From Candidatus Latescibacterota bacterium (GTDB taxonomy: Bacteria; Latescibacterota; UBA2968; UBA8231), in NCBI GenBank assembly GCA_965261395.1, contig OZ253462.1:160001-224000 (forward strand): a stretch of DNA of 64,000 bases, given 5' to 3'. The notes under the pieces are model-generated. The model ran no database searches, was not told the origin of the DNA, and saw only the letters and a list, made by a program, of their open reading frames with translations. Below, one piece after another: positions 1 to 64,000 of this stretch (position 1 is its first letter; every line of letters starts with the position of its first letter). The translations under genes and the position numbers were made by a program.

Positions 1-37
1 CGCGCCAACACATCCGCGTCGCCATTGACCCCAAGTT

Positions 38-1255
38 ATGATCCAAGTCAATGACCGCGGCTATCGCCCACGCGAGAAAACCATCGTCGGCATCTGCCTC
101 GACGGTTGCGCCCAAGCCTACCTCGACCAAGCCGCCGCCCAGATGCCCAATCTCCGTGCGATCATTGAGCGCGGCGTCCACGGCCAAGTCCACACCGCGA
201 TCCCCTCTTTCACCAATCCCAACAACGTCGCCATCATCACCGGTGCGCCGCCGGCCATAAACGGCATTCCCGGCAATTTCTACTACGACCTAGACGCCGA
301 GGCGGAAGTGATGATGAACGACCCCCGCTTCCTGCGCGCCCCGACGATCCTCGCCGCCTTCCATCAAGCCGGCCAACAAGTCGCTGCCATCACCACCAAA
401 GACAAGTTGCGCCTGCTTTTGGCCCACGGCTGGCAAGGCATCAATTTCTCTGTGGAAAAAGCGCACGAAGCCGCGCTGGCCACCCACGGCATCGCCGACG
501 TCCTCGGCCTAGTCGGGCGGGAAAATCCCGGCATTTACGATCCCGAAGCCAGCGTGTACTGCATCGAGGCTGGCACGCGGCTGCTCGAACGCCACGACCT
601 CGACCTGCTCTACCTTTCGACCACCGATTTCGTCCAGCACAAGTGGGCACCCGGCGAGCCGGAAGCCAACGCCTTCTACGCTCGCCTCGACCGCTTTATC
701 GGCGCGCTCGACGCCCAGGACATTATCTTGGGCATTACCGCCGATCACGGCATGAACGCCAAAACCAACGCCGACGGCTCGCCCAAGGTGCAGTTTATCG
801 AAACCCAACTCGTCGCAGCCGGCATCGCCGGAGTTAGGGTCATCCTGCCCATCACCGACCCCTATGTCGTCCACCACGGCGCGTTAGGCTCCTACGCCAC
901 CGTCTATCTCGACGACGAGCACATCGCACGAGCCACCGCCATCCTCCGCGCCATCCCCGGCGTCGAGCAGGTGCTCAGCCGCGAGCAAGCGGCCGCCACC
1001 TACCAACTCCCTTCCGACCGCATCGGCGAACTGGTCGTTCTCGCCGACCAAGATACCGTCCTTGGCCGCACCCCCGACTGGCACCAACTCGCCGACGTCG
1101 CCCAAGGTCTGCGCTCGCACGGCGGTCTGCACGAAGGCGTGGTGCCCATGATCTGCAATAGGCCGCTAACAGCCCAATACGCCGAGTTATTGGCCTCGGG
1201 CCAAGCGCGCAACTGGGATCTTTTTGACTTTCTCTGCAATGGAGTCCTAGCCTGA
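38..1255 (+). CDS. phnA: Phosphonoacetate hydrolase (alkaline phosphatase superfamily)
   Basis: Motifs ICLDG, PSFTNPNN, STTDFVQH, TADHGMN, DPYVVHHGALGS and LRSHGG are typical of PhnA. The stop codon overlaps the ATG of the following aldehyde dehydrogenase. Confidence 0.92.
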   Translation: MIQVNDRGYRPREKTIVGICLDGCAQAYLDQAAAQMPNLRAIIERGVHGQVHTAIPSFTNPNNVAIITGAPPAINGIPGNFYYDLDAEAEVMMNDPRFLRAPTILAAFHQAGQQVAAITTKDKLRLLLAHGWQGINFSVEKAHEAALATHGIADVLGLVGRENPGIYDPEASVYCIEAGTRLLERHDLDLLYLSTTDFVQHKWAPGEPEANAFYARLDRFIGALDAQDIILGITADHGMNAKTNADGSPKVQFIETQLVAAGIAGVRVILPITDPYVVHHGALGSYATVYLDDEHIARATAILRAIPGVEQVLSREQAAATYQLPSDRIGELVVLADQDTVLGRTPDWHQLADVAQGLRSHGGLHEGVVPMICNRPLTAQYAELLASGQARNWDLFDFLCNGVLA

Positions 1256-2679
1256 TGCATCAATTCGGCAGCATCATCGGCGGCACCCAAGTCGAAAGTG
1301 GGCAGTGGATCGATGTCCATAATCCCTTCACCGGCCAGCAAGTCGGCCGCGTCGCCGCCATCGCCCCCGCAAAAGCCGACGCCGTCCTGCGCCAGACCCA
1401 CGCCGCCAAATTCGACCTCAGCCGCTACGACCGCGCCCGAATCCTCAACGAAATGGCCGACGCCATCGAATCCCGTCGCGACGAAGTCGCCCGTCTGATC
1501 ACCGCTGAGTCCGGCCTCTGCCTCAAGGACACCACCTACGAAGCCAGCCGCGTCTGCGACGTATTGCGCGTCGCCGCCATCAAGGCCCTCGACGACGACT
1601 CCGAGGTCTTCCCCTGCGACATCTCCCAAAACGGCCGTCGCCGCCGCATCTATACCACCCGCCAGCCCCTGCACCTCATCGCCGCGATCACCCCCTTCAA
1701 CCACCCGATGAACCAAGTGGTCCATAAGATCGCCCCCGCTATCGCCACCGCTAACGCCGTCGTCCTCAAACCCTCGGAGCAAACCCCGCTCGCCGCCTAT
1801 TACCTAGCGCAACTCGCCCTCGACTGCGGCTTGCCTGCCGACATGCTCAACGTCATCAACGGCCCATCCCCGGCAATCCCCGACCTGCTGGTCAAACACG
1901 AGCTCGTCGACTTGGTCACCTTCACCGGCAGCAGCGCCATCGGCCGCTCCATCGCCGAGCGCGCTGGCTACAAACGTCTGGTCCTAGAGCTCGGTGGTAG
2001 CTCGGCTCTGCTCGTCCTGCAGGACGCCGATGTCGAAGAAGCCGCCAACATCACCGTCGCCGGCCTCTATAAAAACTCGGGCCAGCGCTGCACCGCCATC
2101 CGCCGCATCCTAGTCCATCGCTCCTTGGCCGACGCCTTCGCCACCGTCCTAACCGCCAAGACCGCCGCCCTCAAATACGGCGATCCCTACGACCCTGCAA
2201 ACGACATGGGTACGGTCATCAGTGAGACCGCGGCCAGCGCCATAGAACAGCGCGTCGCCAACGCCATCAGCAACGGAGCCACCTTATTAATCGGCCATAA
2301 ACGCGATGGCGCCCTCTACGCTCCCACCGTCCTCGACCACGTCGAAAACAGCCACCCCCTCGTCGCCGAGGAGACCTTTGGCCCGGTCGCTCCGATCCTC
2401 CGCTTCAACACCCTCGACGAAGCCATCGCCATCGCCAACGACACCCCCTACGGCCTCTCCGGAGGCGTCGTCAGCAACCACTGGCCCTCGATCCAACGCG
2501 TCATCTCCGAACTCGAAGTGGGCACCGTCAACGTCAACGAGGCTCCCAGCTACCGCCTCGAATGGACCCCTTTCGGCGGCATCAAAGCCTCGGGCCTCGG
2601 TTACAAAGAAGGCGTCATCGAAACCATGAAGGCCATGACCAACGTCAAAACCTATTCACTGCCTTGGGACGCGCCCTAA
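1255..2679 (+). CDS. phnY: Phosphonoacetaldehyde dehydrogenase (ALDH family)
   Basis: ALDH motifs ITPFNHP, FTGS, LELGG, GQRCTA and EETFGP; translationally coupled to phnA. Confidence 0.85.
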   Translation: MHQFGSIIGGTQVESGQWIDVHNPFTGQQVGRVAAIAPAKADAVLRQTHAAKFDLSRYDRARILNEMADAIESRRDEVARLITAESGLCLKDTTYEASRVCDVLRVAAIKALDDDSEVFPCDISQNGRRRRIYTTRQPLHLIAAITPFNHPMNQVVHKIAPAIATANAVVLKPSEQTPLAAYYLAQLALDCGLPADMLNVINGPSPAIPDLLVKHELVDLVTFTGSSAIGRSIAERAGYKRLVLELGGSSALLVLQDADVEEAANITVAGLYKNSGQRCTAIRRILVHRSLADAFATVLTAKTAALKYGDPYDPANDMGTVISETAASAIEQRVANAISNGATLLIGHKRDGALYAPTVLDHVENSHPLVAEETFGPVAPILRFNTLDEAIAIANDTPYGLSGGVVSNHWPSIQRVISELEVGTVNVNEAPSYRLEWTPFGGIKASGLGYKEGVIETMKAMTNVKTYSLPWDAP

Positions 2680-2681
2680 AC

Positions 2682-3815
2682 ATGACCGACCTCAAAGCGG
2701 ATATCGCCGTAGTCGGTGCCGGCATCGTCGGCCTAGCCCACGCTCTTGCGGCCGCCCATCGCGGCCACCGCGTCGTCCTCTTCGAGCGCACTCCCCAGGC
2801 GCAAGGGGCCTCTATCCGCAACTTCGGCATGATCTGGCCCATCGGCCAAGCTCCCGATAAAATCCACCAACGCGCCCTCGCCACCCGCCAAACCTGGCTC
2901 GATCTCGCCCCCAAAGCCGATATCTGGTTAGCTCAAACCGGCTCGCTGCACCTGGCCTACGCCAATGACGAGTACGCCGTACTCACCGAATTCGCCGCCC
3001 TCGCTCCCGAGCTCGGCTATGATGTCGAACTGCTCGACGCAGCCGGCGTCCTCGCTCGCAGCCACGCCGTGCAGCCCGCTGGACTCAAAGGCGGCCTCTG
3101 GAGCGCGACCGAACTCTGCGTCGATCCCCGCCAAGCCATCGCCGCGCTGCCAGGCTACCTAGCACGCGAGTGCGGCGTGGCCCTCCGCTTCTCCACCCCG
3201 GTCCATCACATCGACCTGCCCCTGATCTACACGCCAGCGGAAACCTGGGCCGTTGACCGCGCCATCGTCTGCAGCGGCACCGACTTTGAATCGCTTTACC
3301 CCCAAGTATTCGCCACCAGCGGACTTACCCGCTGCAAGTTGCAGATGATGCGCACCGCACCTCAGCCCGGCAACTGGCGTCTCGGCCCAATGCTCGCCGC
3401 CGGGTTGACCTTGCGCCACTACGCCGCCTTCAAGCAGTGCCAGACACTGGCCGCCTACACCCAGCGCATCGCCACCGAGCGCCCCGAATTCGACCAGTGG
3501 GGCATCCACGTCATGGCCTCGCAAAACGGTCTCGGCGAAATCGTCATCGGCGACTCGCACGAATACGGCTGGGTAATAGATCCCTTCGACAAACCCGCAA
3601 TCGACCAACTAATCCTCGACTATCTCCAGACCTTCCTCGCCGCCCCCGCGCTGCACATTGCCCAGCGCTGGCACGGCATCTACGCCAAACACCCCGACCA
3701 AGCCGACTTTATCGCCGACCCCGCACCCGGCGTAAAAATCGTCAATGGCATCAGCGGTGCCGGCATGACCACCGCTTTCGGGCTGGCCGAGGAGATCTTC
3801 GCCGAGTGGGAGTAA
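2682..3815 (+). CDS. FAD-dependent oxidoreductase, DAO-like (TIGR03364-type, phosphonate-associated amine oxidase)
   Basis: GAGIVG Rossmann motif, GASIRNFG, IGDSHEY and C-terminal GAGMT. ATG at 2682 lies directly after the phnY stop. Confidence 0.8.
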   Translation: MTDLKADIAVVGAGIVGLAHALAAAHRGHRVVLFERTPQAQGASIRNFGMIWPIGQAPDKIHQRALATRQTWLDLAPKADIWLAQTGSLHLAYANDEYAVLTEFAALAPELGYDVELLDAAGVLARSHAVQPAGLKGGLWSATELCVDPRQAIAALPGYLARECGVALRFSTPVHHIDLPLIYTPAETWAVDRAIVCSGTDFESLYPQVFATSGLTRCKLQMMRTAPQPGNWRLGPMLAAGLTLRHYAAFKQCQTLAAYTQRIATERPEFDQWGIHVMASQNGLGEIVIGDSHEYGWVIDPFDKPAIDQLILDYLQTFLAAPALHIAQRWHGIYAKHPDQADFIADPAPGVKIVNGISGAGMTTAFGLAEEIFAEWE

Positions 3816-3819
3816 AAAC

Positions 3820-4614
3820 ATGAGCCTCCGAGAGCGCGTCTATCACTTTATCGAGCCAGACTATGAGCCGGGGCGCATCATCGATGTGGCCATCATCGTC
3901 CTGATTCTGCTCAACATCGTCGCTCTGATCCTCGAAACCGTCGAGCCTATCTACAACCTCAATCGCGCCGCCTTTGAACTTTTTGAAGACTGTTCGCTGA
4001 CCGTGTTCGCGGTTGAGTACTTCGTGCGCCTGTGGGCCATTACCGCCAACCCTCGGTTTTCGCGGCCCGTGACCGGGCGCATCCGCTTTGTCCTCACGCC
4101 CCTCGCCATCATTGACCTCATAGCCATCCTCCCCTTATTCCTGCCGCCCATGGGCGTAGATGCACGCTTTGTCCGCGTGATACGCGTCCTGCGGATCTTC
4201 CGCGTCCTCAAGCTGGTGCGCTACTTCCGCGCCCTGCGCTTGCTCGGCCAAGTCATCGCCGAGCGCAAAGAAGAGCTTGTTAGCATCTTCTTAGTGCTGC
4301 TGATCCTTTTGGCCCTCTCCTCGTCGCTGATGTACTTCGTCGAGCACGAGGAGCAGCCCGAGGTCTTTCCCAGCATCCCGGCCACCATGTGGTGGAGCAT
4401 CGTCACCTTGACGACGGTCGGCTACGGCGACGCCTATCCGATCACCGCCCTCGGCCAGACTATCGCCGCCGTCATCGCCATCATGGGGATCGGCATGTTC
4501 GCGCTACCGGCCGGCATTCTCGGCGCGGGATTTGTCGAGGCCCTAGCGGCAAACCGGTCCGAAGACCCAGAGCGCCGCTGCCCGCACTGCGGCGAGCGAC
4601 TCGACGCGCATTAA
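3820..4614 (+). CDS. Voltage-gated potassium channel / ion transporter
   Basis: TTVGYGD selectivity filter, Arg-rich S4 segment (RVIRVLRIFRVLKLVR) and C-terminal CPHCG. Confidence 0.9.
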   Translation: MSLRERVYHFIEPDYEPGRIIDVAIIVLILLNIVALILETVEPIYNLNRAAFELFEDCSLTVFAVEYFVRLWAITANPRFSRPVTGRIRFVLTPLAIIDLIAILPLFLPPMGVDARFVRVIRVLRIFRVLKLVRYFRALRLLGQVIAERKEELVSIFLVLLILLALSSSLMYFVEHEEQPEVFPSIPATMWWSIVTLTTVGYGDAYPITALGQTIAAVIAIMGIGMFALPAGILGAGFVEALAANRSEDPERRCPHCGERLDAH

Positions 4615-4616
4615 AA

Positions 4617-4646
4617 AAGCGGCCGAGGCAAAAGCCCCAGCCGCTT
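4617..4646. terminator. Probable bidirectional intrinsic terminator
   Basis: Hairpin AAGCGGC...GGC-AAAA-GCC...GCCGCTT between convergent genes, preceded by an A-run (U-tail on the minus strand). Confidence 0.55.
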
Positions 4647-4671
4647 CTCTAGCTGCTGAACAGGCGTTATT

Positions 4672-4827
4672 TCATTTACTACGCTTTTTCGTTTTAAGTT
4701 CCTCAAGAAAAATCCTGATGATGCTTTTTCTTGGCAGCCGAACCGGGGCCGTTATGACTTGTTCTATCATTTTATACATAACAGCCTTTTTCGCCGCCTT
4801 TCCAACCTTTTTGGCAGAGCTCCACAT
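4672..4827 (-). CDS. Small Lys-rich hypothetical protein (51 aa), not in the ORF track
   Basis: MWSSAKKVGKAAKKAVMYKMIEQVITAPVRLPRKSIIRIFLEELKTKKRSK*, preceded by a strong AAAGGAG RBS and followed by the terminator. Confidence 0.5.
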   Translation of the reverse strand: MWSSAKKVGKAAKKAVMYKMIEQVITAPVRLPRKSIIRIFLEELKTKKRSK

Positions 4828-4882
4828 AGTCCCATCTCCTTTTCTTTTTTTCCTAAAATGGCCGACTCAAGATAACCTTCTC

Positions 4883-5245
4883 TCAGAAAAACGCGATTTT
4901 GACCAGCAACGCCAAAACGACGGGACCGTATCCAAACTTGAGCAACGCCAAATCGCGCTCAATTTTGGCAAAGCGCTCGTTAAAGCTGGCTTTTAACTCG
5001 TTAAAGCTGGCTTTCAGTGCGTCCAAGTCCTCTTTGGTGGCCGCTTTCAACTCGTCCAAGTCCTCTTTGGTGGCGGCTTTCAACTCGTCCAAGTCCTCTT
5101 TGGTAGCAGCTTTCAACTCGTCCAAGTCCTCTTTGGTGGCCAGCCGCTCGGCCAAGGGAATCGCCCCCGCAGCCGCCTTGGCCTTTTCTTCGGACGTTCC
5201 CGCTTCGATCAGCGCGTCATAGACTTCAGCAACAATCAGACTCAT
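4883..5245 (-). CDS. DUF1640/CCDC90-like membrane-anchored coiled-coil protein with 11-aa repeats
   Basis: Head region EVYDALIEAG, repeated ATKEDLDELKA and a C-terminal hydrophobic helix; GAGGAGG RBS. Confidence 0.7.
   Translation of the reverse strand: MSLIVAEVYDALIEAGTSEEKAKAAAGAIPLAERLATKEDLDELKAATKEDLDELKAATKEDLDELKAATKEDLDALKASFNELKASFNERFAKIERDLALLKFGYGPVVLALLVKIAFF
5019..5140. repeat. 33-bp coding tandem repeat (about 3.7 copies)
   Basis: TCCAAGTCCTCTTTGGTRGCNGCTTTCAACTCG repeated in tandem. Confidence 0.9.
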
Positions 5246-5256
5246 CGTTTCCCTCC

Positions 5257-6282
5257 TCAATCAAGCGGCAGTTCCACCCGCCGCCCTTCGGCCATACTGA
5301 TCTGCACGGCCTCGGTAAACTCCATGTACTTAACCCCGTCGGCAAAGCTAGTATGCGTAACGGGCCGACCGTCGCGGACGGAAGCGACAAAGTCCTCTTC
5401 CACCTGCCAGCCGTCGCGCGGATGCTCGGGGATGTCGAAGGGCTGGTACTCGTCGTCGCCCTCGCCGGCTATCCATATCCCACTCTCGTCCATCTTAAAC
5501 GAGCCTTTGGTGCCGTAAAAGGCAAAGCCAAAGGAAGGGCCTAAGCGCGCGACGCTGCTCAGGTGATAAACCGCTGTCGCGCCGCTTTCCAGCTCGGCGA
5601 CAATGCCCAAGCTCTCCGGCACATCGGCCGGGGCGTTCTCCCCGGTCTCCTCGTCGAGCCGCTCGGTCGTAAACGTCTTGCCGTAGGCTATCACGGCCTT
5701 CTCGTGCCCGGCATAGCGGCGCACCGTCTCATTGCCAATGCCCATCGCCATGATGTTGTTACCCGAAAGATCGCGGCGCTGTCGCCAGTGCAGTGGCGCG
5801 TCCGGGGCGTAGCCGCCGGAGAGGCCAGCGAAGTGAATTTCCAACAAGTCGCCGAAAAAACCGCTGTGCAGCTTGTCGAGCAAGAGCGGTTCGGCCGACA
5901 AATAGAAGGGCGCTGGCACGATCATCGCCACCTTGTCGGTTTGCTGCGAGGCCGCGTACATCTGCCGCGCCTCGGCCAGATTCATGCACATCCGCGCCTC
6001 GGTCAGCACGTGCTTGCCCGCTTCGAGCCCGGCCAGCGTCAGCGGACAGTGCATATAGGGCCACGTGCCGATGCTGATCGCATCGACGTCGTCGCTTGCG
6101 ATCAGCGCCCGCCAATCTTCGAATACCTGCGGGATGCCGTACTCGTCGGCGATCCTTTGGCCCGATTCGCGCGAGCGGTTGCAGACCGCGGTTATTTCTA
6201 CTCCGTCAATACCTTGAAAACCGGGAATGTGCTGCAAGCGGGTATTGGCCCCCGCGCCGATTAGTCCTATGCGAAGTGTCAC
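5257..6282 (-). CDS. Gfo/Idh/MocA family oxidoreductase
   Basis: IGLIGAG and AGKHVLTEARM, a variant of the EKP motif. Confidence 0.85.
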   Translation of the reverse strand: MTLRIGLIGAGANTRLQHIPGFQGIDGVEITAVCNRSRESGQRIADEYGIPQVFEDWRALIASDDVDAISIGTWPYMHCPLTLAGLEAGKHVLTEARMCMNLAEARQMYAASQQTDKVAMIVPAPFYLSAEPLLLDKLHSGFFGDLLEIHFAGLSGGYAPDAPLHWRQRRDLSGNNIMAMGIGNETVRRYAGHEKAVIAYGKTFTTERLDEETGENAPADVPESLGIVAELESGATAVYHLSSVARLGPSFGFAFYGTKGSFKMDESGIWIAGEGDDEYQPFDIPEHPRDGWQVEEDFVASVRDGRPVTHTSFADGVKYMEFTEAVQISMAEGRRVELPLD

Positions 6283-6352
6283 AGCCGTTTTCCTCCTGTG
6301 TGTTTGTAGTCTGGATTGGAACGGCCTAAGCTAGCCGCCCCTCTCGAACCTG

Positions 6353-7813
6353 TCAACGCCACTCATAGAGCGACTTCCGCGCTAGCCGGTACTCATCGGC
6401 GGGCCGGTCAATCGCCGTCGCCCCACCCGAGGCCACCTCGATTAGGCGCGCACACACCGGTTCATACGCAGCCCTAGGAGCCACCGCGCCCTTGGCCACC
6501 AAGATCCGCTGGTGCTCGGGCTGGATCCCGGCGCAGGTAATCTGGTGAATGCTGTTGGGACAGGCGCGCTCGCTGTTGAGCAAGAGCAGCCCTTTGCGTC
6601 CAGCCCGCTCGACTTGTACAACTGCGGTCGGCCCCTGATTAAAATAGCGGCCCCCACCGTGCCGACGCTCGCGCTCTTCGTACGATCCATCGTGCAGCGT
6701 CCGCACCCGGCCGGCAATTTCCAAGGTCGGCCCGTGCATGTCGTCGGTCTTGCCACCCACGCTGAGCTGGACCTGCCCACCGACGCCAGCCGCAAAGCAC
6801 GCTTGCGCGCTTTCGACATCCCAGATCGACACAACCCAGCCGTCCGCCTCCTGCGCGAGCAATTGCTCCAACACAAACGTCGAGTCCCCGGACGAGCCGC
6901 CGCCGATGTTGTCGCCCATGTCGAGCAGACACACGGGCGTCTCCTCGCTCGCCAAAGCTAACCGCACGGCCTCGGCTGGAGCGGGCACCGCGGGCTTTAG
7001 CTGATCGCGGCTGGCCCACATCTGCTCGCCCAACCGCTCGGCCTCGTGCTGTGCCCTTTCTTCGTCGCCATCGGCAATCACCACCACCGACGGCCCCATA
7101 TAGGGCACGTCCGCGTACTGGTAGCCCCCGGCGATGCTACACCCGAGAATCCCCGCTGCGGACTCCAACTCAATCGCCGCCTGCATCAGCGGCTGCATGG
7201 GCGCGACGCTCGTGTTGTGGAAGTAGATATTGAAAAGCACCTCTGGCTTGACCAACGCCATCTTGGGTTGGACCTCGCCCCGAATCTGCCGCGTCAGGAT
7301 GGACGCGGCCTGCAAGCCTCGTTCCCGCTGGTCGATATGGGGATTGGTCTTGTAGATGATCAAGGAGTCGGCCGCGGCCACCAGTTCCGGGGGCACGTTG
7401 GCGTGGTAGTCGTGGGTCACGGCAATGGGCAAGTCGCCCACCAGCGCGCGCACCCGGCGCACGGTCTCGCCGTCGGCTTGGGGGAAGCCCTCGGCGACCA
7501 TGGCCCCGTGCAGTGCCAACAGCACCCCGTCGAGCTTGGGGGCTGCCTCCAGTCCGCTGAGGATGCGCCCGACAAAGTGCTCGTATGTGGACGCGGTCAC
7601 CGGGCCGCCCGGAGTCGCCGACGTCGCCAAGAGCGGATACAGTTCATAGCCGAACTGTTCGGCCCCGGCGATATAGCCGGCGATCTCGTGGAAGGTTCCT
7701 TCGTACTGGCCGATCAGGTCCGCGCCTTCGCAGCCCCCGAAATCCTCCAATTGCGTCGGCTGCGAATAGAACGAATTCGACTCGTGGGAAAAACCTGCTG
7801 TTGCAATGCGCAT
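6353..7813 (-). CDS. M81 family metallopeptidase (MlrC-like)
   Basis: HESNSF, LALHGAM, DYHAN, YKTNPHID and DNIGGG. Confidence 0.88.
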   Translation of the reverse strand: MRIATAGFSHESNSFYSQPTQLEDFGGCEGADLIGQYEGTFHEIAGYIAGAEQFGYELYPLLATSATPGGPVTASTYEHFVGRILSGLEAAPKLDGVLLALHGAMVAEGFPQADGETVRRVRALVGDLPIAVTHDYHANVPPELVAAADSLIIYKTNPHIDQRERGLQAASILTRQIRGEVQPKMALVKPEVLFNIYFHNTSVAPMQPLMQAAIELESAAGILGCSIAGGYQYADVPYMGPSVVVIADGDEERAQHEAERLGEQMWASRDQLKPAVPAPAEAVRLALASEETPVCLLDMGDNIGGGSSGDSTFVLEQLLAQEADGWVVSIWDVESAQACFAAGVGGQVQLSVGGKTDDMHGPTLEIAGRVRTLHDGSYEERERRHGGGRYFNQGPTAVVQVERAGRKGLLLLNSERACPNSIHQITCAGIQPEHQRILVAKGAVAPRAAYEPVCARLIEVASGGATAIDRPADEYRLARKSLYEWR

Positions 7814-7893
7814 TCGGTATCACCTTTCTGGCGCACAGATCGCTCTGCCGCCTCGCTTGTCATAGAATATAATGCTATCTTTCCCAAACGCTT

Positions 7894-8964
7894 ATGAACC
7901 GTTGGCAAAAGATATTCACCTATAAAAAGACCAAGCGTCTAACGCAAATGGTCGCCTGCGGCGGCTGAGCCTCCAAACTGCGCCCCGATCAGTTGCGGCG
8001 CGCCCTGGCAGGTCTGCCAGCAAACAGCGATCCCAACCTGCTGGTCGGCTTCAACCTCGCCGACGACGCCGGCGTCTATCGCCTCAGCGACAGCGAGGCC
8101 CTCGTGCAGACCGTCGATTTCTTCACCCCCATCGTCGACGATCCCTATACCTTTGGGGCCATTGCCGCGGCCAACTCGCTCAGCGACGTGTACGCCATGG
8201 GTGGCAAGCCCCTCACCGCGCTCAACATCGCGGGTTTTCCCGCCAACGAACTCGATCCAGAAGTCCTCAACCAGATTCTCCTCGGCGGTCAGTCCAAGGC
8301 CGCTGAGGCCGGCTGCACCCTCGTCGGCGGCCACACCGTGCAAGACCCCGAACTAAAATACGGCCTCGCCGTCACCGGCCTCGTCCACCCCGAGCGCATC
8401 TACACCAACGCCGGTGCCCAGCCCGGCGACCGCCTCATCCTCAGCAAGAAGCTGGGCACCGGGCTGATCGCCAACGCCTTCAAGGCCGGTCACCTCGCCG
8501 AGGCCGACCTCGCCGAGGCCGTGGAATCCATGCTCGCGCTCAACAAGGCCGCCGCCGAAATCCTGCCGGACTTCGCCGTCCACGCCGTCACCGACGTCAC
8601 CGGCTTCGGCCTTTTGGGACACGCCGCGGAAATGGCCGAGGGCAGCCAGATGGGTTTGGTCTTTCACGCGGCCCAAGTCCCGGCCTTGGCCCTCGGTCTA
8701 GCGCTGGCCGCCAACGGCCTCGAAGGCGGCTCCCGCGATAACCAGCGTTTCTTGGAATCCAAAGTCACCGTCGCCGCCAGCGTTGATCCGGCCCGCGCCA
8801 ATCTCCTCTTCGACGCCCAGACCTCCGGCGGCCTCCTCATCGCCGTAGCCGCAGCCGAGGCCGAGGCCCTCCTCCACGCCCTTCGCCAAAACGGAGTAGA
8901 GGCCGCCGCGCTCGTCGGCGAGGTCATCGGGGAAAACCCCGGCCGCATCCTCGTCGAGCCGTGA
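7894..8964 (+). CDS. selD: Selenide, water dikinase; probable selenoprotein with UGA at 7966-7968 read as Sec
   Basis: Reading frame gives ...KRLTQMVACGG-UGA-ASKL..., continuing into DDAGVY, QTVDFFTP, ANSLSDVYAMGG, GGHT, TDVTGFGLLGH and DAQTSGGLL. The exact start codon is uncertain. Confidence 0.88.
8005..8020 (+). promoter_or_regulatory. Candidate bacterial SECIS hairpin
   Basis: Perfect stem CTGGCA-GGTC-TGCCAG downstream of the in-frame UGA; contains GCAGGUCUGC as in the E. coli fdhF SECIS apex. Confidence 0.5.
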
Positions 8965-9136
8965 TCTTCTCGACTAGCACCGTTTCCTTGCCGGTGGCGC
9001 GCTCGATCATGCGGACTTCGCCCACGTAGCCGACGGGATGGATAATTGATGAGGTGCTTGCTTATTGGATAAGTTTTAATAATACCAGTACCACTCCGAT
9101 AGTAACTAGTATGGAGGTAGGAGACAGAGGATTGCG

Positions 9137-10720
9137 ATGAGTAACGGATGGAAGGATGTGCGCGGTTATTTTCCTGGAGATTGGGTCAGGCCCAGGCAGA
9201 ACACGGGGCATTGGCGTCCATTGGTCGATTGGACGGAGGTTTTTCCGGGCCATCGCTCCGTCGATCGAACTGGCGCGTTCGAACTCTACGATGCCCCCAT
9301 CGGCGTCCGCTTGGCGGTCGAGGAGGCGGACAAATCGGCTCCGCTCGAGTTCGATGGCGCAGTGGATGGTGACGTCGATGACGTAGGCAATTCCGTGCGG
9401 GTGTGGCAGGCGGATGACCGATACCACCTGCTCTACTACCAGGGGAGACACGTCGCTTATGCGGTAAGTGAAGATGCTTACCGCTGGACCCGTCCCGGCT
9501 TGGGCATCATCGAGCAGAACGGCTCGAAAGAAAACAACCTGGTTACCGATGTAGGGGGCGACCTGCTCAAAGCGGTATTCGAGGATCCAACCGCGCCACC
9601 TGAAGAGCGGTTTAAGGGCATGGGTTGTGAGGGGGCTCTGATCAATTCGGAGACCGGAGAGGTCGCCAACGCGGGTGAGGAGGTTGACGATGAATACATA
9701 CAAAAGTGGTGGGCCGATCAGGAATACTTGGGTCCAGCCTACAAAGGGCCCAGACTGATTCTCAAGGGCCGGGTAATGGGGTGGGTCTCCCCTGACCGCG
9801 TTCACTGGAAGCGGACCGACAAGATTCTCGCCAATTTTCCCATGGATGGAGGCCTCTCCGCCAGATACGACGAGGAATCCGGTTACTACTACGCCTACTG
9901 TCGCATCCAGGGCGTCCCCCAAGAACAGTTCGACCTGATCGGCAGCGGCGTTCCGGAGGATGGCATCTTCCACCGGGCGATCGGGCTGACTCGGACCAAG
10001 GACTTCAACCACTGGCCCGCTCCCAAGCTCCTCCTCTTTCCAGATGGTCAGGATGAGCCCGACCTCTCGTTCTACGGCGGCGACTACTTTCCCTATCCGG
10101 GTAGAGACGATCTGCACTGCATGTTGGTACAGGCCTACCATCATGCCACCGACCACGTGGACAGCCAGCTCGCCATCAGTCGCGACGGTTTGATTTGGCA
10201 GCGGCCGGAGCGCAAGCCGATTGTTCCGGTGGGAGGTCCGGGTGCGCCCGACGCGGCCATGGTCTATTCCTGGGGCAGCGGCATCGCGGAATTGCCGGAC
10301 GGCAATTGGGGGTCTCTCTACGGAGGGCACACGTCGCTGCACAACGAACCGCAGAGAGGAGAGGCGGTGTTACAGTGGGCCCGGTGGCGGCCCCACAGAT
10401 TCTGCGGCATCGAAACGGATGTGGAGGGTCGGTTTACCTTGCCGACCGTAGTGAGGACCGCCAGTCAGCTGAGGCTCAACTACCGCTGTCGCCCGGGTGG
10501 CTGGATCAAGGTCGAGATTCTGCGCAACATTCCCTCGCGGATTCACCCCGACGTCGATCCGATCGCCGGCCTGACCTTCGAAGAAAGCGATCTGCTGAAA
10601 GGAGATTCGCTCGACCAGACGGTCACCTGGAACGGCAACAGCAACTTGTCCGAGGTGGGTGAGATGTTGGCGATTCGGATCCGGATGTTTCAGGCAAAGA
10701 TCTTCGCGTACCACGTTTAA
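9137..10720 (+). CDS. Hypothetical protein, probable beta-propeller glycoside hydrolase-like
   Basis: Asp-box-like motifs SEDAYRW, SPDRVHW, TKDFNHW and SRDGLIW; long ORF with an RBS. Confidence 0.65.
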   Translation: MSNGWKDVRGYFPGDWVRPRQNTGHWRPLVDWTEVFPGHRSVDRTGAFELYDAPIGVRLAVEEADKSAPLEFDGAVDGDVDDVGNSVRVWQADDRYHLLYYQGRHVAYAVSEDAYRWTRPGLGIIEQNGSKENNLVTDVGGDLLKAVFEDPTAPPEERFKGMGCEGALINSETGEVANAGEEVDDEYIQKWWADQEYLGPAYKGPRLILKGRVMGWVSPDRVHWKRTDKILANFPMDGGLSARYDEESGYYYAYCRIQGVPQEQFDLIGSGVPEDGIFHRAIGLTRTKDFNHWPAPKLLLFPDGQDEPDLSFYGGDYFPYPGRDDLHCMLVQAYHHATDHVDSQLAISRDGLIWQRPERKPIVPVGGPGAPDAAMVYSWGSGIAELPDGNWGSLYGGHTSLHNEPQRGEAVLQWARWRPHRFCGIETDVEGRFTLPTVVRTASQLRLNYRCRPGGWIKVEILRNIPSRIHPDVDPIAGLTFEESDLLKGDSLDQTVTWNGNSNLSEVGEMLAIRIRMFQAKIFAYHV

Positions 10721-10756
10721 GAAGCATGAGGATTGGGTTGCCAGGAGGTTGATCGC

Positions 10757-12742
10757 ATGACATGTAATCAGACGGGTGCATCAGGCGCAACTATCGCCGA
10801 CGCGGGCTCATCCCCGAGACCGGGCGCGGTCCCTGGGTTGGTCGAGGTCAGGGCGACGCGAGTATCGCCGCCCCCCGGATGGGCGCTTCTGGAACGCCGG
10901 TTGATGAAGCTGATGGAGGACGCGGTCGAGCCAATGGTCGACAAGTACGCGGAAAAGGGCGGAGCATTCTACTACGCCGACGATGTCGACGACCTGTACG
11001 AAAGGGTGTACAACTGGGGCCTGTTCTACGCCATGGGGGCCGATCGAAAGGTGCTCGACCTCGGGTTGCAGCAATGGCACGCAACCACGCGGTTCTTCGT
11101 CGACGACATCGTCAGCCGCATCCACCCCCGCTTCCATCCCCAGATCCACAACGAGTACTACAACCAGGCCTCCGCCGGTGCGAATGAGTGGTACCACCAA
11201 GGCGAGGGCAACATGGCCTTCTACCATTTCGGCCTGGCCGATCCCACCATTTCGGAAAACGTGCGCCGCGCCAGGCGGTTCGCGGCGATGTTCATGGACG
11301 AGGATCCCGAGGCCCCCAACTACGATCCACGGCACAGGATCTTCCGCTGCCCCATTCAGACCAGCGTCGGCCCCATGCGCCACGCAACGGTCGACAACGC
11401 GATCATGTGGCTGCAGGGAGGGGAAACGGGTTACGAGAAGGGATACCGCCCCTACAAGGTGCGGGCCACCCTTGATCCGGTGGTGACAGACCTCGAGGGG
11501 AACTGGTTCGAGAATCCCGCGCGCCGGGACGAGATCCTAAAGCTGTTCGACCACATCGTTCTCAACGGCGACGTCCCCCACAGCCTCGGCGCCACCGCCC
11601 TGATCACCAACGCCTTCCTCTACACCGGCGAGGACAAGTACAAGCAGTGGGTGCTCGACTACACCGAGGGGTGGATGGAGCGCATCGAGCGCAACGGCGG
11701 CATCCTGCCCGACAACGTCGGGCCGACCGGCAAGATCGGCGAAAACCGCAACGGCCTCTGGTGGGGCGGGCTCTACGGCTGGAACACCTTCGTCGGCCAC
11801 TACATCATGTTCAGCGCCCTCACCATCGCCGCGGAGTGCGCCCTCCTGCTCACCGGCGACTTCGGCTATCTCGAGCTGCTGCGCTCGCAGATCCGGCTTC
11901 TCATGGACAACGCCATCACCCGCGAGGACGGCCAGCTTCTGTTGCCGGCCCGCTACGGTTCTGACGGCTGGGAGTACGCCAGGGACAACTACGACTACGA
12001 AAGAGGCAGGTTCGTGCCCTACCGCATGCAGGAGCTGGCCCACCTCTATCACGCCTCAATGGCCCAAGAGGACTACGACCTCATCGTCCGCATTCGGGAC
12101 ACCGACAAAATGCGCGACTGGAACCACGTGCCCGTCCTCGGAGAGAAGAGCTACGCCGACACCGAACTGGCGCGCTTCCAGTACTACGACGGCAAGAACC
12201 CGGACTGGCCCGAGAAGATCCTGCAGGCCGAGTACCAGAATGCCCAGACTGACTTCCAGTCGATACTGAAAGAAACCCGCGATGCCAAGACCTTGATCGC
12301 GGACAACCCCTCTCCCCCCACTACGGTCTACACCAAGGGGTTGACGCAGGTGACAATGGGGGCACCGCAATCGGTGTACACGGGAGGGCTGTTGCGCGCC
12401 ACCGTCCGCTACTTCGATGCAGACCGCACGCGGCCGGGCCTGCCACCCGACGTGGCTGCTCTCATCGACAAACTGGGAGCTGACAGCGCAGGTCTTCAGC
12501 TTGTCAACCTGAACGCCGGCGAGACGCGCAACCTGATCGTGCAGGCCGGGGCTTTCGCCGAGCACGAATTTGTCGAACTGACGCATGAAGAGCAGACCGT
12601 CGAGGTGGAGTCGAAGTATTTCGCGGTGCAACTCCCCCCCGGCACCTCCATCCGGCTGGATGTGGGCATGCGCCGCTTTGCTCACCGGCCGACCTATGCC
12701 TTCCCCTGGCACGGGGACGCTATCCCGGTGCCGTACCAGTAG
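10757..12742 (+). CDS. Large hypothetical protein (possible alpha/alpha toroid lyase or hydrolase)
   Basis: About 661-aa ORF with strong GC3 bias and a GGAGG RBS before ATG 10757; no recognised motif. Confidence 0.7.
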   Translation: MTCNQTGASGATIADAGSSPRPGAVPGLVEVRATRVSPPPGWALLERRLMKLMEDAVEPMVDKYAEKGGAFYYADDVDDLYERVYNWGLFYAMGADRKVLDLGLQQWHATTRFFVDDIVSRIHPRFHPQIHNEYYNQASAGANEWYHQGEGNMAFYHFGLADPTISENVRRARRFAAMFMDEDPEAPNYDPRHRIFRCPIQTSVGPMRHATVDNAIMWLQGGETGYEKGYRPYKVRATLDPVVTDLEGNWFENPARRDEILKLFDHIVLNGDVPHSLGATALITNAFLYTGEDKYKQWVLDYTEGWMERIERNGGILPDNVGPTGKIGENRNGLWWGGLYGWNTFVGHYIMFSALTIAAECALLLTGDFGYLELLRSQIRLLMDNAITREDGQLLLPARYGSDGWEYARDNYDYERGRFVPYRMQELAHLYHASMAQEDYDLIVRIRDTDKMRDWNHVPVLGEKSYADTELARFQYYDGKNPDWPEKILQAEYQNAQTDFQSILKETRDAKTLIADNPSPPTTVYTKGLTQVTMGAPQSVYTGGLLRATVRYFDADRTRPGLPPDVAALIDKLGADSAGLQLVNLNAGETRNLIVQAGAFAEHEFVELTHEEQTVEVESKYFAVQLPPGTSIRLDVGMRRFAHRPTYAFPWHGDAIPVPYQ

Positions 12743-12884
12743 CTCCCCACATAGAGTCAACCATCAACATCAGGGCATCCAGATATTCCACTTGCCATAC
12801 TTTTCCCAGATGCGACAGGCGTCACAGGTACACATCAACCGGAGTGCAAAACGCGGTTTGTTACCAAAACTTTCGAACTCTCAG

Positions 12885-14219
12885 CTATAGCCCCTGCATC
12901 GCTGATTCGGGATCGAGAATTACATCAGCAGCAATCAATCGATCCTGTAGCTCGGCCATCGGCACGCCACGACTATCCACACCTGTTGCCCTTGCTATCG
13001 CAGCGGCCGTGCCAGCAGCCTGCCCCATGCCCATCGAGTTGGCTGTGACTCGACTTGATGCCAGGGCCTCTGAAGTTGCCGAGTGACAACGACCCGCAAC
13101 CCAGAGATTCTCTACGCCCTGCGGCAGCAACGTTCTGTACGAAATATCGTACGGCGGTACGATCGGCTGATCGTGATACCCGGCTGCGTCCTCAGGATGC
13201 CGGTCTATCCTCCACGCCCCAAGCACTACTACGTCATCCTGTCGTTTCGCAGTTCTTATATCGTCGCCGGTCAGCATGTAATCGCCGACGATTCTTCTGG
13301 ATTCTCGCGATCCAGCAGTCGGACCACTGGTGAAAAAGTATGCGTCTTTGAACTCGGGTAGTGCTTCTTTCCAGAGCTCGAACATGGTCCACGCATCACG
13401 TCGGCCCTGGATTTCTGCGTTCGTCCAGTCTTGCGGATTAGTTGCGTTTCTGGGAGTGCGAATCACATTGAAATAGATGTCTCGACCTGAGAAAGTTGCC
13501 GGCCACGGACCACCATAAAGGCCGATCTTTCCTTCGGCACGTGCCTTCTCCAGAACGGCCGCACATTTACGACGCAGCTCAAATGTAAGTTCAACAAAGC
13601 CAATTCGGAAGTGCAAGCTCATCGGCTGAAGCGACTCGGCGACCTCGTATGGACATCCTGCCCAGGCGGCGACATCGGCATCACCCGTGGCATCGATAAC
13701 GTACTGGGGTCGTATAGCGACGAGGCCGTCTTTGTTGCTGACTACGACACTGTCCACCCGGTCACCCTTCACGATCACGTCAGACACCTGTGTGTGGAAA
13801 AGCGGATTTACGCCAGACTCGACTAAAACGTCATCCGCAGCCTTCTTGAACAACTCCGGATCAGTGCGCGGAATTACGCGATCAGGATGCTTTTCGACCT
13901 CGGTGAAATCACCGTTCACGTTGTATGAGAGATGTCGAGCCTGCCCGGGCTCAACCACCCCCATTCGTTCGAGCATCTCAAAGACAAGTCCACCCACAAC
14001 AGGCTTACCAGTCTCTTCGTAGACGAATCCATCGAACGCCGAGCCGATGATGTTCGTAAAGAACCCACCGGCAAATCCCATGCGGTCAACTGCCATCACA
14101 GAAGCACCGTTCCGTGCCGCGCCAACAGCCGCACCAATACCCGCCAGCCCCGTTCCGCAAACGAGAACATCTGGTTCAGCGACTACAGGAAGTGATTTTG
14201 TGTACTGGATTATGGACAT
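12885..14219 (-). CDS. FAD-dependent oxidoreductase (FAD_oxidored family)
   Basis: DVLVCGTGLAG, IDATGDADVA, RESRRIVGDY, NLWVAGRCHS and MGQAAG. Confidence 0.88.
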   Translation of the reverse strand: MSIIQYTKSLPVVAEPDVLVCGTGLAGIGAAVGAARNGASVMAVDRMGFAGGFFTNIIGSAFDGFVYEETGKPVVGGLVFEMLERMGVVEPGQARHLSYNVNGDFTEVEKHPDRVIPRTDPELFKKAADDVLVESGVNPLFHTQVSDVIVKGDRVDSVVVSNKDGLVAIRPQYVIDATGDADVAAWAGCPYEVAESLQPMSLHFRIGFVELTFELRRKCAAVLEKARAEGKIGLYGGPWPATFSGRDIYFNVIRTPRNATNPQDWTNAEIQGRRDAWTMFELWKEALPEFKDAYFFTSGPTAGSRESRRIVGDYMLTGDDIRTAKRQDDVVVLGAWRIDRHPEDAAGYHDQPIVPPYDISYRTLLPQGVENLWVAGRCHSATSEALASSRVTANSMGMGQAAGTAAAIARATGVDSRGVPMAELQDRLIAADVILDPESAMQGL

Positions 14220-14261
14220 GATTTGCTACTCGACCAGCCCCCAATCCCCAGCCCCCGCTTC

Positions 14262-14999
14262 TCAATGCTTACACGCCACATGTCGATCTTCATATATTCC
14301 CTTTAGAAACTTTTCTGGATTGAGTTCTTCGGGCAAATAATGCCATGCCGTACTATAGCGCGTGCGATTGCTGTGGTTATCATAAGCACCGTGCAAGAGA
14401 TTGGCGGAAAACAGAACAACCGTGCCAGCGGGAATGACCAGATCCACAGCCTGCGATTCATCGACCTCTGTCCAACTGCCATGCCTGCTTGGATCTCTGC
14501 GGTGCTCGACAATCTCGCCCATCCGGTGGCTGCCGGGCACCACCCGCAAACACCCATTCTCCACATCTGAATCTTCCAGATAAATTCCGCAACTGATAAT
14601 GCGATCCGTATCAGTCCCAAAATAAAAACTGTCCTGATGCCAGCCCGTTGACGTGCCGCCGTTGGGCAACTTCGGAAAGAACTTGGTGCCAAACACATCA
14701 AAATTTTCACCAATCAATACTGCTACACGGTCTAAAATCGCCGTTTCACGCGCCAGTTCCAACACGCGGGAATCGACCACGCAAACACCCTGAATTTTGT
14801 GCAACAAACCCGCCCGGGGTTCACCGCACTCGTCCAACTCGAGCGTCCAGTGCGGCACCTGCTCGGTCAGCTTGCGCCCCTCTGCGACTAGTTCATCAAA
14901 CACCTGCTTGTAATAGGCCAATCGCTCGCCTTGAATCAGGGTTTCAAAAACAAGATAGCCATCTTCTCGAAACTGCCGCGCCTGTTCGTCTGTCAACAT
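14262..14999 (-). CDS. Phytanoyl-CoA dioxygenase family protein
   Basis: WHQD, NGCLRVVPGSH and LLHG...N...R. Confidence 0.9.
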   Translation of the reverse strand: MLTDEQARQFREDGYLVFETLIQGERLAYYKQVFDELVAEGRKLTEQVPHWTLELDECGEPRAGLLHKIQGVCVVDSRVLELARETAILDRVAVLIGENFDVFGTKFFPKLPNGGTSTGWHQDSFYFGTDTDRIISCGIYLEDSDVENGCLRVVPGSHRMGEIVEHRRDPSRHGSWTEVDESQAVDLVIPAGTVVLFSANLLHGAYDNHSNRTRYSTAWHYLPEELNPEKFLKGIYEDRHVACKH

Positions 15000-15016
15000 T
15001 CTTGTTCCTCCTCAAG

Positions 15017-15033
15017 GTATAGGAAAAATAAGG
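15017..15033 (-). repeat. Isolated oriIS-like 17-mer shared with the island repeat
   Basis: GTATAGGAAAAATAAGG is identical to 21249-21265; on the minus strand it reads ...TTCCTATAC followed by CTTG. Confidence 0.45.
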
Positions 15034-15071
15034 GAATTATATATTTGACTTCACAAATCCGTTCAAAACAC

Positions 15072-15115
15072 AAAATCGGCGGTCAGATAGGGTTTCTATG
15101 CTGACCGCCGATTTT
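15072..15115. terminator. Intrinsic terminator (long inverted repeat)
   Basis: AAAATCGGCGGTCAG...CTGACCGCCGATTTT, a 15-bp perfect stem with T-rich tails, downstream of the minus-strand ORF 15140-15427. Confidence 0.75.
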
Positions 15116-15139
15116 TCATTTTAGAAAAGGAGTTATGGG

Positions 15140-15427
15140 TTATGGAGACTCAGAAGGATTGTTTGGATTCGTTAAGGAATCATTTATTTCTTGTTGAATG
15201 TGCTTTACGCCATCTTGGAAACCTTGCTTTACGTGAGGCGGAATATCAGACCTTTGGACGCGATTTTCGTAAAACTCAAGATAAGTGCCAATAACTTGGG
15301 CAATTTGATCTCCATTAGGTATATGATTTTTGATATATCCTAATGTTCCTATTATTGCTTGAGTTGTTGCCATTCTTTGCCCTGAAAGATACTCAGATAT
15401 TTCTTCAGGGCTTTGAGGATTAGACAT
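15140..15427 (-). CDS. Hypothetical protein (low GC)
   Basis: 95-aa ORF with GGAGA RBS and a terminator; AT-rich compared with the backbone. Confidence 0.6.
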   Translation of the reverse strand: MSNPQSPEEISEYLSGQRMATTQAIIGTLGYIKNHIPNGDQIAQVIGTYLEFYENRVQRSDIPPHVKQGFQDGVKHIQQEINDSLTNPNNPSESP

Positions 15428-15600
15428 AGCTAAGTCTCCATTGGTTTGGGATGGTTCAGGCCAGAATTGCCGTCAACGTAACGGAATCCAGTAGCCCGGA
15501 TTTGGACGAAATTGCTCAAAATCGAGCGGAATCAGAGAAAGTAAGGAGAGAATTCCTTAAAATCAATACTTGCTCTGGTTGAAAAATCATTTTATTCTAT

Positions 15601-15766
15601 GGCCGTTCATACTCTTGTAGAGACCCCGTTTAGTCGGGTCTTCTACCCAATACAACAGCCAGAAAGACCCGGCAACAGGGTAGCTCCCTATTGCCCCGGC
15701 GAATAAGTGGAACTTCTCTGATTCTCTACGAGAGTGTGAACAGGCCCGGCCCCTTTAACGGGGGCC
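15601..15766 (+). ncRNA. Candidate structured cis-regulatory leader RNA
   Basis: 19-nt long-range pairing 15605-15623 with 15723-15741 (two G-U pairs), a competing hairpin at 15617-15646 and a GC hairpin at 15748-15766 before the RBS. Confidence 0.4.
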
Positions 15767-15798
15767 ATCCCTGTTCACCTCAACAAAGGAGAATCGCC

Positions 15799-16401
15799 AT
15801 GAAGTTTGCGGTGTTTTTCGTCATTATCGCCCTATTTGCTTGTTCATCGGATAGTCCGGTAGGGCCTAATACGGAGTCTGAACCTGTATTAGAGTCTTCG
15901 GGCAAGGCGGTTGATATAGAAGCAATAGGCGGTCTGTTAAAAGGTCGCTGGTTTAATGTTCACGAACTTAGAGATTCGGATATAATATCATCTATTTGGA
16001 TTTTGGAAGTTCGTGAAATGCCCGGAGAGTCAAGCATTTTTGAATATGACTTAGCCCGGATATATGATGCGAGACAGGAATACTCTCTGAAAGATTACGG
16101 GGAGGAAATAGGTGGTGGAGCTTTCAACGATTTATTGACTTGGGAGTTTGTTGAACGGGGAAGAATCCGGCCATATTCTACGAATGACTCAGGTCATATT
16201 CTATTTGATAGGATATTCAATGATCTCTCTAAAGTCGTTGAAATCGAGATATTTTCTAGTAATCGAGTCATTGTATGGGATTCGATACTTAAAATATCTC
16301 GATGGGATTCATTTGAATATTCTTTAGGCAATCAGATTTTTTTGAATTGTGAAGAATATTCTGATAATGATATATGCCTTTTTGACTACGGTTTCAAATA
16401 A
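15799..16401 (+). CDS. Hypothetical lipoprotein
   Basis: MKFAVFFVIIALFA-C lipobox signal; AAGGAGA RBS; low GC. Confidence 0.7.
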   Translation: MKFAVFFVIIALFACSSDSPVGPNTESEPVLESSGKAVDIEAIGGLLKGRWFNVHELRDSDIISSIWILEVREMPGESSIFEYDLARIYDARQEYSLKDYGEEIGGGAFNDLLTWEFVERGRIRPYSTNDSGHILFDRIFNDLSKVVEIEIFSSNRVIVWDSILKISRWDSFEYSLGNQIFLNCEEYSDNDICLFDYGFK

Positions 16402-16489
16402 AGGAGTTTATGATGGTAAAGCGTGAAGCGATTCCTCAAGAAGTCCATGAGCAGGCCAACTGTCCACGTTCAAGAGAGGGAGGTAAATC

Positions 16490-17095
16490 TTGTCTTATTT
16501 AGTAGGAACTCTCATTGCTGTAATTACAGTATTTGCTTTTTCGCAGCCTTCAGTTGCCCGTGAAAACGAGTTGGAAAGCTGGTACATGTACTGGGGGTTT
16601 GGAGCTTCTGATAATGACCTTTTTGACGATGTAGACCTAGAGGGTACAGGGGTAAGCCATACCTCCCTGTCTGTGGATTCCTTTGGGTTTTATTGGCCGA
16701 GAGGTCAAAAAACACTGGTCGGCGGGGTCATTAATACTTTTGCCGATTTTTTTGAGGGAAGTGATCTTCTTTCTAGTGCCGAGATTAATTCCTATAACTC
16801 GCTTTACTCAATTTCTGCGATGCACTTTCTGTCTCCAAAGATAGGACAGGGATTTTTTGTGCGAGCGGATGCCGGATTAGCCCTTCACTATGCTGAAGTA
16901 AAACTCGATATATTAGGTAATGAAGCAGATTCCGAGTGGACAAGTGAATGGGGATCGGGGTTTCTGATAGGAGGAGGGTACGGACTTCCGATAACAAGCG
17001 GAACGCGATTGCTCCTTAATGCTAATGTCTCTCAGCGGTATGTTGAGGAGGAATCTATGACCAATGTTGGGATCACACTTAACGGGCTGTTTTAG
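16490..17095 (+). CDS. Outer-membrane beta-barrel-like exported protein
   Basis: Signal peptide, alternating aromatic/Gly beta strands and terminal Phe; GGAGG RBS with TTG start. Confidence 0.65.
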   Translation: MSYLVGTLIAVITVFAFSQPSVARENELESWYMYWGFGASDNDLFDDVDLEGTGVSHTSLSVDSFGFYWPRGQKTLVGGVINTFADFFEGSDLLSSAEINSYNSLYSISAMHFLSPKIGQGFFVRADAGLALHYAEVKLDILGNEADSEWTSEWGSGFLIGGGYGLPITSGTRLLLNANVSQRYVEEESMTNVGITLNGLF

Positions 17096-17355
17096 CTGGA
17101 GTTAAGAGCTAAAGAAGTCGATTTCCACTAAAATGGTGCCTGTGAGGGTTTCGACCAAGTGATAAGAGGTAGGCCGGGGAGACTGTCTGACGAATCGCCT
17201 CTTGCAGCCCCCGTGATCGACATTACACAACCCTTAGTTACGCACCCGTCCGGTCGCGTGCGTCGCGAGGCAGTTCGCCTCCTGCAAGGAGCCTAGCCGC
17301 CACACCGGATGCACTCGCACCAAGCCGAACTCCCGGTTGCCCCAGTGTCGGGGGG

Positions 17356-17445
17356 CGTCCTCGGTAGCAGCGCTACTGCGGAGGATGGACGCCCGAACCT
17401 GCTCCATTTCCCGAGCCAGATTCCCCTTGTATGGGAACGAGAGAG
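17356..17445 (-). repeat. Partial copy (right-hand part) of the ISCR-like island repeat
   Basis: CGTCCTCGGTAGCAGCGCTACTGCGGAGG...GCCAGATTCCCCTTG...ACGAGAGA matches 29114-29203 and 23763-23835. Confidence 0.85.
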
Positions 17446-17645
17446 GGCACGTCGCAAGCGCTGGCCGGCGCATGCCCCGGTGGCGATGGTCCCTCGCACC
17501 GAGGCCGCCGTCAGGGCGGCCAGCACGGGCTCCTCATCGGCGAACTGATCGGCGTCGAGTAGGCCGTGTTGGGTACACAGGCGGATGATGAGGCGCGCAC
17601 TCGTCTGCACGATCTGCTGCACCTCTGGGTCGGACAACGGCGGGG
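17446..17645 (-). pseudogene. IS91/ISCR-family (Y2 rolling-circle) transposase internal fragment
   Basis: PPLSDPEVQQIVQTSARLIIRLC...EEPVLAALTAASVRGTIATG...GQRLRR resembles, from memory, the central region of IS91-family transposases; it abuts the repeat. Confidence 0.6.
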
Positions 17646-17852
17646 CTGACAGCCGGAGAAATTGAGATCCTCACGCTGTTTGCCACTGGCAAATCGTACG
17701 CTCAGATAGCAGAGGTGAAGGGCAACAGCCCGATTACTGTTCGGAATGCCATCTACCGCATTTAAGATAGACTTGGAGTAAAGACCAAACAGGAAGTCGT
17801 AGGGTGGGCAGTGCGAAATGGCTTGCTGGGTGACATGCAGCTAGACGACTAG
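17646..17852 (+). pseudogene. LuxR-type HTH (response regulator C-terminus) remnant with internal stop
   Basis: LTAGEIEILTLFATGKSYAQIAEVKGNSPITVRNAIYRI*DRLGVKTKQEVVGWAVRNGLL; no start codon. Confidence 0.75.
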
Positions 17853-18143
17853 CGCCCGCTGGCAGCGGTCAGGTCAGACTTCGTAGGATGTACGACAGTT
17901 GAGGTTGTCGGTTCGGTTTCAGTTCCATTGAGACCTTCCAGCTGAACATTCGCAATACACAATAGACACGAAAAACTCAGGTAATCGTGGCTGGTGGGGC
18001 TAAAGCCAGCACGTAGTCGGACGACACCATTCGTGTGGGGTGGTATCGTCCCCGAGGAGGACCCGTTGTCTCCCCCTTCGGCATCCGATAGCCACCGCGC
18101 GGCCCGGTGAAAATGTAGGTGGGATTGCCCCACGGCATACCAC

Positions 18144-19616
18144 TCAAGCACCCCCACCTTTCGGTTCCGCCGATTGCGTTGACTGACTTTGCCCGCCCTC
18201 TCCAGCTGACATCACTAAGCGGTCCCAGTCGGGAGCGCTTCCATCTCGCAACAAAGCCAACAGAGTGTCTCGGGCCAACTGCCGACCATCGGACAGCGCT
18301 TTCCCAAGGTCAATCCGTTTCCGCCTTGCCCGTGACCCGTGGACCAAAGCGGAACGCGCACCATAGAAATCCTTGACTTTGCGAAATATCCCTATGCGTT
18401 CTTCACCGTTGGTCCCGAGGAGATACCCGGCGCGGGTTTCCAACTTATAGGTGATCTCTGGTGCGTCCAAGCTGTACATGGTCTCAAGAGCTATGGCGGT
18501 ATCTAGGATGCGGTCTTCTGTACCGAATCGCCCAACTCTCGAAGGCAAACCCCCGAGCCGTCGGATGGCAAGGCCAAGCCGATCCCGGTCGTCCTGGTAC
18601 ATTCGCCAAGCCCGAACCATTTCAAGAAAGACTTCTGCACTGTCCTCAGAAAAGTGATTCTCACGCCACCAGTCGTTCGCCCACCCCCCACCACTGGTCC
18701 ACCCGAATTTAACGTTGGGGTCCAGGTCCTCCATCCATTTGTCCACCCGCACATACTGCCGCCGCGATATTTGTTGTTCTCCAGTTGCAATACAGAGGAA
18801 GTCCCGTACCGTTTCGTGGTCCCTGGGGAATTGGTACGTGGACGACGGGTCTTCCATGGTTTCTTCCTCAAAGGAGAATCGGAACCGGGTATTTAAGATT
18901 TTCTCTGATTCCACCTCCGTCGAGGTAATTGCAGGCCCCCAGGTCAGTTCTCTGACGAGCGCCGCGATGCTCTCCGGAGCTTCATCCAAGGGATGACGCT
19001 GTTCGATGCCCGCTGGAAGGTGCCTAAGATTCAGGAACGGGAACTCGCCACAAATCGCTTTAGCCTCTTCGTAGGGAGCCAGGAACGCGCCATCCCCGAT
19101 GTCAAGGCGGCGATCCAACTTGAGTCCGTAGAATAGAGTAACCTCGTAAGCCTTGAGATCCCGGGCCTCACCCAGCGTCAGGAATCGGTGTAATGTCTCG
19201 GCGGCGTTGCTCCCGTCAGTTTTGATAGCCAGTTTGGTCAAGCTAAGCGCCAAGGTCTTTAGTTCGACACGAAACGCGCCGTATGGTCTTAGAAAATGAA
19301 CAGCTTGGCCTTGGCTGGAATGGTCCAACGCCTGGCGTATCACCGGATGTTCACATAGGGCTGCCTTCACATCGGCCGGGTCGTCATCAAACCATAGGTG
19401 GGATTCTTCGAATGCAACCTCCGCGCCGGGTTCATGTTGCGCCCTACTTGCCAGGGTGCGGTACTCCTCATATGACACCTGTCCGGTATATCTATGGACC
19501 CGTCCGAAATCATCGACTTCCTCATAGGGGACCATTGGTCTTACCCTTGGGGCCAGAGCCATCAGGCTGGCAGCCAACCCTTCAATCCAGCAACTAAGTT
19601 CGAAATCTTGCTTCAT
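18144..19616 (-). CDS. HEPN domain protein (ApeA-like C-terminal HEPN), putative defence RNase
   Basis: C-terminal DRILDTAIALETMY...EITYKLETRAGYLL...FYGARSALVHG with an RxxxxH motif. Confidence 0.75.
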   Translation of the reverse strand: MKQDFELSCWIEGLAASLMALAPRVRPMVPYEEVDDFGRVHRYTGQVSYEEYRTLASRAQHEPGAEVAFEESHLWFDDDPADVKAALCEHPVIRQALDHSSQGQAVHFLRPYGAFRVELKTLALSLTKLAIKTDGSNAAETLHRFLTLGEARDLKAYEVTLFYGLKLDRRLDIGDGAFLAPYEEAKAICGEFPFLNLRHLPAGIEQRHPLDEAPESIAALVRELTWGPAITSTEVESEKILNTRFRFSFEEETMEDPSSTYQFPRDHETVRDFLCIATGEQQISRRQYVRVDKWMEDLDPNVKFGWTSGGGWANDWWRENHFSEDSAEVFLEMVRAWRMYQDDRDRLGLAIRRLGGLPSRVGRFGTEDRILDTAIALETMYSLDAPEITYKLETRAGYLLGTNGEERIGIFRKVKDFYGARSALVHGSRARRKRIDLGKALSDGRQLARDTLLALLRDGSAPDWDRLVMSAGEGGQSQSTQSAEPKGGGA

Positions 19617-19880
19617 CCTTCCTCACCTCTTTTGGGAATTGGCTTCGTGCTCCGAACCCCCAAGCCGATCTGGAGGACGCATCATCACAGACCCCTTACA
19701 GGTTCTCCTTGTCAGGCGGTCCCTCTGAGTAGGACTGGAACAAAGCCGGCTACGTTCTCATCGAGTCGGGCGCTTTCCCGGTCGGCCCTTCGCCGACAGT
19801 CAGCAGGCCAGCCAAGCACGAGGCGTGGGAGGATGGCTCCACCAGCGCAGTGGAAAACATTCTCGCCCGCCGCAGTATCG

Positions 19881-21188
19881 TCACGGAACAGCCATGTAGA
19901 ACTCCATCAAGTGGGGGAGTAGACTCAGCGCATGGAGGTGCTCTCCTAGCTGAGAGACGAACACTGACTCAGTATCATCTGGGTCAATGTTGTCAGACGC
20001 TACGTGAAACACAATGTTCCGAAAGTATCTAAGCTTGGGCGGAACGGCTTGCGGTCCCGCAATTCCTTCAATCTCATCGTGTCGTAACTCAGGAAACTCT
20101 TCGACAGCCTGGTGGTATATCCTCAGAGGTTCGGCAAGCAATGCGGTACTCACGCGCACCGGAGCAATCAGGTTTTGAGCCTGCTGATCGGTGATTGAGC
20201 TAGTATCCATGACCAATAAATCAAAGGGGCTGTGGGCATCCAGTTCAGTCCGGCTTCTGATTGCTCGTAACTTGCTGATGTCGAGTAGATTCACAAACTC
20301 ATTTGACAGTACCAGAGACCGCATCAGAATTCTCACGCAGTCCGTCTTAGCCTCCTGAACAAAGGATGGATAGCGTGGCCCATGGCTGACATTGTGCTTT
20401 CTGAACAACCCGAGCATATACCATGTTCGCAGGTTAAACGGTGTCTGGGTTGATTCATCAGTTGGGGTGTTGTATAAGCCGGGCAATGGACGCGAGAAAA
20501 CTTCCCACCTCTTATGCAATTTTGAAAGTTTGTCCTTGTCAGCTGGTCCAGAAGATTTGTTGGCGCGAAGTAACTCTTCGCCGACCAACTCGGATAATGA
20601 CCATCGGAGCCATGCTGCATACGCATCAATTGCCGACTGAGCCTTAAACACAGTGGAGTAGTAGTGACCATCTATCCCTCCGCCAGTCTCCATGAAGTTG
20701 TCGAGTGCGTCATGGAGATGTATTCGTTTAGCAGGATGCAACACCTTATCCCTAAGAGTGGTCAGATGTTGAATAGTAGTCTCGTTGGACTGGAACAAGG
20801 CTTCGAGGGGATCGAAGAGGAGGGCTGGGTCTCTTCTTGACTCCCTTCTATAACTCTCCAATTCCGCAGAGAGTAGGCACAAGTACATTTCCCATGGAAC
20901 CCAAGTCACAAACTCCAATATCCTGCGACTATTTAAGTCTGGGTCGAGGTCTTGGTCTTGGAACATCAGGTTATATACGGCGTCAATGTCCCTGTCATCG
21001 ATCAGTTGGGACATGCCTAGATTCTTCATCACACGAGTTTGGTGGTTGATATTGCGGAATGCAATGACGCGAACACCTTCCAATATGACACTCCGGTGAT
21101 ACTGAAGGTTTCGGTAGTGCTTTATTGCCTCATTCGGCAAATGGCTTCGCATTTTCTTATAGGCACCCTTATGTTTATCGGTCATCAT
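19881..21188 (-). CDS. Hypothetical protein with two HEPN-like RxxxxH motifs
   Basis: LRDKVLH and FRNIVFH lie in two similarly patterned helical halves; about 435 aa. Confidence 0.6.
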   Translation of the reverse strand: MMTDKHKGAYKKMRSHLPNEAIKHYRNLQYHRSVILEGVRVIAFRNINHQTRVMKNLGMSQLIDDRDIDAVYNLMFQDQDLDPDLNSRRILEFVTWVPWEMYLCLLSAELESYRRESRRDPALLFDPLEALFQSNETTIQHLTTLRDKVLHPAKRIHLHDALDNFMETGGGIDGHYYSTVFKAQSAIDAYAAWLRWSLSELVGEELLRANKSSGPADKDKLSKLHKRWEVFSRPLPGLYNTPTDESTQTPFNLRTWYMLGLFRKHNVSHGPRYPSFVQEAKTDCVRILMRSLVLSNEFVNLLDISKLRAIRSRTELDAHSPFDLLVMDTSSITDQQAQNLIAPVRVSTALLAEPLRIYHQAVEEFPELRHDEIEGIAGPQAVPPKLRYFRNIVFHVASDNIDPDDTESVFVSQLGEHLHALSLLPHLMEFYMAVP

Positions 21189-21248
21189 TCAAATCCCCAA
21201 TGTTCAATGGATTGCGACGCTCAGATATCGGAGGCGGCTGTATGTTAT

Positions 21249-21418
21249 GTATAGGAAAAATAAGGCCCGATGTCGGTACTATGCAGTTCGCTGAAAACGT
21301 ACGCAAGGGGCCAGCAGGGTCCCTGATGAATCGCTTGTCGTCGTCCAGCATCGTTCGGGACTGCTCTCAGTACCGTTGTAAAGGATTTCTGTGCGTTTCA
21401 GGGGTCAGCCCGGTACTT
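21249..21418 (-). mobile_element. oriIS-end of an IS91/ISCR-like element (repeat copy)
   Basis: Highly similar to 28937-29108. Ends on the minus strand in TTCCTATAC, about 220 bp downstream of a transposase-like C-terminus. Confidence 0.65.
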
Positions 21419-21471
21419 GAGGGTGCACTCCTCCGTACCGCTCACGGCGCCGGGAGCGAATCGGGAGGAGG

Positions 21472-21630
21472 TCAGGCAGCGAACTCAAACTGCGGCTGAG
21501 GCGGGCCCTCGGCGGGGGCACCGCCGGCAGCCTTACCCCGCATCAGCACATCACGCCGGTCCGTCTTCACCCGCTCCCCACTGCGACGCGAGATCCGACT
21601 CGGTGCCACCACCTCGCACCGGTGGCCCGC
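21472..21630 (-). pseudogene. Fused transposase scraps: IS110-like fragment plus IS91-like C-terminus
   Basis: CEVVAPSRISRRSGERVKTDRRD (IS110 KTDxxD motif) followed by PAEGPPQPQFEFAA* (IS91-like C-terminal tail). Confidence 0.6.
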
Positions 21631-21634
21631 TTGG

Positions 21635-23589
21635 CTACTTCGGTCGCGCGAAGGCAACGAGCGCGGCGTCTGGCCCGGTGCCCGTCGCGATGACGATGAA
21701 CTGCCGCCCCGACCGCGCCCGGTAGGTCATCGGGTTCGCGTTCGTTGGAAACGGCGTCGCGCCACGCCAGACCTCGGTGCCCGTCGCCTTGTCGAACGCA
21801 TATAGGTACGGAGTGCCGCCGCCGAGGAACACGAGGCCCCCCTTGGTCACCATCGGGCCGGAGTTGCCGCGCGTGCCCAGCCGCTCCGGCAGCTCGACGC
21901 CGCGCAGCAGCGGGTGATTGCGGATCTCGGGGCTGCCCTCACCGAACGGTATCTTCCACGCAATCTCGCCAGCATCGAGGTCAATAGCCACTAGGTGCGC
22001 GTACGGCGGCTTGATGAGCGGAATCGGGCCGAGCTTGCTCTCCGGGGTTTGCGCGGTGCCCGGTCCGTCGGCCTCCCGAAACATGAGGAGCGACGCACCC
22101 CATAGGGACAGTTGTTGCTGTACTCGACGTCGACTTCCGGGTCGTTGCCCGCATTCTCGCACAACTGGTTCGTGTCGGCGTCTTCCGATGTCCGAACGTA
22201 CAGCAGCCCGGTCTCGGGATCAAAGGCCGCCCCGCCCCAGTTCGCGCCGCCGCTGGCGCCCGGGCGCTGGAGCGTCCCCTGAAGACTCGGCGGCGTGAAG
22301 AGCGGACCCAGCCGGAACCGCTGCATCTCCTCCACCGCGAGCGCGTGGATCTCCGGCGTCAGATCGTTCGCGTCCTCCAGCGACACCCCCTGCCTGCTGA
22401 AAGGCGGCGGCTTGGTCGGGAACGGCTGCGTCGGATACAGCACCTCGCCCGGCACGTCCGTCGTCGTGTCCACCGCACGCTCCTCGATTGGCCACACCGG
22501 CTCGCCCGTCACCCGGTCGAACACGTACGTGAAGCCGTGCTTGGAAACCTGCGCCACCGCGTCGATCTCGCGCCCGTCCACCGTTACCGTCACGAGGTTC
22601 GGCGCTGCGGACAGGTCGTAGTCCCACACGCCGTGATGCACCGCTTGGAAGTGCCACTGCCGCTCACCCGTGCGCACGTCGAGGCACACCAGCGACTCGG
22701 CGAAGAGGTTCGCCCCCACCCGGCGGCCACCCCAGTAGTCGCTGCTCGGCGTGCTCGTCGGCACGTACAGCAGCCCGCGCTCGGCGTCGAGCGATATCAG
22801 CCCCCACACGTTGGCGTGGCCGGTGTAGCGCCACGACTCGTCCTCATAGGTGTCCGCGCCGAAGTCGTCGCTCGATTGCGGGATGGTGAAGAAGACCCAG
22901 CGGCGCTCGCCCGTGCGGGCGTCGAACGCCTGCACGGTTCCGGGGGTGTCGAACTTTCGCTGCAGCCGGTCAGGCACGCGGCTTCCCACGATCACTAGGT
23001 CCTCGAACACCACCGGCGGCGAGGTCTGGTCGAACTCGTGGCGGGTCACCGGGCGGCCATGGCCCTCGGTCAGCACAACGCTCCCGCTCTCGCCGAAGTC
23101 CGTGTCTAGCTCGCCGGTCGCGGCATCGATTGCGTACAGCCGGTCGCGGCTGTTGAGGAAAACGCGGTCGTCGTCGCCGTCGCTCCAGTAGGCGATACCC
23201 CGGTGCTTGAAGCCCCTCGGCCCCACACCCTTGGGCCCACCTTCGTAGGCCTTGGGATCAAAGGTCCACAGTTCGGCACCCGTCTCCGCGTCGAGAGCCA
23301 CCACACGCGTGTACATGGTGGAGAGGTAGAGGACGTTGCCGATCATGATGGGCGTTGCCTGGAATGGGCCCGGCCGGATGCCGTACTCCGCGAGGGGCAT
23401 CTCGTTCGGCTCCCATTGCCAGACGATCTCCAGTTCGTCGACATTCGCGGCCGTGATCTCCTCAGCCGCCGAGTACTTAGTGGGCGCCTGCTCGGCACCG
23501 ACGTACGGCCATTCAATCATGACGCCCGATTCCTGGGCGCCTGCGAGGGTGGTAAACAAGAGGGCGGCTGTCGCAACGAATCGCTTCAT
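21635..23589 (-). pseudogene. PQQ-dependent (quinoprotein glucose-type) dehydrogenase, frameshifted near 22100
   Basis: Signal peptide, FQATP, HHGVWDYD, PTQPFP and GGANWGG in one frame; KPPY..LVAIDL and ANPMTY...GRQFIVIA in another. The shift falls at a G-run. Confidence 0.8.
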
Positions 23590-23630
23590 GGAGGGGAATC
23601 CGATTGGAGAATGGAAACTAGTTTCGCGGC

Positions 23631-23666
23631 GTATTCTACGTATTCTAGGTATTCTACGTATTCTAG
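23631..23666. repeat. 9-bp tandem repeat (GTATTCTAS x4)
   Basis: GTATTCTAC GTATTCTAG GTATTCTAC GTATTCTAG upstream of the PQQ dehydrogenase. Confidence 0.85.
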
Positions 23667-23675
23667 ATATCATGG

Positions 23676-23841
23676 GTCGGCAATATGCAGTTCGCTGAAA
23701 ACGCACGCAAGGGTCCAGCAGGGTCTCTGATGAATCGCTTGTCGTCGCACAGAATCGTTCGGGCTACTGCGGAGGGTGGATGCCTGAACCTGCGCCATTT
23801 TCCTAGCCAGATTCCCCTTGCCTGGGGACGAGAGAATGCCC
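23676..23841 (-). mobile_element. Internally deleted copy of the ISCR-like repeat
   Basis: Left and right halves of the 28937-29208 element are joined at GTTCGGG|CTACTGCGG; the oriIS-like tip is missing. Confidence 0.7.
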
Positions 23842-24145
23842 CTATCCGCGCTGAGCTACCAGCAGGACTATGAAGAGACCGGGAGATGGCGAAAACACTG
23901 GTGGCAAAAGATCGCAGCACGGGTGAAGAAAATGGATAGAAAGCCTGGGTTGGCTACGCAGTCGACGGCGACAGTCGAAATCGTCGGGACAGGGTACGAC
24001 TTCATGACGAACCACGCTCCCCGAAGATAAAAGGCGTGTAGTACGAACCCGAGGGAAGTTACAGTGTCGAGGTGTAGGGGCTCGTCGGGAAGGCCGAATG
24101 GACCCGTCCGGCGAGATTTGTATGCGATCATTTTGCATCGGCTAC

Positions 24146-24177
24146 TTGACAATCAGCCGTAAACACCGTAAGCTTAC
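24146..24177 (+). promoter_or_regulatory. Sigma70 promoter (leaderless) with overlapping palindromic operator
   Basis: TTGACA-17 nt-TAAGCT; ATG lies 7 nt after the -10 box with no SD; palindrome GTAAGCTTAC covers the -10 box. Confidence 0.65.
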
Positions 24178-24180
24178 AAC

Positions 24181-24525
24181 ATGTCCAAGACGTTGGGTGA
24201 GCGTATTCGCGAGCTGCGTGATCAGGCAGATCTCTCCCTACGCGACCTGTCAAAGAGGACCGGTGGCCTGACGGCTGCTTTCCTTTCGGATATTGAGCTG
24301 GGGCGACGTTTTCCCTCAGATGATGCCCTTGTCCGTTTGGCCAAGGCGTTGGGGACGACAGTCGAGGATCTTCGAACCTACGACACGCGTCCGCCAGTAC
24401 AAGAGATCAAGCGGTTATCCGCGCAGAATCCCGCAATCGGTGCGGCTTTTCGTAAGATCACCGAGATGACGCCGGAAGAGATACTGAAGATGGTTGAGAA
24501 ATCGACAAGAAAGAAAAAAAAGTGA
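24181..24525 (+). CDS. XRE-family HTH repressor (CapH-like)
   Basis: LGERIRELR...LSLRDLS...FLSDIELGRRFPS; overlaps the peptidase start codon. Confidence 0.85.
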   Translation: MSKTLGERIRELRDQADLSLRDLSKRTGGLTAAFLSDIELGRRFPSDDALVRLAKALGTTVEDLRTYDTRPPVQEIKRLSAQNPAIGAAFRKITEMTPEEILKMVEKSTRKKKK

Positions 24526-25217
24526 GGAGTCTACGCGCGGATTCGGGTCCCTTCACGGAGAAGCCATTCTTCACCGAGAGCGAGATCGAACGAATGTGCG
24601 AGTGTGCCCTCCGCGAAGCAGGATATTACCCTTCCGAACCGTCGCGGGTGAACATCGACCGGTTTATCGAGAAGCACTTTGATGTTTCGCCACAGTTCGA
24701 GGATCTTCCGGAAGGAGTTCTCGGTTACTCTTGCTTCGGCGGCGATGGAATGATCAGCATGCACATTACGACGGCACTTACAAACGCGGGAACGCGAGTA
24801 GCCGAACGTCGCGTGAACACGACCCTAGCGCACGAGGCAGGTCACGGGCTGTTTCACTCATATCTCTTCAGCCTTGCTGAAGCCGGGTTAGAGCTTTTTG
24901 AGTCTGATCCCGATGTGACAAAGACTAGGATCCTCTGCCGCGATGAGAATACGCAACGGCAGAAGGTCAACGGGCGATGGTGGGAGACTCAGGCAAATAT
25001 GGCGATCGGTCCCCTGCTGATGCCAAGATCACTTGTCGTGGAAGTGGTTAAGCCATTTCTTGTCTCTACAGGCCTCTTGGGAATCGGGGATGTGCCTGAA
25101 GATAAGCGCGAGAATGTGGTCGCGACGCTCTCCGACGTTTTCGACGTTAACCCTGTCGTGGCGCGTATTCGATTGGAGGGAATTTTCAAGCCCTCGGGGG
25201 GGCAGCTGTCGCTCTGA
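24522..25217 (+). CDS. ImmA/IrrE-type zinc metallopeptidase (CapP-like)
   Basis: RRVNTTLAHEAGH (HExxH), WETQAN...LLMP and FDVNPVVARIRL. Confidence 0.85.
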   Translation: MRSLRADSGPFTEKPFFTESEIERMCECALREAGYYPSEPSRVNIDRFIEKHFDVSPQFEDLPEGVLGYSCFGGDGMISMHITTALTNAGTRVAERRVNTTLAHEAGHGLFHSYLFSLAEAGLELFESDPDVTKTRILCRDENTQRQKVNGRWWETQANMAIGPLLMPRSLVVEVVKPFLVSTGLLGIGDVPEDKRENVVATLSDVFDVNPVVARIRLEGIFKPSGGQLSL

Positions 25218-25321
25218 TTTTTTTTGGATAAGATGTAATCATTGTCAGCTTACATAAGCTTCTATTGAACCTGAATTCCGGTCTCTATGGACGAGCCGGG
25301 ATTGCGAGTAAAGGAGAAACA

Positions 25322-25390
25322 ATGGAAAAAATTTTGACTTACCTTCGATATGGGAACCAACCGATGTCCATCAGAAAGGAAACCAACTGA
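25322..25390 (+). CDS. Candidate 22-aa upstream ORF coupled to the Ubl gene
   Basis: AAGGAG RBS, MEKILTYLRYGNQPMSIRKETN*, and TGATG overlap with the Ubl start. Confidence 0.35.
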   Translation: MEKILTYLRYGNQPMSIRKETN

Positions 25391-25656
25391 TGTCCACCCC
25401 AAAGAAGATTTCAATCACCGTAGTCGTCAACGGCCAGCCAACTGTGGTCGATGCCAGCCAAGATGAACCCCTCGGTACGATTATTCCTGATGCGTTGCGT
25501 CAGACAGAGAACTCGGGCCAGCCACCAGAGAATTGGGAGCTCCGCGGTGCCGATGGGACGCTTCTTGACCTAGACAAGAAGATCGAGGACTACGGCTTCC
25601 CATCCAAGGTCCGCCTGTTCCTGAATCTCAAGGCGGGGGTTGGAGGCCATGGTTAA
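25390..25656 (+). CDS. bilA: Ubiquitin-like protein (DUF2604-like, BilA)
   Basis: Beta-grasp pattern (ITVVVNG...WELR...LDLDKKI...LFLNLKAGVGG) with C-terminal Gly-Gly plus a 2-aa tail (HG). Confidence 0.8.
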   Translation: MSTPKKISITVVVNGQPTVVDASQDEPLGTIIPDALRQTENSGQPPENWELRGADGTLLDLDKKIEDYGFPSKVRLFLNLKAGVGGHG

Positions 25657-26254
25657 CGCGACCGAACAGCATGTAGACCCCGAGGTATCCCGTACCAAGT
25701 TCGATCGCGAGATTACCGAGTACCTTTCCCTTGAGGCTGACTACCGCGCCCGGGGCTGGTTTCTTGTGAAGGCGGACTGGCCTGTGGCAGTCGTTGTTCT
25801 GGCCTCGAATAAGACCAGCCCGCCGGCGATTGTGACCGCCGTCCAGTTCGACTATACGAACTATGACGCCGAGCCGCCCTCAGTTCGCATGACTGATCCG
25901 TTCTCCGGCCGATTTCTTCTAAGCAAGGAGCTCCCCACCCGCCTCCTTCGCGCGATCCCCGGACCGGAGATGCCCCTACCGAACGGCACCAAGGTGCAGC
26001 AGGTATCGGTGCAGGAGCTGATGCAGGCTCACTCTCCGGAAGACCAACCCTTCCTCTGCGTAGCCGGGGTCAAGGAATATCACGACCACCCTGGCCATTC
26101 CGGTGACCAGTGGGAAATACACCGGTCCGCTGGCGAAGGTCGGATGGTTCGCCTGTTGGAGGTGATTTCCAAGTACGGCCTCGAACCGGTGCAGGGGTTC
26201 AACGTCAACCTCGTACCGCAAGTTACCTTCACTGTCTCGGAGCCTCCCCAGTGA
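25649..26254 (+). CDS. bilB: E2-like conjugating enzyme (CEHH domain, BilB)
   Basis: DYTNYDAEPPSV (E2 YP..PP-like motif) and FLCVAGVKEYHDHPGH (Cys/Glu/His/His). Confidence 0.8.
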   Translation: MVNATEQHVDPEVSRTKFDREITEYLSLEADYRARGWFLVKADWPVAVVVLASNKTSPPAIVTAVQFDYTNYDAEPPSVRMTDPFSGRFLLSKELPTRLLRAIPGPEMPLPNGTKVQQVSVQELMQAHSPEDQPFLCVAGVKEYHDHPGHSGDQWEIHRSAGEGRMVRLLEVISKYGLEPVQGFNVNLVPQVTFTVSEPPQ

Positions 26255-26742
26255 CCCTACGAGGCGTGCGGCGTTTTCGAATCCAGGCGAGTGCCATACG
26301 CGAAACCATGGAGGCGATTCGGTCTGCAGGACAGGATGGCTACGAGTTGTTCGTAGTATGGTCGGGTACGCGTGATGACGACATCTTCACCGTCGCCAAG
26401 GTGCATATCCCTAAACAAACCTCCTACAAACTCGATGCCGGACTCTGCGTACGAGTTGACGGTCCTGAGCTCCATCGCTTGAACATGTGGCTCTACGAGG
26501 CACAGCAGGCCATAGGAGTGCAGGTCCACGGTCATCCAGCCGATGCCTATCACTCGGAAACCGACGACACCTACCCGATCGCCACAATGCACGGAAGCCT
26601 ATCCATCGTCCTTCCCTTCTTCGGCCACGACGGCTGGGAGTCAAGTGATATCGCGGCCTATCGTCTCGGGCAAGACGGATGGGTCGAACTAACCGGCCCC
26701 TTGAGTGACCTGATAGAGGTTGTTGACAATGGCGTTAGCTGA
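26251..26742 (+). CDS. bilC: JAB/JAMM deubiquitinase-like peptidase (BilC)
   Basis: N-terminal Glu (GYELFV) and QVHGHPADAYHSETDD (HxH-x7-S-x2-D-type JAMM motif); GTGA overlap with the E2 stop. Confidence 0.85.
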   Translation: MTLRGVRRFRIQASAIRETMEAIRSAGQDGYELFVVWSGTRDDDIFTVAKVHIPKQTSYKLDAGLCVRVDGPELHRLNMWLYEAQQAIGVQVHGHPADAYHSETDDTYPIATMHGSLSIVLPFFGHDGWESSDIAAYRLGQDGWVELTGPLSDLIEVVDNGVS

Positions 26743-28234
26743 CTATTTCCCTCGCGACGCGGTCGCCATCTCGCAAGTGCTCCAGGGGTTTCAACGCGAC
26801 GCCTTCATCGAAAAGCTCGAGGGTGTCCGAGTGGCAATCGCCTTCGGCGAGGAGGCGGCTACCAGCCGCGACGGGCGCGAACTCCTTGATCTCTCTGTCA
26901 GGCTAGCGGCTCGCTTGTACCCGAGCCTGACGTTTGCCACCGTTCCTGCCGGAGATCGGTTCGCCGATGAACTGATGGCGTTGGCCAGTAGCATCAACCC
27001 TAACATCGAAGCGTCTAAGACGGGTACTGCTAATGTTGGTCTCTCGATCGGCGGGGATGCACCGGCCCTAAACGCACCAACCGTATATGCTGGCTGCGAT
27101 GGCTGGCTGGCCAAGGTGGGAACTGAGGGCCCATACATGACCAGCGACCTAGGGAACCCCTTTGGAGCCGGCTTCGCCGCCTGCTTGGCGGCAGCCAACT
27201 TGTTTCGCTTCCTCTTCCTCCCCAACGGCACAACTTTGCTGGATACCGACATTAGTTTCCCTCCCGACGACGCCTCTTTCCCCAGTCTTGCGGCGTCCAC
27301 ACTGGCGGATCCCCTGGTGTTGGTCGGCGTTGGGGCGGTCGGCAACAGTGCCTCCTGGGCCCTATCGCGTACGCCGCTCACCGGCCAGATTTACCTAGTC
27401 GATCCACAAGTCGTCGAACTTAGCAATCTCCAGCGCTACGTTCTTGGTGCACGGAGCGACGAAGGCGGCATCAAAGTTGATGTCGCTGCGAAGGAGTTTC
27501 GCGCCGCGCTACAGGCGCTTTCTCATCATGGAACATGGGCTTCCTTCCTCTGCGCCAATGGCTACAAGTGGGAACGCGTTCTAGTTGCCCTCGACTCCGC
27601 CCATGACAGGCGAGCCGTACAAGGGAGCCTGCCACGTTGGATCGCTAACGCATGGACCCAAATAGGCGATCTCGGCGTGTCCTCTCACTCTTTCTTGGGT
27701 CAAGACGCCTGTCTTGCCTGCCTTTACTTGCCAACCGAGAAATCCAAGAGCGAAGACCAGATCGTCGCTGAAGGCCTTAAGATCCCTCAATTCCAGGATC
27801 CGGTTCGCTTTCTGCTCGGAAGCGGGCAGGCGACCGGCAAGGAGCTCTGTGACGCGGTTGCTGCCGCTTGGGGCATCCCGGCCGAGACACTGGAGCCTTA
27901 TATAGGTAGGTCGATACGTGAACTTTGGGTGGAGGGCATCTGTGGCGGCGGTATCATTCCTCTCGGAGAAGCCGGACCTACTCCGGGAGACCGGCAAGTT
28001 CCGCTTGCTTTCCAATCGGCTCTTGCCGGTATGCTGCTGGCCGCGGAAACGGTACGCGACGTGTTGACCGACGGTGCTCAACGCAAGACCCTCATGCGCC
28101 GGCTTGATGTCTTGCGCCCCTTAGGCGATCCTTCACCCCAACCGGCGCTCAAGGCCGGAACGGGTAGCTGTATCTGTGAGGATCGCGATTTTATTACTAC
28201 CTATCGAACAAAGTATGGAGCAGAAACTGGCTGA
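26729..28234 (+). CDS. bilD: E1/ThiF-family activating enzyme (BilD)
   Basis: GVGAVG, DPQVVELSNLQRY, ACLACLY, GICGG and C-terminal CIC; about 500 aa with an extra N-terminal domain. Confidence 0.88.
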   Translation: MALADYFPRDAVAISQVLQGFQRDAFIEKLEGVRVAIAFGEEAATSRDGRELLDLSVRLAARLYPSLTFATVPAGDRFADELMALASSINPNIEASKTGTANVGLSIGGDAPALNAPTVYAGCDGWLAKVGTEGPYMTSDLGNPFGAGFAACLAAANLFRFLFLPNGTTLLDTDISFPPDDASFPSLAASTLADPLVLVGVGAVGNSASWALSRTPLTGQIYLVDPQVVELSNLQRYVLGARSDEGGIKVDVAAKEFRAALQALSHHGTWASFLCANGYKWERVLVALDSAHDRRAVQGSLPRWIANAWTQIGDLGVSSHSFLGQDACLACLYLPTEKSKSEDQIVAEGLKIPQFQDPVRFLLGSGQATGKELCDAVAAAWGIPAETLEPYIGRSIRELWVEGICGGGIIPLGEAGPTPGDRQVPLAFQSALAGMLLAAETVRDVLTDGAQRKTLMRRLDVLRPLGDPSPQPALKAGTGSCICEDRDFITTYRTKYGAETG

Positions 28235-28289
28235 CTTTGATGGCTGATTGGAGCGGGTTAGCTGATCGACCCGCTCTAGGCATCGAGTC

Positions 28290-28622
28290 CTACGCCTCAA
28301 CAAGCCAATCCTCACACGGTTTATACCCTTCATTCACCGCATCCTGATAGTAAGATGTGAGGCCAGAGACGGCCCTATTAAGGGCATGCGCAGGATCATC
28401 GGCGCACGGAAGGCTGGTCCGGTAGGCATCCACCTGCCTAGGCGTATGAATCACATGGCTGACCTCAAAGGTTGTCTTTTCGCTGCTCATAAATCTACAA
28501 AGTCTTATGGTGATGTGAGTCTTAAGATCTCCAAGCCGGATGACGAACCTTCCTAGGTCATCATCTCGTTCAAGTACGGTGATGAGATCCTGGTCCAAGA
28601 CGTTATCAAAGGTGTAAGGCAT
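28290..28622 (-). CDS. Hypothetical protein (110 aa), convergent with the E1 gene
   Basis: GAGGAGGAG RBS and a clean ORF. Confidence 0.65.
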   Translation of the reverse strand: MPYTFDNVLDQDLITVLERDDDLGRFVIRLGDLKTHITIRLCRFMSSEKTTFEVSHVIHTPRQVDAYRTSLPCADDPAHALNRAVSGLTSYYQDAVNEGYKPCEDWLVEA

Positions 28623-28936
28623 CGAACTCCTCCTCTGTGAGTTGGTTTAACTTCTCTATGTGCCGGGCCAAGGGAGGAACGTCCGTGCTGACTTCGACCC
28701 CTCCCTTTGGATGGCCCGGCAACTCTTCTCAATCCTGCTTCGTTGGTGGCTAGGGGCCTACTACCGGCTTGAGTAAGGGCTTTGTTTTTGTGACGGTCAC
28801 CGTTAGATCCTCAAAGGCGACTTCTTGGTTGCCACCAACAAAGACACCTACACTCCCTCCATAAGCAGTAAAACCCCGCCAATACCGACTATTCCAAACA
28901 TAGCGTCTGCACTGGCATCTTTTCCTAAATAGAAAT

Positions 28937-29208
28937 GTATAGAAAAAATAAGGCACCGATATCGGTACTATGCAATTCGCTGAAAACGTACGCAAGGGGT
29001 CAGCAGGGTCCCTGATGAGTCGCTTGGTCGTCGCACCGAATCGTTCGGGAATGCTCAGAGCACCGTTGTAAAGGATTTCGGCGCGTTTCAGGGGTCAACC
29101 TAGTACTTCCCCCCGTCCTCCGTAGCAGCGCTACTGCGGAGGGTGGACGCCCGAACCTGCGCCATTACCCGAGCCAGATTCCCCTTGCTTGGAAACGAGA
29201 GAACGCCC
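28937..29208 (-). mobile_element. Longest copy (about 270 bp) of the ISCR/IS91 oriIS-end-like repeat
   Basis: Contains both halves seen at 21249, 23676 and 17356, plus the internal palindrome CCTCCGTAGCAGCGCTACTGCGGAGG. Confidence 0.7.
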
Positions 29209-29222
29209 TTTATTATTTCTAA

Positions 29223-31415
<2,193 letters not shown>

Positions 31416-31460
31416 TCTCAGCGGGGTGCTCGGTAACGGTGGTCTCCGGTGCATCTGAGG

Positions 31461-31511
31461 GCCGCCTTGTGACTCCGTCGATGATGCCCGCCGACGGAGT
31501 CGCAAGGTGGC
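31461..31511. terminator. Long stem-loop downstream of katG
   Basis: GCCGCCTTGTGACTCCGTCG...CGACGGAGTCGCAAGGTGGC, a 20-bp stem with two G-U pairs; no clear U-tail. Confidence 0.45.
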
Positions 31512-31585
31512 AACCCAAGGCAAAACAACCGGATACGACGCGAAATTCTTTGGCGGCCCCAAGGTCGCGCTCTTCGAGTCCCACT

Positions 31586-32674
31586 ATGGCCCATCGTCCT
31601 CGCATCCTCTTCCTCGCCCGCCGCTACCCGCCCACCATCGGTGGCATCCAGACCCACTGTCACGCGCTCTATACCCGACTGGCCAACCAAGCCCAAGTCC
31701 GTCTCGTCGCGCTGGGCCGCCAATCGCTTCTGCATCTAACTTGGTTCCTCCCCTATTGCTTCGCTGTCGCCTTTTGGGCCGTGCTCGGCCGCCGCGTCGA
31801 TGCCGTGTACTTCGCCGACGGGGTCGCCGCGTCGTTGGCTCCACTCCTGCGTCCTTTGGGTCCGGCGCGATTCGTCACCACCGTCTATGGCCTCGAAATG
31901 ACCTACAAAAATCCCCTCGCGCGCGCGCTGATGCACTGGGGAGTCCGCGCCTGCGACAAGGTCGTCGTCATCAGCGAACACAGCCGCCGCATTACCGCTG
32001 CCAGCGGCGTCCCCGAGGCCAAGTTGGAAATCGTCTATCTAGGGGTTGAGCCGCTGGAGTTGGCACCAGACGAGTTGGCAGCCGTCCGAGCGCGCTTTGA
32101 GCAGGAACACGGGCTGCGCTTTGGCCAAGACCGCATCCTGTTGCTTTTCGGCCGCCAGGTTCCCCGCAAGGGCATGGTCGAATTTTTGGCAAAAGGTATG
32201 CCCCTGCTCGACGCGGATATTCGCCTCTTGATCTGCGGTCCGCCAGCAAGCGAGACCGCACGCTTGCAGGAGTGCTGTCAATCGGGCCTAAAGGACCGCG
32301 TCACCTTGCTCGGGCCAGTCCCCGACGATGTGCTGGCCATGCTGCGCACCAGTTGCGATCTTTTCCTCATGCCCAACCTCCACCTACCCGGCGATGTCGA
32401 AGGCTTCGGCCAGACCCAACTCGAATGTATGTACGCTGGCACCCCGGCCGTGGCCTTTGCTGTCGATGCCCTGACCGAGAGCGTGCGCGAAGGCGGATTT
32501 CTCGTTGACCCGGAAGATTACCCGGCCTTCGTCGCGCAAATCCATCGCTTCCTCGCGCTCGGCCCGGCGGAGCGCGCCGATATCGGCCGCCAGTGCCGCG
32601 CCTACGTGCGACGCGAATACGCTCAGCAAAGAATCGCCGCCCAATACATGGATCTCTTTACTGGAAGGATCTAA
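31586..32674 (+). CDS. Glycosyltransferase family 4
   Basis: YPPTIGGIQ, GRQVPRKG and EGFGQTQLE. Confidence 0.88.
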   Translation: MAHRPRILFLARRYPPTIGGIQTHCHALYTRLANQAQVRLVALGRQSLLHLTWFLPYCFAVAFWAVLGRRVDAVYFADGVAASLAPLLRPLGPARFVTTVYGLEMTYKNPLARALMHWGVRACDKVVVISEHSRRITAASGVPEAKLEIVYLGVEPLELAPDELAAVRARFEQEHGLRFGQDRILLLFGRQVPRKGMVEFLAKGMPLLDADIRLLICGPPASETARLQECCQSGLKDRVTLLGPVPDDVLAMLRTSCDLFLMPNLHLPGDVEGFGQTQLECMYAGTPAVAFAVDALTESVREGGFLVDPEDYPAFVAQIHRFLALGPAERADIGRQCRAYVRREYAQQRIAAQYMDLFTGRI

Positions 32675-32679
32675 GCACC

Positions 32680-33729
32680 ATGCACTTTACCGAACTCGAC
32701 ACCCCCGCCCTCTGCGTCGATCTCGACGTGCTAGAAAAAAACATCCGCGACTTGCAAAACGCCTGCGATCAGCTCGAAATTGGCCTACGCGTCCACACCA
32801 AGACCCACAAGACGCCAGCCATTGCACGCCTGCAAATCGCCGCGGGGGCCATTGGCATCGTCAGCCAGAAGCTGGGCGAGGCCGAGGCCATGGCCGACGG
32901 CGGCATCCAAGACATCCTGATTCCCTACAACATCGTCGGCCAGCCCAAGCTAGCCCGCCTGACGCGCCTGATCCAAAGCGGCAAGAGCACCCTAACGCTC
33001 GCTGCCGACTCCGCGGCCACCGTTGACGGGCTATCGCAAGCAGCCACGGCCGCTGGTTGCCGCATCCGCGTGATCATCGAGATGGACAGCGGCGGGGGCC
33101 GCGTCGGCACCCAATCGCCCGCCGATACCCTCGCGCTGGCCCAACACATCGACCGGCTGCCGGGGCTGGACTTTACCGGCGTTATGACCTATCCCAGCAG
33201 CGAGCGCGCCCGCCCCTTCCTCGACGAAGTGCGCGACCTAACGCACAAAAGCGGCCTGCCCCTGCACATCATCAGCGGTGGCGGTACCGGCAGCGAAGCC
33301 ATATCCAAATCCCTCGGCTGCACCGAGACCCGCATCGGCTCGTACGCCTATGAGGGCATGACCCGCGTGGGCAAGCGCGAAGACCTCGACCCCACCCGCT
33401 GCCCGCTGCGCTTGGTCGTCACCGTGGTCAGCACCTCTCGCCCGGGGCAAGCCATCGTCGATGCCGGCCAGAAGGCCTTCACCAGCTACCCGCCGACTCC
33501 TTATGGCTACTGCATCGAGCAGCCTGAGCTTTTTCTCAAAGGCATGTCCGTCGAGCACGGCCACGTCGATACCACCGCCGCAAATCGTCCAGTCAACGTA
33601 GGCGATATCCTCTCTTTCATCCCCCTGCACGGCGGGATGACCACCAACCTCCACGACCGTCTCTTCGCCCTCCGCAACGGCGAGGTCGTCGAAGAATGGG
33701 CAGTCGCCGGGCGCGGGCGCGCCCAGTAG
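32680..33729 (+). CDS. PLP-dependent alanine-racemase-fold enzyme (D-threonine aldolase/DSD1 family)
   Basis: LDTPAL, RVHTKTHK, SGGGT, DAGQK and SVEHG. Confidence 0.85.
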   Translation: MHFTELDTPALCVDLDVLEKNIRDLQNACDQLEIGLRVHTKTHKTPAIARLQIAAGAIGIVSQKLGEAEAMADGGIQDILIPYNIVGQPKLARLTRLIQSGKSTLTLAADSAATVDGLSQAATAAGCRIRVIIEMDSGGGRVGTQSPADTLALAQHIDRLPGLDFTGVMTYPSSERARPFLDEVRDLTHKSGLPLHIISGGGTGSEAISKSLGCTETRIGSYAYEGMTRVGKREDLDPTRCPLRLVVTVVSTSRPGQAIVDAGQKAFTSYPPTPYGYCIEQPELFLKGMSVEHGHVDTTAANRPVNVGDILSFIPLHGGMTTNLHDRLFALRNGEVVEEWAVAGRGRAQ

Positions 33730-33751
33730 GGGCAACCCGCGTGGTTGCCCT
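33726..33751 (+). repeat. GTAG-type REP-like palindrome
   Basis: GTAG-GGGCAACC-CGCGT-GGTTGCCC overlapping the stop codon. Confidence 0.6.
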
Positions 33752-33802
33752 CCGCCGACTTAGAAGCCGACATATACCCCTTTTCCCCACCGGAAGGACG
33801 CC

Positions 33803-34675
33803 ATGGAAATCCAACCCCAACCGCAGATATTCGACGTCGATGAGCAAAACTTTGAAGAGCTGGTCCTCCAAGGCTCGCAAGAGCGCGTCATCGTCGTCGA
33901 TTTTTGGGCCCCTTGGTGTGGCCCCTGCAAAACCCTAGGCCCCATCCTCGAAGACGTCGTCGCGGCGCTTGGCCCCGGCGTGGCCCTAGCAAAAATTAAC
34001 GTCGATGAAAACCAGCAGCTCGCCACGGCCTTTCGGGTCCAAGGCATCCCCGCGGTCAAAATCGTCAAGGACGGCCAGCTAGCCCAAGAATTCACCGGCG
34101 CTCTGCCCAAGGAGCAGATTGAAGCGATCCTCCGCCCCTTGGTCTCCGATGCCCTCATCCCCGAAGCCCAAGTAATTGACCAAGCCGACGACTTAGCGAC
34201 CATGGGCGACCTCGACGCGGCCGCCCGCCAGTACGAGAACGTGCTTGAGGAAAATCCCACCGACGGCCCCGCCCTCCTCGGCCTAGCGAAGATCCACCTG
34301 CAGCAGGGCCGCTTCGAGACCGTGCAGGAACTGGTCAATCTCGTCGAGACGGACACCCCCGAGTACCCGCAGGCCCAGGCGCTGCTCACTCAGATCGAGT
34401 TTGCCCATCAGTGCCAGCAGGCAGGGGGCCGCGCCGCCTGCGCCCAGCGGATACTCGGTCAGCCCGACGACTACGAGGCCCGCTACCTCTTGGCCTGTTG
34501 CGCGGCCTCCGAAGGCGACTACGAAACCGCGTTGCAGGAATGGCTACAGGTCGTGGGTAAAAACCCCAACGGCGACCAAGCCAAGGACGCCATGATCGCC
34601 GTCTTCCATCTACTCGGCCGCGACAATCCGCTGGTGGCCGACTACCAGCGCAAGCTCTACCAAACCCTGTACTGA
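33803..34675 (+). CDS. Thioredoxin-TPR co-chaperone (YbbN/CnoX-like)
   Basis: DFWAPWCGPCK thioredoxin domain, TPR helices and C-terminal YQRKL...LY. Confidence 0.88.
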   Translation: MEIQPQPQIFDVDEQNFEELVLQGSQERVIVVDFWAPWCGPCKTLGPILEDVVAALGPGVALAKINVDENQQLATAFRVQGIPAVKIVKDGQLAQEFTGALPKEQIEAILRPLVSDALIPEAQVIDQADDLATMGDLDAAARQYENVLEENPTDGPALLGLAKIHLQQGRFETVQELVNLVETDTPEYPQAQALLTQIEFAHQCQQAGGRAACAQRILGQPDDYEARYLLACCAASEGDYETALQEWLQVVGKNPNGDQAKDAMIAVFHLLGRDNPLVADYQRKLYQTLY

Positions 34676-34682
34676 GGACGCC

Positions 34683-35738
34683 ATGCAGATTACCCGCCTC
34701 GAACGCACCGTCTGTTGCGTGCCCTTCCTCCCGGGCATCCTGCCCCCGCCCGAGTACGACGAGCCCGCGCCGGGCTATCCCGAGCCGCTCTCGGCGCGGC
34801 GTCAAGACGTCCTCAGAATCCACACCGACCAAGGACTAACCGGCCTCGGCATGAGCGGACCGTACTACGGCGACCGCACAGAGCAACCACCCGATCTGAT
34901 CGGCAAAGACCCCAACACCTTTGAGCCACGCACTTTGCGCGGCGGTAGCTGGAACATCGCCCTCCTCGACCTGATCGGCAAAACGATCGGCTGGCCGCTG
35001 TGCCGCATTTTCGGCGGCAAGCTGCAAGACAAGGTACTGGTTGACTACTGGATCAGTCGGATGAGCGCTGCGGATACCGCCCGCGCGGCCCAACGCGCCG
35101 CCGAGCTGGGTTTCCACGGCATCAAAATGAAGTGCAAGTGGGAAGATGCCAATATGGAGGACCGGGTCCGCGCCAGCCTCGAAGTTGCGCCGCACCTGCG
35201 GATGGTCCTAGACTTCAACGAGCGCTTGTACAATCTCAACAACGCGCTCGACCTAGCCCGCCGCCTCGACGGACTCGACGTGGTCCTCGAAGATCCCCTC
35301 CCCAAAACCGATCTCAACGAATATCGCCGCCTCAAGGGAGAGACCAGCGTCCTCGTCGCCCCGCACTTCCAGAACCCCCGCCAGATCATCGACGCAGTAC
35401 ACCTCGAAGCGGTTGACGCCTTCAACGTCGCCCCCTCGGATTGGGATTTCCTCGACATGGCGCGCATCGCCGCAAGCGGGGACATCCCCGTGTGGCAAGC
35501 CTCCAATGTCGATCTGGGGATTTTCGACGCCTTCCGCCTCCACGCCTCGGCCGCCGCGCCCAACTGCACTTTTGGCTCCGACCTCTGCGGCAACTTCGTG
35601 CACGAGCACAGCCTGCTCAAAGAGCCGCTGGTCCAAGACGGCTACGCCATCGTGCCCACCGGCCCGGGTTTGGGCGTGGAATTGGACGAGGAGGCCGTCG
35701 CCCGCTATGCCATCTCCGCGCAGCAGTGGCCCGGCTAG
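34683..35738 (+). CDS. Mandelate racemase/muconate lactonizing enzyme family
   Basis: IALLDLIGK, KMK, LDFN, EDP and PTGPGLGVELD. Confidence 0.85.
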   Translation: MQITRLERTVCCVPFLPGILPPPEYDEPAPGYPEPLSARRQDVLRIHTDQGLTGLGMSGPYYGDRTEQPPDLIGKDPNTFEPRTLRGGSWNIALLDLIGKTIGWPLCRIFGGKLQDKVLVDYWISRMSAADTARAAQRAAELGFHGIKMKCKWEDANMEDRVRASLEVAPHLRMVLDFNERLYNLNNALDLARRLDGLDVVLEDPLPKTDLNEYRRLKGETSVLVAPHFQNPRQIIDAVHLEAVDAFNVAPSDWDFLDMARIAASGDIPVWQASNVDLGIFDAFRLHASAAAPNCTFGSDLCGNFVHEHSLLKEPLVQDGYAIVPTGPGLGVELDEEAVARYAISAQQWPG

Positions 35739-36505
35739 GCCGGGACCAGCGCCTCTGCGCCAAAGATCATCGGATAGCCCTCGCCCGTGTGCACGGAGCG
35801 CGCGGCCCCGTCCATATAGGCGATGCTAAAGGCGCGGCGCGACTGACCCGTCGGGTTGATTCCCGAGCGGTGCAGCAGCAGGTTGTTGAGCAAAATCGCC
35901 TCGCCCGCCTCGGCTTCGAGGTCGATTTCCGCTCCCGGCGGCGCGCATTCGGCTAGCTGCTCCTCCGAAGGAAAGTGCCCTTCGGTGATCACTCCCCGCT
36001 TGTGGCTGCCGGGCACGATCTGCATACAGCCGTTTGCGACCATCGCTGGGTCGAGCGCGGTCCACACCGTGATCGTCGGATTGTAACCCACGCCCCAACC
36101 CACGCCCACATCCTGATGCCAGGGCAATATCGTGCCCTTTTCCGCTGGCTTGTTCATAAACATCGCCCGGAAGATCGACACGTCTTCGCCGATATAGCGC
36201 CGAGTGATCTGGCGGAAGAGCGGGTGCTGCATATAGGTGAGATAAACGGGGTCCTGCTCCAAACCCATGATCTTGCGGTACTGAAGCGTGGTGCCCTTGT
36301 GGCCGGGAGAGACGGTCGGCATTTTCGCGTAGTCGGCATCCTCCCCGTCGAGCTGAAAGTCCATCTCCGGGTAGGGGATCTCGCCGAGCATGATCTCGTC
36401 GATGCGCTGCCGTAATTCCGCCAGTTCCGCGTCGTCCAGTACTTTGCCGAGCCGCGCGTACCCGTGCTCCTCAAAGTGGGCGTGGTGTTCGTCGCTGTAT
36501 TCCAT
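35735..36505 (-). CDS. Phytanoyl-CoA dioxygenase family protein
   Basis: WHQD, NGCMQIVPGSH and LLHRSG.N...R. Confidence 0.9.
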   Translation of the reverse strand: MEYSDEHHAHFEEHGYARLGKVLDDAELAELRQRIDEIMLGEIPYPEMDFQLDGEDADYAKMPTVSPGHKGTTLQYRKIMGLEQDPVYLTYMQHPLFRQITRRYIGEDVSIFRAMFMNKPAEKGTILPWHQDVGVGWGVGYNPTITVWTALDPAMVANGCMQIVPGSHKRGVITEGHFPSEEQLAECAPPGAEIDLEAEAGEAILLNNLLLHRSGINPTGQSRRAFSIAYMDGAARSVHTGEGYPMIFGAEALVPA

Positions 36506-36611
36506 TACCTACTCCCTTCGTTTCCCTAGAAATCAGCAATGTTCTCCCCTGTGTCAAATTTTCCTACCTTTCTACCCGCTCGTCCGCTCCGTTCCAAACG
36601 AGGAATCCACC

Positions 36612-37448
36612 ATGTCCACAGACCACACGCCCTTTCCCGCGTTGACCCCGTCCCAACGCCTACACCTCGAAATCTATGGCTATGTCGTCCTCGAAAAACT
36701 CCTGACCGAGGCCGAAGTCGCCGCGCTCCTAGAAGTTATCTACCGGATCGAAGCCGATTTTCAGCGCACGGGCCAACTGCCCGGAGCAAGCTGCCATTTG
36801 TCTAGTTCGACTCGGGAGTTTTTCCGCATCGACAACCTCCCCCATCTAGCTCCGTGCTTCTACGAATATCTAACTCATCCTAGGATCTTGGGGATGGCTG
36901 AGGAGATCGGCGGCGGCACCGTCCGCCTAGAACAGTCAGACGCCCATATCCGGCGACCGGGTGGGGAGCAAAAGCATGGCTTCCATCGGGGCATCAACCC
37001 CGCCTATGCCCACACCGGCAACGGCCTCTATCACTTCTCCTTTGTCAAAGCGCTCACCAATCTCACCGAACTCGGCCCCGACGACGGCGGCACTACCGTC
37101 ATCCCCGGAACCCACAAAATCCCCCAAGAAGTTGACGGTCGAGCAATCATCGACGCGGCCTTGGCCGACCCTGCGCTCATCCACCAAGTCGAAGCACCGG
37201 CTGGATCGACGCTGCTCTTCTACGAATCGCTGATGCACTCCTCGGGCATCATCCGCTCGCAGCGAGATCGCGTCTTAATTCTCGGCGGCTACACCCCGAC
37301 GATGTTCCAAGCGTGGAACGGCTACGACCCCGACCCCGAATTCGTCGCCGGCTTACCCGCGGAACGGGCCGCCTTGCTCACCGGCGGAACCAAATACGGC
37401 TGGCAACGCAAACTGCGCGATTTAGCCGCACCCGCAGAAACTGTTTAA
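36612..37448 (+). CDS. Phytanoyl-CoA dioxygenase family protein
   Basis: GFHRG, DGGTTVIPGTHK and ESLMHS; divergent from the preceding paralogue. Confidence 0.82.
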   Translation: MSTDHTPFPALTPSQRLHLEIYGYVVLEKLLTEAEVAALLEVIYRIEADFQRTGQLPGASCHLSSSTREFFRIDNLPHLAPCFYEYLTHPRILGMAEEIGGGTVRLEQSDAHIRRPGGEQKHGFHRGINPAYAHTGNGLYHFSFVKALTNLTELGPDDGGTTVIPGTHKIPQEVDGRAIIDAALADPALIHQVEAPAGSTLLFYESLMHSSGIIRSQRDRVLILGGYTPTMFQAWNGYDPDPEFVAGLPAERAALLTGGTKYGWQRKLRDLAAPAETV

Positions 37449-37466
37449 ACGGCTAAGGAATCTCAC

Positions 37467-39215
37467 ATGCGATATGGAAGCCAAACGCGGATTTGGTGCT
37501 CTTTGCTTTGTTGCGCTTTGCTCTTAGCGTGCGGTGGTGCCGAAGACCAAGCGGGACAAGAGCCGAGTGTGCGACAAGTCCCGCGCGACCGGACGCTGAT
37601 CCTCGGGCTGACCCAGATGCTGGACTACGACGCCTTCAACCCCTTTATCCCCGGCACGGGGTCTGCGACCGGATCTAACTTTCTCTTCGAGCCGCTCTAT
37701 TACTACAATGCCTATAGCGAAGAAAACAACCTCATCTCCTGGATCGCGGAGAGCCACCAATACAACGAAGATTACACCGAAGTCACCATCAAGATCCGCG
37801 CTGGGGTCCAGTGGAGCGACGGCATGCCGTGGACGGCGCGCGACTTGGTCTTCACCATTAATATGCTCAAGGCTCATGCGCCGGAACTGCTGCTGTCCAC
37901 CGATATGCAAACCTGGGTCGCCGAGGCGGTGGCCGTGGACGAGTTGACGGCGCGCATCACACTGCGGGCATCCAATCCAAGATTTCTGTTTTCGTACTTC
38001 ACCGATTGTTTCGGCAATGGGGTCCGCATCGTCCCCGAGCACATCTGGAAAGACCAAGACCCCAAGACCTTCAAAAACCTCGACCTAGCCAAGGACTGGC
38101 CGGTGGTCAGCGGGCCTTATCGCCTGGCGATTACCGCTCCCGAACAGCGAGTTTGGGATCTGCGGCCGGACTGGTGGGCGGCTGGCTTGGGGTTCCAGAG
38201 ACTACCCAAGGTGGAGCGCATCATCTATCTGCCCTTCGGCAGTGAAGCCAAGTGGGCTCAGCAACTCTTGGCCAACGAGATTGATTCGAGCATCGACTTG
38301 CGCCCCGTCAATATCAAGACCGTTCTCGAACAAAACCCCAATATCTCCACTTGGACAGGCAGAGAAGCACCGTACGGCTATCTGGATTGGTGGCCGCTGT
38401 CGCTGGGTTTCAACAATCTCGAAGAACCCTTCAGCGATTCGGAGATTCGCTGGGCCATCAACTACGCGATCAATCGCGCCCAAGTAATTGACGTCGGTTG
38501 GCAAGGGGCGGGCACGTTCACGCTGCATCCCTATCCCGAATTTCCCCCGCTGATGCGCTATCTCGACCAGATCCAAGATCTTTTCGCCCAATACCAATTG
38601 AACACCTACGATCCAGCCCGCACGGCGGAGATCATGCAGCGCAAGGGATGGCACAAGGACGAGGACGGGTTTTGGAGCAAGAACGGGACGCGCTTCAAGA
38701 TAGTGGTCGATGTCTTCCCCAACCTCTTCCAAGACTTCACGCCGGTGCTGATCGAACAATTGCGCCAAGCCGGTTTTGACGCCAGCTTCCGCGCCACCAA
38801 CGACGCCTATACCCGCATGACCCAAGGCACGGCTCGCGCCTTTGTGGTGGGACACGCGGCTTCGGTGCGAGATCCTTACTTCACCTTGCGCCTCTACCAT
38901 AGTCGCTTCGTGCAGCCGACGGGCACCTCAGCCGAGCACTTCTGGCGCTGGAAAAATGAGGAATTCGACGCGATCGTCGATCGCATGGCAGAGGTCGCCC
39001 CGGAAGACCCAGAGCTAGTCGCGCTCTTCCGCCGGGCGATGGATATCTGGTTGCGCGAACTGCCTTCGATCCCGTTAATCCAGTGGTATCACCGGATTCC
39101 CCACAACGAGACCTATTGGAAAAACTGGCCCACGGCTGAAAACCCCTACGTCAACAGCGCCTACTGGCACCGCACCTGGCTGCTCGTTTTACTTAATTTA
39201 GAACCCACACAATAA
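37467..39215 (+). CDS. ABC transporter substrate-binding lipoprotein (family 5)
   Basis: LLAC lipobox, WSDGMPWTARD, VSGPY and IRWAINYAINR. Confidence 0.88.
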   Translation: MRYGSQTRIWCSLLCCALLLACGGAEDQAGQEPSVRQVPRDRTLILGLTQMLDYDAFNPFIPGTGSATGSNFLFEPLYYYNAYSEENNLISWIAESHQYNEDYTEVTIKIRAGVQWSDGMPWTARDLVFTINMLKAHAPELLLSTDMQTWVAEAVAVDELTARITLRASNPRFLFSYFTDCFGNGVRIVPEHIWKDQDPKTFKNLDLAKDWPVVSGPYRLAITAPEQRVWDLRPDWWAAGLGFQRLPKVERIIYLPFGSEAKWAQQLLANEIDSSIDLRPVNIKTVLEQNPNISTWTGREAPYGYLDWWPLSLGFNNLEEPFSDSEIRWAINYAINRAQVIDVGWQGAGTFTLHPYPEFPPLMRYLDQIQDLFAQYQLNTYDPARTAEIMQRKGWHKDEDGFWSKNGTRFKIVVDVFPNLFQDFTPVLIEQLRQAGFDASFRATNDAYTRMTQGTARAFVVGHAASVRDPYFTLRLYHSRFVQPTGTSAEHFWRWKNEEFDAIVDRMAEVAPEDPELVALFRRAMDIWLRELPSIPLIQWYHRIPHNETYWKNWPTAENPYVNSAYWHRTWLLVLLNLEPTQ

Positions 39216-39259
39216 GGCATGGATGTTCAAATCGACTCCATACCAACGAAAGGAATCCC

Positions 39260-40330
39260 ATGAAGAAATCCGATCCATTTGAAAAAGGCCTCGCAGCCGG
39301 TGAGGCCGCGGCTTCTGCCGCCGGAGGCGCATCACCAACATCGGCGAACGGCGGGCGCATGTATGTGCGCACACAGAGTTTTGGGACAACCGATGCCGAG
39401 TTGCGCTTTTTGCAGCGCTGTGGCGTGCGCCACAAGGCCGCCACCTTTCCCTTCCACCCCGACCGAGGCTGGGATCTCGACGAGTTGGTCCGGGAAAGAG
39501 AGCACCACGAGGCCTTCGGGCTGACACTGGATATGAGCGCGCTACCCATATATGAGAGATTTCCCAACATCATCTATTTTGGCAAAAGCCCGGAGCGCGA
39601 CCGGGAAATCGATCTCGTATGCGAAATGATCCGAACCGCTTCGCGCGCCGGCATCAATTCTCTGCGCTATAACACTTGCGTCCTGTCCATCGACCGTACC
39701 GAACGAGAAGAAGGTCGCGGCGGCTACTACCACACTGCGTTCCGCCTGGACAAGGTCCCGGCAGAAGAACAGGCCAGGCTGACTGAGGCCGGGCGCGTCA
39801 CGGCAGACATGCACTGGGAACGAATTGAGTATCTGCTCGAACGCATGATTCCGGTGGCAGAAGAATTCAAGGTTCGAATGGGCAATTCTCAGGAAGACCC
39901 TGCCACACCCCTCGGTTATAAGGGCGTTGACAAAGTCCTCAATGAATTTGAGGGCATGAAGCGTTTCATTGAGATTCAGCGCAGCCCGTATCACGGCTGG
40001 AACTTCTGCGTCGGCTCCGTCGCTGAAGGGCTCGAAGATCCGGCCAATGAAATCTACCCCATCGTAGAATACTTTGGCAGCCGCAATACGATCTTCCTCG
40101 TTCACTATCGCAACCTCCTCGGGGGGCGCTACAGCTTCCGCGAGGCTCTGCCCGATGAAGGAGATATGGACTTCCACCGGGTATTAAAAGCCCTCAAGGA
40201 CACAGGCTACTGTTACGGCATTGATCCCGACCACGTCCCGCGCACCGACGACGATCCGCAGGGCTACTATCAGTCCTATGCTTACTGCTTCGGCTACATC
40301 AATGCCATGATTCAGGCGGTCTACGGTTAA
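39260..40330 (+). CDS. Mannonate dehydratase (UxuA)-like TIM barrel
   Basis: MIPVAEEFKVRM, NFCVGS, HYRN, DEGDMD and PDHVP; SQEDP replaces the canonical HPDDP. Confidence 0.75.
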   Translation: MKKSDPFEKGLAAGEAAASAAGGASPTSANGGRMYVRTQSFGTTDAELRFLQRCGVRHKAATFPFHPDRGWDLDELVREREHHEAFGLTLDMSALPIYERFPNIIYFGKSPERDREIDLVCEMIRTASRAGINSLRYNTCVLSIDRTEREEGRGGYYHTAFRLDKVPAEEQARLTEAGRVTADMHWERIEYLLERMIPVAEEFKVRMGNSQEDPATPLGYKGVDKVLNEFEGMKRFIEIQRSPYHGWNFCVGSVAEGLEDPANEIYPIVEYFGSRNTIFLVHYRNLLGGRYSFREALPDEGDMDFHRVLKALKDTGYCYGIDPDHVPRTDDDPQGYYQSYAYCFGYINAMIQAVYG

Positions 40331-40358
40331 TCCATAGGTAGGTGGTAATGGTTCAGAT

Positions 40359-41771
40359 ATGAAGAACATCAATCGACCCAACATCGTCTTCATCCTCAGC
40401 GACGACCAAGGCCCTTGGGCCGCCGGCTGTTATGGCAACACAGAAATCCGCACCCCGGCAATCGACCGCATCGCCCAGACCGGCATGCGCTTTGACAATT
40501 TCTTCGTCGCCACTCCAGTCTGTTCGCCAAGCCGCGCGACTTTTTTGACCGGGCGGATACCCTCGCAGCACGGGGTCCACGACTGGATCCGAGAGGGCAA
40601 TGTCGGCGCGTCCGCAGCCGCTTATCTCGCAGGCGAGGTGGCTTATACCGACATCCTCGCTGACAATGGCTGGGTCTGCGGGCTAAGCGGCAAGTGGCAC
40701 CTCGGGCACAGCCAACTCGCGCAGCACGGCTTTTCGCATTGGTACGTACATCAGCAGGGCGGCGGGCCGTACAACGACGCACCCATGATCCGCGACGGCG
40801 AGCTGATCACCGAGCCGGGCTACGTGACAACGGCGATCACCGACGACGCGCTGGCGTTTATCGATCGGCATGCCGACAGTGACTCACCCTTTTACCTAGG
40901 CGTCCACTACACCGCGCCGCATAGTCCGTGGACTGGCCACCCACAGGAAATCGTCGATTCCTATGACGACTGCGCGTTCGACTCCTGCCCGCAGGAGGAA
41001 ATTCACCCTTGGGCGGTGGGCCACCCGCTGAGCGAAAACTGCTTGGGCAACCGCGAGATGCTCAAGGGCTATTTCGCGGCGGTGACGGCCATGGACCGCG
41101 ACATCGGGCGAATCATCGACAAGCTAAAAGAAAAGGGTCTACGCGAGGACACGCTCGTTGTCTTCGTCAGCGACAATGGCTTTAGCTGCGGCCACCACGG
41201 CTTTTGGGGCAAAGGCAACGGCACCTATCCGCCAAACATGTACGAGAACTCGATCAAGGTGCCCTTCGTCATCAGCCACCCCGGCCGCATACCTGCGGGG
41301 AGCGTCCAAACGGCTATGGTCAGCGCCTACGACTTTATGCCGACCTTGCTCGACTATCTAGGACTGCCGCTGCCCAAGGACCTCGACTGGCCCGGACAAA
41401 GCGCGCTGCCGCTATTGTTAGGAGCAGACGACACCGGTCGGCAGGAAGTCGTCATCTACGACGAGTACGGGGCGACGCGGATGATGCGCACCGAGGAATG
41501 GAAATACGTTCACCGCTATCCAGATGGACCGCACGAACTCTACGACCTAGCCAACGATCCGGCCGAGCGCGCCAATCTGGTGGACGATCCCGGCCAAGCG
41601 GAGCGAATCGGCGACCTAAAGCAGCGACTAGAGGAGTGGTACGAACGCTACGTAGTGCCCGATCGCGACGGTCGCAATTTCGCGGTGACGGGCAAGGGAC
41701 AGCTCAGACCGGTGGGCGGTCAGTGGGAAGACGGCACCACTCAGCGTCCCCAACCTTTCGCTCAGGGGTAG
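40359..41771 (+). CDS. Sulfatase (formylglycine-dependent)
   Basis: PNIVFILSDD, CSPSRATFLTG, GKWHLG, SDNG and ELYDLANDP. Confidence 0.93.
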   Translation: MKNINRPNIVFILSDDQGPWAAGCYGNTEIRTPAIDRIAQTGMRFDNFFVATPVCSPSRATFLTGRIPSQHGVHDWIREGNVGASAAAYLAGEVAYTDILADNGWVCGLSGKWHLGHSQLAQHGFSHWYVHQQGGGPYNDAPMIRDGELITEPGYVTTAITDDALAFIDRHADSDSPFYLGVHYTAPHSPWTGHPQEIVDSYDDCAFDSCPQEEIHPWAVGHPLSENCLGNREMLKGYFAAVTAMDRDIGRIIDKLKEKGLREDTLVVFVSDNGFSCGHHGFWGKGNGTYPPNMYENSIKVPFVISHPGRIPAGSVQTAMVSAYDFMPTLLDYLGLPLPKDLDWPGQSALPLLLGADDTGRQEVVIYDEYGATRMMRTEEWKYVHRYPDGPHELYDLANDPAERANLVDDPGQAERIGDLKQRLEEWYERYVVPDRDGRNFAVTGKGQLRPVGGQWEDGTTQRPQPFAQG

Positions 41772-41794
41772 CTAGTGGCAGGTGTGGCACGCGC

Positions 41795-42640
41795 TCACTC
41801 CGGCAACACACTCCGCGCCGGCACAAATCCCAACTCCGCTTTAATCCGCGCAATATCATACACCGGATCCCGCTCGTGCCCCGCCCGCTCATAATGCGCC
41901 ATGTCGATCTCCTCAGCATCCGCCCCATACCAAATCCGCATCAACTCCGGCACCGTACAGGCCACACAGGCCTGCGTTCCCACCGCGTTCAAAATCCGCA
42001 CCCCCGCCTTGTGCGCGCTCTCGGCCGCCAGCCGGAAGCACCGCACCGCATCGCTCAAATACATACACGAAATCGCCCCCATCCCCCACGGTCCCACCGG
42101 CCCCGGCTGCCGTGGCGCAGGCACCCTGTCCTCGGGCCAAATCGAAGCCAGCCTAATATTGATGAAGTCTAGGTCCTCCCGCTGCCGCGCCAGATAGCGG
42201 GTCGTCTCCTCCATCATGTATTTGGAAAAACCGTAGCCATCGCGGTCGAGACACGGATGCTCATCCGACATCGGCAGTTCAAGCGGCCGAAAATGCACCG
42301 ACTGCATCCCGACTGCCGCAATCGACGAGGCCAATGCGAATTTGCCGCAACCCCGATCGATCAGATAGCGCAACAAGCCGTAGGTCCCCATGACATTGGC
42401 CCGCATGAGATCCGCTTCGGCGCCCGCGCCCGTCACCGCCCCCAGATGGACCAGCGCGTCGAAGTCCCACCGGTCCAACTGGTGCAGATCCTCCACCCGC
42501 GAAAAGTCTCCAACCACCACCGCCACCCCCGCGACCTCCGTCGGCTGGCGCGACAGACAGACCACCTCGTGGTCCGCCGCCATATCCGCGGCCAACGCCC
42601 GGCCGATAAAACCGCTAGTCCCCGTAATCAATACGCGCAT
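41795..42640 (-). CDS. NAD-dependent epimerase/dehydratase
   Basis: ITGTSGFIG and YGFSK. Confidence 0.88.
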   Translation of the reverse strand: MRVLITGTSGFIGRALAADMAADHEVVCLSRQPTEVAGVAVVVGDFSRVEDLHQLDRWDFDALVHLGAVTGAGAEADLMRANVMGTYGLLRYLIDRGCGKFALASSIAAVGMQSVHFRPLELPMSDEHPCLDRDGYGFSKYMMEETTRYLARQREDLDFINIRLASIWPEDRVPAPRQPGPVGPWGMGAISCMYLSDAVRCFRLAAESAHKAGVRILNAVGTQACVACTVPELMRIWYGADAEEIDMAHYERAGHERDPVYDIARIKAELGFVPARSVLPE

Positions 42641-42641
42641 C

Positions 42642-44213
42642 TCAACCTCCCGGCGGGGCGATCCGCTCCCGCCCTAAGCCTTCGGGACGCACAAAATCCT
42701 TGTAGCGCACCAAAATTTCCGCCCCATTAATGCTGCGGGCAAAACCCGCGCGCGCCTCCAGTTTCTTCACCTCGATCTCCACCCGATTGGCCCCGCGCCT
42801 TATTTCCTCCGCTGCTATACGAAAACGGAACCAGTGCGCTGAAAAACCCAACGGGGCCTGCACCGCCATACTGCCGGCGAGCTGAACGGGAATGGTCAGC
42901 GCGCGCTCGTCGCTGATTTCGGCTTCGGCGCGAGGCAAGACCCGACCGTTAAAGCGCATCTCGATCTCGTCCTCAATGCAGAAAAAGGCAAAGCGCAGCG
43001 TCAAAATGGCCGGGCGCATCTCGCCATCGCGCCGGGCGCTCTCCACATCGTCGGCCACCCATATATCGAGCGCGACCGTCTCGCCCTCCAAGAGCTGTTC
43101 CGGCACTTGGCGCTCCGGCGTAGAAGTCTCCTCACCCAACACTCCCTCGCGCGGCTGTAACAAGTAGCGCTTGTCGCGCCGGGCGTGTACCTGCGGATAG
43201 GCCACCTCGCGCAGGATCTGGTACTCGCGCTCTGCAAAGGGCCAAGGCATATAGCCCAAATACATCCCGGCGTAGCCCTGCCAAGCGAGGGTCTGGCTAA
43301 GGGCGCGGTACATCTCAATGCTCGGCAACCCCACCCGCTCGTCGTAGATCCGCCGCGGCGGCCGGTAATACGCCGCACCGCCAGCATTCTCGGCCACTTC
43401 GGCCAACCACGGCGCCTGAATGCCTGGATCAACCAGCGCGTTCTCGTCCTGGCCGACGACCCAGTCGAGGCTGCCGGCCCGCAGCCAAGCCGCCACATCC
43501 AGCCCCACCGCGAGGTTGTCTTCCTCGTGTAGATGCACCCGCGCCATCAGCGGAATTTGGCGGCCCTGCCGCGCGCCGATTTCCTCGGCCAACGCCCGCA
43601 CCTTGGCCACGAACCCATTCATCAGCGGGATATTATTTTCGACATCGTCCTGCTTGAAATAGAAGTTGTCAAAGCAAAAATCCAGTTCCAGCCCATCGGC
43701 CCGGTAGCCTTCCAGCACCTCGCCGATGATGGCTAGCCTGTCCTCCTGCACGGCCTCTTGCGCGTAGTCGTAACACCACTCGGCCCGGCCGGCGTCACCA
43801 ATGCACACCGCGGCCCCGCACTGTTCCTTGAGCCGCCCCGAGCGCTCGCCTCCCGGGCGGGCAGAGTCCTGTAGCTTTAGGCTGGGAAAGACCTGCAACC
43901 CCGTCTCCCGGCCGCGCTCAATGACGGCCCGCAGTTGGTCGGTGCCCAGCTCCTTGGCCACCTCGACCATCCGCATGATCCGCCAGTCGATGTAGTTTTC
44001 CCACACTTCTTTTTCCTGCCCCACCACGCGGGCGACCTCACTCTGGTGAAAGAAGACGTCGCTATAACCCAATCCCAAAACCAGCAGATCCACGCCCGTG
44101 CCCAGCACCTCATCTACCGGCCAGTGCAGAAGGTGGCGGCTGGCCGGTGGTTCGAGTCGCTTGGCGTGAAAGTGGTGTGCGTCGTTGTAATGGATCAAAC
44201 GAGGGCGGTCCAT
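42642..44213 (-). CDS. Hypothetical protein, glycoside-hydrolase-like TIM barrel (GHL10-like)
   Basis: HYNDA and YRADGLELDF, with a C-terminal beta-sandwich (GANRVEI). Confidence 0.6.
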   Translation of the reverse strand: MDRPRLIHYNDAHHFHAKRLEPPASRHLLHWPVDEVLGTGVDLLVLGLGYSDVFFHQSEVARVVGQEKEVWENYIDWRIMRMVEVAKELGTDQLRAVIERGRETGLQVFPSLKLQDSARPGGERSGRLKEQCGAAVCIGDAGRAEWCYDYAQEAVQEDRLAIIGEVLEGYRADGLELDFCFDNFYFKQDDVENNIPLMNGFVAKVRALAEEIGARQGRQIPLMARVHLHEEDNLAVGLDVAAWLRAGSLDWVVGQDENALVDPGIQAPWLAEVAENAGGAAYYRPPRRIYDERVGLPSIEMYRALSQTLAWQGYAGMYLGYMPWPFAEREYQILREVAYPQVHARRDKRYLLQPREGVLGEETSTPERQVPEQLLEGETVALDIWVADDVESARRDGEMRPAILTLRFAFFCIEDEIEMRFNGRVLPRAEAEISDERALTIPVQLAGSMAVQAPLGFSAHWFRFRIAAEEIRRGANRVEIEVKKLEARAGFARSINGAEILVRYKDFVRPEGLGRERIAPPGG

Positions 44214-44264
44214 GGTTAAGCTCCTATTTCGCAGTGCAGTGCCATCATAGTGGTTGCGTACACC

Positions 44265-45380
44265 TTAGTCCTTCTTATGGGACAAAACCTGATCCATGTA
44301 CTTTTCGCGGCCAAAGATCGGCTTCTTGTTGTACATCCGCGAGGGGTTGGGAATGAGGCGCAGGCTGCGGTCGGCCAGCGGCAGCGCCACGGGCGCACAG
44401 CCCCGCCGGTGCGACTCGCGCACCGCAATGGCCATTTCGAGGACCTTGACGCCGTTCTCGCCGCTGCCGGGCGGGTCCTCGCCCCGCTCCAGTGCGTCGA
44501 TAATGGCCTTGCAGCTAGCCACGTTGCGGTCCCCGGGCCAGCGCCAGCCCTCGGCGTCGTACCCGCGCGTTGCGCCATAGATCGGCCCTTCCGGCAAGAC
44601 GCCCTCGATCTTTTCCAACTTCTCCCAGCTCGCCCCATCGCCTTCGACATACCGGTACAAGCCTACGAGATTGTCGTCTGAATAGAAGATCCCATCCTCA
44701 CAGGCTACCTCGTAGCCGCGACCGCGTGCATCCTTATCCCGGTAGGTAAACGCCTCGACCCCATTGGTGAAGCGCACGTATCCGGCTCCGCCTTGGTCGT
44801 GGTCGCTCAGGGGATCGTCGCTGACCCAACCCGACACCCACGCCACCTCAGCGCACCCAGCGAAGTGGCGCATCAGCGTAAAGCGCTGGCAGCCACCACC
44901 CGACATCTCCGTGCCCGACCCGCCGAGCAACGTGATGCGCTTGACCGCCCCCAGTTCGCCCGCGCCAATGAATTCCAGGGCCTTTTGATAAGCCGGCAGA
45001 TTGACGTCCAAGTCGCCCGCGCCAAAGGAGATGCGCCGGCGCTTGCACTCGGCGACCATGCGGTCGGCCTCTGCGAGTGAGGCCGCGATCGGCTTTTCGC
45101 AGAGAATGGCCTTAACCCCGGCTTGAGCGCAGGCGATGACGACCTCCGGGTTGACGCTGACCGGCAAAATCGGCGCGGCAATGTCGAGCGCCTCTTTTTC
45201 TAGCATCTGTCGATAATCGGCATAGCCGGGCACGCCCGTGCGTTTTTGGAACAACGCCAAATTCTCCGGGTCTCCATCTGCCACGGCTACCAACTCAGTG
45301 CGCTCGTCGAGCATATAGGCGCGCGCGTGCTGCGTGCCTTTGCGCCCGGCCCCGATCAACCCCACGCGATATTTAGCCAT
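44265..45380 (-). CDS. Gfo/Idh/MocA family oxidoreductase
   Basis: VGLIGAG and ILCEKP; AAGGAGG RBS before ATG 45380. Confidence 0.88.
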   Translation of the reverse strand: MAKYRVGLIGAGRKGTQHARAYMLDERTELVAVADGDPENLALFQKRTGVPGYADYRQMLEKEALDIAAPILPVSVNPEVVIACAQAGVKAILCEKPIAASLAEADRMVAECKRRRISFGAGDLDVNLPAYQKALEFIGAGELGAVKRITLLGGSGTEMSGGGCQRFTLMRHFAGCAEVAWVSGWVSDDPLSDHDQGGAGYVRFTNGVEAFTYRDKDARGRGYEVACEDGIFYSDDNLVGLYRYVEGDGASWEKLEKIEGVLPEGPIYGATRGYDAEGWRWPGDRNVASCKAIIDALERGEDPPGSGENGVKVLEMAIAVRESHRRGCAPVALPLADRSLRLIPNPSRMYNKKPIFGREKYMDQVLSHKKD

Positions 45381-45458
45381 CTCGAAACCCTCCTTATTAT
45401 GTATAGCAACCCTGAATAACTTGAACAATTCAAGATACGGACGTCTTGTGAATACTAT

Positions 45459-45485
45459 TCTGCGTCCATCTGCGTCCATCTGCGG
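45459..45485. repeat. Short 10-bp tandem repeat (TCTGCGTCCA, about 2.7 copies)
   Basis: TCTGCGTCCATCTGCGTCCATCTGCGG in the intergenic space. Confidence 0.6.
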
Positions 45486-45491
45486 ATCTCG

Positions 45492-46655
45492 TCAGCCACT
45501 CCGACCCGCCCGCACCCACAACAACCCTAGCGTCACCGCCGCCATCACCAAAAAGGGCACCGCCAAGTGATTGAGCCGGTCCCAACCCAACATCCCCTCC
45601 AAAGGCGCCGCTCCGAAACTGGTCAACACCATCAGGCCAAAGACCAGAAAGTCATTGCAGGACTGCACCCGCGCCTTTTCCTCGGGCCGGTGCGTCGTCG
45701 CCAAAAGCGAAGTGGACCCTACGAAAAGAAAATTCCACCCCACGCCCAATAGCGCCAACCCGGTCGTGTAGTGATAGAGCCCGATACCGCTCAAATTGAC
45801 CGCAATGGAGCACCCAAGTAATGCGATGCCAGTGAACATGATCCGGTGCTCGCCCCAACGCAAGATCAGGTGCCCGGTAAAAAAAGACGGCACGAACATG
45901 CCCAGCACATGCCACTGAATCACCCAAGCCGTATCGGCGAAGGAATGCAAATGCCGTTTCATCGCCAGCGGCGTGGCATTCATCAACAGCGACATCAGCC
46001 CCCAAGCAGCCACCGCCCCAACCACCGCCAGCGCGAAATCCGACTGCCGGGCGATCTCCCTGAGCGAACGCCCGCCCGCCCGTTGCTCCTCGGCGCTAGG
46101 CGCGGGAAAGGAGACAAAGCAGAGCACCAGCAAAACCAGCGCATGAACAACGGCAATCCCCAAAAAAGAGCCAGCGAATAGATAGTCGGAAAACCACTCC
46201 CGCGACCACGCCGCCAGATTGGAGCCTGATACCGCGGCAACGACGCCCCCGGCCATCACCAGCGAAATGGCGCGACTGCGAAAATCCTCGGCCACAACCT
46301 CGCCGGCGGCAAAGCGATAATAGGTGGCAAAGCCATTGACCGCACCAATGCCCAAGCCACCCAAACAAAGCAGCGCGAAATTGCCCTGGTACACAGCCAG
46401 ACACCCCACCGCGCCCCCGACGACGCCCAACGCGGCACCCAGCGCGAAACCCAGCTTGCGGCCCCGCCGCTGCATTAGCTGCGCTGCGGGCACCGTCATC
46501 AGCATCGTGGCTACCGGTGCCAGTGCCAGCGGCAGAGTCGCCAGCGCGGGATTTGGCGTCAACCGCTGGCCGACGAGCGCCATGCTCGACAGCATGACGA
46601 TACTGGCGGTGCGCGAGAGAGCCTCGCACAAAAAGAGCAGCGAAAGATTTTTCAA
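45492..46655 (-). CDS. MFS transporter
   Basis: About 12 hydrophobic helices; YRFAA, VIQWHVLGMFVPSFFTG and GVGWNF. Confidence 0.9.
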   Translation of the reverse strand: MKNLSLLFLCEALSRTASIVMLSSMALVGQRLTPNPALATLPLALAPVATMLMTVPAAQLMQRRGRKLGFALGAALGVVGGAVGCLAVYQGNFALLCLGGLGIGAVNGFATYYRFAAGEVVAEDFRSRAISLVMAGGVVAAVSGSNLAAWSREWFSDYLFAGSFLGIAVVHALVLLVLCFVSFPAPSAEEQRAGGRSLREIARQSDFALAVVGAVAAWGLMSLLMNATPLAMKRHLHSFADTAWVIQWHVLGMFVPSFFTGHLILRWGEHRIMFTGIALLGCSIAVNLSGIGLYHYTTGLALLGVGWNFLFVGSTSLLATTHRPEEKARVQSCNDFLVFGLMVLTSFGAAPLEGMLGWDRLNHLAVPFLVMAAVTLGLLWVRAGRSG

Positions 46656-46688
46656 ATTAGCCCGGCCAGTCGGCCCCGCCGTTTATTA

Positions 46689-47747
46689 TTATTTTTCTCG
46701 CCGCGTCCCCACCGCCGCCGCCAACTCCTCCAACACCTCCACCGTATCCTCCCACCCAATACAGGCATCCGTAATGCTCTGCCCGTAAACCAACTCACTA
46801 CCCGCCTGCTGTTTCTGATTACCTTCGACCAAGTGGCTCTCCAACATCACCCCAAAAATATCCTGTGCCCCCCCCGCCACCTGTGCGGCAACCGCGCGTA
46901 CAACCGCCGGCTGGCGCTTGTGATCCTTGGCGCTGTTGCCATGGCTACAATCGATCATGATGCGATGCGGCAAGTTCGCTTTCTTGAGCTGGGCCACGGC
47001 CGCATCGACGCTGGCGTGATCGTAGTTGGTGCCGTCGCTGCCGCCGCGCAAAATCAAATGACAGCTCGCATTGCCCGCAGTCCCGACAATCGCCGCAATG
47101 CCCTGCTTGGTCACCGAGAGAAAGTGATGCGGGTGCCGGGCGGCACCGATGGCGTCGAGGGCGATCTGCACATGGCCTGCGGTCCCGTTCTTGAACCCAA
47201 CGGGCATCGACAGGCCCGAAGCCAATTCGCGGTGAACCTGACTTTCGGTAGTACGAGCACCAATGGCACCCCAGGAAATCAGGTCGGCGATAAATTGCGG
47301 CGTGATGGTATCGAGGAATTCGGAACCGGCCGGCAAGCCCATATCCCCCAACTGCACCAGCAAGCCGCGCGCAGCGCGCAAGCCGCTGTTGATGGCAAAG
47401 CTGTCGTCCAAGTGCGGGTCGTTGATCAACCCCTTCCAGCCGACGGTCGTGCGCGGCTTCTCGAAGTACACGCGCATCACCACGTACAATTCGTCGCTTA
47501 GAGCCGCAGCCTTTTTCTTGAGCCGTTCCGCGTATTCGAGCGCGGCTTGAGGGTCGTGGATCGAACACGGCCCGACCACCACCACCAACCGGTCGTCCTC
47601 TCCGGCTAGTATGGCGTCCAATGTGCGCCGAGCCGCGGCCACGGTGTGGGAGGCCGCTTCTGAAATGGGCAACTCTTCCATCAGAATCGCCGGCGGGATC
47701 AGCGGTTTGAGTTGGGCAATGCGCAGATCGTCAGTTGATTCGAACAA
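46689..47747 (-). CDS. aroG: 3-deoxy-7-phosphoheptulonate (DAHP) synthase, class I
   Basis: GPCSIHD, YFEKPRTTVGWKG, IGARTTESQ, DCSHGNS and SITDAC; isoenzyme (aroF/G/H) not resolvable. Confidence 0.9.
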   Translation of the reverse strand: MFESTDDLRIAQLKPLIPPAILMEELPISEAASHTVAAARRTLDAILAGEDDRLVVVVGPCSIHDPQAALEYAERLKKKAAALSDELYVVMRVYFEKPRTTVGWKGLINDPHLDDSFAINSGLRAARGLLVQLGDMGLPAGSEFLDTITPQFIADLISWGAIGARTTESQVHRELASGLSMPVGFKNGTAGHVQIALDAIGAARHPHHFLSVTKQGIAAIVGTAGNASCHLILRGGSDGTNYDHASVDAAVAQLKKANLPHRIMIDCSHGNSAKDHKRQPAVVRAVAAQVAGGAQDIFGVMLESHLVEGNQKQQAGSELVYGQSITDACIGWEDTVEVLEELAAAVGTRREK

Positions 47748-47804
47748 GTCTTTCTACTCCTTTAGTAGCAGTTATAAATTCTTATCGTCTAAACACTATT
47801 CACC

Positions 47805-49028
47805 CTAACCACCCGGCACCCAACCCAAGGCCGCAAAGTTCTTGCCGGTGAGACTCCGCATAAAGCGCGCCCGCTCGCGCGCTTCCCGTAGCTCCTCGCG
47901 CAGGTCCTCCGGCCGATAGACGCGGCCCTGCCGCACGGTCAATACCGGCTCGATTTTGCGATCGCCCTGCTCGCGCCGGCCGCGCACATCCTCGAACTCG
48001 AACGTCCCCTCCAGCACCTCAAACGCCGCCAGATCCGCCACCGTACCCTTCCGCAAAGTCCCCAACTCCTCGCCACGCCCGATGGCGTCGGCCGCCGCGG
48101 CCGTGCTCTGCTGCACGACGCGCTCAAGCGGCACGCCGAGGTTGAGCAACTTCGACGCGGTCTCCGGCATACTCTCGATCGGGCTATCCCAACTATGCGC
48201 GTGCAAATCCGTGCTGATCACATCGGCGACAAAGCCACCGGCCAGCGCCTGTATTGCGATCCCGTAGTCGAAACTGCCGCCGCCGTGCCCCACGTCGAAC
48301 AGCACGCCCCGCTCCCGCGCCTCCCACACCTGCGGCACCACTGTCCCCGAGTCGTCAACCACGCAGTCTCCCGTGCCTTGATAACAATGGGTCACTACAT
48401 CGCCGGGCCGTAGCAAGGCAAGCACCTCCACAATCGGCACCCCCCGAGCGATGTGTACCATCACCGGCACCCCCGCCCACTCGGCCGCTTGTACCGCCAA
48501 CTGCAAGGGTTTGGTCCCATTCTCGCCAACTTGGAAACCGCCCTGCCGCACCTTGACGCCGGCGCAGTGCTCCTGCCAGTGATGGGCTACAAACGCCGTG
48601 CGCTCTGGATCGCCGTACTGCAAATCGATCATCTCCCCCACTGGCCCACAGGTCAAGCCAATCGCCGAAATGTGCACGTACCCCAAAACCTCGGTTCGCG
48701 CCGGCTCGATCACGTAATCGACAAATCCCTCGAAGTTCGCCCACCCCGCGCTTCCAGCATCGACGATTGTCGTCACGCCCGTGGCCAAGCACAGCGCATC
48801 GCCGCGGATGCCCCAAGTCGTGCATCCCGCGTAGAGATGCGCGTGAATATCGATCCAACCCGGTGTCAGAATCTTGCCGGACAGATCTATCGTCTCCGCG
48901 GCCGGAGCCGTTATCGTCTCGGCCACTGCGGCGATCTTCTCTCCGACGATCCCCACATCGCGGATCCCGTCCACGCCCTGCGCTGGGTCCATCACCCGCG
49001 CACCCTTTAACAACAGATCGTAGGACAT
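47805..49028 (-). CDS. Amidohydrolase/deacetylase (dihydroorotase-like)
   Basis: PGWIDIHAH, GVTTIVDAGS, DVGHGGGSF and ISTDLH. Confidence 0.85.
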   Translation of the reverse strand: MSYDLLLKGARVMDPAQGVDGIRDVGIVGEKIAAVAETITAPAAETIDLSGKILTPGWIDIHAHLYAGCTTWGIRGDALCLATGVTTIVDAGSAGWANFEGFVDYVIEPARTEVLGYVHISAIGLTCGPVGEMIDLQYGDPERTAFVAHHWQEHCAGVKVRQGGFQVGENGTKPLQLAVQAAEWAGVPVMVHIARGVPIVEVLALLRPGDVVTHCYQGTGDCVVDDSGTVVPQVWEARERGVLFDVGHGGGSFDYGIAIQALAGGFVADVISTDLHAHSWDSPIESMPETASKLLNLGVPLERVVQQSTAAAADAIGRGEELGTLRKGTVADLAAFEVLEGTFEFEDVRGRREQGDRKIEPVLTVRQGRVYRPEDLREELREARERARFMRSLTGKNFAALGWVPGG

Positions 49029-49132
49029 TTCCCGTCCCTCCATTATCCTATTAAAAACCTCTGCGGCTTCTTGACACGACCAAGCCCAACCCCGTATATA
49101 ATTCGCTTTTTTACTCCAACCAGAGAGCCATC

Positions 49133-50131
49133 ATGGGAAACACTCCACCTGCCGCAGGCATCCGCATTCCAGCCGCTGCCTTGCGCGAACTCACCGCCGA
49201 CTTTTTCCAAAAAGCTGGCACTAATCCCACAGATGCCCAGCTTCTCGCCGACCTCTTGACGGCCACCGACCTGCGCGGCGTCAATAGTCATGGTACCTGG
49301 CAACTCCCCGGGTACGTGCATATGATGCTCGAAGGCCGCGTCAATCCCGGCCCTAATATAAAGGTGACCAGTTCAACCACCACTGCCCGCGTCTATGACG
49401 GCGATGGCGGCATGGGGCACTTTCCCTGCTACCAAGCCATGACTTGGGTAGCTGAGACGGCCGCGGCGTACGGCACGGCGGCGGCGACCACCCGCAACCA
49501 CTTCCACTTTGGCAGCGCCGGCAAGTACTCGCGGATAGCCGCGGCGGCCGGCTGCGTGGGGATTGCCATCTCCTCGCACCGCTACGATCTGTCGCCGGAC
49601 TCGCTAGTCAAAGGCGTCAACGCCACTTCGCCGATCAGCGTCGCCTTCCCCAACGGGGAGCAACCGCCCCTCGTGCTCGACATGGGCGCGCACATGCTGC
49701 CCTGGGGCGAGGAACTCTTCGCGCAAATCCCCTTCGCCTTCTTCAAGGAGCTGGGCATCGGCGCGGTAAACCGGGCGCTGGGTGGCGTGCTGGCCGGGAT
49801 TTACTTGCCGCAATTTATCCCGCCGACATCGCCTTGGGAATCCAACCAAGGGTCCTTCCTCGCGGCCTTTGACGTGCGCGGGTTTATGCCTTTAGAAGAA
49901 TTCCAAGCGCAGATGGACGCGTTCGTCGCCGCCGCGCGCAACATGCGGCCCTTCCCCGGCCTCGACCGCGCCGAGCTGCCCGGCAATCTGGAGTGGCAAC
50001 GGCAGCACGAGTACGCCCGCGACGGCGTGCCCATCAGTCCCCAACACCAGCAGCACCTTCAGAAACTAGCCGACGAGTTGGGAGTGACCACTCCCTTCGC
50101 CGCCTACGAATACACCCGCTTTACTGCCTAA
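49133..50131 (+). CDS. Ldh_2 family oxidoreductase (ComC/AllD-like)
   Basis: DLRGVNSHG, DGDGGMGH, NHFHFG and LVLDM. Confidence 0.85.
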   Translation: MGNTPPAAGIRIPAAALRELTADFFQKAGTNPTDAQLLADLLTATDLRGVNSHGTWQLPGYVHMMLEGRVNPGPNIKVTSSTTTARVYDGDGGMGHFPCYQAMTWVAETAAAYGTAAATTRNHFHFGSAGKYSRIAAAAGCVGIAISSHRYDLSPDSLVKGVNATSPISVAFPNGEQPPLVLDMGAHMLPWGEELFAQIPFAFFKELGIGAVNRALGGVLAGIYLPQFIPPTSPWESNQGSFLAAFDVRGFMPLEEFQAQMDAFVAAARNMRPFPGLDRAELPGNLEWQRQHEYARDGVPISPQHQQHLQKLADELGVTTPFAAYEYTRFTA

Positions 50132-50148
50132 TAGAAGAAGAGGAAGAG

Positions 50149-51147
50149 ATGACTCAACCCCGCATCCTGTCCAGCGTCGAGATCGAGTTTCAAGGCCAAA
50201 GCCAAGCCCGCGAGCTTATTGAACGCGCCGGCTTCGCCATTGAGGTCCGCCATCCCCAACCCGGCTGGCTCGACGAGGAGACGCGCGCGAAGCTGGACGG
50301 CGTCGACTCCCTGCTGGCCGGCGGCGAAAACCTCAACGCCGACACCATGGACCAAGCAGCACAGCTCAAAATCATCGCCCGCAACGGCGTCGGCTTCGAC
50401 AAGGTGGACCTCGATTACTGCACCCAGCGCGGCATCGTCGTCACCAATACCCCCGGTGCCATGGCCGACGCCGTGGCCGACCTAACCTTCGCCCTGCTCC
50501 TCGGGATGGTGCGCTCGCTCAGGTTAGGCGACCACCGGGTCAAATCGGCAGACACCTACGACGTTCCCGTCGGTGAAGACCTCTGCGCCATGACCTTGGG
50601 GCTGGTCGGCTGTGGCCGCATCGGTGTCGAAGTCGTGCGCCGCGCCCGCGGCTTCAAGATGCGAGTTCTCGTCCACGACCCCTATATCGACGACGCGCAA
50701 ATCCGCGCCCTCGGTGCCGAGCCTGCCGACCGCGCCACCCTGCTGTCCCAAGCCGACGCCGTTACCTTGCACCTGCCGCTGACCGAAGAAAACCACCAAC
50801 TCGTCAATGCCGAATTCCTCAGCCTTATGAAAGAGGGAGCTTACCTGATTAACACTGCTCGCGGCGGTCTGGTTGATGAGGCGGCCCTGATCGCCGCGCT
50901 CGACAGCGGCCACCTAGGCGGTGCCGGCCTCGACTGCCAAGCCACCGAACCGCCGCAAGGCCAATCCCTCGAACTAGTCCGCCGCGACAAGGTGCTAGCC
51001 CTGCCCCACACCGGCTCCAGGACCCTAAGCGCCCGCAAGCGCATGGCCCTCGTCGCCGCGCAGTGCATCGTCGCGCTATTGCAGGGCAGAGTCCCCGATC
51101 ACGTGGTCAACAAAGAAGTGCTGGATAGGTTGGATTTGGCGGGGTAG
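50149..51147 (+). CDS. D-2-hydroxyacid/phosphoglycerate dehydrogenase-like
   Basis: RNGVGFDKVD, GCGRIG, INTARG and LPHTG. Confidence 0.9.
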   Translation: MTQPRILSSVEIEFQGQSQARELIERAGFAIEVRHPQPGWLDEETRAKLDGVDSLLAGGENLNADTMDQAAQLKIIARNGVGFDKVDLDYCTQRGIVVTNTPGAMADAVADLTFALLLGMVRSLRLGDHRVKSADTYDVPVGEDLCAMTLGLVGCGRIGVEVVRRARGFKMRVLVHDPYIDDAQIRALGAEPADRATLLSQADAVTLHLPLTEENHQLVNAEFLSLMKEGAYLINTARGGLVDEAALIAALDSGHLGGAGLDCQATEPPQGQSLELVRRDKVLALPHTGSRTLSARKRMALVAAQCIVALLQGRVPDHVVNKEVLDRLDLAG

Positions 51148-51188
51148 TAGGGAATGACGCGGAAGTAAACCAAAAACGGCTGAGAAAG

Positions 51189-51473
51189 ATGATCTGCTCA
51201 ACCTTAGATCAGTATCTGAACGAAGACCGTGTACCGGCAAAGGCGGTCCACGATGAAGCCAGAGAACGCCACGGTGAGTACTATCTAAGCACCGGTTATT
51301 ACCTCCGTCTGTATCGCCAGCGTGCGGAACTGACTCAAGCAGCACTTGCCAAGCGGAGCGGCATCCGTCAACACCATCTATCCGAAATGGAAAACAATAA
51401 ACGGATGTTGGGAAAAGTGAACGCCAAGAAGTTGGCGGAGATACTGGCCTGCGATTACCGAAAACTGCTCTAG
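51189..51473 (+). CDS. XRE HTH protein (antitoxin-like), possibly N-terminally truncated
   Basis: LTQAALAKRSGIRQHHLSEMENNKR. Confidence 0.7.
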   Translation: MICSTLDQYLNEDRVPAKAVHDEARERHGEYYLSTGYYLRLYRQRAELTQAALAKRSGIRQHHLSEMENNKRMLGKVNAKKLAEILACDYRKLL

Positions 51474-51490
51474 CGTCCGACTCGATTAGG

Positions 51491-52144
51491 CTACGCGGCG
51501 ACTGGTTGACGAATTACGATTTCCTGATGCCATTTGATATGGGCGGCTTCCAACGCAACTGGCTGATAGCGCAATTTCACATCAAATCCACAAACAGCAC
51601 ACTTATATTCGTAGGCTTTCAGGACATTTTCTCGGAAGTCGGGGTCGCGTCTTTTCCGATTGGGAATCTGGACAGGAAACTCGATGCCAACGGTTTGCAA
51701 AATGTCTTCGTGAATCGAGGCAGGAAAATGAGCGTCCAACAAATTCTGGCTTATTTCAAATGCCAGTTTAGGATCATTCCGAAGACGAAGGGCAATAGGT
51801 TCAGGGAAACCACCTGAAACCTTGTAACGCCGCAGATCGGTTATGTAGGCATCCCCGCTTTTCGTTTGCCTAATTTTGTCTTCATCGGATACTTCCCATA
51901 CCCCATCATTTCTCAACCGCCAAAATGGAAACACGGATCTGTCGCTTGATTCCCAAGGTCCAAACTCTTGCAGTAGTTTTCCAAGCTCCTCGTCTATATC
52001 GGAATAAGCAATAAGCCTGCTCTCTGAGCGTAGCAATTTTCCAATTGCATACAGAACCAGCAAGGGTTTGTGAGGTGCTCTTTTCTCATCCCTTTTCCAT
52101 AGATGCAAGGTTCTAAATTTCTGTAGAATCAATTCTCTGTCCAT
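51491..52144 (-). pseudogene. SBD-HNH (phosphorothioate-dependent) restriction endonuclease, C-terminally truncated
   Basis: RAPHKPLLVL and PFWRL (sulfur-binding domain), RDPDFR and CAVCG...LEAAHIKWH; stops before the remaining HNH residues. Confidence 0.7.
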
Positions 52145-52184
52145 CGGTGCTCTCTACGGTCGGCACCCGTGCCAACCAAATCCC

Positions 52185-52958
52185 CTAAGAATCCAACCCC
52201 ACCCCTGGCGGCATAAAAAACTCATACTGCTCCGGCGTGCCGTAGCCATCCATCTCCGTCAGCCGCACCCCCGTGCTGTTGAGCGCCGCCTCGACGATCC
52301 GCTTGTTGAAGTCGCTGACATTTTCATCAGCCAGATACTCGGCTACCGGCATCCACAGACACTCGGCGATCTCGTCCTCTTGGATGTTAATCTCGGTGCT
52401 CAGTGGGCGCAGGCGGCAGACGAAGTAAATATCCGACTTGCCGAAGCGGTAGCCGTGCCAGTGGCGGAAGCAGACCAGTGCGTCGAACTCAGCCTCGACT
52501 CCGGTTTCTTCGGCGACTTCGCGCACCACAGCTTCGGCCAAGTGCTCACCGGCGTGCAGCGCGCCGCCGGGCAACTTGTAGCGCGGTGGGCCGGGCGCGC
52601 GCCGATGGTACTTTTCGCTGACCACCAACAGTTCCCGCGCCTCGTTGAGCACCACTCCGCCCGCGCCGATATAGTGCGAGGCGTAGGCCGGCACATACGC
52701 GCCTTCTTCCAGTTGTAAGGTCATCATCAGATAGCCGTCGCCGCTGTGGTGGAATGTAAACCCAGCTTCCACCGCTACGGGGACCAACGCCGCCTTGGCA
52801 ATCGAGACCTCCAGCCAGACCACCCGGTGGCCTTCCTCCTTCCAGGCCGTCAGCGAAACGCGCAGCCGCTCGGCAAACGCCGCCGGATCTGAGTCGAGAG
52901 CCTCTGGTTTGGGAATGATGCCGCCGAATGGATTGGTCGTTGCCGCAATAGATTCCAT
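52185..52958 (-). CDS. Nudix hydrolase (NUDT6-like with N-terminal domain)
   Basis: KLPGG...GEHLAEAVVREVAEETG Nudix box; GFTFHH and KSDIYFVC. Confidence 0.88.
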   Translation of the reverse strand: MESIAATTNPFGGIIPKPEALDSDPAAFAERLRVSLTAWKEEGHRVVWLEVSIAKAALVPVAVEAGFTFHHSGDGYLMMTLQLEEGAYVPAYASHYIGAGGVVLNEARELLVVSEKYHRRAPGPPRYKLPGGALHAGEHLAEAVVREVAEETGVEAEFDALVCFRHWHGYRFGKSDIYFVCRLRPLSTEINIQEDEIAECLWMPVAEYLADENVSDFNKRIVEAALNSTGVRLTEMDGYGTPEQYEFFMPPGVGLDS

Positions 52959-53136
52959 ATCCCGCCTCCTCAATGGCCGCTAGTGATAGCAAACCCCACT
53001 TGGCGTGTCAAGCGGGATTTATATATTTATAAAAAGACGACATAAAGAGATATTTTCTCTTTTATATTGATTTTTGAGCAAAATTTCCAACTTTAAGACG
53101 TAATAAAACGAAAAAATCAGATTAGGAGAGGATAAA

Positions 53137-54495
53137 ATGATAATCAGTTTCTCTGTTGAAAACTGGATGTCCTTCCGCGACCAAGCGACCTTCTCGATGA
53201 TCGCTAGCCGGGAGCGCCAGCATGGAAAACGCGTTCCTAAGCTCGGCAAGTACCAAACGAGAGTTCTTCCGATTGCAGCGATTTACGGCGGTAACGCCTC
53301 GGGCAAGACCAACCTTTTCAAGGCACTGAGTTTTGCCAAAACGCTAGTCGTCAAGGGCACTAGGCTTGACAGCCTGATCCCTATCGAGCCGTTCCGCTTG
53401 GATGGCAAGGGGACTAACCGCCCCTCGCGCTTTGCCTTTGAGTTGCTAATTGACGAAACCATTTACGAATTCAGCTTTGCAGTGACCCGCAAGGCAGTCC
53501 TAGAAGAAAGACTCGTGGTAATCACCAGTACCAGCGAAAAAGTGCTCTATGACCGCCGTGACGGAGAACCCAACTTTGACTCATCGCTCGCCAAAGACAT
53601 GTTCCTAGAGTTCGCTTTCAAGGGGACCCGGGACAATCAGCTTTTTCTAACCAACTCTGTATCCCAAAAGGGGGACAATTTCAGGACGGTCCATGACTGG
53701 TTCAAGGATACACTCAAGTTCGTCGCACCCGACTCGCGGTTTGATCCCTTCGAACAGTTTATTGATGAAAAAGATCCACTGTACACGACTATGAACGAGA
53801 TGTTACAACGGCTCGATACCGGGATCACCCATCTTGGCAGTGAAGAAATTCCATTCGAGAACATCCCACTTTCCGCTCCAATAAAGACCGAGCTTCAGGA
53901 AAAAGTGGAAAGCGGCATGACCGTTGAGTTGGAGTCGGGTAATGCCCGCTTCGTGATCACTCGCAAGGACGGCGAGTTAATCGCAAGAAAATTGGTCTCC
54001 TTTCATCCGAAATCGGACGGCACAGAAGCCAAGTTTGAGATTCACCAGGAATCGGATGGCTCACAACGGGTTATTGATCTCTTGCCTGCCTTTCTCGACC
54101 TTTCGGCGCAAACGTCGCCGAAAGTCTATGTCATTGATGAAATTGACCGCAGTCTGCATCCCTTGCTAATCCAGCAACTGCTTGAGACATACCTAGCGAA
54201 TTGCTCTACGGAAACCCGGAAACAACTTTTGCTGACGACCCATAACGTTATGCTGATGGATCAGCAGTTGTTGCGCCGGGACGAAATGTGGGTGGCGGAA
54301 AGGGATAAGTTCGGCGTGTCCAGCCTGTTTTCCTTCAGCGAATACAAAGACGTTCGTTACGACAAGGATCTTCGGAAAAGCTACTTACAGGGACGGCTGG
54401 GAGGAATCCCTCGCATCCTGCCGGGAGGCACTCTCACCAATCCTCATCTCACGGAGGAAAGTGAGGAGATGACGGATGCCGCCGAAAAGACGTAA
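53137..54495 (+). CDS. AAA_21/AbiEii (RloA-like) ATPase
   Basis: [36 protein letters not shown] and [10 protein letters not shown]; AT-rich leader. Confidence 0.88.
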
Positions 54496-54536
54496 TTTAC
54501 AAACTGGTCGAGAACATCCTTAGCGAAAGACCATAA
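54476..54536 (+). pseudogene. Collapsed remnant of an RloB-like partner gene
   Basis: ATG-MPPKRR with a GAGGAG RBS, joined out of frame to [13 protein letters not shown]. Confidence 0.5.
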
Positions 54537-54540
54537 TTCC

Positions 54541-56379
54541 ATGCAACGCACACTGCACAGAAAGCTCATCGGCCCCAAGGCCCAGCGCCAGCTCCTCGCC
54601 TTCCTCGGCGAGCACCTGCCCCACTTCACGCCCCCCACTACGGCCGCAGCCTGGCACAAGCAAGCCCCGGCCCTGCGCGCCCAAGTTCTCGACCTATTCT
54701 TCCGCGGCCATCCCGCCGGCCTCCTCGCGGAAGAGCCGCAAGTCCACTGGGGCGACCGCATCGAGACGGGTGCTGGCTACACCATCCGCAAGCTGCGCTA
54801 CGAGGGCTACCCCGGCCTCTGGGTCCCGGCCCTGCTCTACGAGCCTGACCAGCTTAGGGAAAAAGCTCCGGCTGTCCTCAACCCCAACGGCCACCACGCC
54901 GGCGGCAAGGCCATGGACTACAAACAGGCCCGCTGCATCAACCTCGCCAAGCGCGGGATGCTGGCGCTCAACACCGAATTTCTGGGGATGGGCGAACTGC
55001 GCGCCGACGTCGAACACAACCGCATCGGCCACCTCGACCTGTGCGGCATCGCCGGCATCGGCGTGTTCTATCTCTTGATGAAGCGCGGCCTCGACGTGCT
55101 GCTCGCCCACCCCAAGGCCGATCCCGAACGCATCGGGATGACCGGCCTGTCGGGCGGCGGCTGGCAGACAGCCCTGCTGGCGGCCCTCGACGAGCGAGTC
55201 AAAGTCATCGTGCCGGTGGCTGGTCATTCAGCCGTCTGGCAGCGCCGGGGCTGCATCGAGGACATTGGCGACCAAGAGCAATGCCCGGCCGACCTTTGCA
55301 TGGTCGCCGACTACGACGCGCTCTCCGCGCTCTTTGCGCCGCGGCCGACCTTGCTCATCTACAACCGCCACGACGACTGCTGCTTCCAGACGCAGAGGAC
55401 GCGCAAGTCCATCTACGAACCCATTCGACCAGTCTTCGCGCTTTTGGGTGCCCGCGACAACATCGCCCTGCACGACAACACCGACCCCGGCACCCACAAC
55501 TACGAGCGCGACAACCGCTGCCAACTCTACAAATTTCTCAACCAACATTGGGGATTGGAAACATCAGACGACGACCTGTCCTATCGCGACGAATTGCAAA
55601 CCGAAGCAGCCCTCGCCGTCGGCCTGCCCCCCGACAACGCCACCCTACTCTCCATCGCGCAGGCAACTCTTGGCAAGATCCGAGAGCACAACAGAAAAGC
55701 GCGTGCTCCGGCCGCCGCACGCCAGGCACTCGCCTCATTACTCAAGCTGCCTCAGTGGAAAAATAAGTCCCTGCAAGAAGTCGGCACCGCGCAAAAGCGC
55801 CAAGACGGCACCATCCAACATTACCTATTGCACCTCGACGATACCTGGACCCTGCCGCTGACCGAATACACGCCGCCACGCCCCCGAGGCATTGAGCTGC
55901 TCATCGCCGATGGCGGTCGCGGTGCGCTCGCCGCCCCGCTGACCACCGCTCTCGCGCAAGGTCGCCGGGTGATAGTCGCCGACATCTTTGCTACCGGCGA
56001 ACTCCGCACCGATCCGCGCCACCAGATGCTGGTCGCCACCGCTGGCCAGCGCCCGCTCGGCATCCAGGTCGGCCAAGTGCTGGCGCTGCTAGCGACAGCA
56101 AGCCAAAAGAGCCGGACGCTACACCTGACGGCTCACGGTCGCGTCTGCCCGGTCGTCGCGCTGATCGCCGCCGCGCTAAAACCCAATTCCCTCGCCTCGC
56201 TGACGACCAACACCCTCATCGACTCGCTCGGCCGCCTCATCGATTGGCCGCTGTCCTACGACGCCGCCCCGTCTCTCTACTGCTTTGGCCTGCTGGCCGA
56301 ATTCGACATTCCCGACCTAATCGCACTCTCGGCACCCGTGCCCCTTGCCGACCCGAATCGCGGGCCGTTGCGCCGCTGA
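54541..56379 (+). CDS. Alpha/beta hydrolase (acetylxylan esterase-like)
   Basis: PAVLNPNGH, GMTGLSGGG nucleophile elbow and DDCCF. Confidence 0.8.
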   Translation: MQRTLHRKLIGPKAQRQLLAFLGEHLPHFTPPTTAAAWHKQAPALRAQVLDLFFRGHPAGLLAEEPQVHWGDRIETGAGYTIRKLRYEGYPGLWVPALLYEPDQLREKAPAVLNPNGHHAGGKAMDYKQARCINLAKRGMLALNTEFLGMGELRADVEHNRIGHLDLCGIAGIGVFYLLMKRGLDVLLAHPKADPERIGMTGLSGGGWQTALLAALDERVKVIVPVAGHSAVWQRRGCIEDIGDQEQCPADLCMVADYDALSALFAPRPTLLIYNRHDDCCFQTQRTRKSIYEPIRPVFALLGARDNIALHDNTDPGTHNYERDNRCQLYKFLNQHWGLETSDDDLSYRDELQTEAALAVGLPPDNATLLSIAQATLGKIREHNRKARAPAAARQALASLLKLPQWKNKSLQEVGTAQKRQDGTIQHYLLHLDDTWTLPLTEYTPPRPRGIELLIADGGRGALAAPLTTALAQGRRVIVADIFATGELRTDPRHQMLVATAGQRPLGIQVGQVLALLATASQKSRTLHLTAHGRVCPVVALIAAALKPNSLASLTTNTLIDSLGRLIDWPLSYDAAPSLYCFGLLAEFDIPDLIALSAPVPLADPNRGPLRR

Positions 56380-56441
56380 GGGCACCGCTACCGTCCGCTG
56401 CCGTGGCGATATGTTCGACGATTGTCCCGGGCTGTCGCTCC

Positions 56442-57518
56442 CTAGCCATATTTTTCCCGGAGGCACCGCGCCGCCTCCACCTCGTTTTTGAGCTTGCTAT
56501 AAACCTCGTCGATATCGACTTTCGCCGCCGATCCAGGGGCGAAACCGCAGTCCGGGTTGAGCACCACCCGCTCGGGCGCTAAGTACTCCAACGCCTGTTC
56601 CACCCGCCCGATGATCGTCTCTGGCTCGTCAACCTCGCCCGGATGCACCCCCACACAACCCAAGCCGATCTCCAAATCTTCGCGCAGCCCCTTAAACACC
56701 TCCGCATCCCCTGCGCCCGGACTGGTAAATTCCATAGTCAGATGGTGTACCTTCAGGCGATTGAGATGGGCGATGATCGGGCCATAGCCACCGGTGTGAC
56801 ATGCCTCGCCCCGGACCCGGGCACCCGCGCGGCGGCACAAATGCACGGCCAAGCGCACCCCTGTGGCTCCCTCCACCACCGCATTGGTCATCGCCACCGC
56901 AAAGTCGGCCTCGGCCTCGGGGTCGTCATATCCGGCTCGCACCTCGTCATCGACGAGCAGGCATAGATGCGGATCGTCGATCTGCACGATATCGGCACCG
57001 GCCTCACACAATAGCGCCAACTCGCGGCGCAGAATCGGCACACAAGCCTCGACGAATCCATTGCGGGTCGGATAGGCTCCGCGCGATTGTTCCGCATCCC
57101 ACATCCGCTCGCCCAATAGCGCCGGTGCCGGCAAGGTGGCCTTGATTTTGCGCGAGCTAACCTGCTTGAGAAATTTTATTTCCCGCGCGATAAACCCTTC
57201 GTCTTTCGGTGCCAACTCGCCCGTGACGATGGTCCACGGCCTGCCGTCCGCATTCCGGCCCAACTCGAAGCCATGCGCCAATTCGGCGATCACGCCGATA
57301 TACGAAGCGCGCCGCCATTCACCATCGGTGATCACGTCCAACCCCGCCTCCTCCTGCAACGCCACCGCATAGGCCACCGCCGCGTCCATCACCTGCCCCA
57401 GCCGCTCAGCGTCCATTGGCCGCTCACCCATCACCGCCTCGCGCACGAAATCCGGTCGCGGCAGCGAGCCGACCACCGCCGCCGGAAAGAGCGTCCCGTA
57501 GTATTGACGTGTCGACAT
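56442..57518 (-). CDS. Cobalamin-independent methionine synthase II family (single barrel)
   Basis: VVGSLPRP, TDGEWRR, HLC and LNPDCGF. Confidence 0.85.
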   Translation of the reverse strand: MSTRQYYGTLFPAAVVGSLPRPDFVREAVMGERPMDAERLGQVMDAAVAYAVALQEEAGLDVITDGEWRRASYIGVIAELAHGFELGRNADGRPWTIVTGELAPKDEGFIAREIKFLKQVSSRKIKATLPAPALLGERMWDAEQSRGAYPTRNGFVEACVPILRRELALLCEAGADIVQIDDPHLCLLVDDEVRAGYDDPEAEADFAVAMTNAVVEGATGVRLAVHLCRRAGARVRGEACHTGGYGPIIAHLNRLKVHHLTMEFTSPGAGDAEVFKGLREDLEIGLGCVGVHPGEVDEPETIIGRVEQALEYLAPERVVLNPDCGFAPGSAAKVDIDEVYSKLKNEVEAARCLREKYG

Positions 57519-57519
57519 A

Positions 57520-58284
57520 TTAGCCGCCGTATTCGTTTGACCAGCGCGCATTGGCTAGCGCTAAGTCCTCTTCAGTGTCAATTTCCATGTACTCGCCATC
57601 GGTGGACACCATGTGCAAGGCCAATCCTGCGTCCAACATTTCTTGGAAGAGATGAATCAGATAAGCCTTTTCGAATGGCGTGCCGTCCTTCCAAGTCTGC
57701 CCGGCGTACTCCGCCTTCATCCGCTGATAATGCGCCCGCAAAGACCGCGCCCCCGCCACACTGAACCGCGCCACGCCGATATACTCGCCGCTGGCCGCTG
57801 GCGCAGGAATGGCGCGGTTGACCTCCACGACCCGATCGCCCTCGGCCACGATCTTTTCGGCATCGTCTTCGGGGTGCTGGCTGCGATCTGCATAGCGCGT
57901 ACGCCAGTCCGTATCAACGCAGAGCGCGATATCGCCCTCGTGCTCCAGCGCTCGACGCACGACCGTGGGACGGTAGAGAATATCGGCATAGGAACAGACA
58001 AAACCATCGGCCATATACTCCTCGGCGCAAAAGAGCGAGGCCAAGATATTGTTGTGCTGCCAGTCGGCGTTATGGCAATAAGTGAGGTGCGGGTAGTCGG
58101 CCTGGATCTGCTCGATGCGATAGCCGCCGACAAAGACCGGCGTCTCTAACCCGGCCGCGGCCAGCGCCTCGAGCATCCAGTCGAGGATCCGCCGCCCGCC
58201 GATGGGCACATAGCATTTGGGCTGCCCGTCGGTCAGGGCATTGAGCCGGCTGCCGCGGCCGGCGCCGATGATGATGGAGCGCAC
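57520..58284 (-). CDS. Phosphocholine/phosphonate cytidylyltransferase family NTP transferase
   Basis: GAGRGSRL...PKC, GEYIG and EIDTEED; GTG start with AAAGGAG RBS. Confidence 0.85.
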   Translation of the reverse strand: MRSIIIGAGRGSRLNALTDGQPKCYVPIGGRRILDWMLEALAAAGLETPVFVGGYRIEQIQADYPHLTYCHNADWQHNNILASLFCAEEYMADGFVCSYADILYRPTVVRRALEHEGDIALCVDTDWRTRYADRSQHPEDDAEKIVAEGDRVVEVNRAIPAPAASGEYIGVARFSVAGARSLRAHYQRMKAEYAGQTWKDGTPFEKAYLIHLFQEMLDAGLALHMVSTDGEYMEIDTEEDLALANARWSNEYGG

Positions 58285-58428
58285 TGGCTCTCCTTTCGTT
58301 TTGACGCTTAGAGTATAGAGAGTGGAATAGGACGCCAATATACCTACCGCCTTCTACTGGAACAATCGTCGGTGGAGAGCATCGCCCTAGCACCTTATAT
58401 TGAACCATTACATATAGAAAGGATAAAT

Positions 58429-59697
58429 ATGTCCGAAAAACTGCCCCTCGCCATCGTCGGCTGCGGCGGCATGGGCCACCGCCATCTCTACGGCCTTGCC
58501 GAGCTGCAAAGCGCTGGTCTGTCGCCCTTTGAACTAGTGGGAGCCTGCGACCCCAACCTCGACAACGCCCACTCGCTCGCCGACCAAGCCGAGGAGCGGC
58601 TGGGCACGCGACCGCAACCCGTCAAAGATCTCGCCGAACTGGCTGCCGTCGCTCCGGTCCAAGCCGTCGATATCACCACCCTACCGGCCCATCACCATAC
58701 GGTAGCCATCGAGGCCATGGAGCGCGGCTGGCACGCGCTGTGCGAAAAACCCATGGGGCTTACGGCCCGCGCCTGCAAGCAGATGATCGCCAAAGCCCAA
58801 GAGACCGGGCGCGTCCTCTCCGTAGCCGAAAACTACCGCCGCGACCCGGTAAACCGCCTCGCCAAGGCCCTACTCGACGCCGGCATCATTGGGCGTCCGC
58901 GCCTGATGCAGCACATTACCATGGGCGGCGGCGACGGCATGCTCATTTCAGTGTGGCGGCACCAGAAAAACGCCAGCGGTGTCCTCCTCGACGTGGGCGT
59001 TCACTTTGCCGACATCATGGAGTACTTCCTCGGCGAGGCCGACACGGCCTACGCGCAGACGCGCCTGCACGAGCCGACCCGCAAAAACCCCGTAGCCGGC
59101 CGCGACGTCAGCAGCGGCTCGCCGGGAGGCGTCTATGAGCGCTGGCAAAAAGACATGCCCGCGGAGTTTGCGGCCACCGCCGACGACGCGGCCTACGCCA
59201 CCATCCTCTTCAAAAGCGGCGCGGTTGCCCAGTACATCGAAGACCACGCAGCCCACGGCCAACACCTGTGGCAGCGGTCCATCCACGGCAGCCTCGGCTC
59301 GCTGTCCCTACCCGGCGATCGCTCGGGCCAACGCCTCGCGCTCCACCTCGACGGCGCAGACCCCATAGACGACCAAGCTCTCCTCGACCTAGTGCCCGAT
59401 CACCGCCTCGACGATGCCACGGCTGCTCTCTTCGGCGGCGACCGGCTCTTTGAGTACCACTTGCCCTTTCCCGAGACCGACCGCAAGCTGATCGCCGTCG
59501 AATACCACGAGCTCGGCACCTGTATCCAACAGGGGCGACAACCCGAAGTCAATGCCTATCAAGGCGCTCGCTCCGTGGGCCTGTCCTACAGCCTGATGGA
59601 GTCGCAAGTCGCCGGCCGCGCGCTTGCGGTCGATGCTGTCTGCGACGACCAGATCAACGCCTATCAAGCCGAGATCAACGAGGATCTGGGGCTCTAA
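58429..59697 (+). CDS. Gfo/Idh/MocA family oxidoreductase
   Basis: IVGCGGMG, LCEKPM and LDVGVHFAD. Confidence 0.88.
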   Translation: MSEKLPLAIVGCGGMGHRHLYGLAELQSAGLSPFELVGACDPNLDNAHSLADQAEERLGTRPQPVKDLAELAAVAPVQAVDITTLPAHHHTVAIEAMERGWHALCEKPMGLTARACKQMIAKAQETGRVLSVAENYRRDPVNRLAKALLDAGIIGRPRLMQHITMGGGDGMLISVWRHQKNASGVLLDVGVHFADIMEYFLGEADTAYAQTRLHEPTRKNPVAGRDVSSGSPGGVYERWQKDMPAEFAATADDAAYATILFKSGAVAQYIEDHAAHGQHLWQRSIHGSLGSLSLPGDRSGQRLALHLDGADPIDDQALLDLVPDHRLDDATAALFGGDRLFEYHLPFPETDRKLIAVEYHELGTCIQQGRQPEVNAYQGARSVGLSYSLMESQVAGRALAVDAVCDDQINAYQAEINEDLGL

Positions 59698-59701
59698 AAC
59701 A

Positions 59702-60502
59702 ATGGCCGCTATCCTCTGCCCCCGCTGCCACAAACTCGTCAGCGCCGAAGCTGAAACCTGTCCCCATTGCGGCCAGCGCAAACCCGGGCTGTGGGGCGCG
59801 ACCGCCGCCATGCGCCGGCTTGGCTTGCAATTGAATTTCCCGCACTTAATCACCGTGTTCTGCGGCGTGCTCTACCTACTCGCGTTGGCTCTAGATCCAT
59901 CGGCGATCTTCCAGACGCAGAGCCTGATGCAGATTCTCTCGCCCAGCATCCAAGCCAGCTTCAAACTCGGCGTCACCGGCACCGTGCCCATCTTCTCCTA
60001 TGAATTATGGTGGACTCCGATCACCGCCATCTACCTGCACGGCGGCCTGCTGCACATTTTCTTCAACATGATGTGGGTGCGCCAGCTTGGTCCGGTTGTG
60101 GAAGATCTCTTCGGCCCCTTCCGCCTCTTTGCGATCTTCACGGTCGCCGGCATCACCGGCTTCCTAGCCTCGACCCTAGCGGGCCACGAACTCACGCTGG
60201 GGGCTTCCGGCTCGATCTTCGGCCTTTTGGCCGCGGCCATCGCCTACGGTCGGCGCGCCGGTGCCCAGCTCTTCACCCGGCAGTTTCTCCAGTGGGCGGG
60301 CTTGCTTTTTGTCATGGGCTTTGTGATGCCTGGCGTCGATAACTGGGCGCATGGCGGCGGTTTCATCGGTGGCTACGCCGCGGCTTATGTCTTCAGCCGC
60401 AGCTCGGAACGCGAGGGCTTGGGAGCTTATCTGATCGGTGGTTTGTGCCTGTTAGCCACGGTCGGCGCTTTTTTGATGCAGTTTATCACCGTGTTTCTAT
60501 AG
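59702..60502 (+). CDS. Rhomboid intramembrane serine protease with N-terminal zinc ribbon
   Basis: CPRC...CPHC, HIFFNM, GASG and AHGGG. Confidence 0.9.
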   Translation: MAAILCPRCHKLVSAEAETCPHCGQRKPGLWGATAAMRRLGLQLNFPHLITVFCGVLYLLALALDPSAIFQTQSLMQILSPSIQASFKLGVTGTVPIFSYELWWTPITAIYLHGGLLHIFFNMMWVRQLGPVVEDLFGPFRLFAIFTVAGITGFLASTLAGHELTLGASGSIFGLLAAAIAYGRRAGAQLFTRQFLQWAGLLFVMGFVMPGVDNWAHGGGFIGGYAAAYVFSRSSEREGLGAYLIGGLCLLATVGAFLMQFITVFL

Positions 60503-60510
60503 CTCGCCTC

Positions 60511-61170
60511 ATGCCCGACGAACGCATCGCGCTCTTCGATGGCCAAGGCCGTCCCATCGGCAGCAAAAGTCGCGCGGCTGCGTATGGCGACGGCGACCGC
60601 GTTGGCTTGGTTTTCGTCTGGGCGGCTTGGCGCACATCCTCCGGCATCGTCCGCATCCTACTCCAAACTCGCTCGCGACCCGGCGATCCCTATCTCGGCA
60701 GCCTCGACGCGCCGGCCGGCGGCCACATTCGGGCCGGAGAAACGCCCGAGGCAGCGGCACGGCGCGAATTCGCCGAAGAAGTCGGCATCGCGCTGGCACC
60801 CACCGAGTTGGTCTTCCTCGGCCAGCAACCCCTCCAAGACACCGGGCGCTCCGCCATGCAATTTTTCTACCTCTGCACGCGGCCTATATCGCTGGGGGAA
60901 ACCGTATTCAACGAAGAAGTGGGAGCCTTCGTCGAAGTCGGACTCGACGATTTCGACTCCCTAATCTGCGGGCGAACCGCGTCAATCCAAGGCCAAGCCC
61001 GCTACAAGGAAGCCCCAGACGAAACGAGGCCACGGGAAATTACGCCCGCGGCCTTCGCCGCCTATTCCGAGCCGATCATGGACGCCATCCGCCGCTCAGC
61101 CAGCGCGATCCGCGTCTATCTCGATACTGAGCAGATCGACGAGACTATCTGGACGCCTGCGACCGGCTGA
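60511..61170 (+). CDS. Nudix hydrolase (IDI-like)
   Basis: GGHIRAGETPEAAARREFAEEVG. Confidence 0.82.
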   Translation: MPDERIALFDGQGRPIGSKSRAAAYGDGDRVGLVFVWAAWRTSSGIVRILLQTRSRPGDPYLGSLDAPAGGHIRAGETPEAAARREFAEEVGIALAPTELVFLGQQPLQDTGRSAMQFFYLCTRPISLGETVFNEEVGAFVEVGLDDFDSLICGRTASIQGQARYKEAPDETRPREITPAAFAAYSEPIMDAIRRSASAIRVYLDTEQIDETIWTPATG

Positions 61171-62596
61171 CGTAGCGCTCCAGATGCGCCAGCGCCCGGC
61201 CGCTATCTATAGCCTCCCGCACCTCAGCCAACCCCTCTTCGGCACCCGCACTTAGTCCCAGATAGTAGTCAATCAATCCCACGTTGAGCACTATGCGGTC
61301 GTAAACAGGCCCCTGTTCGCCCTTGAGTGCCGCCACGCCCAATGCCGCAAAAGCCCGCGCACTCACCTCCGCAGGACGCGGGCTTTGCGCGTAGTCAAAT
61401 CCGTAGGCCGCCGGGTCCACATCGCAAGCGACCGTCTCCAACCGGCCCCCGACGCGGCGAAATCCCTGCACGTAGTTGATGGCCTTGCGCCGAGCGTCCG
61501 AGGGCTTGCCCAAGCGCAACCCATAGTGGCTGCTCCCCTCCTCGCCCTTGATCACCAGCCCGGCGTCCAGCCCGCGTGCCTGCATCAACCCCAACAGCTT
61601 GTCTTCGTAGCCGGCGTGGTAAAAGCCCGCGATCATGCCGTTCCAAGCCGCGCCGGCAAACAATTGCTGGGCCTTCTCGGTAGTGGCCCAAGGCGGGCGT
61701 TTGGCAATGTGGGTGCGCAAATGGCGCAAAGCATACGCGCGTGGAGCGTACTCGCGCTGGCTCACGTACGCGAACCCAACGGCCGGGTCTTCGATGCAAC
61801 GGGCCGCCGTCGCCAGCGACAGATCAACCCGCGCACCCAAGGCCGCTAGGATCCCTTCCTCGGTGACTCCGCGCTTGGGCGGCATTTCAGCGACGCCGTG
61901 TAGCACAGTCGCCCGACCCAAGGCCGCGCGCACGGCAGCGACGAAGAGCGTCGGGCGAAAGAAGCGCGCCGCGCCGTCAAAGGGCTGGCCAAAATGCGTC
62001 AGTGCCTCCACTTGCAGCGCGGACACCTCCTCTGAGGGGAGCACGGAGTCGAGATGAGCGCGAACTTCTTCCGCATTTTCGATGTTCATCCGCTGGCCGA
62101 TCAAGAATGCGGCCATCAGCGAGGGACGCACCGCGCCCACGAGCATGGCCCCAAGCGCACCGCGTACTTCCTCGTAGTACAAGTGCCCGCCCTGCAAAAC
62201 CGGACACAGAGCCGCAACCACCCGCGCTTCGCCCGCGCAACCAGCGAAATCCGGTGCCATCCCCAGCAAGAAGCGCAAATCATCGGGCATCTTGCGGAGC
62301 GCGCCCCCATAGCGGTCGAACGCCTCGACCTCCGCCGCGCTCCAACCGGTCTGCGCGCCAAAGGTGCGGCGGATGGACATCGCTGCAAAAAACGCACCCA
62401 TCTGGGCTGGGGAAACTTGCTCTGCGCGGGGCAAGGCCCCCTTGAGCGAGGCGAAAATCAGCTCCAGAATGCGCCTAGGGTCTGGGTCGCCCTCTTTTTT
62501 GCCCAGCGGGCGGCTCTGGTGCGGCCCGGTACAGACGCGTGCTTGCGCCTCGAGTACTTCCTCGTTGGGGCCGGGATAAGGATCAGCTTCAGACAC
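61145..62596 (-). CDS. Anthranilate phosphoribosyltransferase-like (glycosyltransferase family 3) protein
   Basis: Two helical N-domains (QMGAFF, AAFLIGQR), PFDG, HGV..MPPK.G and KGEEGS; start uncertain (62596 or 62641). Confidence 0.7.
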   Translation of the reverse strand: MSEADPYPGPNEEVLEAQARVCTGPHQSRPLGKKEGDPDPRRILELIFASLKGALPRAEQVSPAQMGAFFAAMSIRRTFGAQTGWSAAEVEAFDRYGGALRKMPDDLRFLLGMAPDFAGCAGEARVVAALCPVLQGGHLYYEEVRGALGAMLVGAVRPSLMAAFLIGQRMNIENAEEVRAHLDSVLPSEEVSALQVEALTHFGQPFDGAARFFRPTLFVAAVRAALGRATVLHGVAEMPPKRGVTEEGILAALGARVDLSLATAARCIEDPAVGFAYVSQREYAPRAYALRHLRTHIAKRPPWATTEKAQQLFAGAAWNGMIAGFYHAGYEDKLLGLMQARGLDAGLVIKGEEGSSHYGLRLGKPSDARRKAINYVQGFRRVGGRLETVACDVDPAAYGFDYAQSPRPAEVSARAFAALGVAALKGEQGPVYDRIVLNVGLIDYYLGLSAGAEEGLAEVREAIDSGRALAHLERYVSRSQASR

Positions 62597-62729
62597 GATT
62601 TTTGCTCCCTTTATGAGAGAAAATATACGATCCCCGGCCAATGCGCGCCCGGGAATCCAACGGCGCAGATTGCGCGAAATACAGGTTCAGCGCAATTTTT
62701 GATACACCCTCTTCCGCGAGGAATCCCCA

Positions 62730-63143
62730 ATGCGCTACCTCTCTCGTCTTTTCCTTATAGCCTTCGCCATCGCGGCTTGTGGCTCGTCCGACCCGGCCCC
62801 TCCGGCGCTGGTCCACTACGTCGCGGCTCAAGAAGCCTTAGCCGCCGACGATCTAGACCGGGCGCACCAAGCACTGCAAGGCCTGATCCAAAACGCCAGC
62901 CCAACGCTCAAGCCGCTGGCGGAAAAAGCCGCTAGCGCTGCCGACTTGGCTGCGGTGCGCGTTGCGTTCAAGCCGCTGTCCGAAGAAGTGCGGAAGGGCC
63001 AAATACCCGAAGGCTACGTCGTGGCGTACTGCCCGATGGCCGACGGAGACAAGGGGGCGCACTGGGTTCAAAAGGACCAGCCCCAAATCGCCAATCCCTA
63101 CTTCGGCGCTTCCATGCTCCGCTGCGGGGTATTCAAGGAGTAG
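62730..63143 (+). CDS. DUF3347-like lipoprotein
   Basis: IAAC lipobox; YCPMA...W...IANPYFGASMLRCG. Confidence 0.8.
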   Translation: MRYLSRLFLIAFAIAACGSSDPAPPALVHYVAAQEALAADDLDRAHQALQGLIQNASPTLKPLAEKAASAADLAAVRVAFKPLSEEVRKGQIPEGYVVAYCPMADGDKGAHWVQKDQPQIANPYFGASMLRCGVFKE

Positions 63144-63155
63144 CTGCACCCACAC

Positions 63156-63893
63156 ATGATCCGCGTAGAATCCGCTACCCGCCGCTACGGCTTTTTGACC
63201 GCTGTTGACGAGGTCAGCTTTGCCGTTGACCAAGGCGAGATCGTCGGCTTTGTCGGCCCCAATGGTGCCGGCAAGAGCACCATGCTCAAGATGCTCTCCA
63301 CCTTTATCCATCCCACGGCCGGCACAATCTCCATCGACGGGCTCGACGTGGTGGAGCACCCGCTCGCCGTGCGCCGCCGCATTGGCTACCTGTCGGGCGA
63401 CACCCCGCTCTACCAAGAGATGCGCGTCGATAAGTTCCTCCGCTTCATCGCCCGAGCCCGCGGCCTCAAAGGCGACGCCTTGCAGCAGGGCCTAGCGCGC
63501 GCGGTCGCGCTCTGCGGGCTTGCAGAGGTGCTCACCCAGCGCATCAAGGAGTGTTCCACCGGGTTCCGCCAGCGCATCGGCCTAGCTACCGCCATGGTCC
63601 ACGATCCGCCGGTCTTGCTCCTCGACGAGCCAACTCACGGCTTCGACCCCTTGCAGGTCCTGGCCTTCCGCGACACCTTGCGCACACTTAGTCAGGACCG
63701 GGCGATCCTCTTTAGCACCCACATCATCGGCGACGTCGAAGCCATTGCCGACCGCGTGTTGATCATCCACCAAGGGCGCTTGCTCGGCGATGGCCGCGTC
63801 GAACAGTTGGCCGCAGACGCCGGCATCCCCGGGGCTGGCCTCGAAGCCGTCTTCGCCCACCTAGTCCGCACCACAACCCCTGCCCATGTCTGA
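63156..63893 (+). CDS. ABC transporter ATP-binding protein (GldA-like)
   Basis: GPNGAGKST, STGFRQR, LLDEPT and STH. Confidence 0.92.
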   Translation: MIRVESATRRYGFLTAVDEVSFAVDQGEIVGFVGPNGAGKSTMLKMLSTFIHPTAGTISIDGLDVVEHPLAVRRRIGYLSGDTPLYQEMRVDKFLRFIARARGLKGDALQQGLARAVALCGLAEVLTQRIKECSTGFRQRIGLATAMVHDPPVLLLDEPTHGFDPLQVLAFRDTLRTLSQDRAILFSTHIIGDVEAIADRVLIIHQGRLLGDGRVEQLAADAGIPGAGLEAVFAHLVRTTTPAHV

Positions 63894-64000
63894 CGCGCAA
63901 CGCCTGTCTGCTGCCGAGTGCCTACGCGGCGCGCGCATTGTCTTCGACCGCGAGCTAGAGGCGTACTTTGACTCGTCCATTGCCTATGCGTACGCCGCAG
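63886..64000 (+). CDS. ABC-2 permease (GldF-like), 5' part, runs off the window
   Basis: MSDAQ...IVFDRELEAYFDSSIAY, overlapping the ATPase stop. Confidence 0.7.
   Translation, partial: MSDAQRLSAAECLRGARIVFDRELEAYFDSSIAYAYAA

Follow-up and report, generated by a model that had tools for sequence, protein, structure and literature searches.

The window, a stretch of 64,000 nucleotides from a Candidatus Latescibacterota bacterium (contig OZ253462.1, positions 160,001 to 224,000), very probably carries a horizontally acquired, self-contained Type II BilABCD module under a damage switch of the CapH/CapP type. Because it is an intact copy of a described Type II Bil operon with a shortened repressor/peptidase switch, we regard the locus as a good example of an already described system, not as a new one. 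The initial annotation had placed the six genes correctly, its interval of 24181-28234 running exactly from the capH start to the bilD stop, and had called the copy intact; all six genes are free of frameshifts and internal stops. The features are listed in Table 1.

Table 1. Features of the Bil locus and its flanks (positions within the window)
Feature	Position	Strand	Description
Whole module	24146-28234	+	capH promoter/operator, capH, capP-like, bilA, bilB, bilC, bilD, in this order
Candidate capH promoter and operator O1	24146-24177	+	TTGACA 24146-24151, 17-nt spacer, palindrome 24168-24177
capH	24181-24525	+	XRE-family repressor, 114 aa; HTH residues 5-65; C-terminal helical region
capP-like	24522-25217	+	Short CapP/IrrE-like zinc metallopeptidase, 231 aa
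capP-bilA spacer signals	25199-25263	+	Hairpin/T8, operator copy O2, half-matching copy
Bil part	25390-28234	+	BilA (Ubl), BilB (CEHH E2), BilC (JAMM DUB), BilD (E1)
bilA	25390-25656	+	Pro-Ubl, 88 aa, single beta-grasp domain
bilB	25649-26254	+	CEHH-type E2, 201 aa; likely ATG 25649; ORF from 25640
bilC	26251-26742	+	JAB/JAMM deubiquitinase, 163 aa; true start GTG 26251; ORF from 26110
bilD	26729-28234	+	E1, 501 aa; likely ATG 26729; ORF from 26720
ORF of 110 aa	28290-28622	-	Convergent to Bil operon, inside island; GC3 low (0.54)
Left flanking partial copy of katG-upstream segment	23676-23841		Positions 43-130 of the segment, fused to 211-289
Right flanking full copy of katG-upstream segment	28935-29250		Directly ahead of katG (29247-31415)

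Bil enzymes and the ubiquitin-like protein

That the Type II Bil operon is complete, with Ubl, E2, DUB and E1 in this order, was borne out by a PDB search: BilA, BilB, BilC and BilD each gave a full-length match to a crystallised Type II Bil chain of Ensifer aridi, and all mapped catalytic residues (catalytic Cys, CEHH and JAMM motifs, Ubl Gly) are conserved relative to E. aridi. The predicted Pfam families DUF2604, CEHH and ThiF were found, but the JAMM gene bilC gave no Pfam match. BilA matched DUF2604 (9.9e-28) and E. aridi BilA (8tyx_A, E 6.7e-25), with G86 aligned to G97. Its C-terminus, KAGVGG-HG, places a two-residue tail, HG, after the conserved Gly86, and GG with a tail of two to three residues also ends the Ubl in eight relatives. 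BilB matched Metal_CEHH (2.4e-55) and 8tyz_C (E 1.5e-49); its residues C140, E146, H148 and H153, counted along the 204-aa ORF starting at 25640, align with E. aridi C138, E144, H146 and H151. BilC, with JAMM residues E32, H93-x-H95, S102 and D105, was recognised by 8tyx_B (E 3.9e-31) and the PADLOC BilC profile (1.5e-9). In BilD, Pfam distinguished an N-terminal inactive adenylation domain (Prok-E2_C) from the active ThiF domain, which carries GxGxxG (G200/G202/G205). The match to 8tyz_A (E 3.6e-106) covers residues 4-500 and aligns the catalytic C405 with E. aridi C417; the Cys pairs are C328-x-x-C331 and C481-x-C483, and the key residues are invariant in the family alignment.

The closest described counterpart, BilABCD of E. 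aridi TW10 (PDB 8TYX, 8TYY, 8TYZ and 8TZ0; Chambers et al., 10.1101/2023.09.26.559546), shares with this locus the gene order, the four families (DUF2604 Ubl, CEHH E2, JAMM DUB, IAD+ThiF E1 with CYS insertion), the catalytic residues and a Ubl with a conserved Gly and a short tail. It differs in that the tail is a single Ala in E. aridi and HG here, in that the host here belongs to an uncultured non-proteobacterial lineage, and in that the regulators here, a short type, run co-directionally. The Ubl had been singled out as minimal for its single domain; this is not a special feature, since 10.1101/2024.11.21.623966 counts just one beta-grasp domain in 105 of 134 Ubls of Type II Bil. Type I Bil of Collimonas (Hor et al., 10.1101/2023.09.04.556158) is likewise a Ubl/E1/E2(/DUB) conjugation module, but its Ubl has two domains and its E2 and E1 belong to a different clade. 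Also built as Ubl/E1/E2(/DUB) modules, Bub operons (PMC11601596) contain DUF6527 and E2-E1 fusions, whereas the locus here matches the Type II Pfam families. CapH+CapP often accompanies Bub operons (168 of 544), and operons of this sort are what the short CapP family mostly fronts.

The overlaps read from the sequence are 4 nt for capH/capP (GTGA), 8 nt for bilA/bilB, 4 nt for bilB/bilC (a GTGA start/stop) and 14 nt for bilC/bilD. By homology to E. aridi, the JAMM protease BilC would trim HG from pro-BilA to expose Gly86; BilD would adenylate that glycine, hold BilA as a Cys405 thioester and hand it on to Cys140 of BilB, and lysines of target proteins would then receive the Ubl.

Repressor, peptidase and candidate operator

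The CapH/CapP-like switch of the initial annotation is present as a co-directional pair, but its peptidase departs from canonical CapP, being too short for a GAF domain. CapH matched Pfam HTH_31 (1.9e-13) and HTH_3, and PADLOC capH (8.7e-15); its best PDB sequence matches are DdrO proteins (3.7e-8), with CapH 7t5u at 8e-4. A C-terminal motif, A89-[F/L]90-R91, is kept in 20 of 20 aligned sequences and corresponds to the point at which E. coli CapH is cut, F82/R83 (Lau et al., 10.1101/2022.04.27.489752). The peptidase gene gave no Pfam match at E<=0.01 and matched PADLOC capP (4.5e-7) over profile positions 3-123 of 242 only. Its HExxH motif is HEAGH (H104-E105-x-x-H108), and C139, a putative cysteine switch followed by R140 in an invariant pair, lies 16 residues ahead of E155, the putative third zinc ligand, the spacing of C113/E129 in Thauera CapP (Lau et al.). 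H104, E105, H108, C139 and E155 are invariant across 38 aligned sequences. Foldseek returned IrrE, PprI and CapP as best matches of the AF2 model (pLDDT 82), and VIA-align gave Z 14.6 against Thauera CapP 7t5t (rmsd 3.7 A, 162 aligned) and Z 11-12 against IrrE/PprI. Only 76 residues follow the Glu ligand, compared with about 150 in canonical CapP, and therefore leave no room for a GAF domain. As that domain makes half of the ssDNA groove in the CapH/CapP literature, DNA-damage sensing is not assured here.

Complex prediction paired the two proteins with an ipSAE of 0.79, against 0.06 for the best of three controls; three runs shared at least 97% of contacts, and the pLDDT of the partner was 80 or more. 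Of 80 solved complexes, 58 reach this mark, as do 2 of 110 mismatched pairs; both counts hold only approximately, the alignments used here being the analyst's own. In the predicted complex the CapH HTH docks on the peptidase domain, and the proposed cleavage site is not confidently placed in the active site.

Capping the operon is a perfect palindrome, GTAAGCTTAC (O1), which contains the -10-like TAAGCT and which we take as a candidate operator overlapping the -10 of the capH promoter. The capH ATG lies only 4 nt past it, so the mRNA would be leaderless or nearly so. A consensus scan of 23800-28700 found no sigma-70 promoter. Right after the capP stop lies a terminator-like site, a weak hairpin with a T8 run (25199-25225); it precedes the one-mismatch copy O2, GTCAGCTTAC (25244-25253), which has only a weak -35, and the half-matching ATAAGCTTCT (25254-25263). 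Across the family, GTAAGCTTAC with at most one mismatch stands just ahead of capH in 26 of 30 loci (42 loci overall) and also after capP in 17 of 30, against a background of 5 matches per 330,831 nt; TTGAC lies 21-23 nt ahead of 33 of the 43 upstream-class operators. Among 68 loci with at least 80 nt of sequence past the capP match end, 27, the window included, have a copy (at most one mismatch) 24-72 nt beyond it, many with a T7-8 tract after the capP stop. The motif was derived from the same family loci in which it was counted, and it held up in a held-out set (23 of 48 loci; none of 12 control loci, which total about 143 kb).

In the model that these sequence statistics, the fold match and the complex prediction suggest, a CapH-like dimer would occupy GTAAGCTTAC and the second copy after capP and keep capH-capP-bilABCD low. 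Once a stress signal arrives, the short peptidase with its cysteine switch would cut CapH, probably at the invariant A-F90/R91 junction, and the operon would be derepressed. The CBASS regulators of E. coli MS115-1 and Thauera sp. K11 (Lau et al.; Calloji et al., 10.64898/2026.05.16.725639) likewise combine an XRE repressor, with a hydrophobic-Arg motif in its C-terminal region, and an IrrE-fold HExxH peptidase, with a cysteine-switch Cys and acidic residues after it; both they and the short family are associated with CBASS and Ubl-conjugation operons. Their peptidases are longer (278-288 aa versus 231), their operator is not duplicated as it is here, and the published pairs are divergent, in "all" cases according to Lau et al. 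and in all but one of 25 Type II Bil operons (10.1101/2023.09.26.559546). The co-directional order noted earlier, capH then capP on the strand of the target operon, is confirmed and unusual. In 36 of 40 inspected family loci capH stands directly 5' of capP on the same strand. Where the downstream same-strand genes of short-CapP loci were scanned (35 loci), they were of E1/JAB/Ubl type in 24, CBASS in 8 and without a match in 3. Contigs in other metagenome runs also bridge the capP-bilA junction.

Flanking DNA and distribution

Direct repeats bracket the module, at 23676-23841 on the left and 28935-29208 on the right; more partial copies lie at 21247-21418 and 17356-17444. The initial annotation had described them as ISCR-like; repeats do exist, but they are not of that kind: they stem from katG-upstream DNA, and no IS91/ISCR-type gene lies nearby. 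Relatives in the genus keep the katG-upstream intergenic region in 25 of 30 cases, and the deletion variant of the left copy is the native PQQ-dehydrogenase/katG spacer in two relatives (G001 and G010). The repeats are partial duplications of host intergenic DNA in a genus-wide variable recombination hotspot. No transposase or integrase family was detected in any flanking ORF scanned.

The Bil operon was not found in 40 relatives, and the sole other carrier among 168 genomes of the phylum is a Candidatus Latescibacterota MAG, in keeping with the little-studied lineage that had been proposed. BilD shares 68-88% identity with its counterparts in MAGs that carry the labels of several other phyla, but only 40-42.5% with those on rhizobial plasmids. 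The 110-aa ORF had no match in Pfam, PADLOC or NCBIfam, yielded only unnamed clusters of about 111 aa in the Atlas (score 0.92), and does not accompany any of 9 related Bil operons.

Biological role and alternative readings

By analogy, the biological output would most likely be antiphage. Such a function has been demonstrated for Type I Bil only (Hor et al.). Conjugation to phage structural proteins, which had been carried over to this locus, likewise belongs to Type I; 10.1101/2024.11.21.623966 describes what Type II modifies, and to what end, as not known and as possibly falling outside antiphage immunity. That statement lends some weight to a reading with the same enzymology, in which the Ubl would be attached to host proteins after genotoxic stress as a general DNA-damage or stress modification. 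The regulators also resemble the DdrO/IrrE stress switch, and no defence island can be recognised around the locus: PADLOC found no match in the 110-aa ORF or in those flanking ORFs that were scanned from 9137 to 24030, its nearest match being an AbiLi/AriA-like ATPase about 25 kb off. We nevertheless consider this reading unlikely, given the antiphage role of Type I Bil, the patchy, cross-phylum distribution typical of defence genes, and the CBASS genes that the same regulator family fronts in 8 of 35 loci.

It is considerably less probable that the HTH-peptidase pair is a self-regulating ImmR/ImmA-type remnant of a mobile element, beside Bil by accident. The HTH-then-peptidase order on one strand does recall ImmR/ImmA modules (Lau et al.), and the pair is missing from 9 of 9 closest Bil operons. 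Lacking too in the one other carrier in the phylum, the regulator counts as an add-on, dispensable for Bil function. Yet no integrase or excisionase lies nearby, a defence-type operon follows directly on the same strand in 32 of the 35 loci, and the operator copy recurs between capP and that operon in the 27 loci counted above. DdrO/IrrE (PprI) of Deinococcus and ImmR/ImmA of ICEBs1 share the peptidase-cleaves-repressor logic proposed here, but govern a DNA-repair regulon or element excision; IrrE possesses a GAF domain but lacks a cysteine switch.

A ThiS/MoaD-like sulfur carrier that the E1 merely adenylates or thiocarboxylates, hinted at by weak ThiF/MoeB matches to the core of the adenylation domain (E about 5e-7 in NCBIfam, well short of the cut-offs), can be given almost no credence beside a dedicated E2 with a catalytic Cys, an encoded JAMM protease, full-length matches to conjugating E. 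aridi enzymes and a BilA reported to be structurally nearer ubiquitin than ThiS or MoaD (10.1101/2023.09.26.559546).

The Type II Bil operon and its catalytic residues

Judged from its sequence, the locus belongs to the Type II BilABCD operons in the sense of Chambers et al. (10.1101/2023.09.26.559546), a described system. The six co-directional ORFs proposed in the initial annotation are all present, the ends it gave coincide with the capH start and the bilD stop, and the claim of a complete Ubl–E2–DUB–E1 Type II Bil operon is borne out by gene order, full-length matches to Ensifer aridi proteins and retained catalytic residues; the finding is real and its main interpretation right, with the novelty overstated. 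The order Ubl, CEHH E2, JAB DUB and E1, on one strand and with overlapping genes, is the one published for Type II BilABCD. A search of solved structures matched all four Bil proteins to chains of the E. aridi Type II system over essentially their full length, the bilD match to 8tyz_A spanning residues 4–500. Alignments to these chains fix the true starts of bilB (ATG 25649), bilC (GTG 26251) and bilD (ATG 26729), and the same alignments, together with the sequence, indicate that the overlapping bil genes are translationally coupled.

Features of the Bil island and its regulatory region (window coordinates)
Feature	Position	Strand	Evidence or remark
-35 element TTGACA	24146–24151	+	candidate capH promoter
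O1, putative CapH operator	24168–24177		perfect palindrome; capH ATG at 24181
capH	24181–24525	+	XRE HTH by Pfam
capP-like	24522–25217	+	PADLOC capP 4.5e-7
T8 run	25218–25225		after weak hairpin; after capP stop
O2, putative CapH operator, GTCAGCTTAC	25244–25253		between capP and bilA
bilA, Ubl	25390–25656	+	Pfam DUF2604 1e-27; PDB 8tyx_A 6.7e-25
bilB, CEHH E2	25649–26254 (ORF from 25640)	+	Pfam Metal_CEHH 2.4e-55; PDB 8tyz_C 1.5e-49; PADLOC BilB
bilC, JAB/JAMM DUB	26251–26742	+	PDB 8tyx_B 3.9e-31; PADLOC BilC
bilD, E1	26729–28234 (ORF from 26720)	+	Prok-E2_C 4.8e-22, ThiF 6.9e-10; PDB 8tyz_A 3.6e-106; PADLOC BilD
orf110	28290–28622	-	convergent 110-aa ORF

The catalytic positions are conserved throughout. 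In the alignment, BilB C140, E146, H148 and H153 correspond to E. aridi C138, E144, H146 and H151, BilC E32 and D105 align to E33 and D106 and its H-x-H motif reads HGH, in keeping with the E...HxH...S..D pattern of JAB/JAMM peptidases, and BilD Cys405 (501-aa numbering) aligns to C417. BilD has an N-terminal inactive adenylation domain, an active ThiF domain and the catalytic Cys in an inserted CYS domain, and BilA G86 corresponds to E. aridi G97 and is followed by the tail HG, fitting a conserved Gly with up to nine extra residues. Neither a frameshift nor an internal stop was found in the operon, which looks intact at the sequence level. Among the Pfam families that the initial annotation had named as checks, DUF2604, CEHH and ThiF were matched, whereas Prok-JAB was not, BilC having no match to any Pfam family at E ≤ 0.01. 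CEHH E2s form a small family, with 316 matches at E ≤ 0.001 (208 at E ≤ 1e-10) among the 1.84 billion cluster representatives searched.

Chambers et al. describe 162 Type II operons, mostly from Rhizobiaceae and in 135 cases with the full four-protein set, and the biochemistry of the system (thioester cascade, lysine conjugation and DUB pre-processing) comes from the E. aridi homologue only (10.1101/2023.09.26.559546). Two functional statements of the initial annotation need revision. The “minimal” single-domain Ubl is the common form rather than a special feature, since 105 of 134 Type II Ubls have one β-grasp domain (10.1101/2024.11.21.623966). Conjugation to phage structural proteins, for which phage tail fibres are the described target, is a Type I Bil result (Hor et al., 10.1101/2023.09.04.556158); for Type II Bil, both the conjugation targets and the biological consequences are stated as unknown in 10.1101/2024.11.21.623966. 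At 4.1 kb, the present unit is small enough that the role of Type II Bil could be addressed directly in a heterologous host.

A CapH-like repressor and a short CapP-like peptidase

The operon is preceded by a 114-aa DdrO/CapH-like repressor (PADLOC capH 8.7e-15; PDB matches) whose XRE HTH is N-terminal, as in CapH. In an alignment of sequences from 20 loci, A89 and R91 are invariant in 20/20, with F or L between them. Cleavage of E. coli CapH was mapped to F82|R83 in the C-terminal oligomerisation region (Lau et al., 10.1101/2022.04.27.489752); the A-[F/L]-R motif matches that site and is a putative cleavage site, here F90|R91.

The second gene encodes a 231-aa peptidase whose PADLOC capP match covers only profile positions 3–123 of 242. 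Neither Pfam (E ≤ 0.01) nor a sequence search of the PDB gave a match for it; its placement comes only from PADLOC and fold comparison. The family of ~230-aa proteins to which it belongs is large (2,227 database matches at E ≤ 0.001), and the few members with names derive from Acidobacteriota-type MAGs, where they are annotated as hypothetical or ImmA/IrrE; the homologues P0001–P0004 share 82–91% identity with the peptidase. Across 38 aligned members, H104, E105, H108, C139, R140 and E155 are invariant. The AlphaFold2 model (pLDDT 82, pTM 0.83) matched only IrrE, PprI and Thauera CapP in Foldseek at E ≤ 0.001; VIA-align ranked CapP 7t5t first (Z 14.6, rmsd 3.7 Å, 162 aligned residues), then PprI/IrrE (Z 10.8–12.0), with unrelated metallopeptidases at Z of ~5 or less. 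The invariant H104/E105/H108/E155 set and the 7t5t match identify an HExxH zinc peptidase of the IrrE fold with Glu as third ligand.

A cysteine-switch loop occurs in about a third of CBASS CapPs (10.1101/2022.04.27.489752; 10.64898/2026.05.16.725639), and a putative counterpart is present here, formed by C139-R140 followed by D141-E142. C139 lies 16 residues before E155, the same spacing as between C113 and E129 of Thauera CapP, and the acidic residues after the Cys resemble the E. coli cysteine-switch loop. The putative loop is larger than that of CapP and is modelled at low confidence (pLDDT 53–67 in residues 111–150).

The C-terminal part sets this protein apart. Thauera CapP has ~150 residues after E129, whereas the short peptidase has 76 after E155, modelled as three helices and two short strands. 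This difference in length and the end of the profile match at 123/242 mean that a GAF domain cannot be present, and the CapP arrangement of a central HTH-like linker plus a C-terminal GAF domain is not found here. In CapP and IrrE the GAF domain forms half of the ssDNA groove (10.1101/2022.04.27.489752; 10.64898/2026.05.16.725639). By these comparisons the protein would be a peptidase that works like CapP but is by architecture not a canonical CapP. The proposed CapH/CapP-like switch stands as far as an HTH repressor and an IrrE-fold peptidase are concerned; the peptidase is no canonical GAF-bearing CapP, and the layout is not divergent.

Prediction of the CapP–CapH complex gave an ipSAE of 0.79 against 0.06 for the best of three controls, the three runs sharing at least 97% of contacts with partner pLDDT of at least 80. 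The mark used for such complexes was reached by 58/80 solved complexes and 2/110 mismatched pairs, counts that are only approximate as own alignments were used. The confident predicted interface joins CapH HTH residues 10–40 to peptidase-domain residues 44–61 and 84–98 and involves no GAF domain. The model thus supports binding between peptidase and repressor.

Co-directional layout and proposed promoter and operator of the regulator family

To place the pair in its family, 80 metagenome loci encoding the short CapP were fetched, and the 40 with the longest flanks were inspected. In 36 of these 40, capP is preceded by a capH-like ORF of the same strand that stops where capP starts; of the exceptions, two are truncated at the end of their contig, and for the remaining two the ORF rule did not work. 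Chambers et al. report 25 Type II operons with CapH/CapP, divergent “in all but one case” (10.1101/2023.09.26.559546). Lau et al. (10.1101/2022.04.27.489752) likewise describe the pair as divergent. In contrast to these upstream, divergent pairs, the pair described here is co-directional with bil, as the initial annotation had held, and the 36 family loci share its capH–capP layout.

Downstream genes were assigned with PADLOC from the first one to four same-strand ORFs of 35 loci (four duplicate layouts and one locus without a downstream + strand ORF were dropped). E1, BilC/BilD or JAB-type genes follow the short capP in 24/35, CBASS genes in 8/35, and no match was obtained in 3/35. Pfam analysis of 65 downstream ORFs from the 27 non-CBASS loci identified Multi_ubiq in 7, Prok-E2_E in 3, DUF6791 in 3, DUF6527 in 2, Prok-E2_C in 1 (L039) and a partial Metal_CEHH in 1 (L056). 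A Rhizobium phaseoli plasmid carries, in one direction, HTH, ImmA/IrrE, DUF2188, multiubiquitin, E2, ThiF and DUF6527 genes, and a Paraburkholderia plasmid has a similar layout. In three metagenome loci (L055, L063 and L074) the pair fronts operons with a large E1–E2–JAB fusion of 742–859 aa; an ORF that weakly matches PADLOC models of the LmuA and MBL types stands before the fusion in L055 and L074, and a Wadjet JetA gene comes after the fusion in L074.

Comparison of the loci showed that the word common to the capH-upstream and capP-downstream regions is repeatedly made of GTAAGC/GCTTAC. The 10-bp palindrome GTAAGCTTAC (≤1 mismatch) stands directly before capH in 26/30 loci and 20–49 nt after the capP stop in 17/30, against 5 matches in the other 330,831 nt; 3 of 33 loci had been dropped from this count because the anchor pattern failed. 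The motif also occurs in 23 of 48 loci outside the first count, mostly at the two expected places, and in none of 12 control loci (~143 kb; Bil operons without capHP and two plasmid loci). All 81 sequences together hold 43 upstream-class operators in 42 loci (66 with sufficient upstream flank), 27 downstream-class operators in 27 loci (68 with sufficient flank) and 7 matches elsewhere. Within the whole 64 kb, AGCTTACA is found only at O1 and O2, the copies before capH and after capP. The palindromes were missed by a repeat search for short palindromes and found by script. The longest word shared by the two regions is not significant per locus (in the window it was reached by 91/300 shuffles); the signal lies in one word recurring from locus to locus. 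These counts show that the operator is positionally conserved. It is absent from two distant plasmid HTH–ImmA/IrrE–Ubl operons, whose peptidases are 28–29% identical and which presumably use another site.

Of the 43 upstream operators, 33 are preceded by TTGAC at a distance of 21–23 nt (exactly 22 nt in 22 cases), so that the operator's TAAGCT or TATGCT can serve as a -10 element after a 17-nt spacer. A sigma-70 consensus scan of 23800–28700 returned 0 sites, and the proposed promoter accordingly rests on cross-locus conservation. Many downstream copies follow a T7–8 tract that begins right after the capP stop. In the mechanism we propose, CapH would bind the palindrome and thereby occlude the -10 element, and O2 would act as a second controlled promoter or as a roadblock.

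CapH and the short CapP might form a distinct regulatory subclass, a proposal we advance only tentatively: GAF-less with the cysteine switch kept, arranged as a co-directional capH–capP–operon, with the GTAAGCTTAC operator in its own -10 and again after capP, and mainly serving operons for ubiquitin-like conjugation and for CBASS. With half of the canonical ssDNA groove missing and the CapH HTH placed against the peptidase domain in the predicted complex, trigger sensing by the pair may differ from that of CapP/IrrE. What is new here is the short, GAF-less, co-directional variant with a conserved candidate promoter and operator, which provides a testable model for a widespread family fronting Ubl-conjugation and CBASS operons in one direction; this architecture is the exception in published descriptions, and co-directional pairs or a short CapP may already be recorded in supplementary tables to the Bil, Bub and CapH/CapP papers.

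Distribution, flanking repeats and neighbouring loci

The genes from capH to bilD and orf110 have GC3 values of 0.54–0.72, against 0.69–0.84 in most surrounding genes. Among 40 relatives, 24 of them in the genus, BilD yielded nothing beyond ThiF-core matches of ~60–75 aa, and the CEHH E2 occurs in only 2/168 genomes of the phylum; in the other carrier, bilABCD adjoins a Cys/Met PLP-enzyme gene and capHP is absent. Nine related Bil loci encode a BilD 68–88% identical to that of the window, in MAGs titled Spirochaetia, Chloroflexota, Dehalococcoidia (five), Longimicrobiales and Latescibacterota, labels that may be imprecise. BilB, BilC and BilD are found in 9/9 and BilA in 8/9, and capH, capP and orf110 in 0/9. 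BilD of rhizobial plasmids is only 40–42.5% identical (12 records). Such identity between MAGs labelled as different phyla suggests recent transfer of this Bil clade across phyla. The lineage and this cross-phylum spread are new here: Type II Bil, at first recorded chiefly from Rhizobiaceae (10.1101/2023.09.26.559546), now extends to an uncultured phylum. One of the nine loci, L021, has no recognisable bilA and a shortened bilB match. In the window, orf110 converges on bilD and matches unnamed clusters of ~111-aa proteins (Atlas score 0.92).

The flanking repeats had been called ISCR-like; a scan of ORFs from 9137 to 33729 gave no match to a transposase family, the island lacks any ISCR, IS or integrase gene, and in relatives the repeats are native katG-upstream DNA. 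They are local only within the 6.55-Mb genome. In its full length of 331 nt the segment forms the katG-upstream spacer; 25/30 genus relatives have it, as a rule in several partial copies confined to 10–25 kb. An Rfam scan of 18000–32000 gave no match at E ≤ 0.1, so the segment is not a known RNA; its positions 16–55 hold the palindrome ACCGATATCGGT.

In seven relatives examined, the stretch between the gene at 10733–12742 and katG is variable: FAD-oxidoreductase, PhyH and PQQ-dehydrogenase genes stand in differing orders, each adjoining a partial segment copy, which places the island in a recombination hotspot, and none of the seven has the Bil island there. The internal deletion of the window's left copy recurs in the native PQQ-dehydrogenase/katG spacer of two relatives, G001 and G010. 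Exchange of the island probably took place via homology in its flanks. In metagenome contigs from four studies the same segment–capH, capP–bilA and bilD–orf110–segment junctions occur at low depth; the Bil genes are 10–50 times deeper than capHP, which suggests Bil carriers other than this one. Joints skipping from 23761 to 29047 fit an empty-site form, a weak hint given their short 20-nt sides. Genus-wide, the hotspot (12885–29250; loci L107–L114) holds native genes and foreign cassettes in differing orders, each beside a partial segment copy, with no recombinase nearby.

PADLOC identified no defence genes in the flanking ORFs scanned from 9137 to 24030 or in orf110. A PQQ-dependent dehydrogenase gene at 21635–23706 (-) falls into two ORFs (21991–23706 and 21635–22162) that overlap and are read in different frames; both parts are contiguous in one frame in G010 and G001, and by this comparison the split is a frameshift, apparently a pseudogene or an assembly error. 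A second foreign island comprises 15691–17095 (+) and 18144–21188 (-), where four ORFs of 201–490 aa lie in low-GC DNA (GC 0.42–0.49 in places); they have no Pfam, NCBIfam or PADLOC match and were not found in the hotspot of the seven relatives. A separate low-GC patch at 51189–54495, a possible second defence locus, contains an XRE HTH ORF (51189–51473), a PADLOC PDC-S07 match (52185–52973, -) and an AbiLi/AriA-like ATPase (53137–54495; PADLOC AbiLi 4.5e-80).
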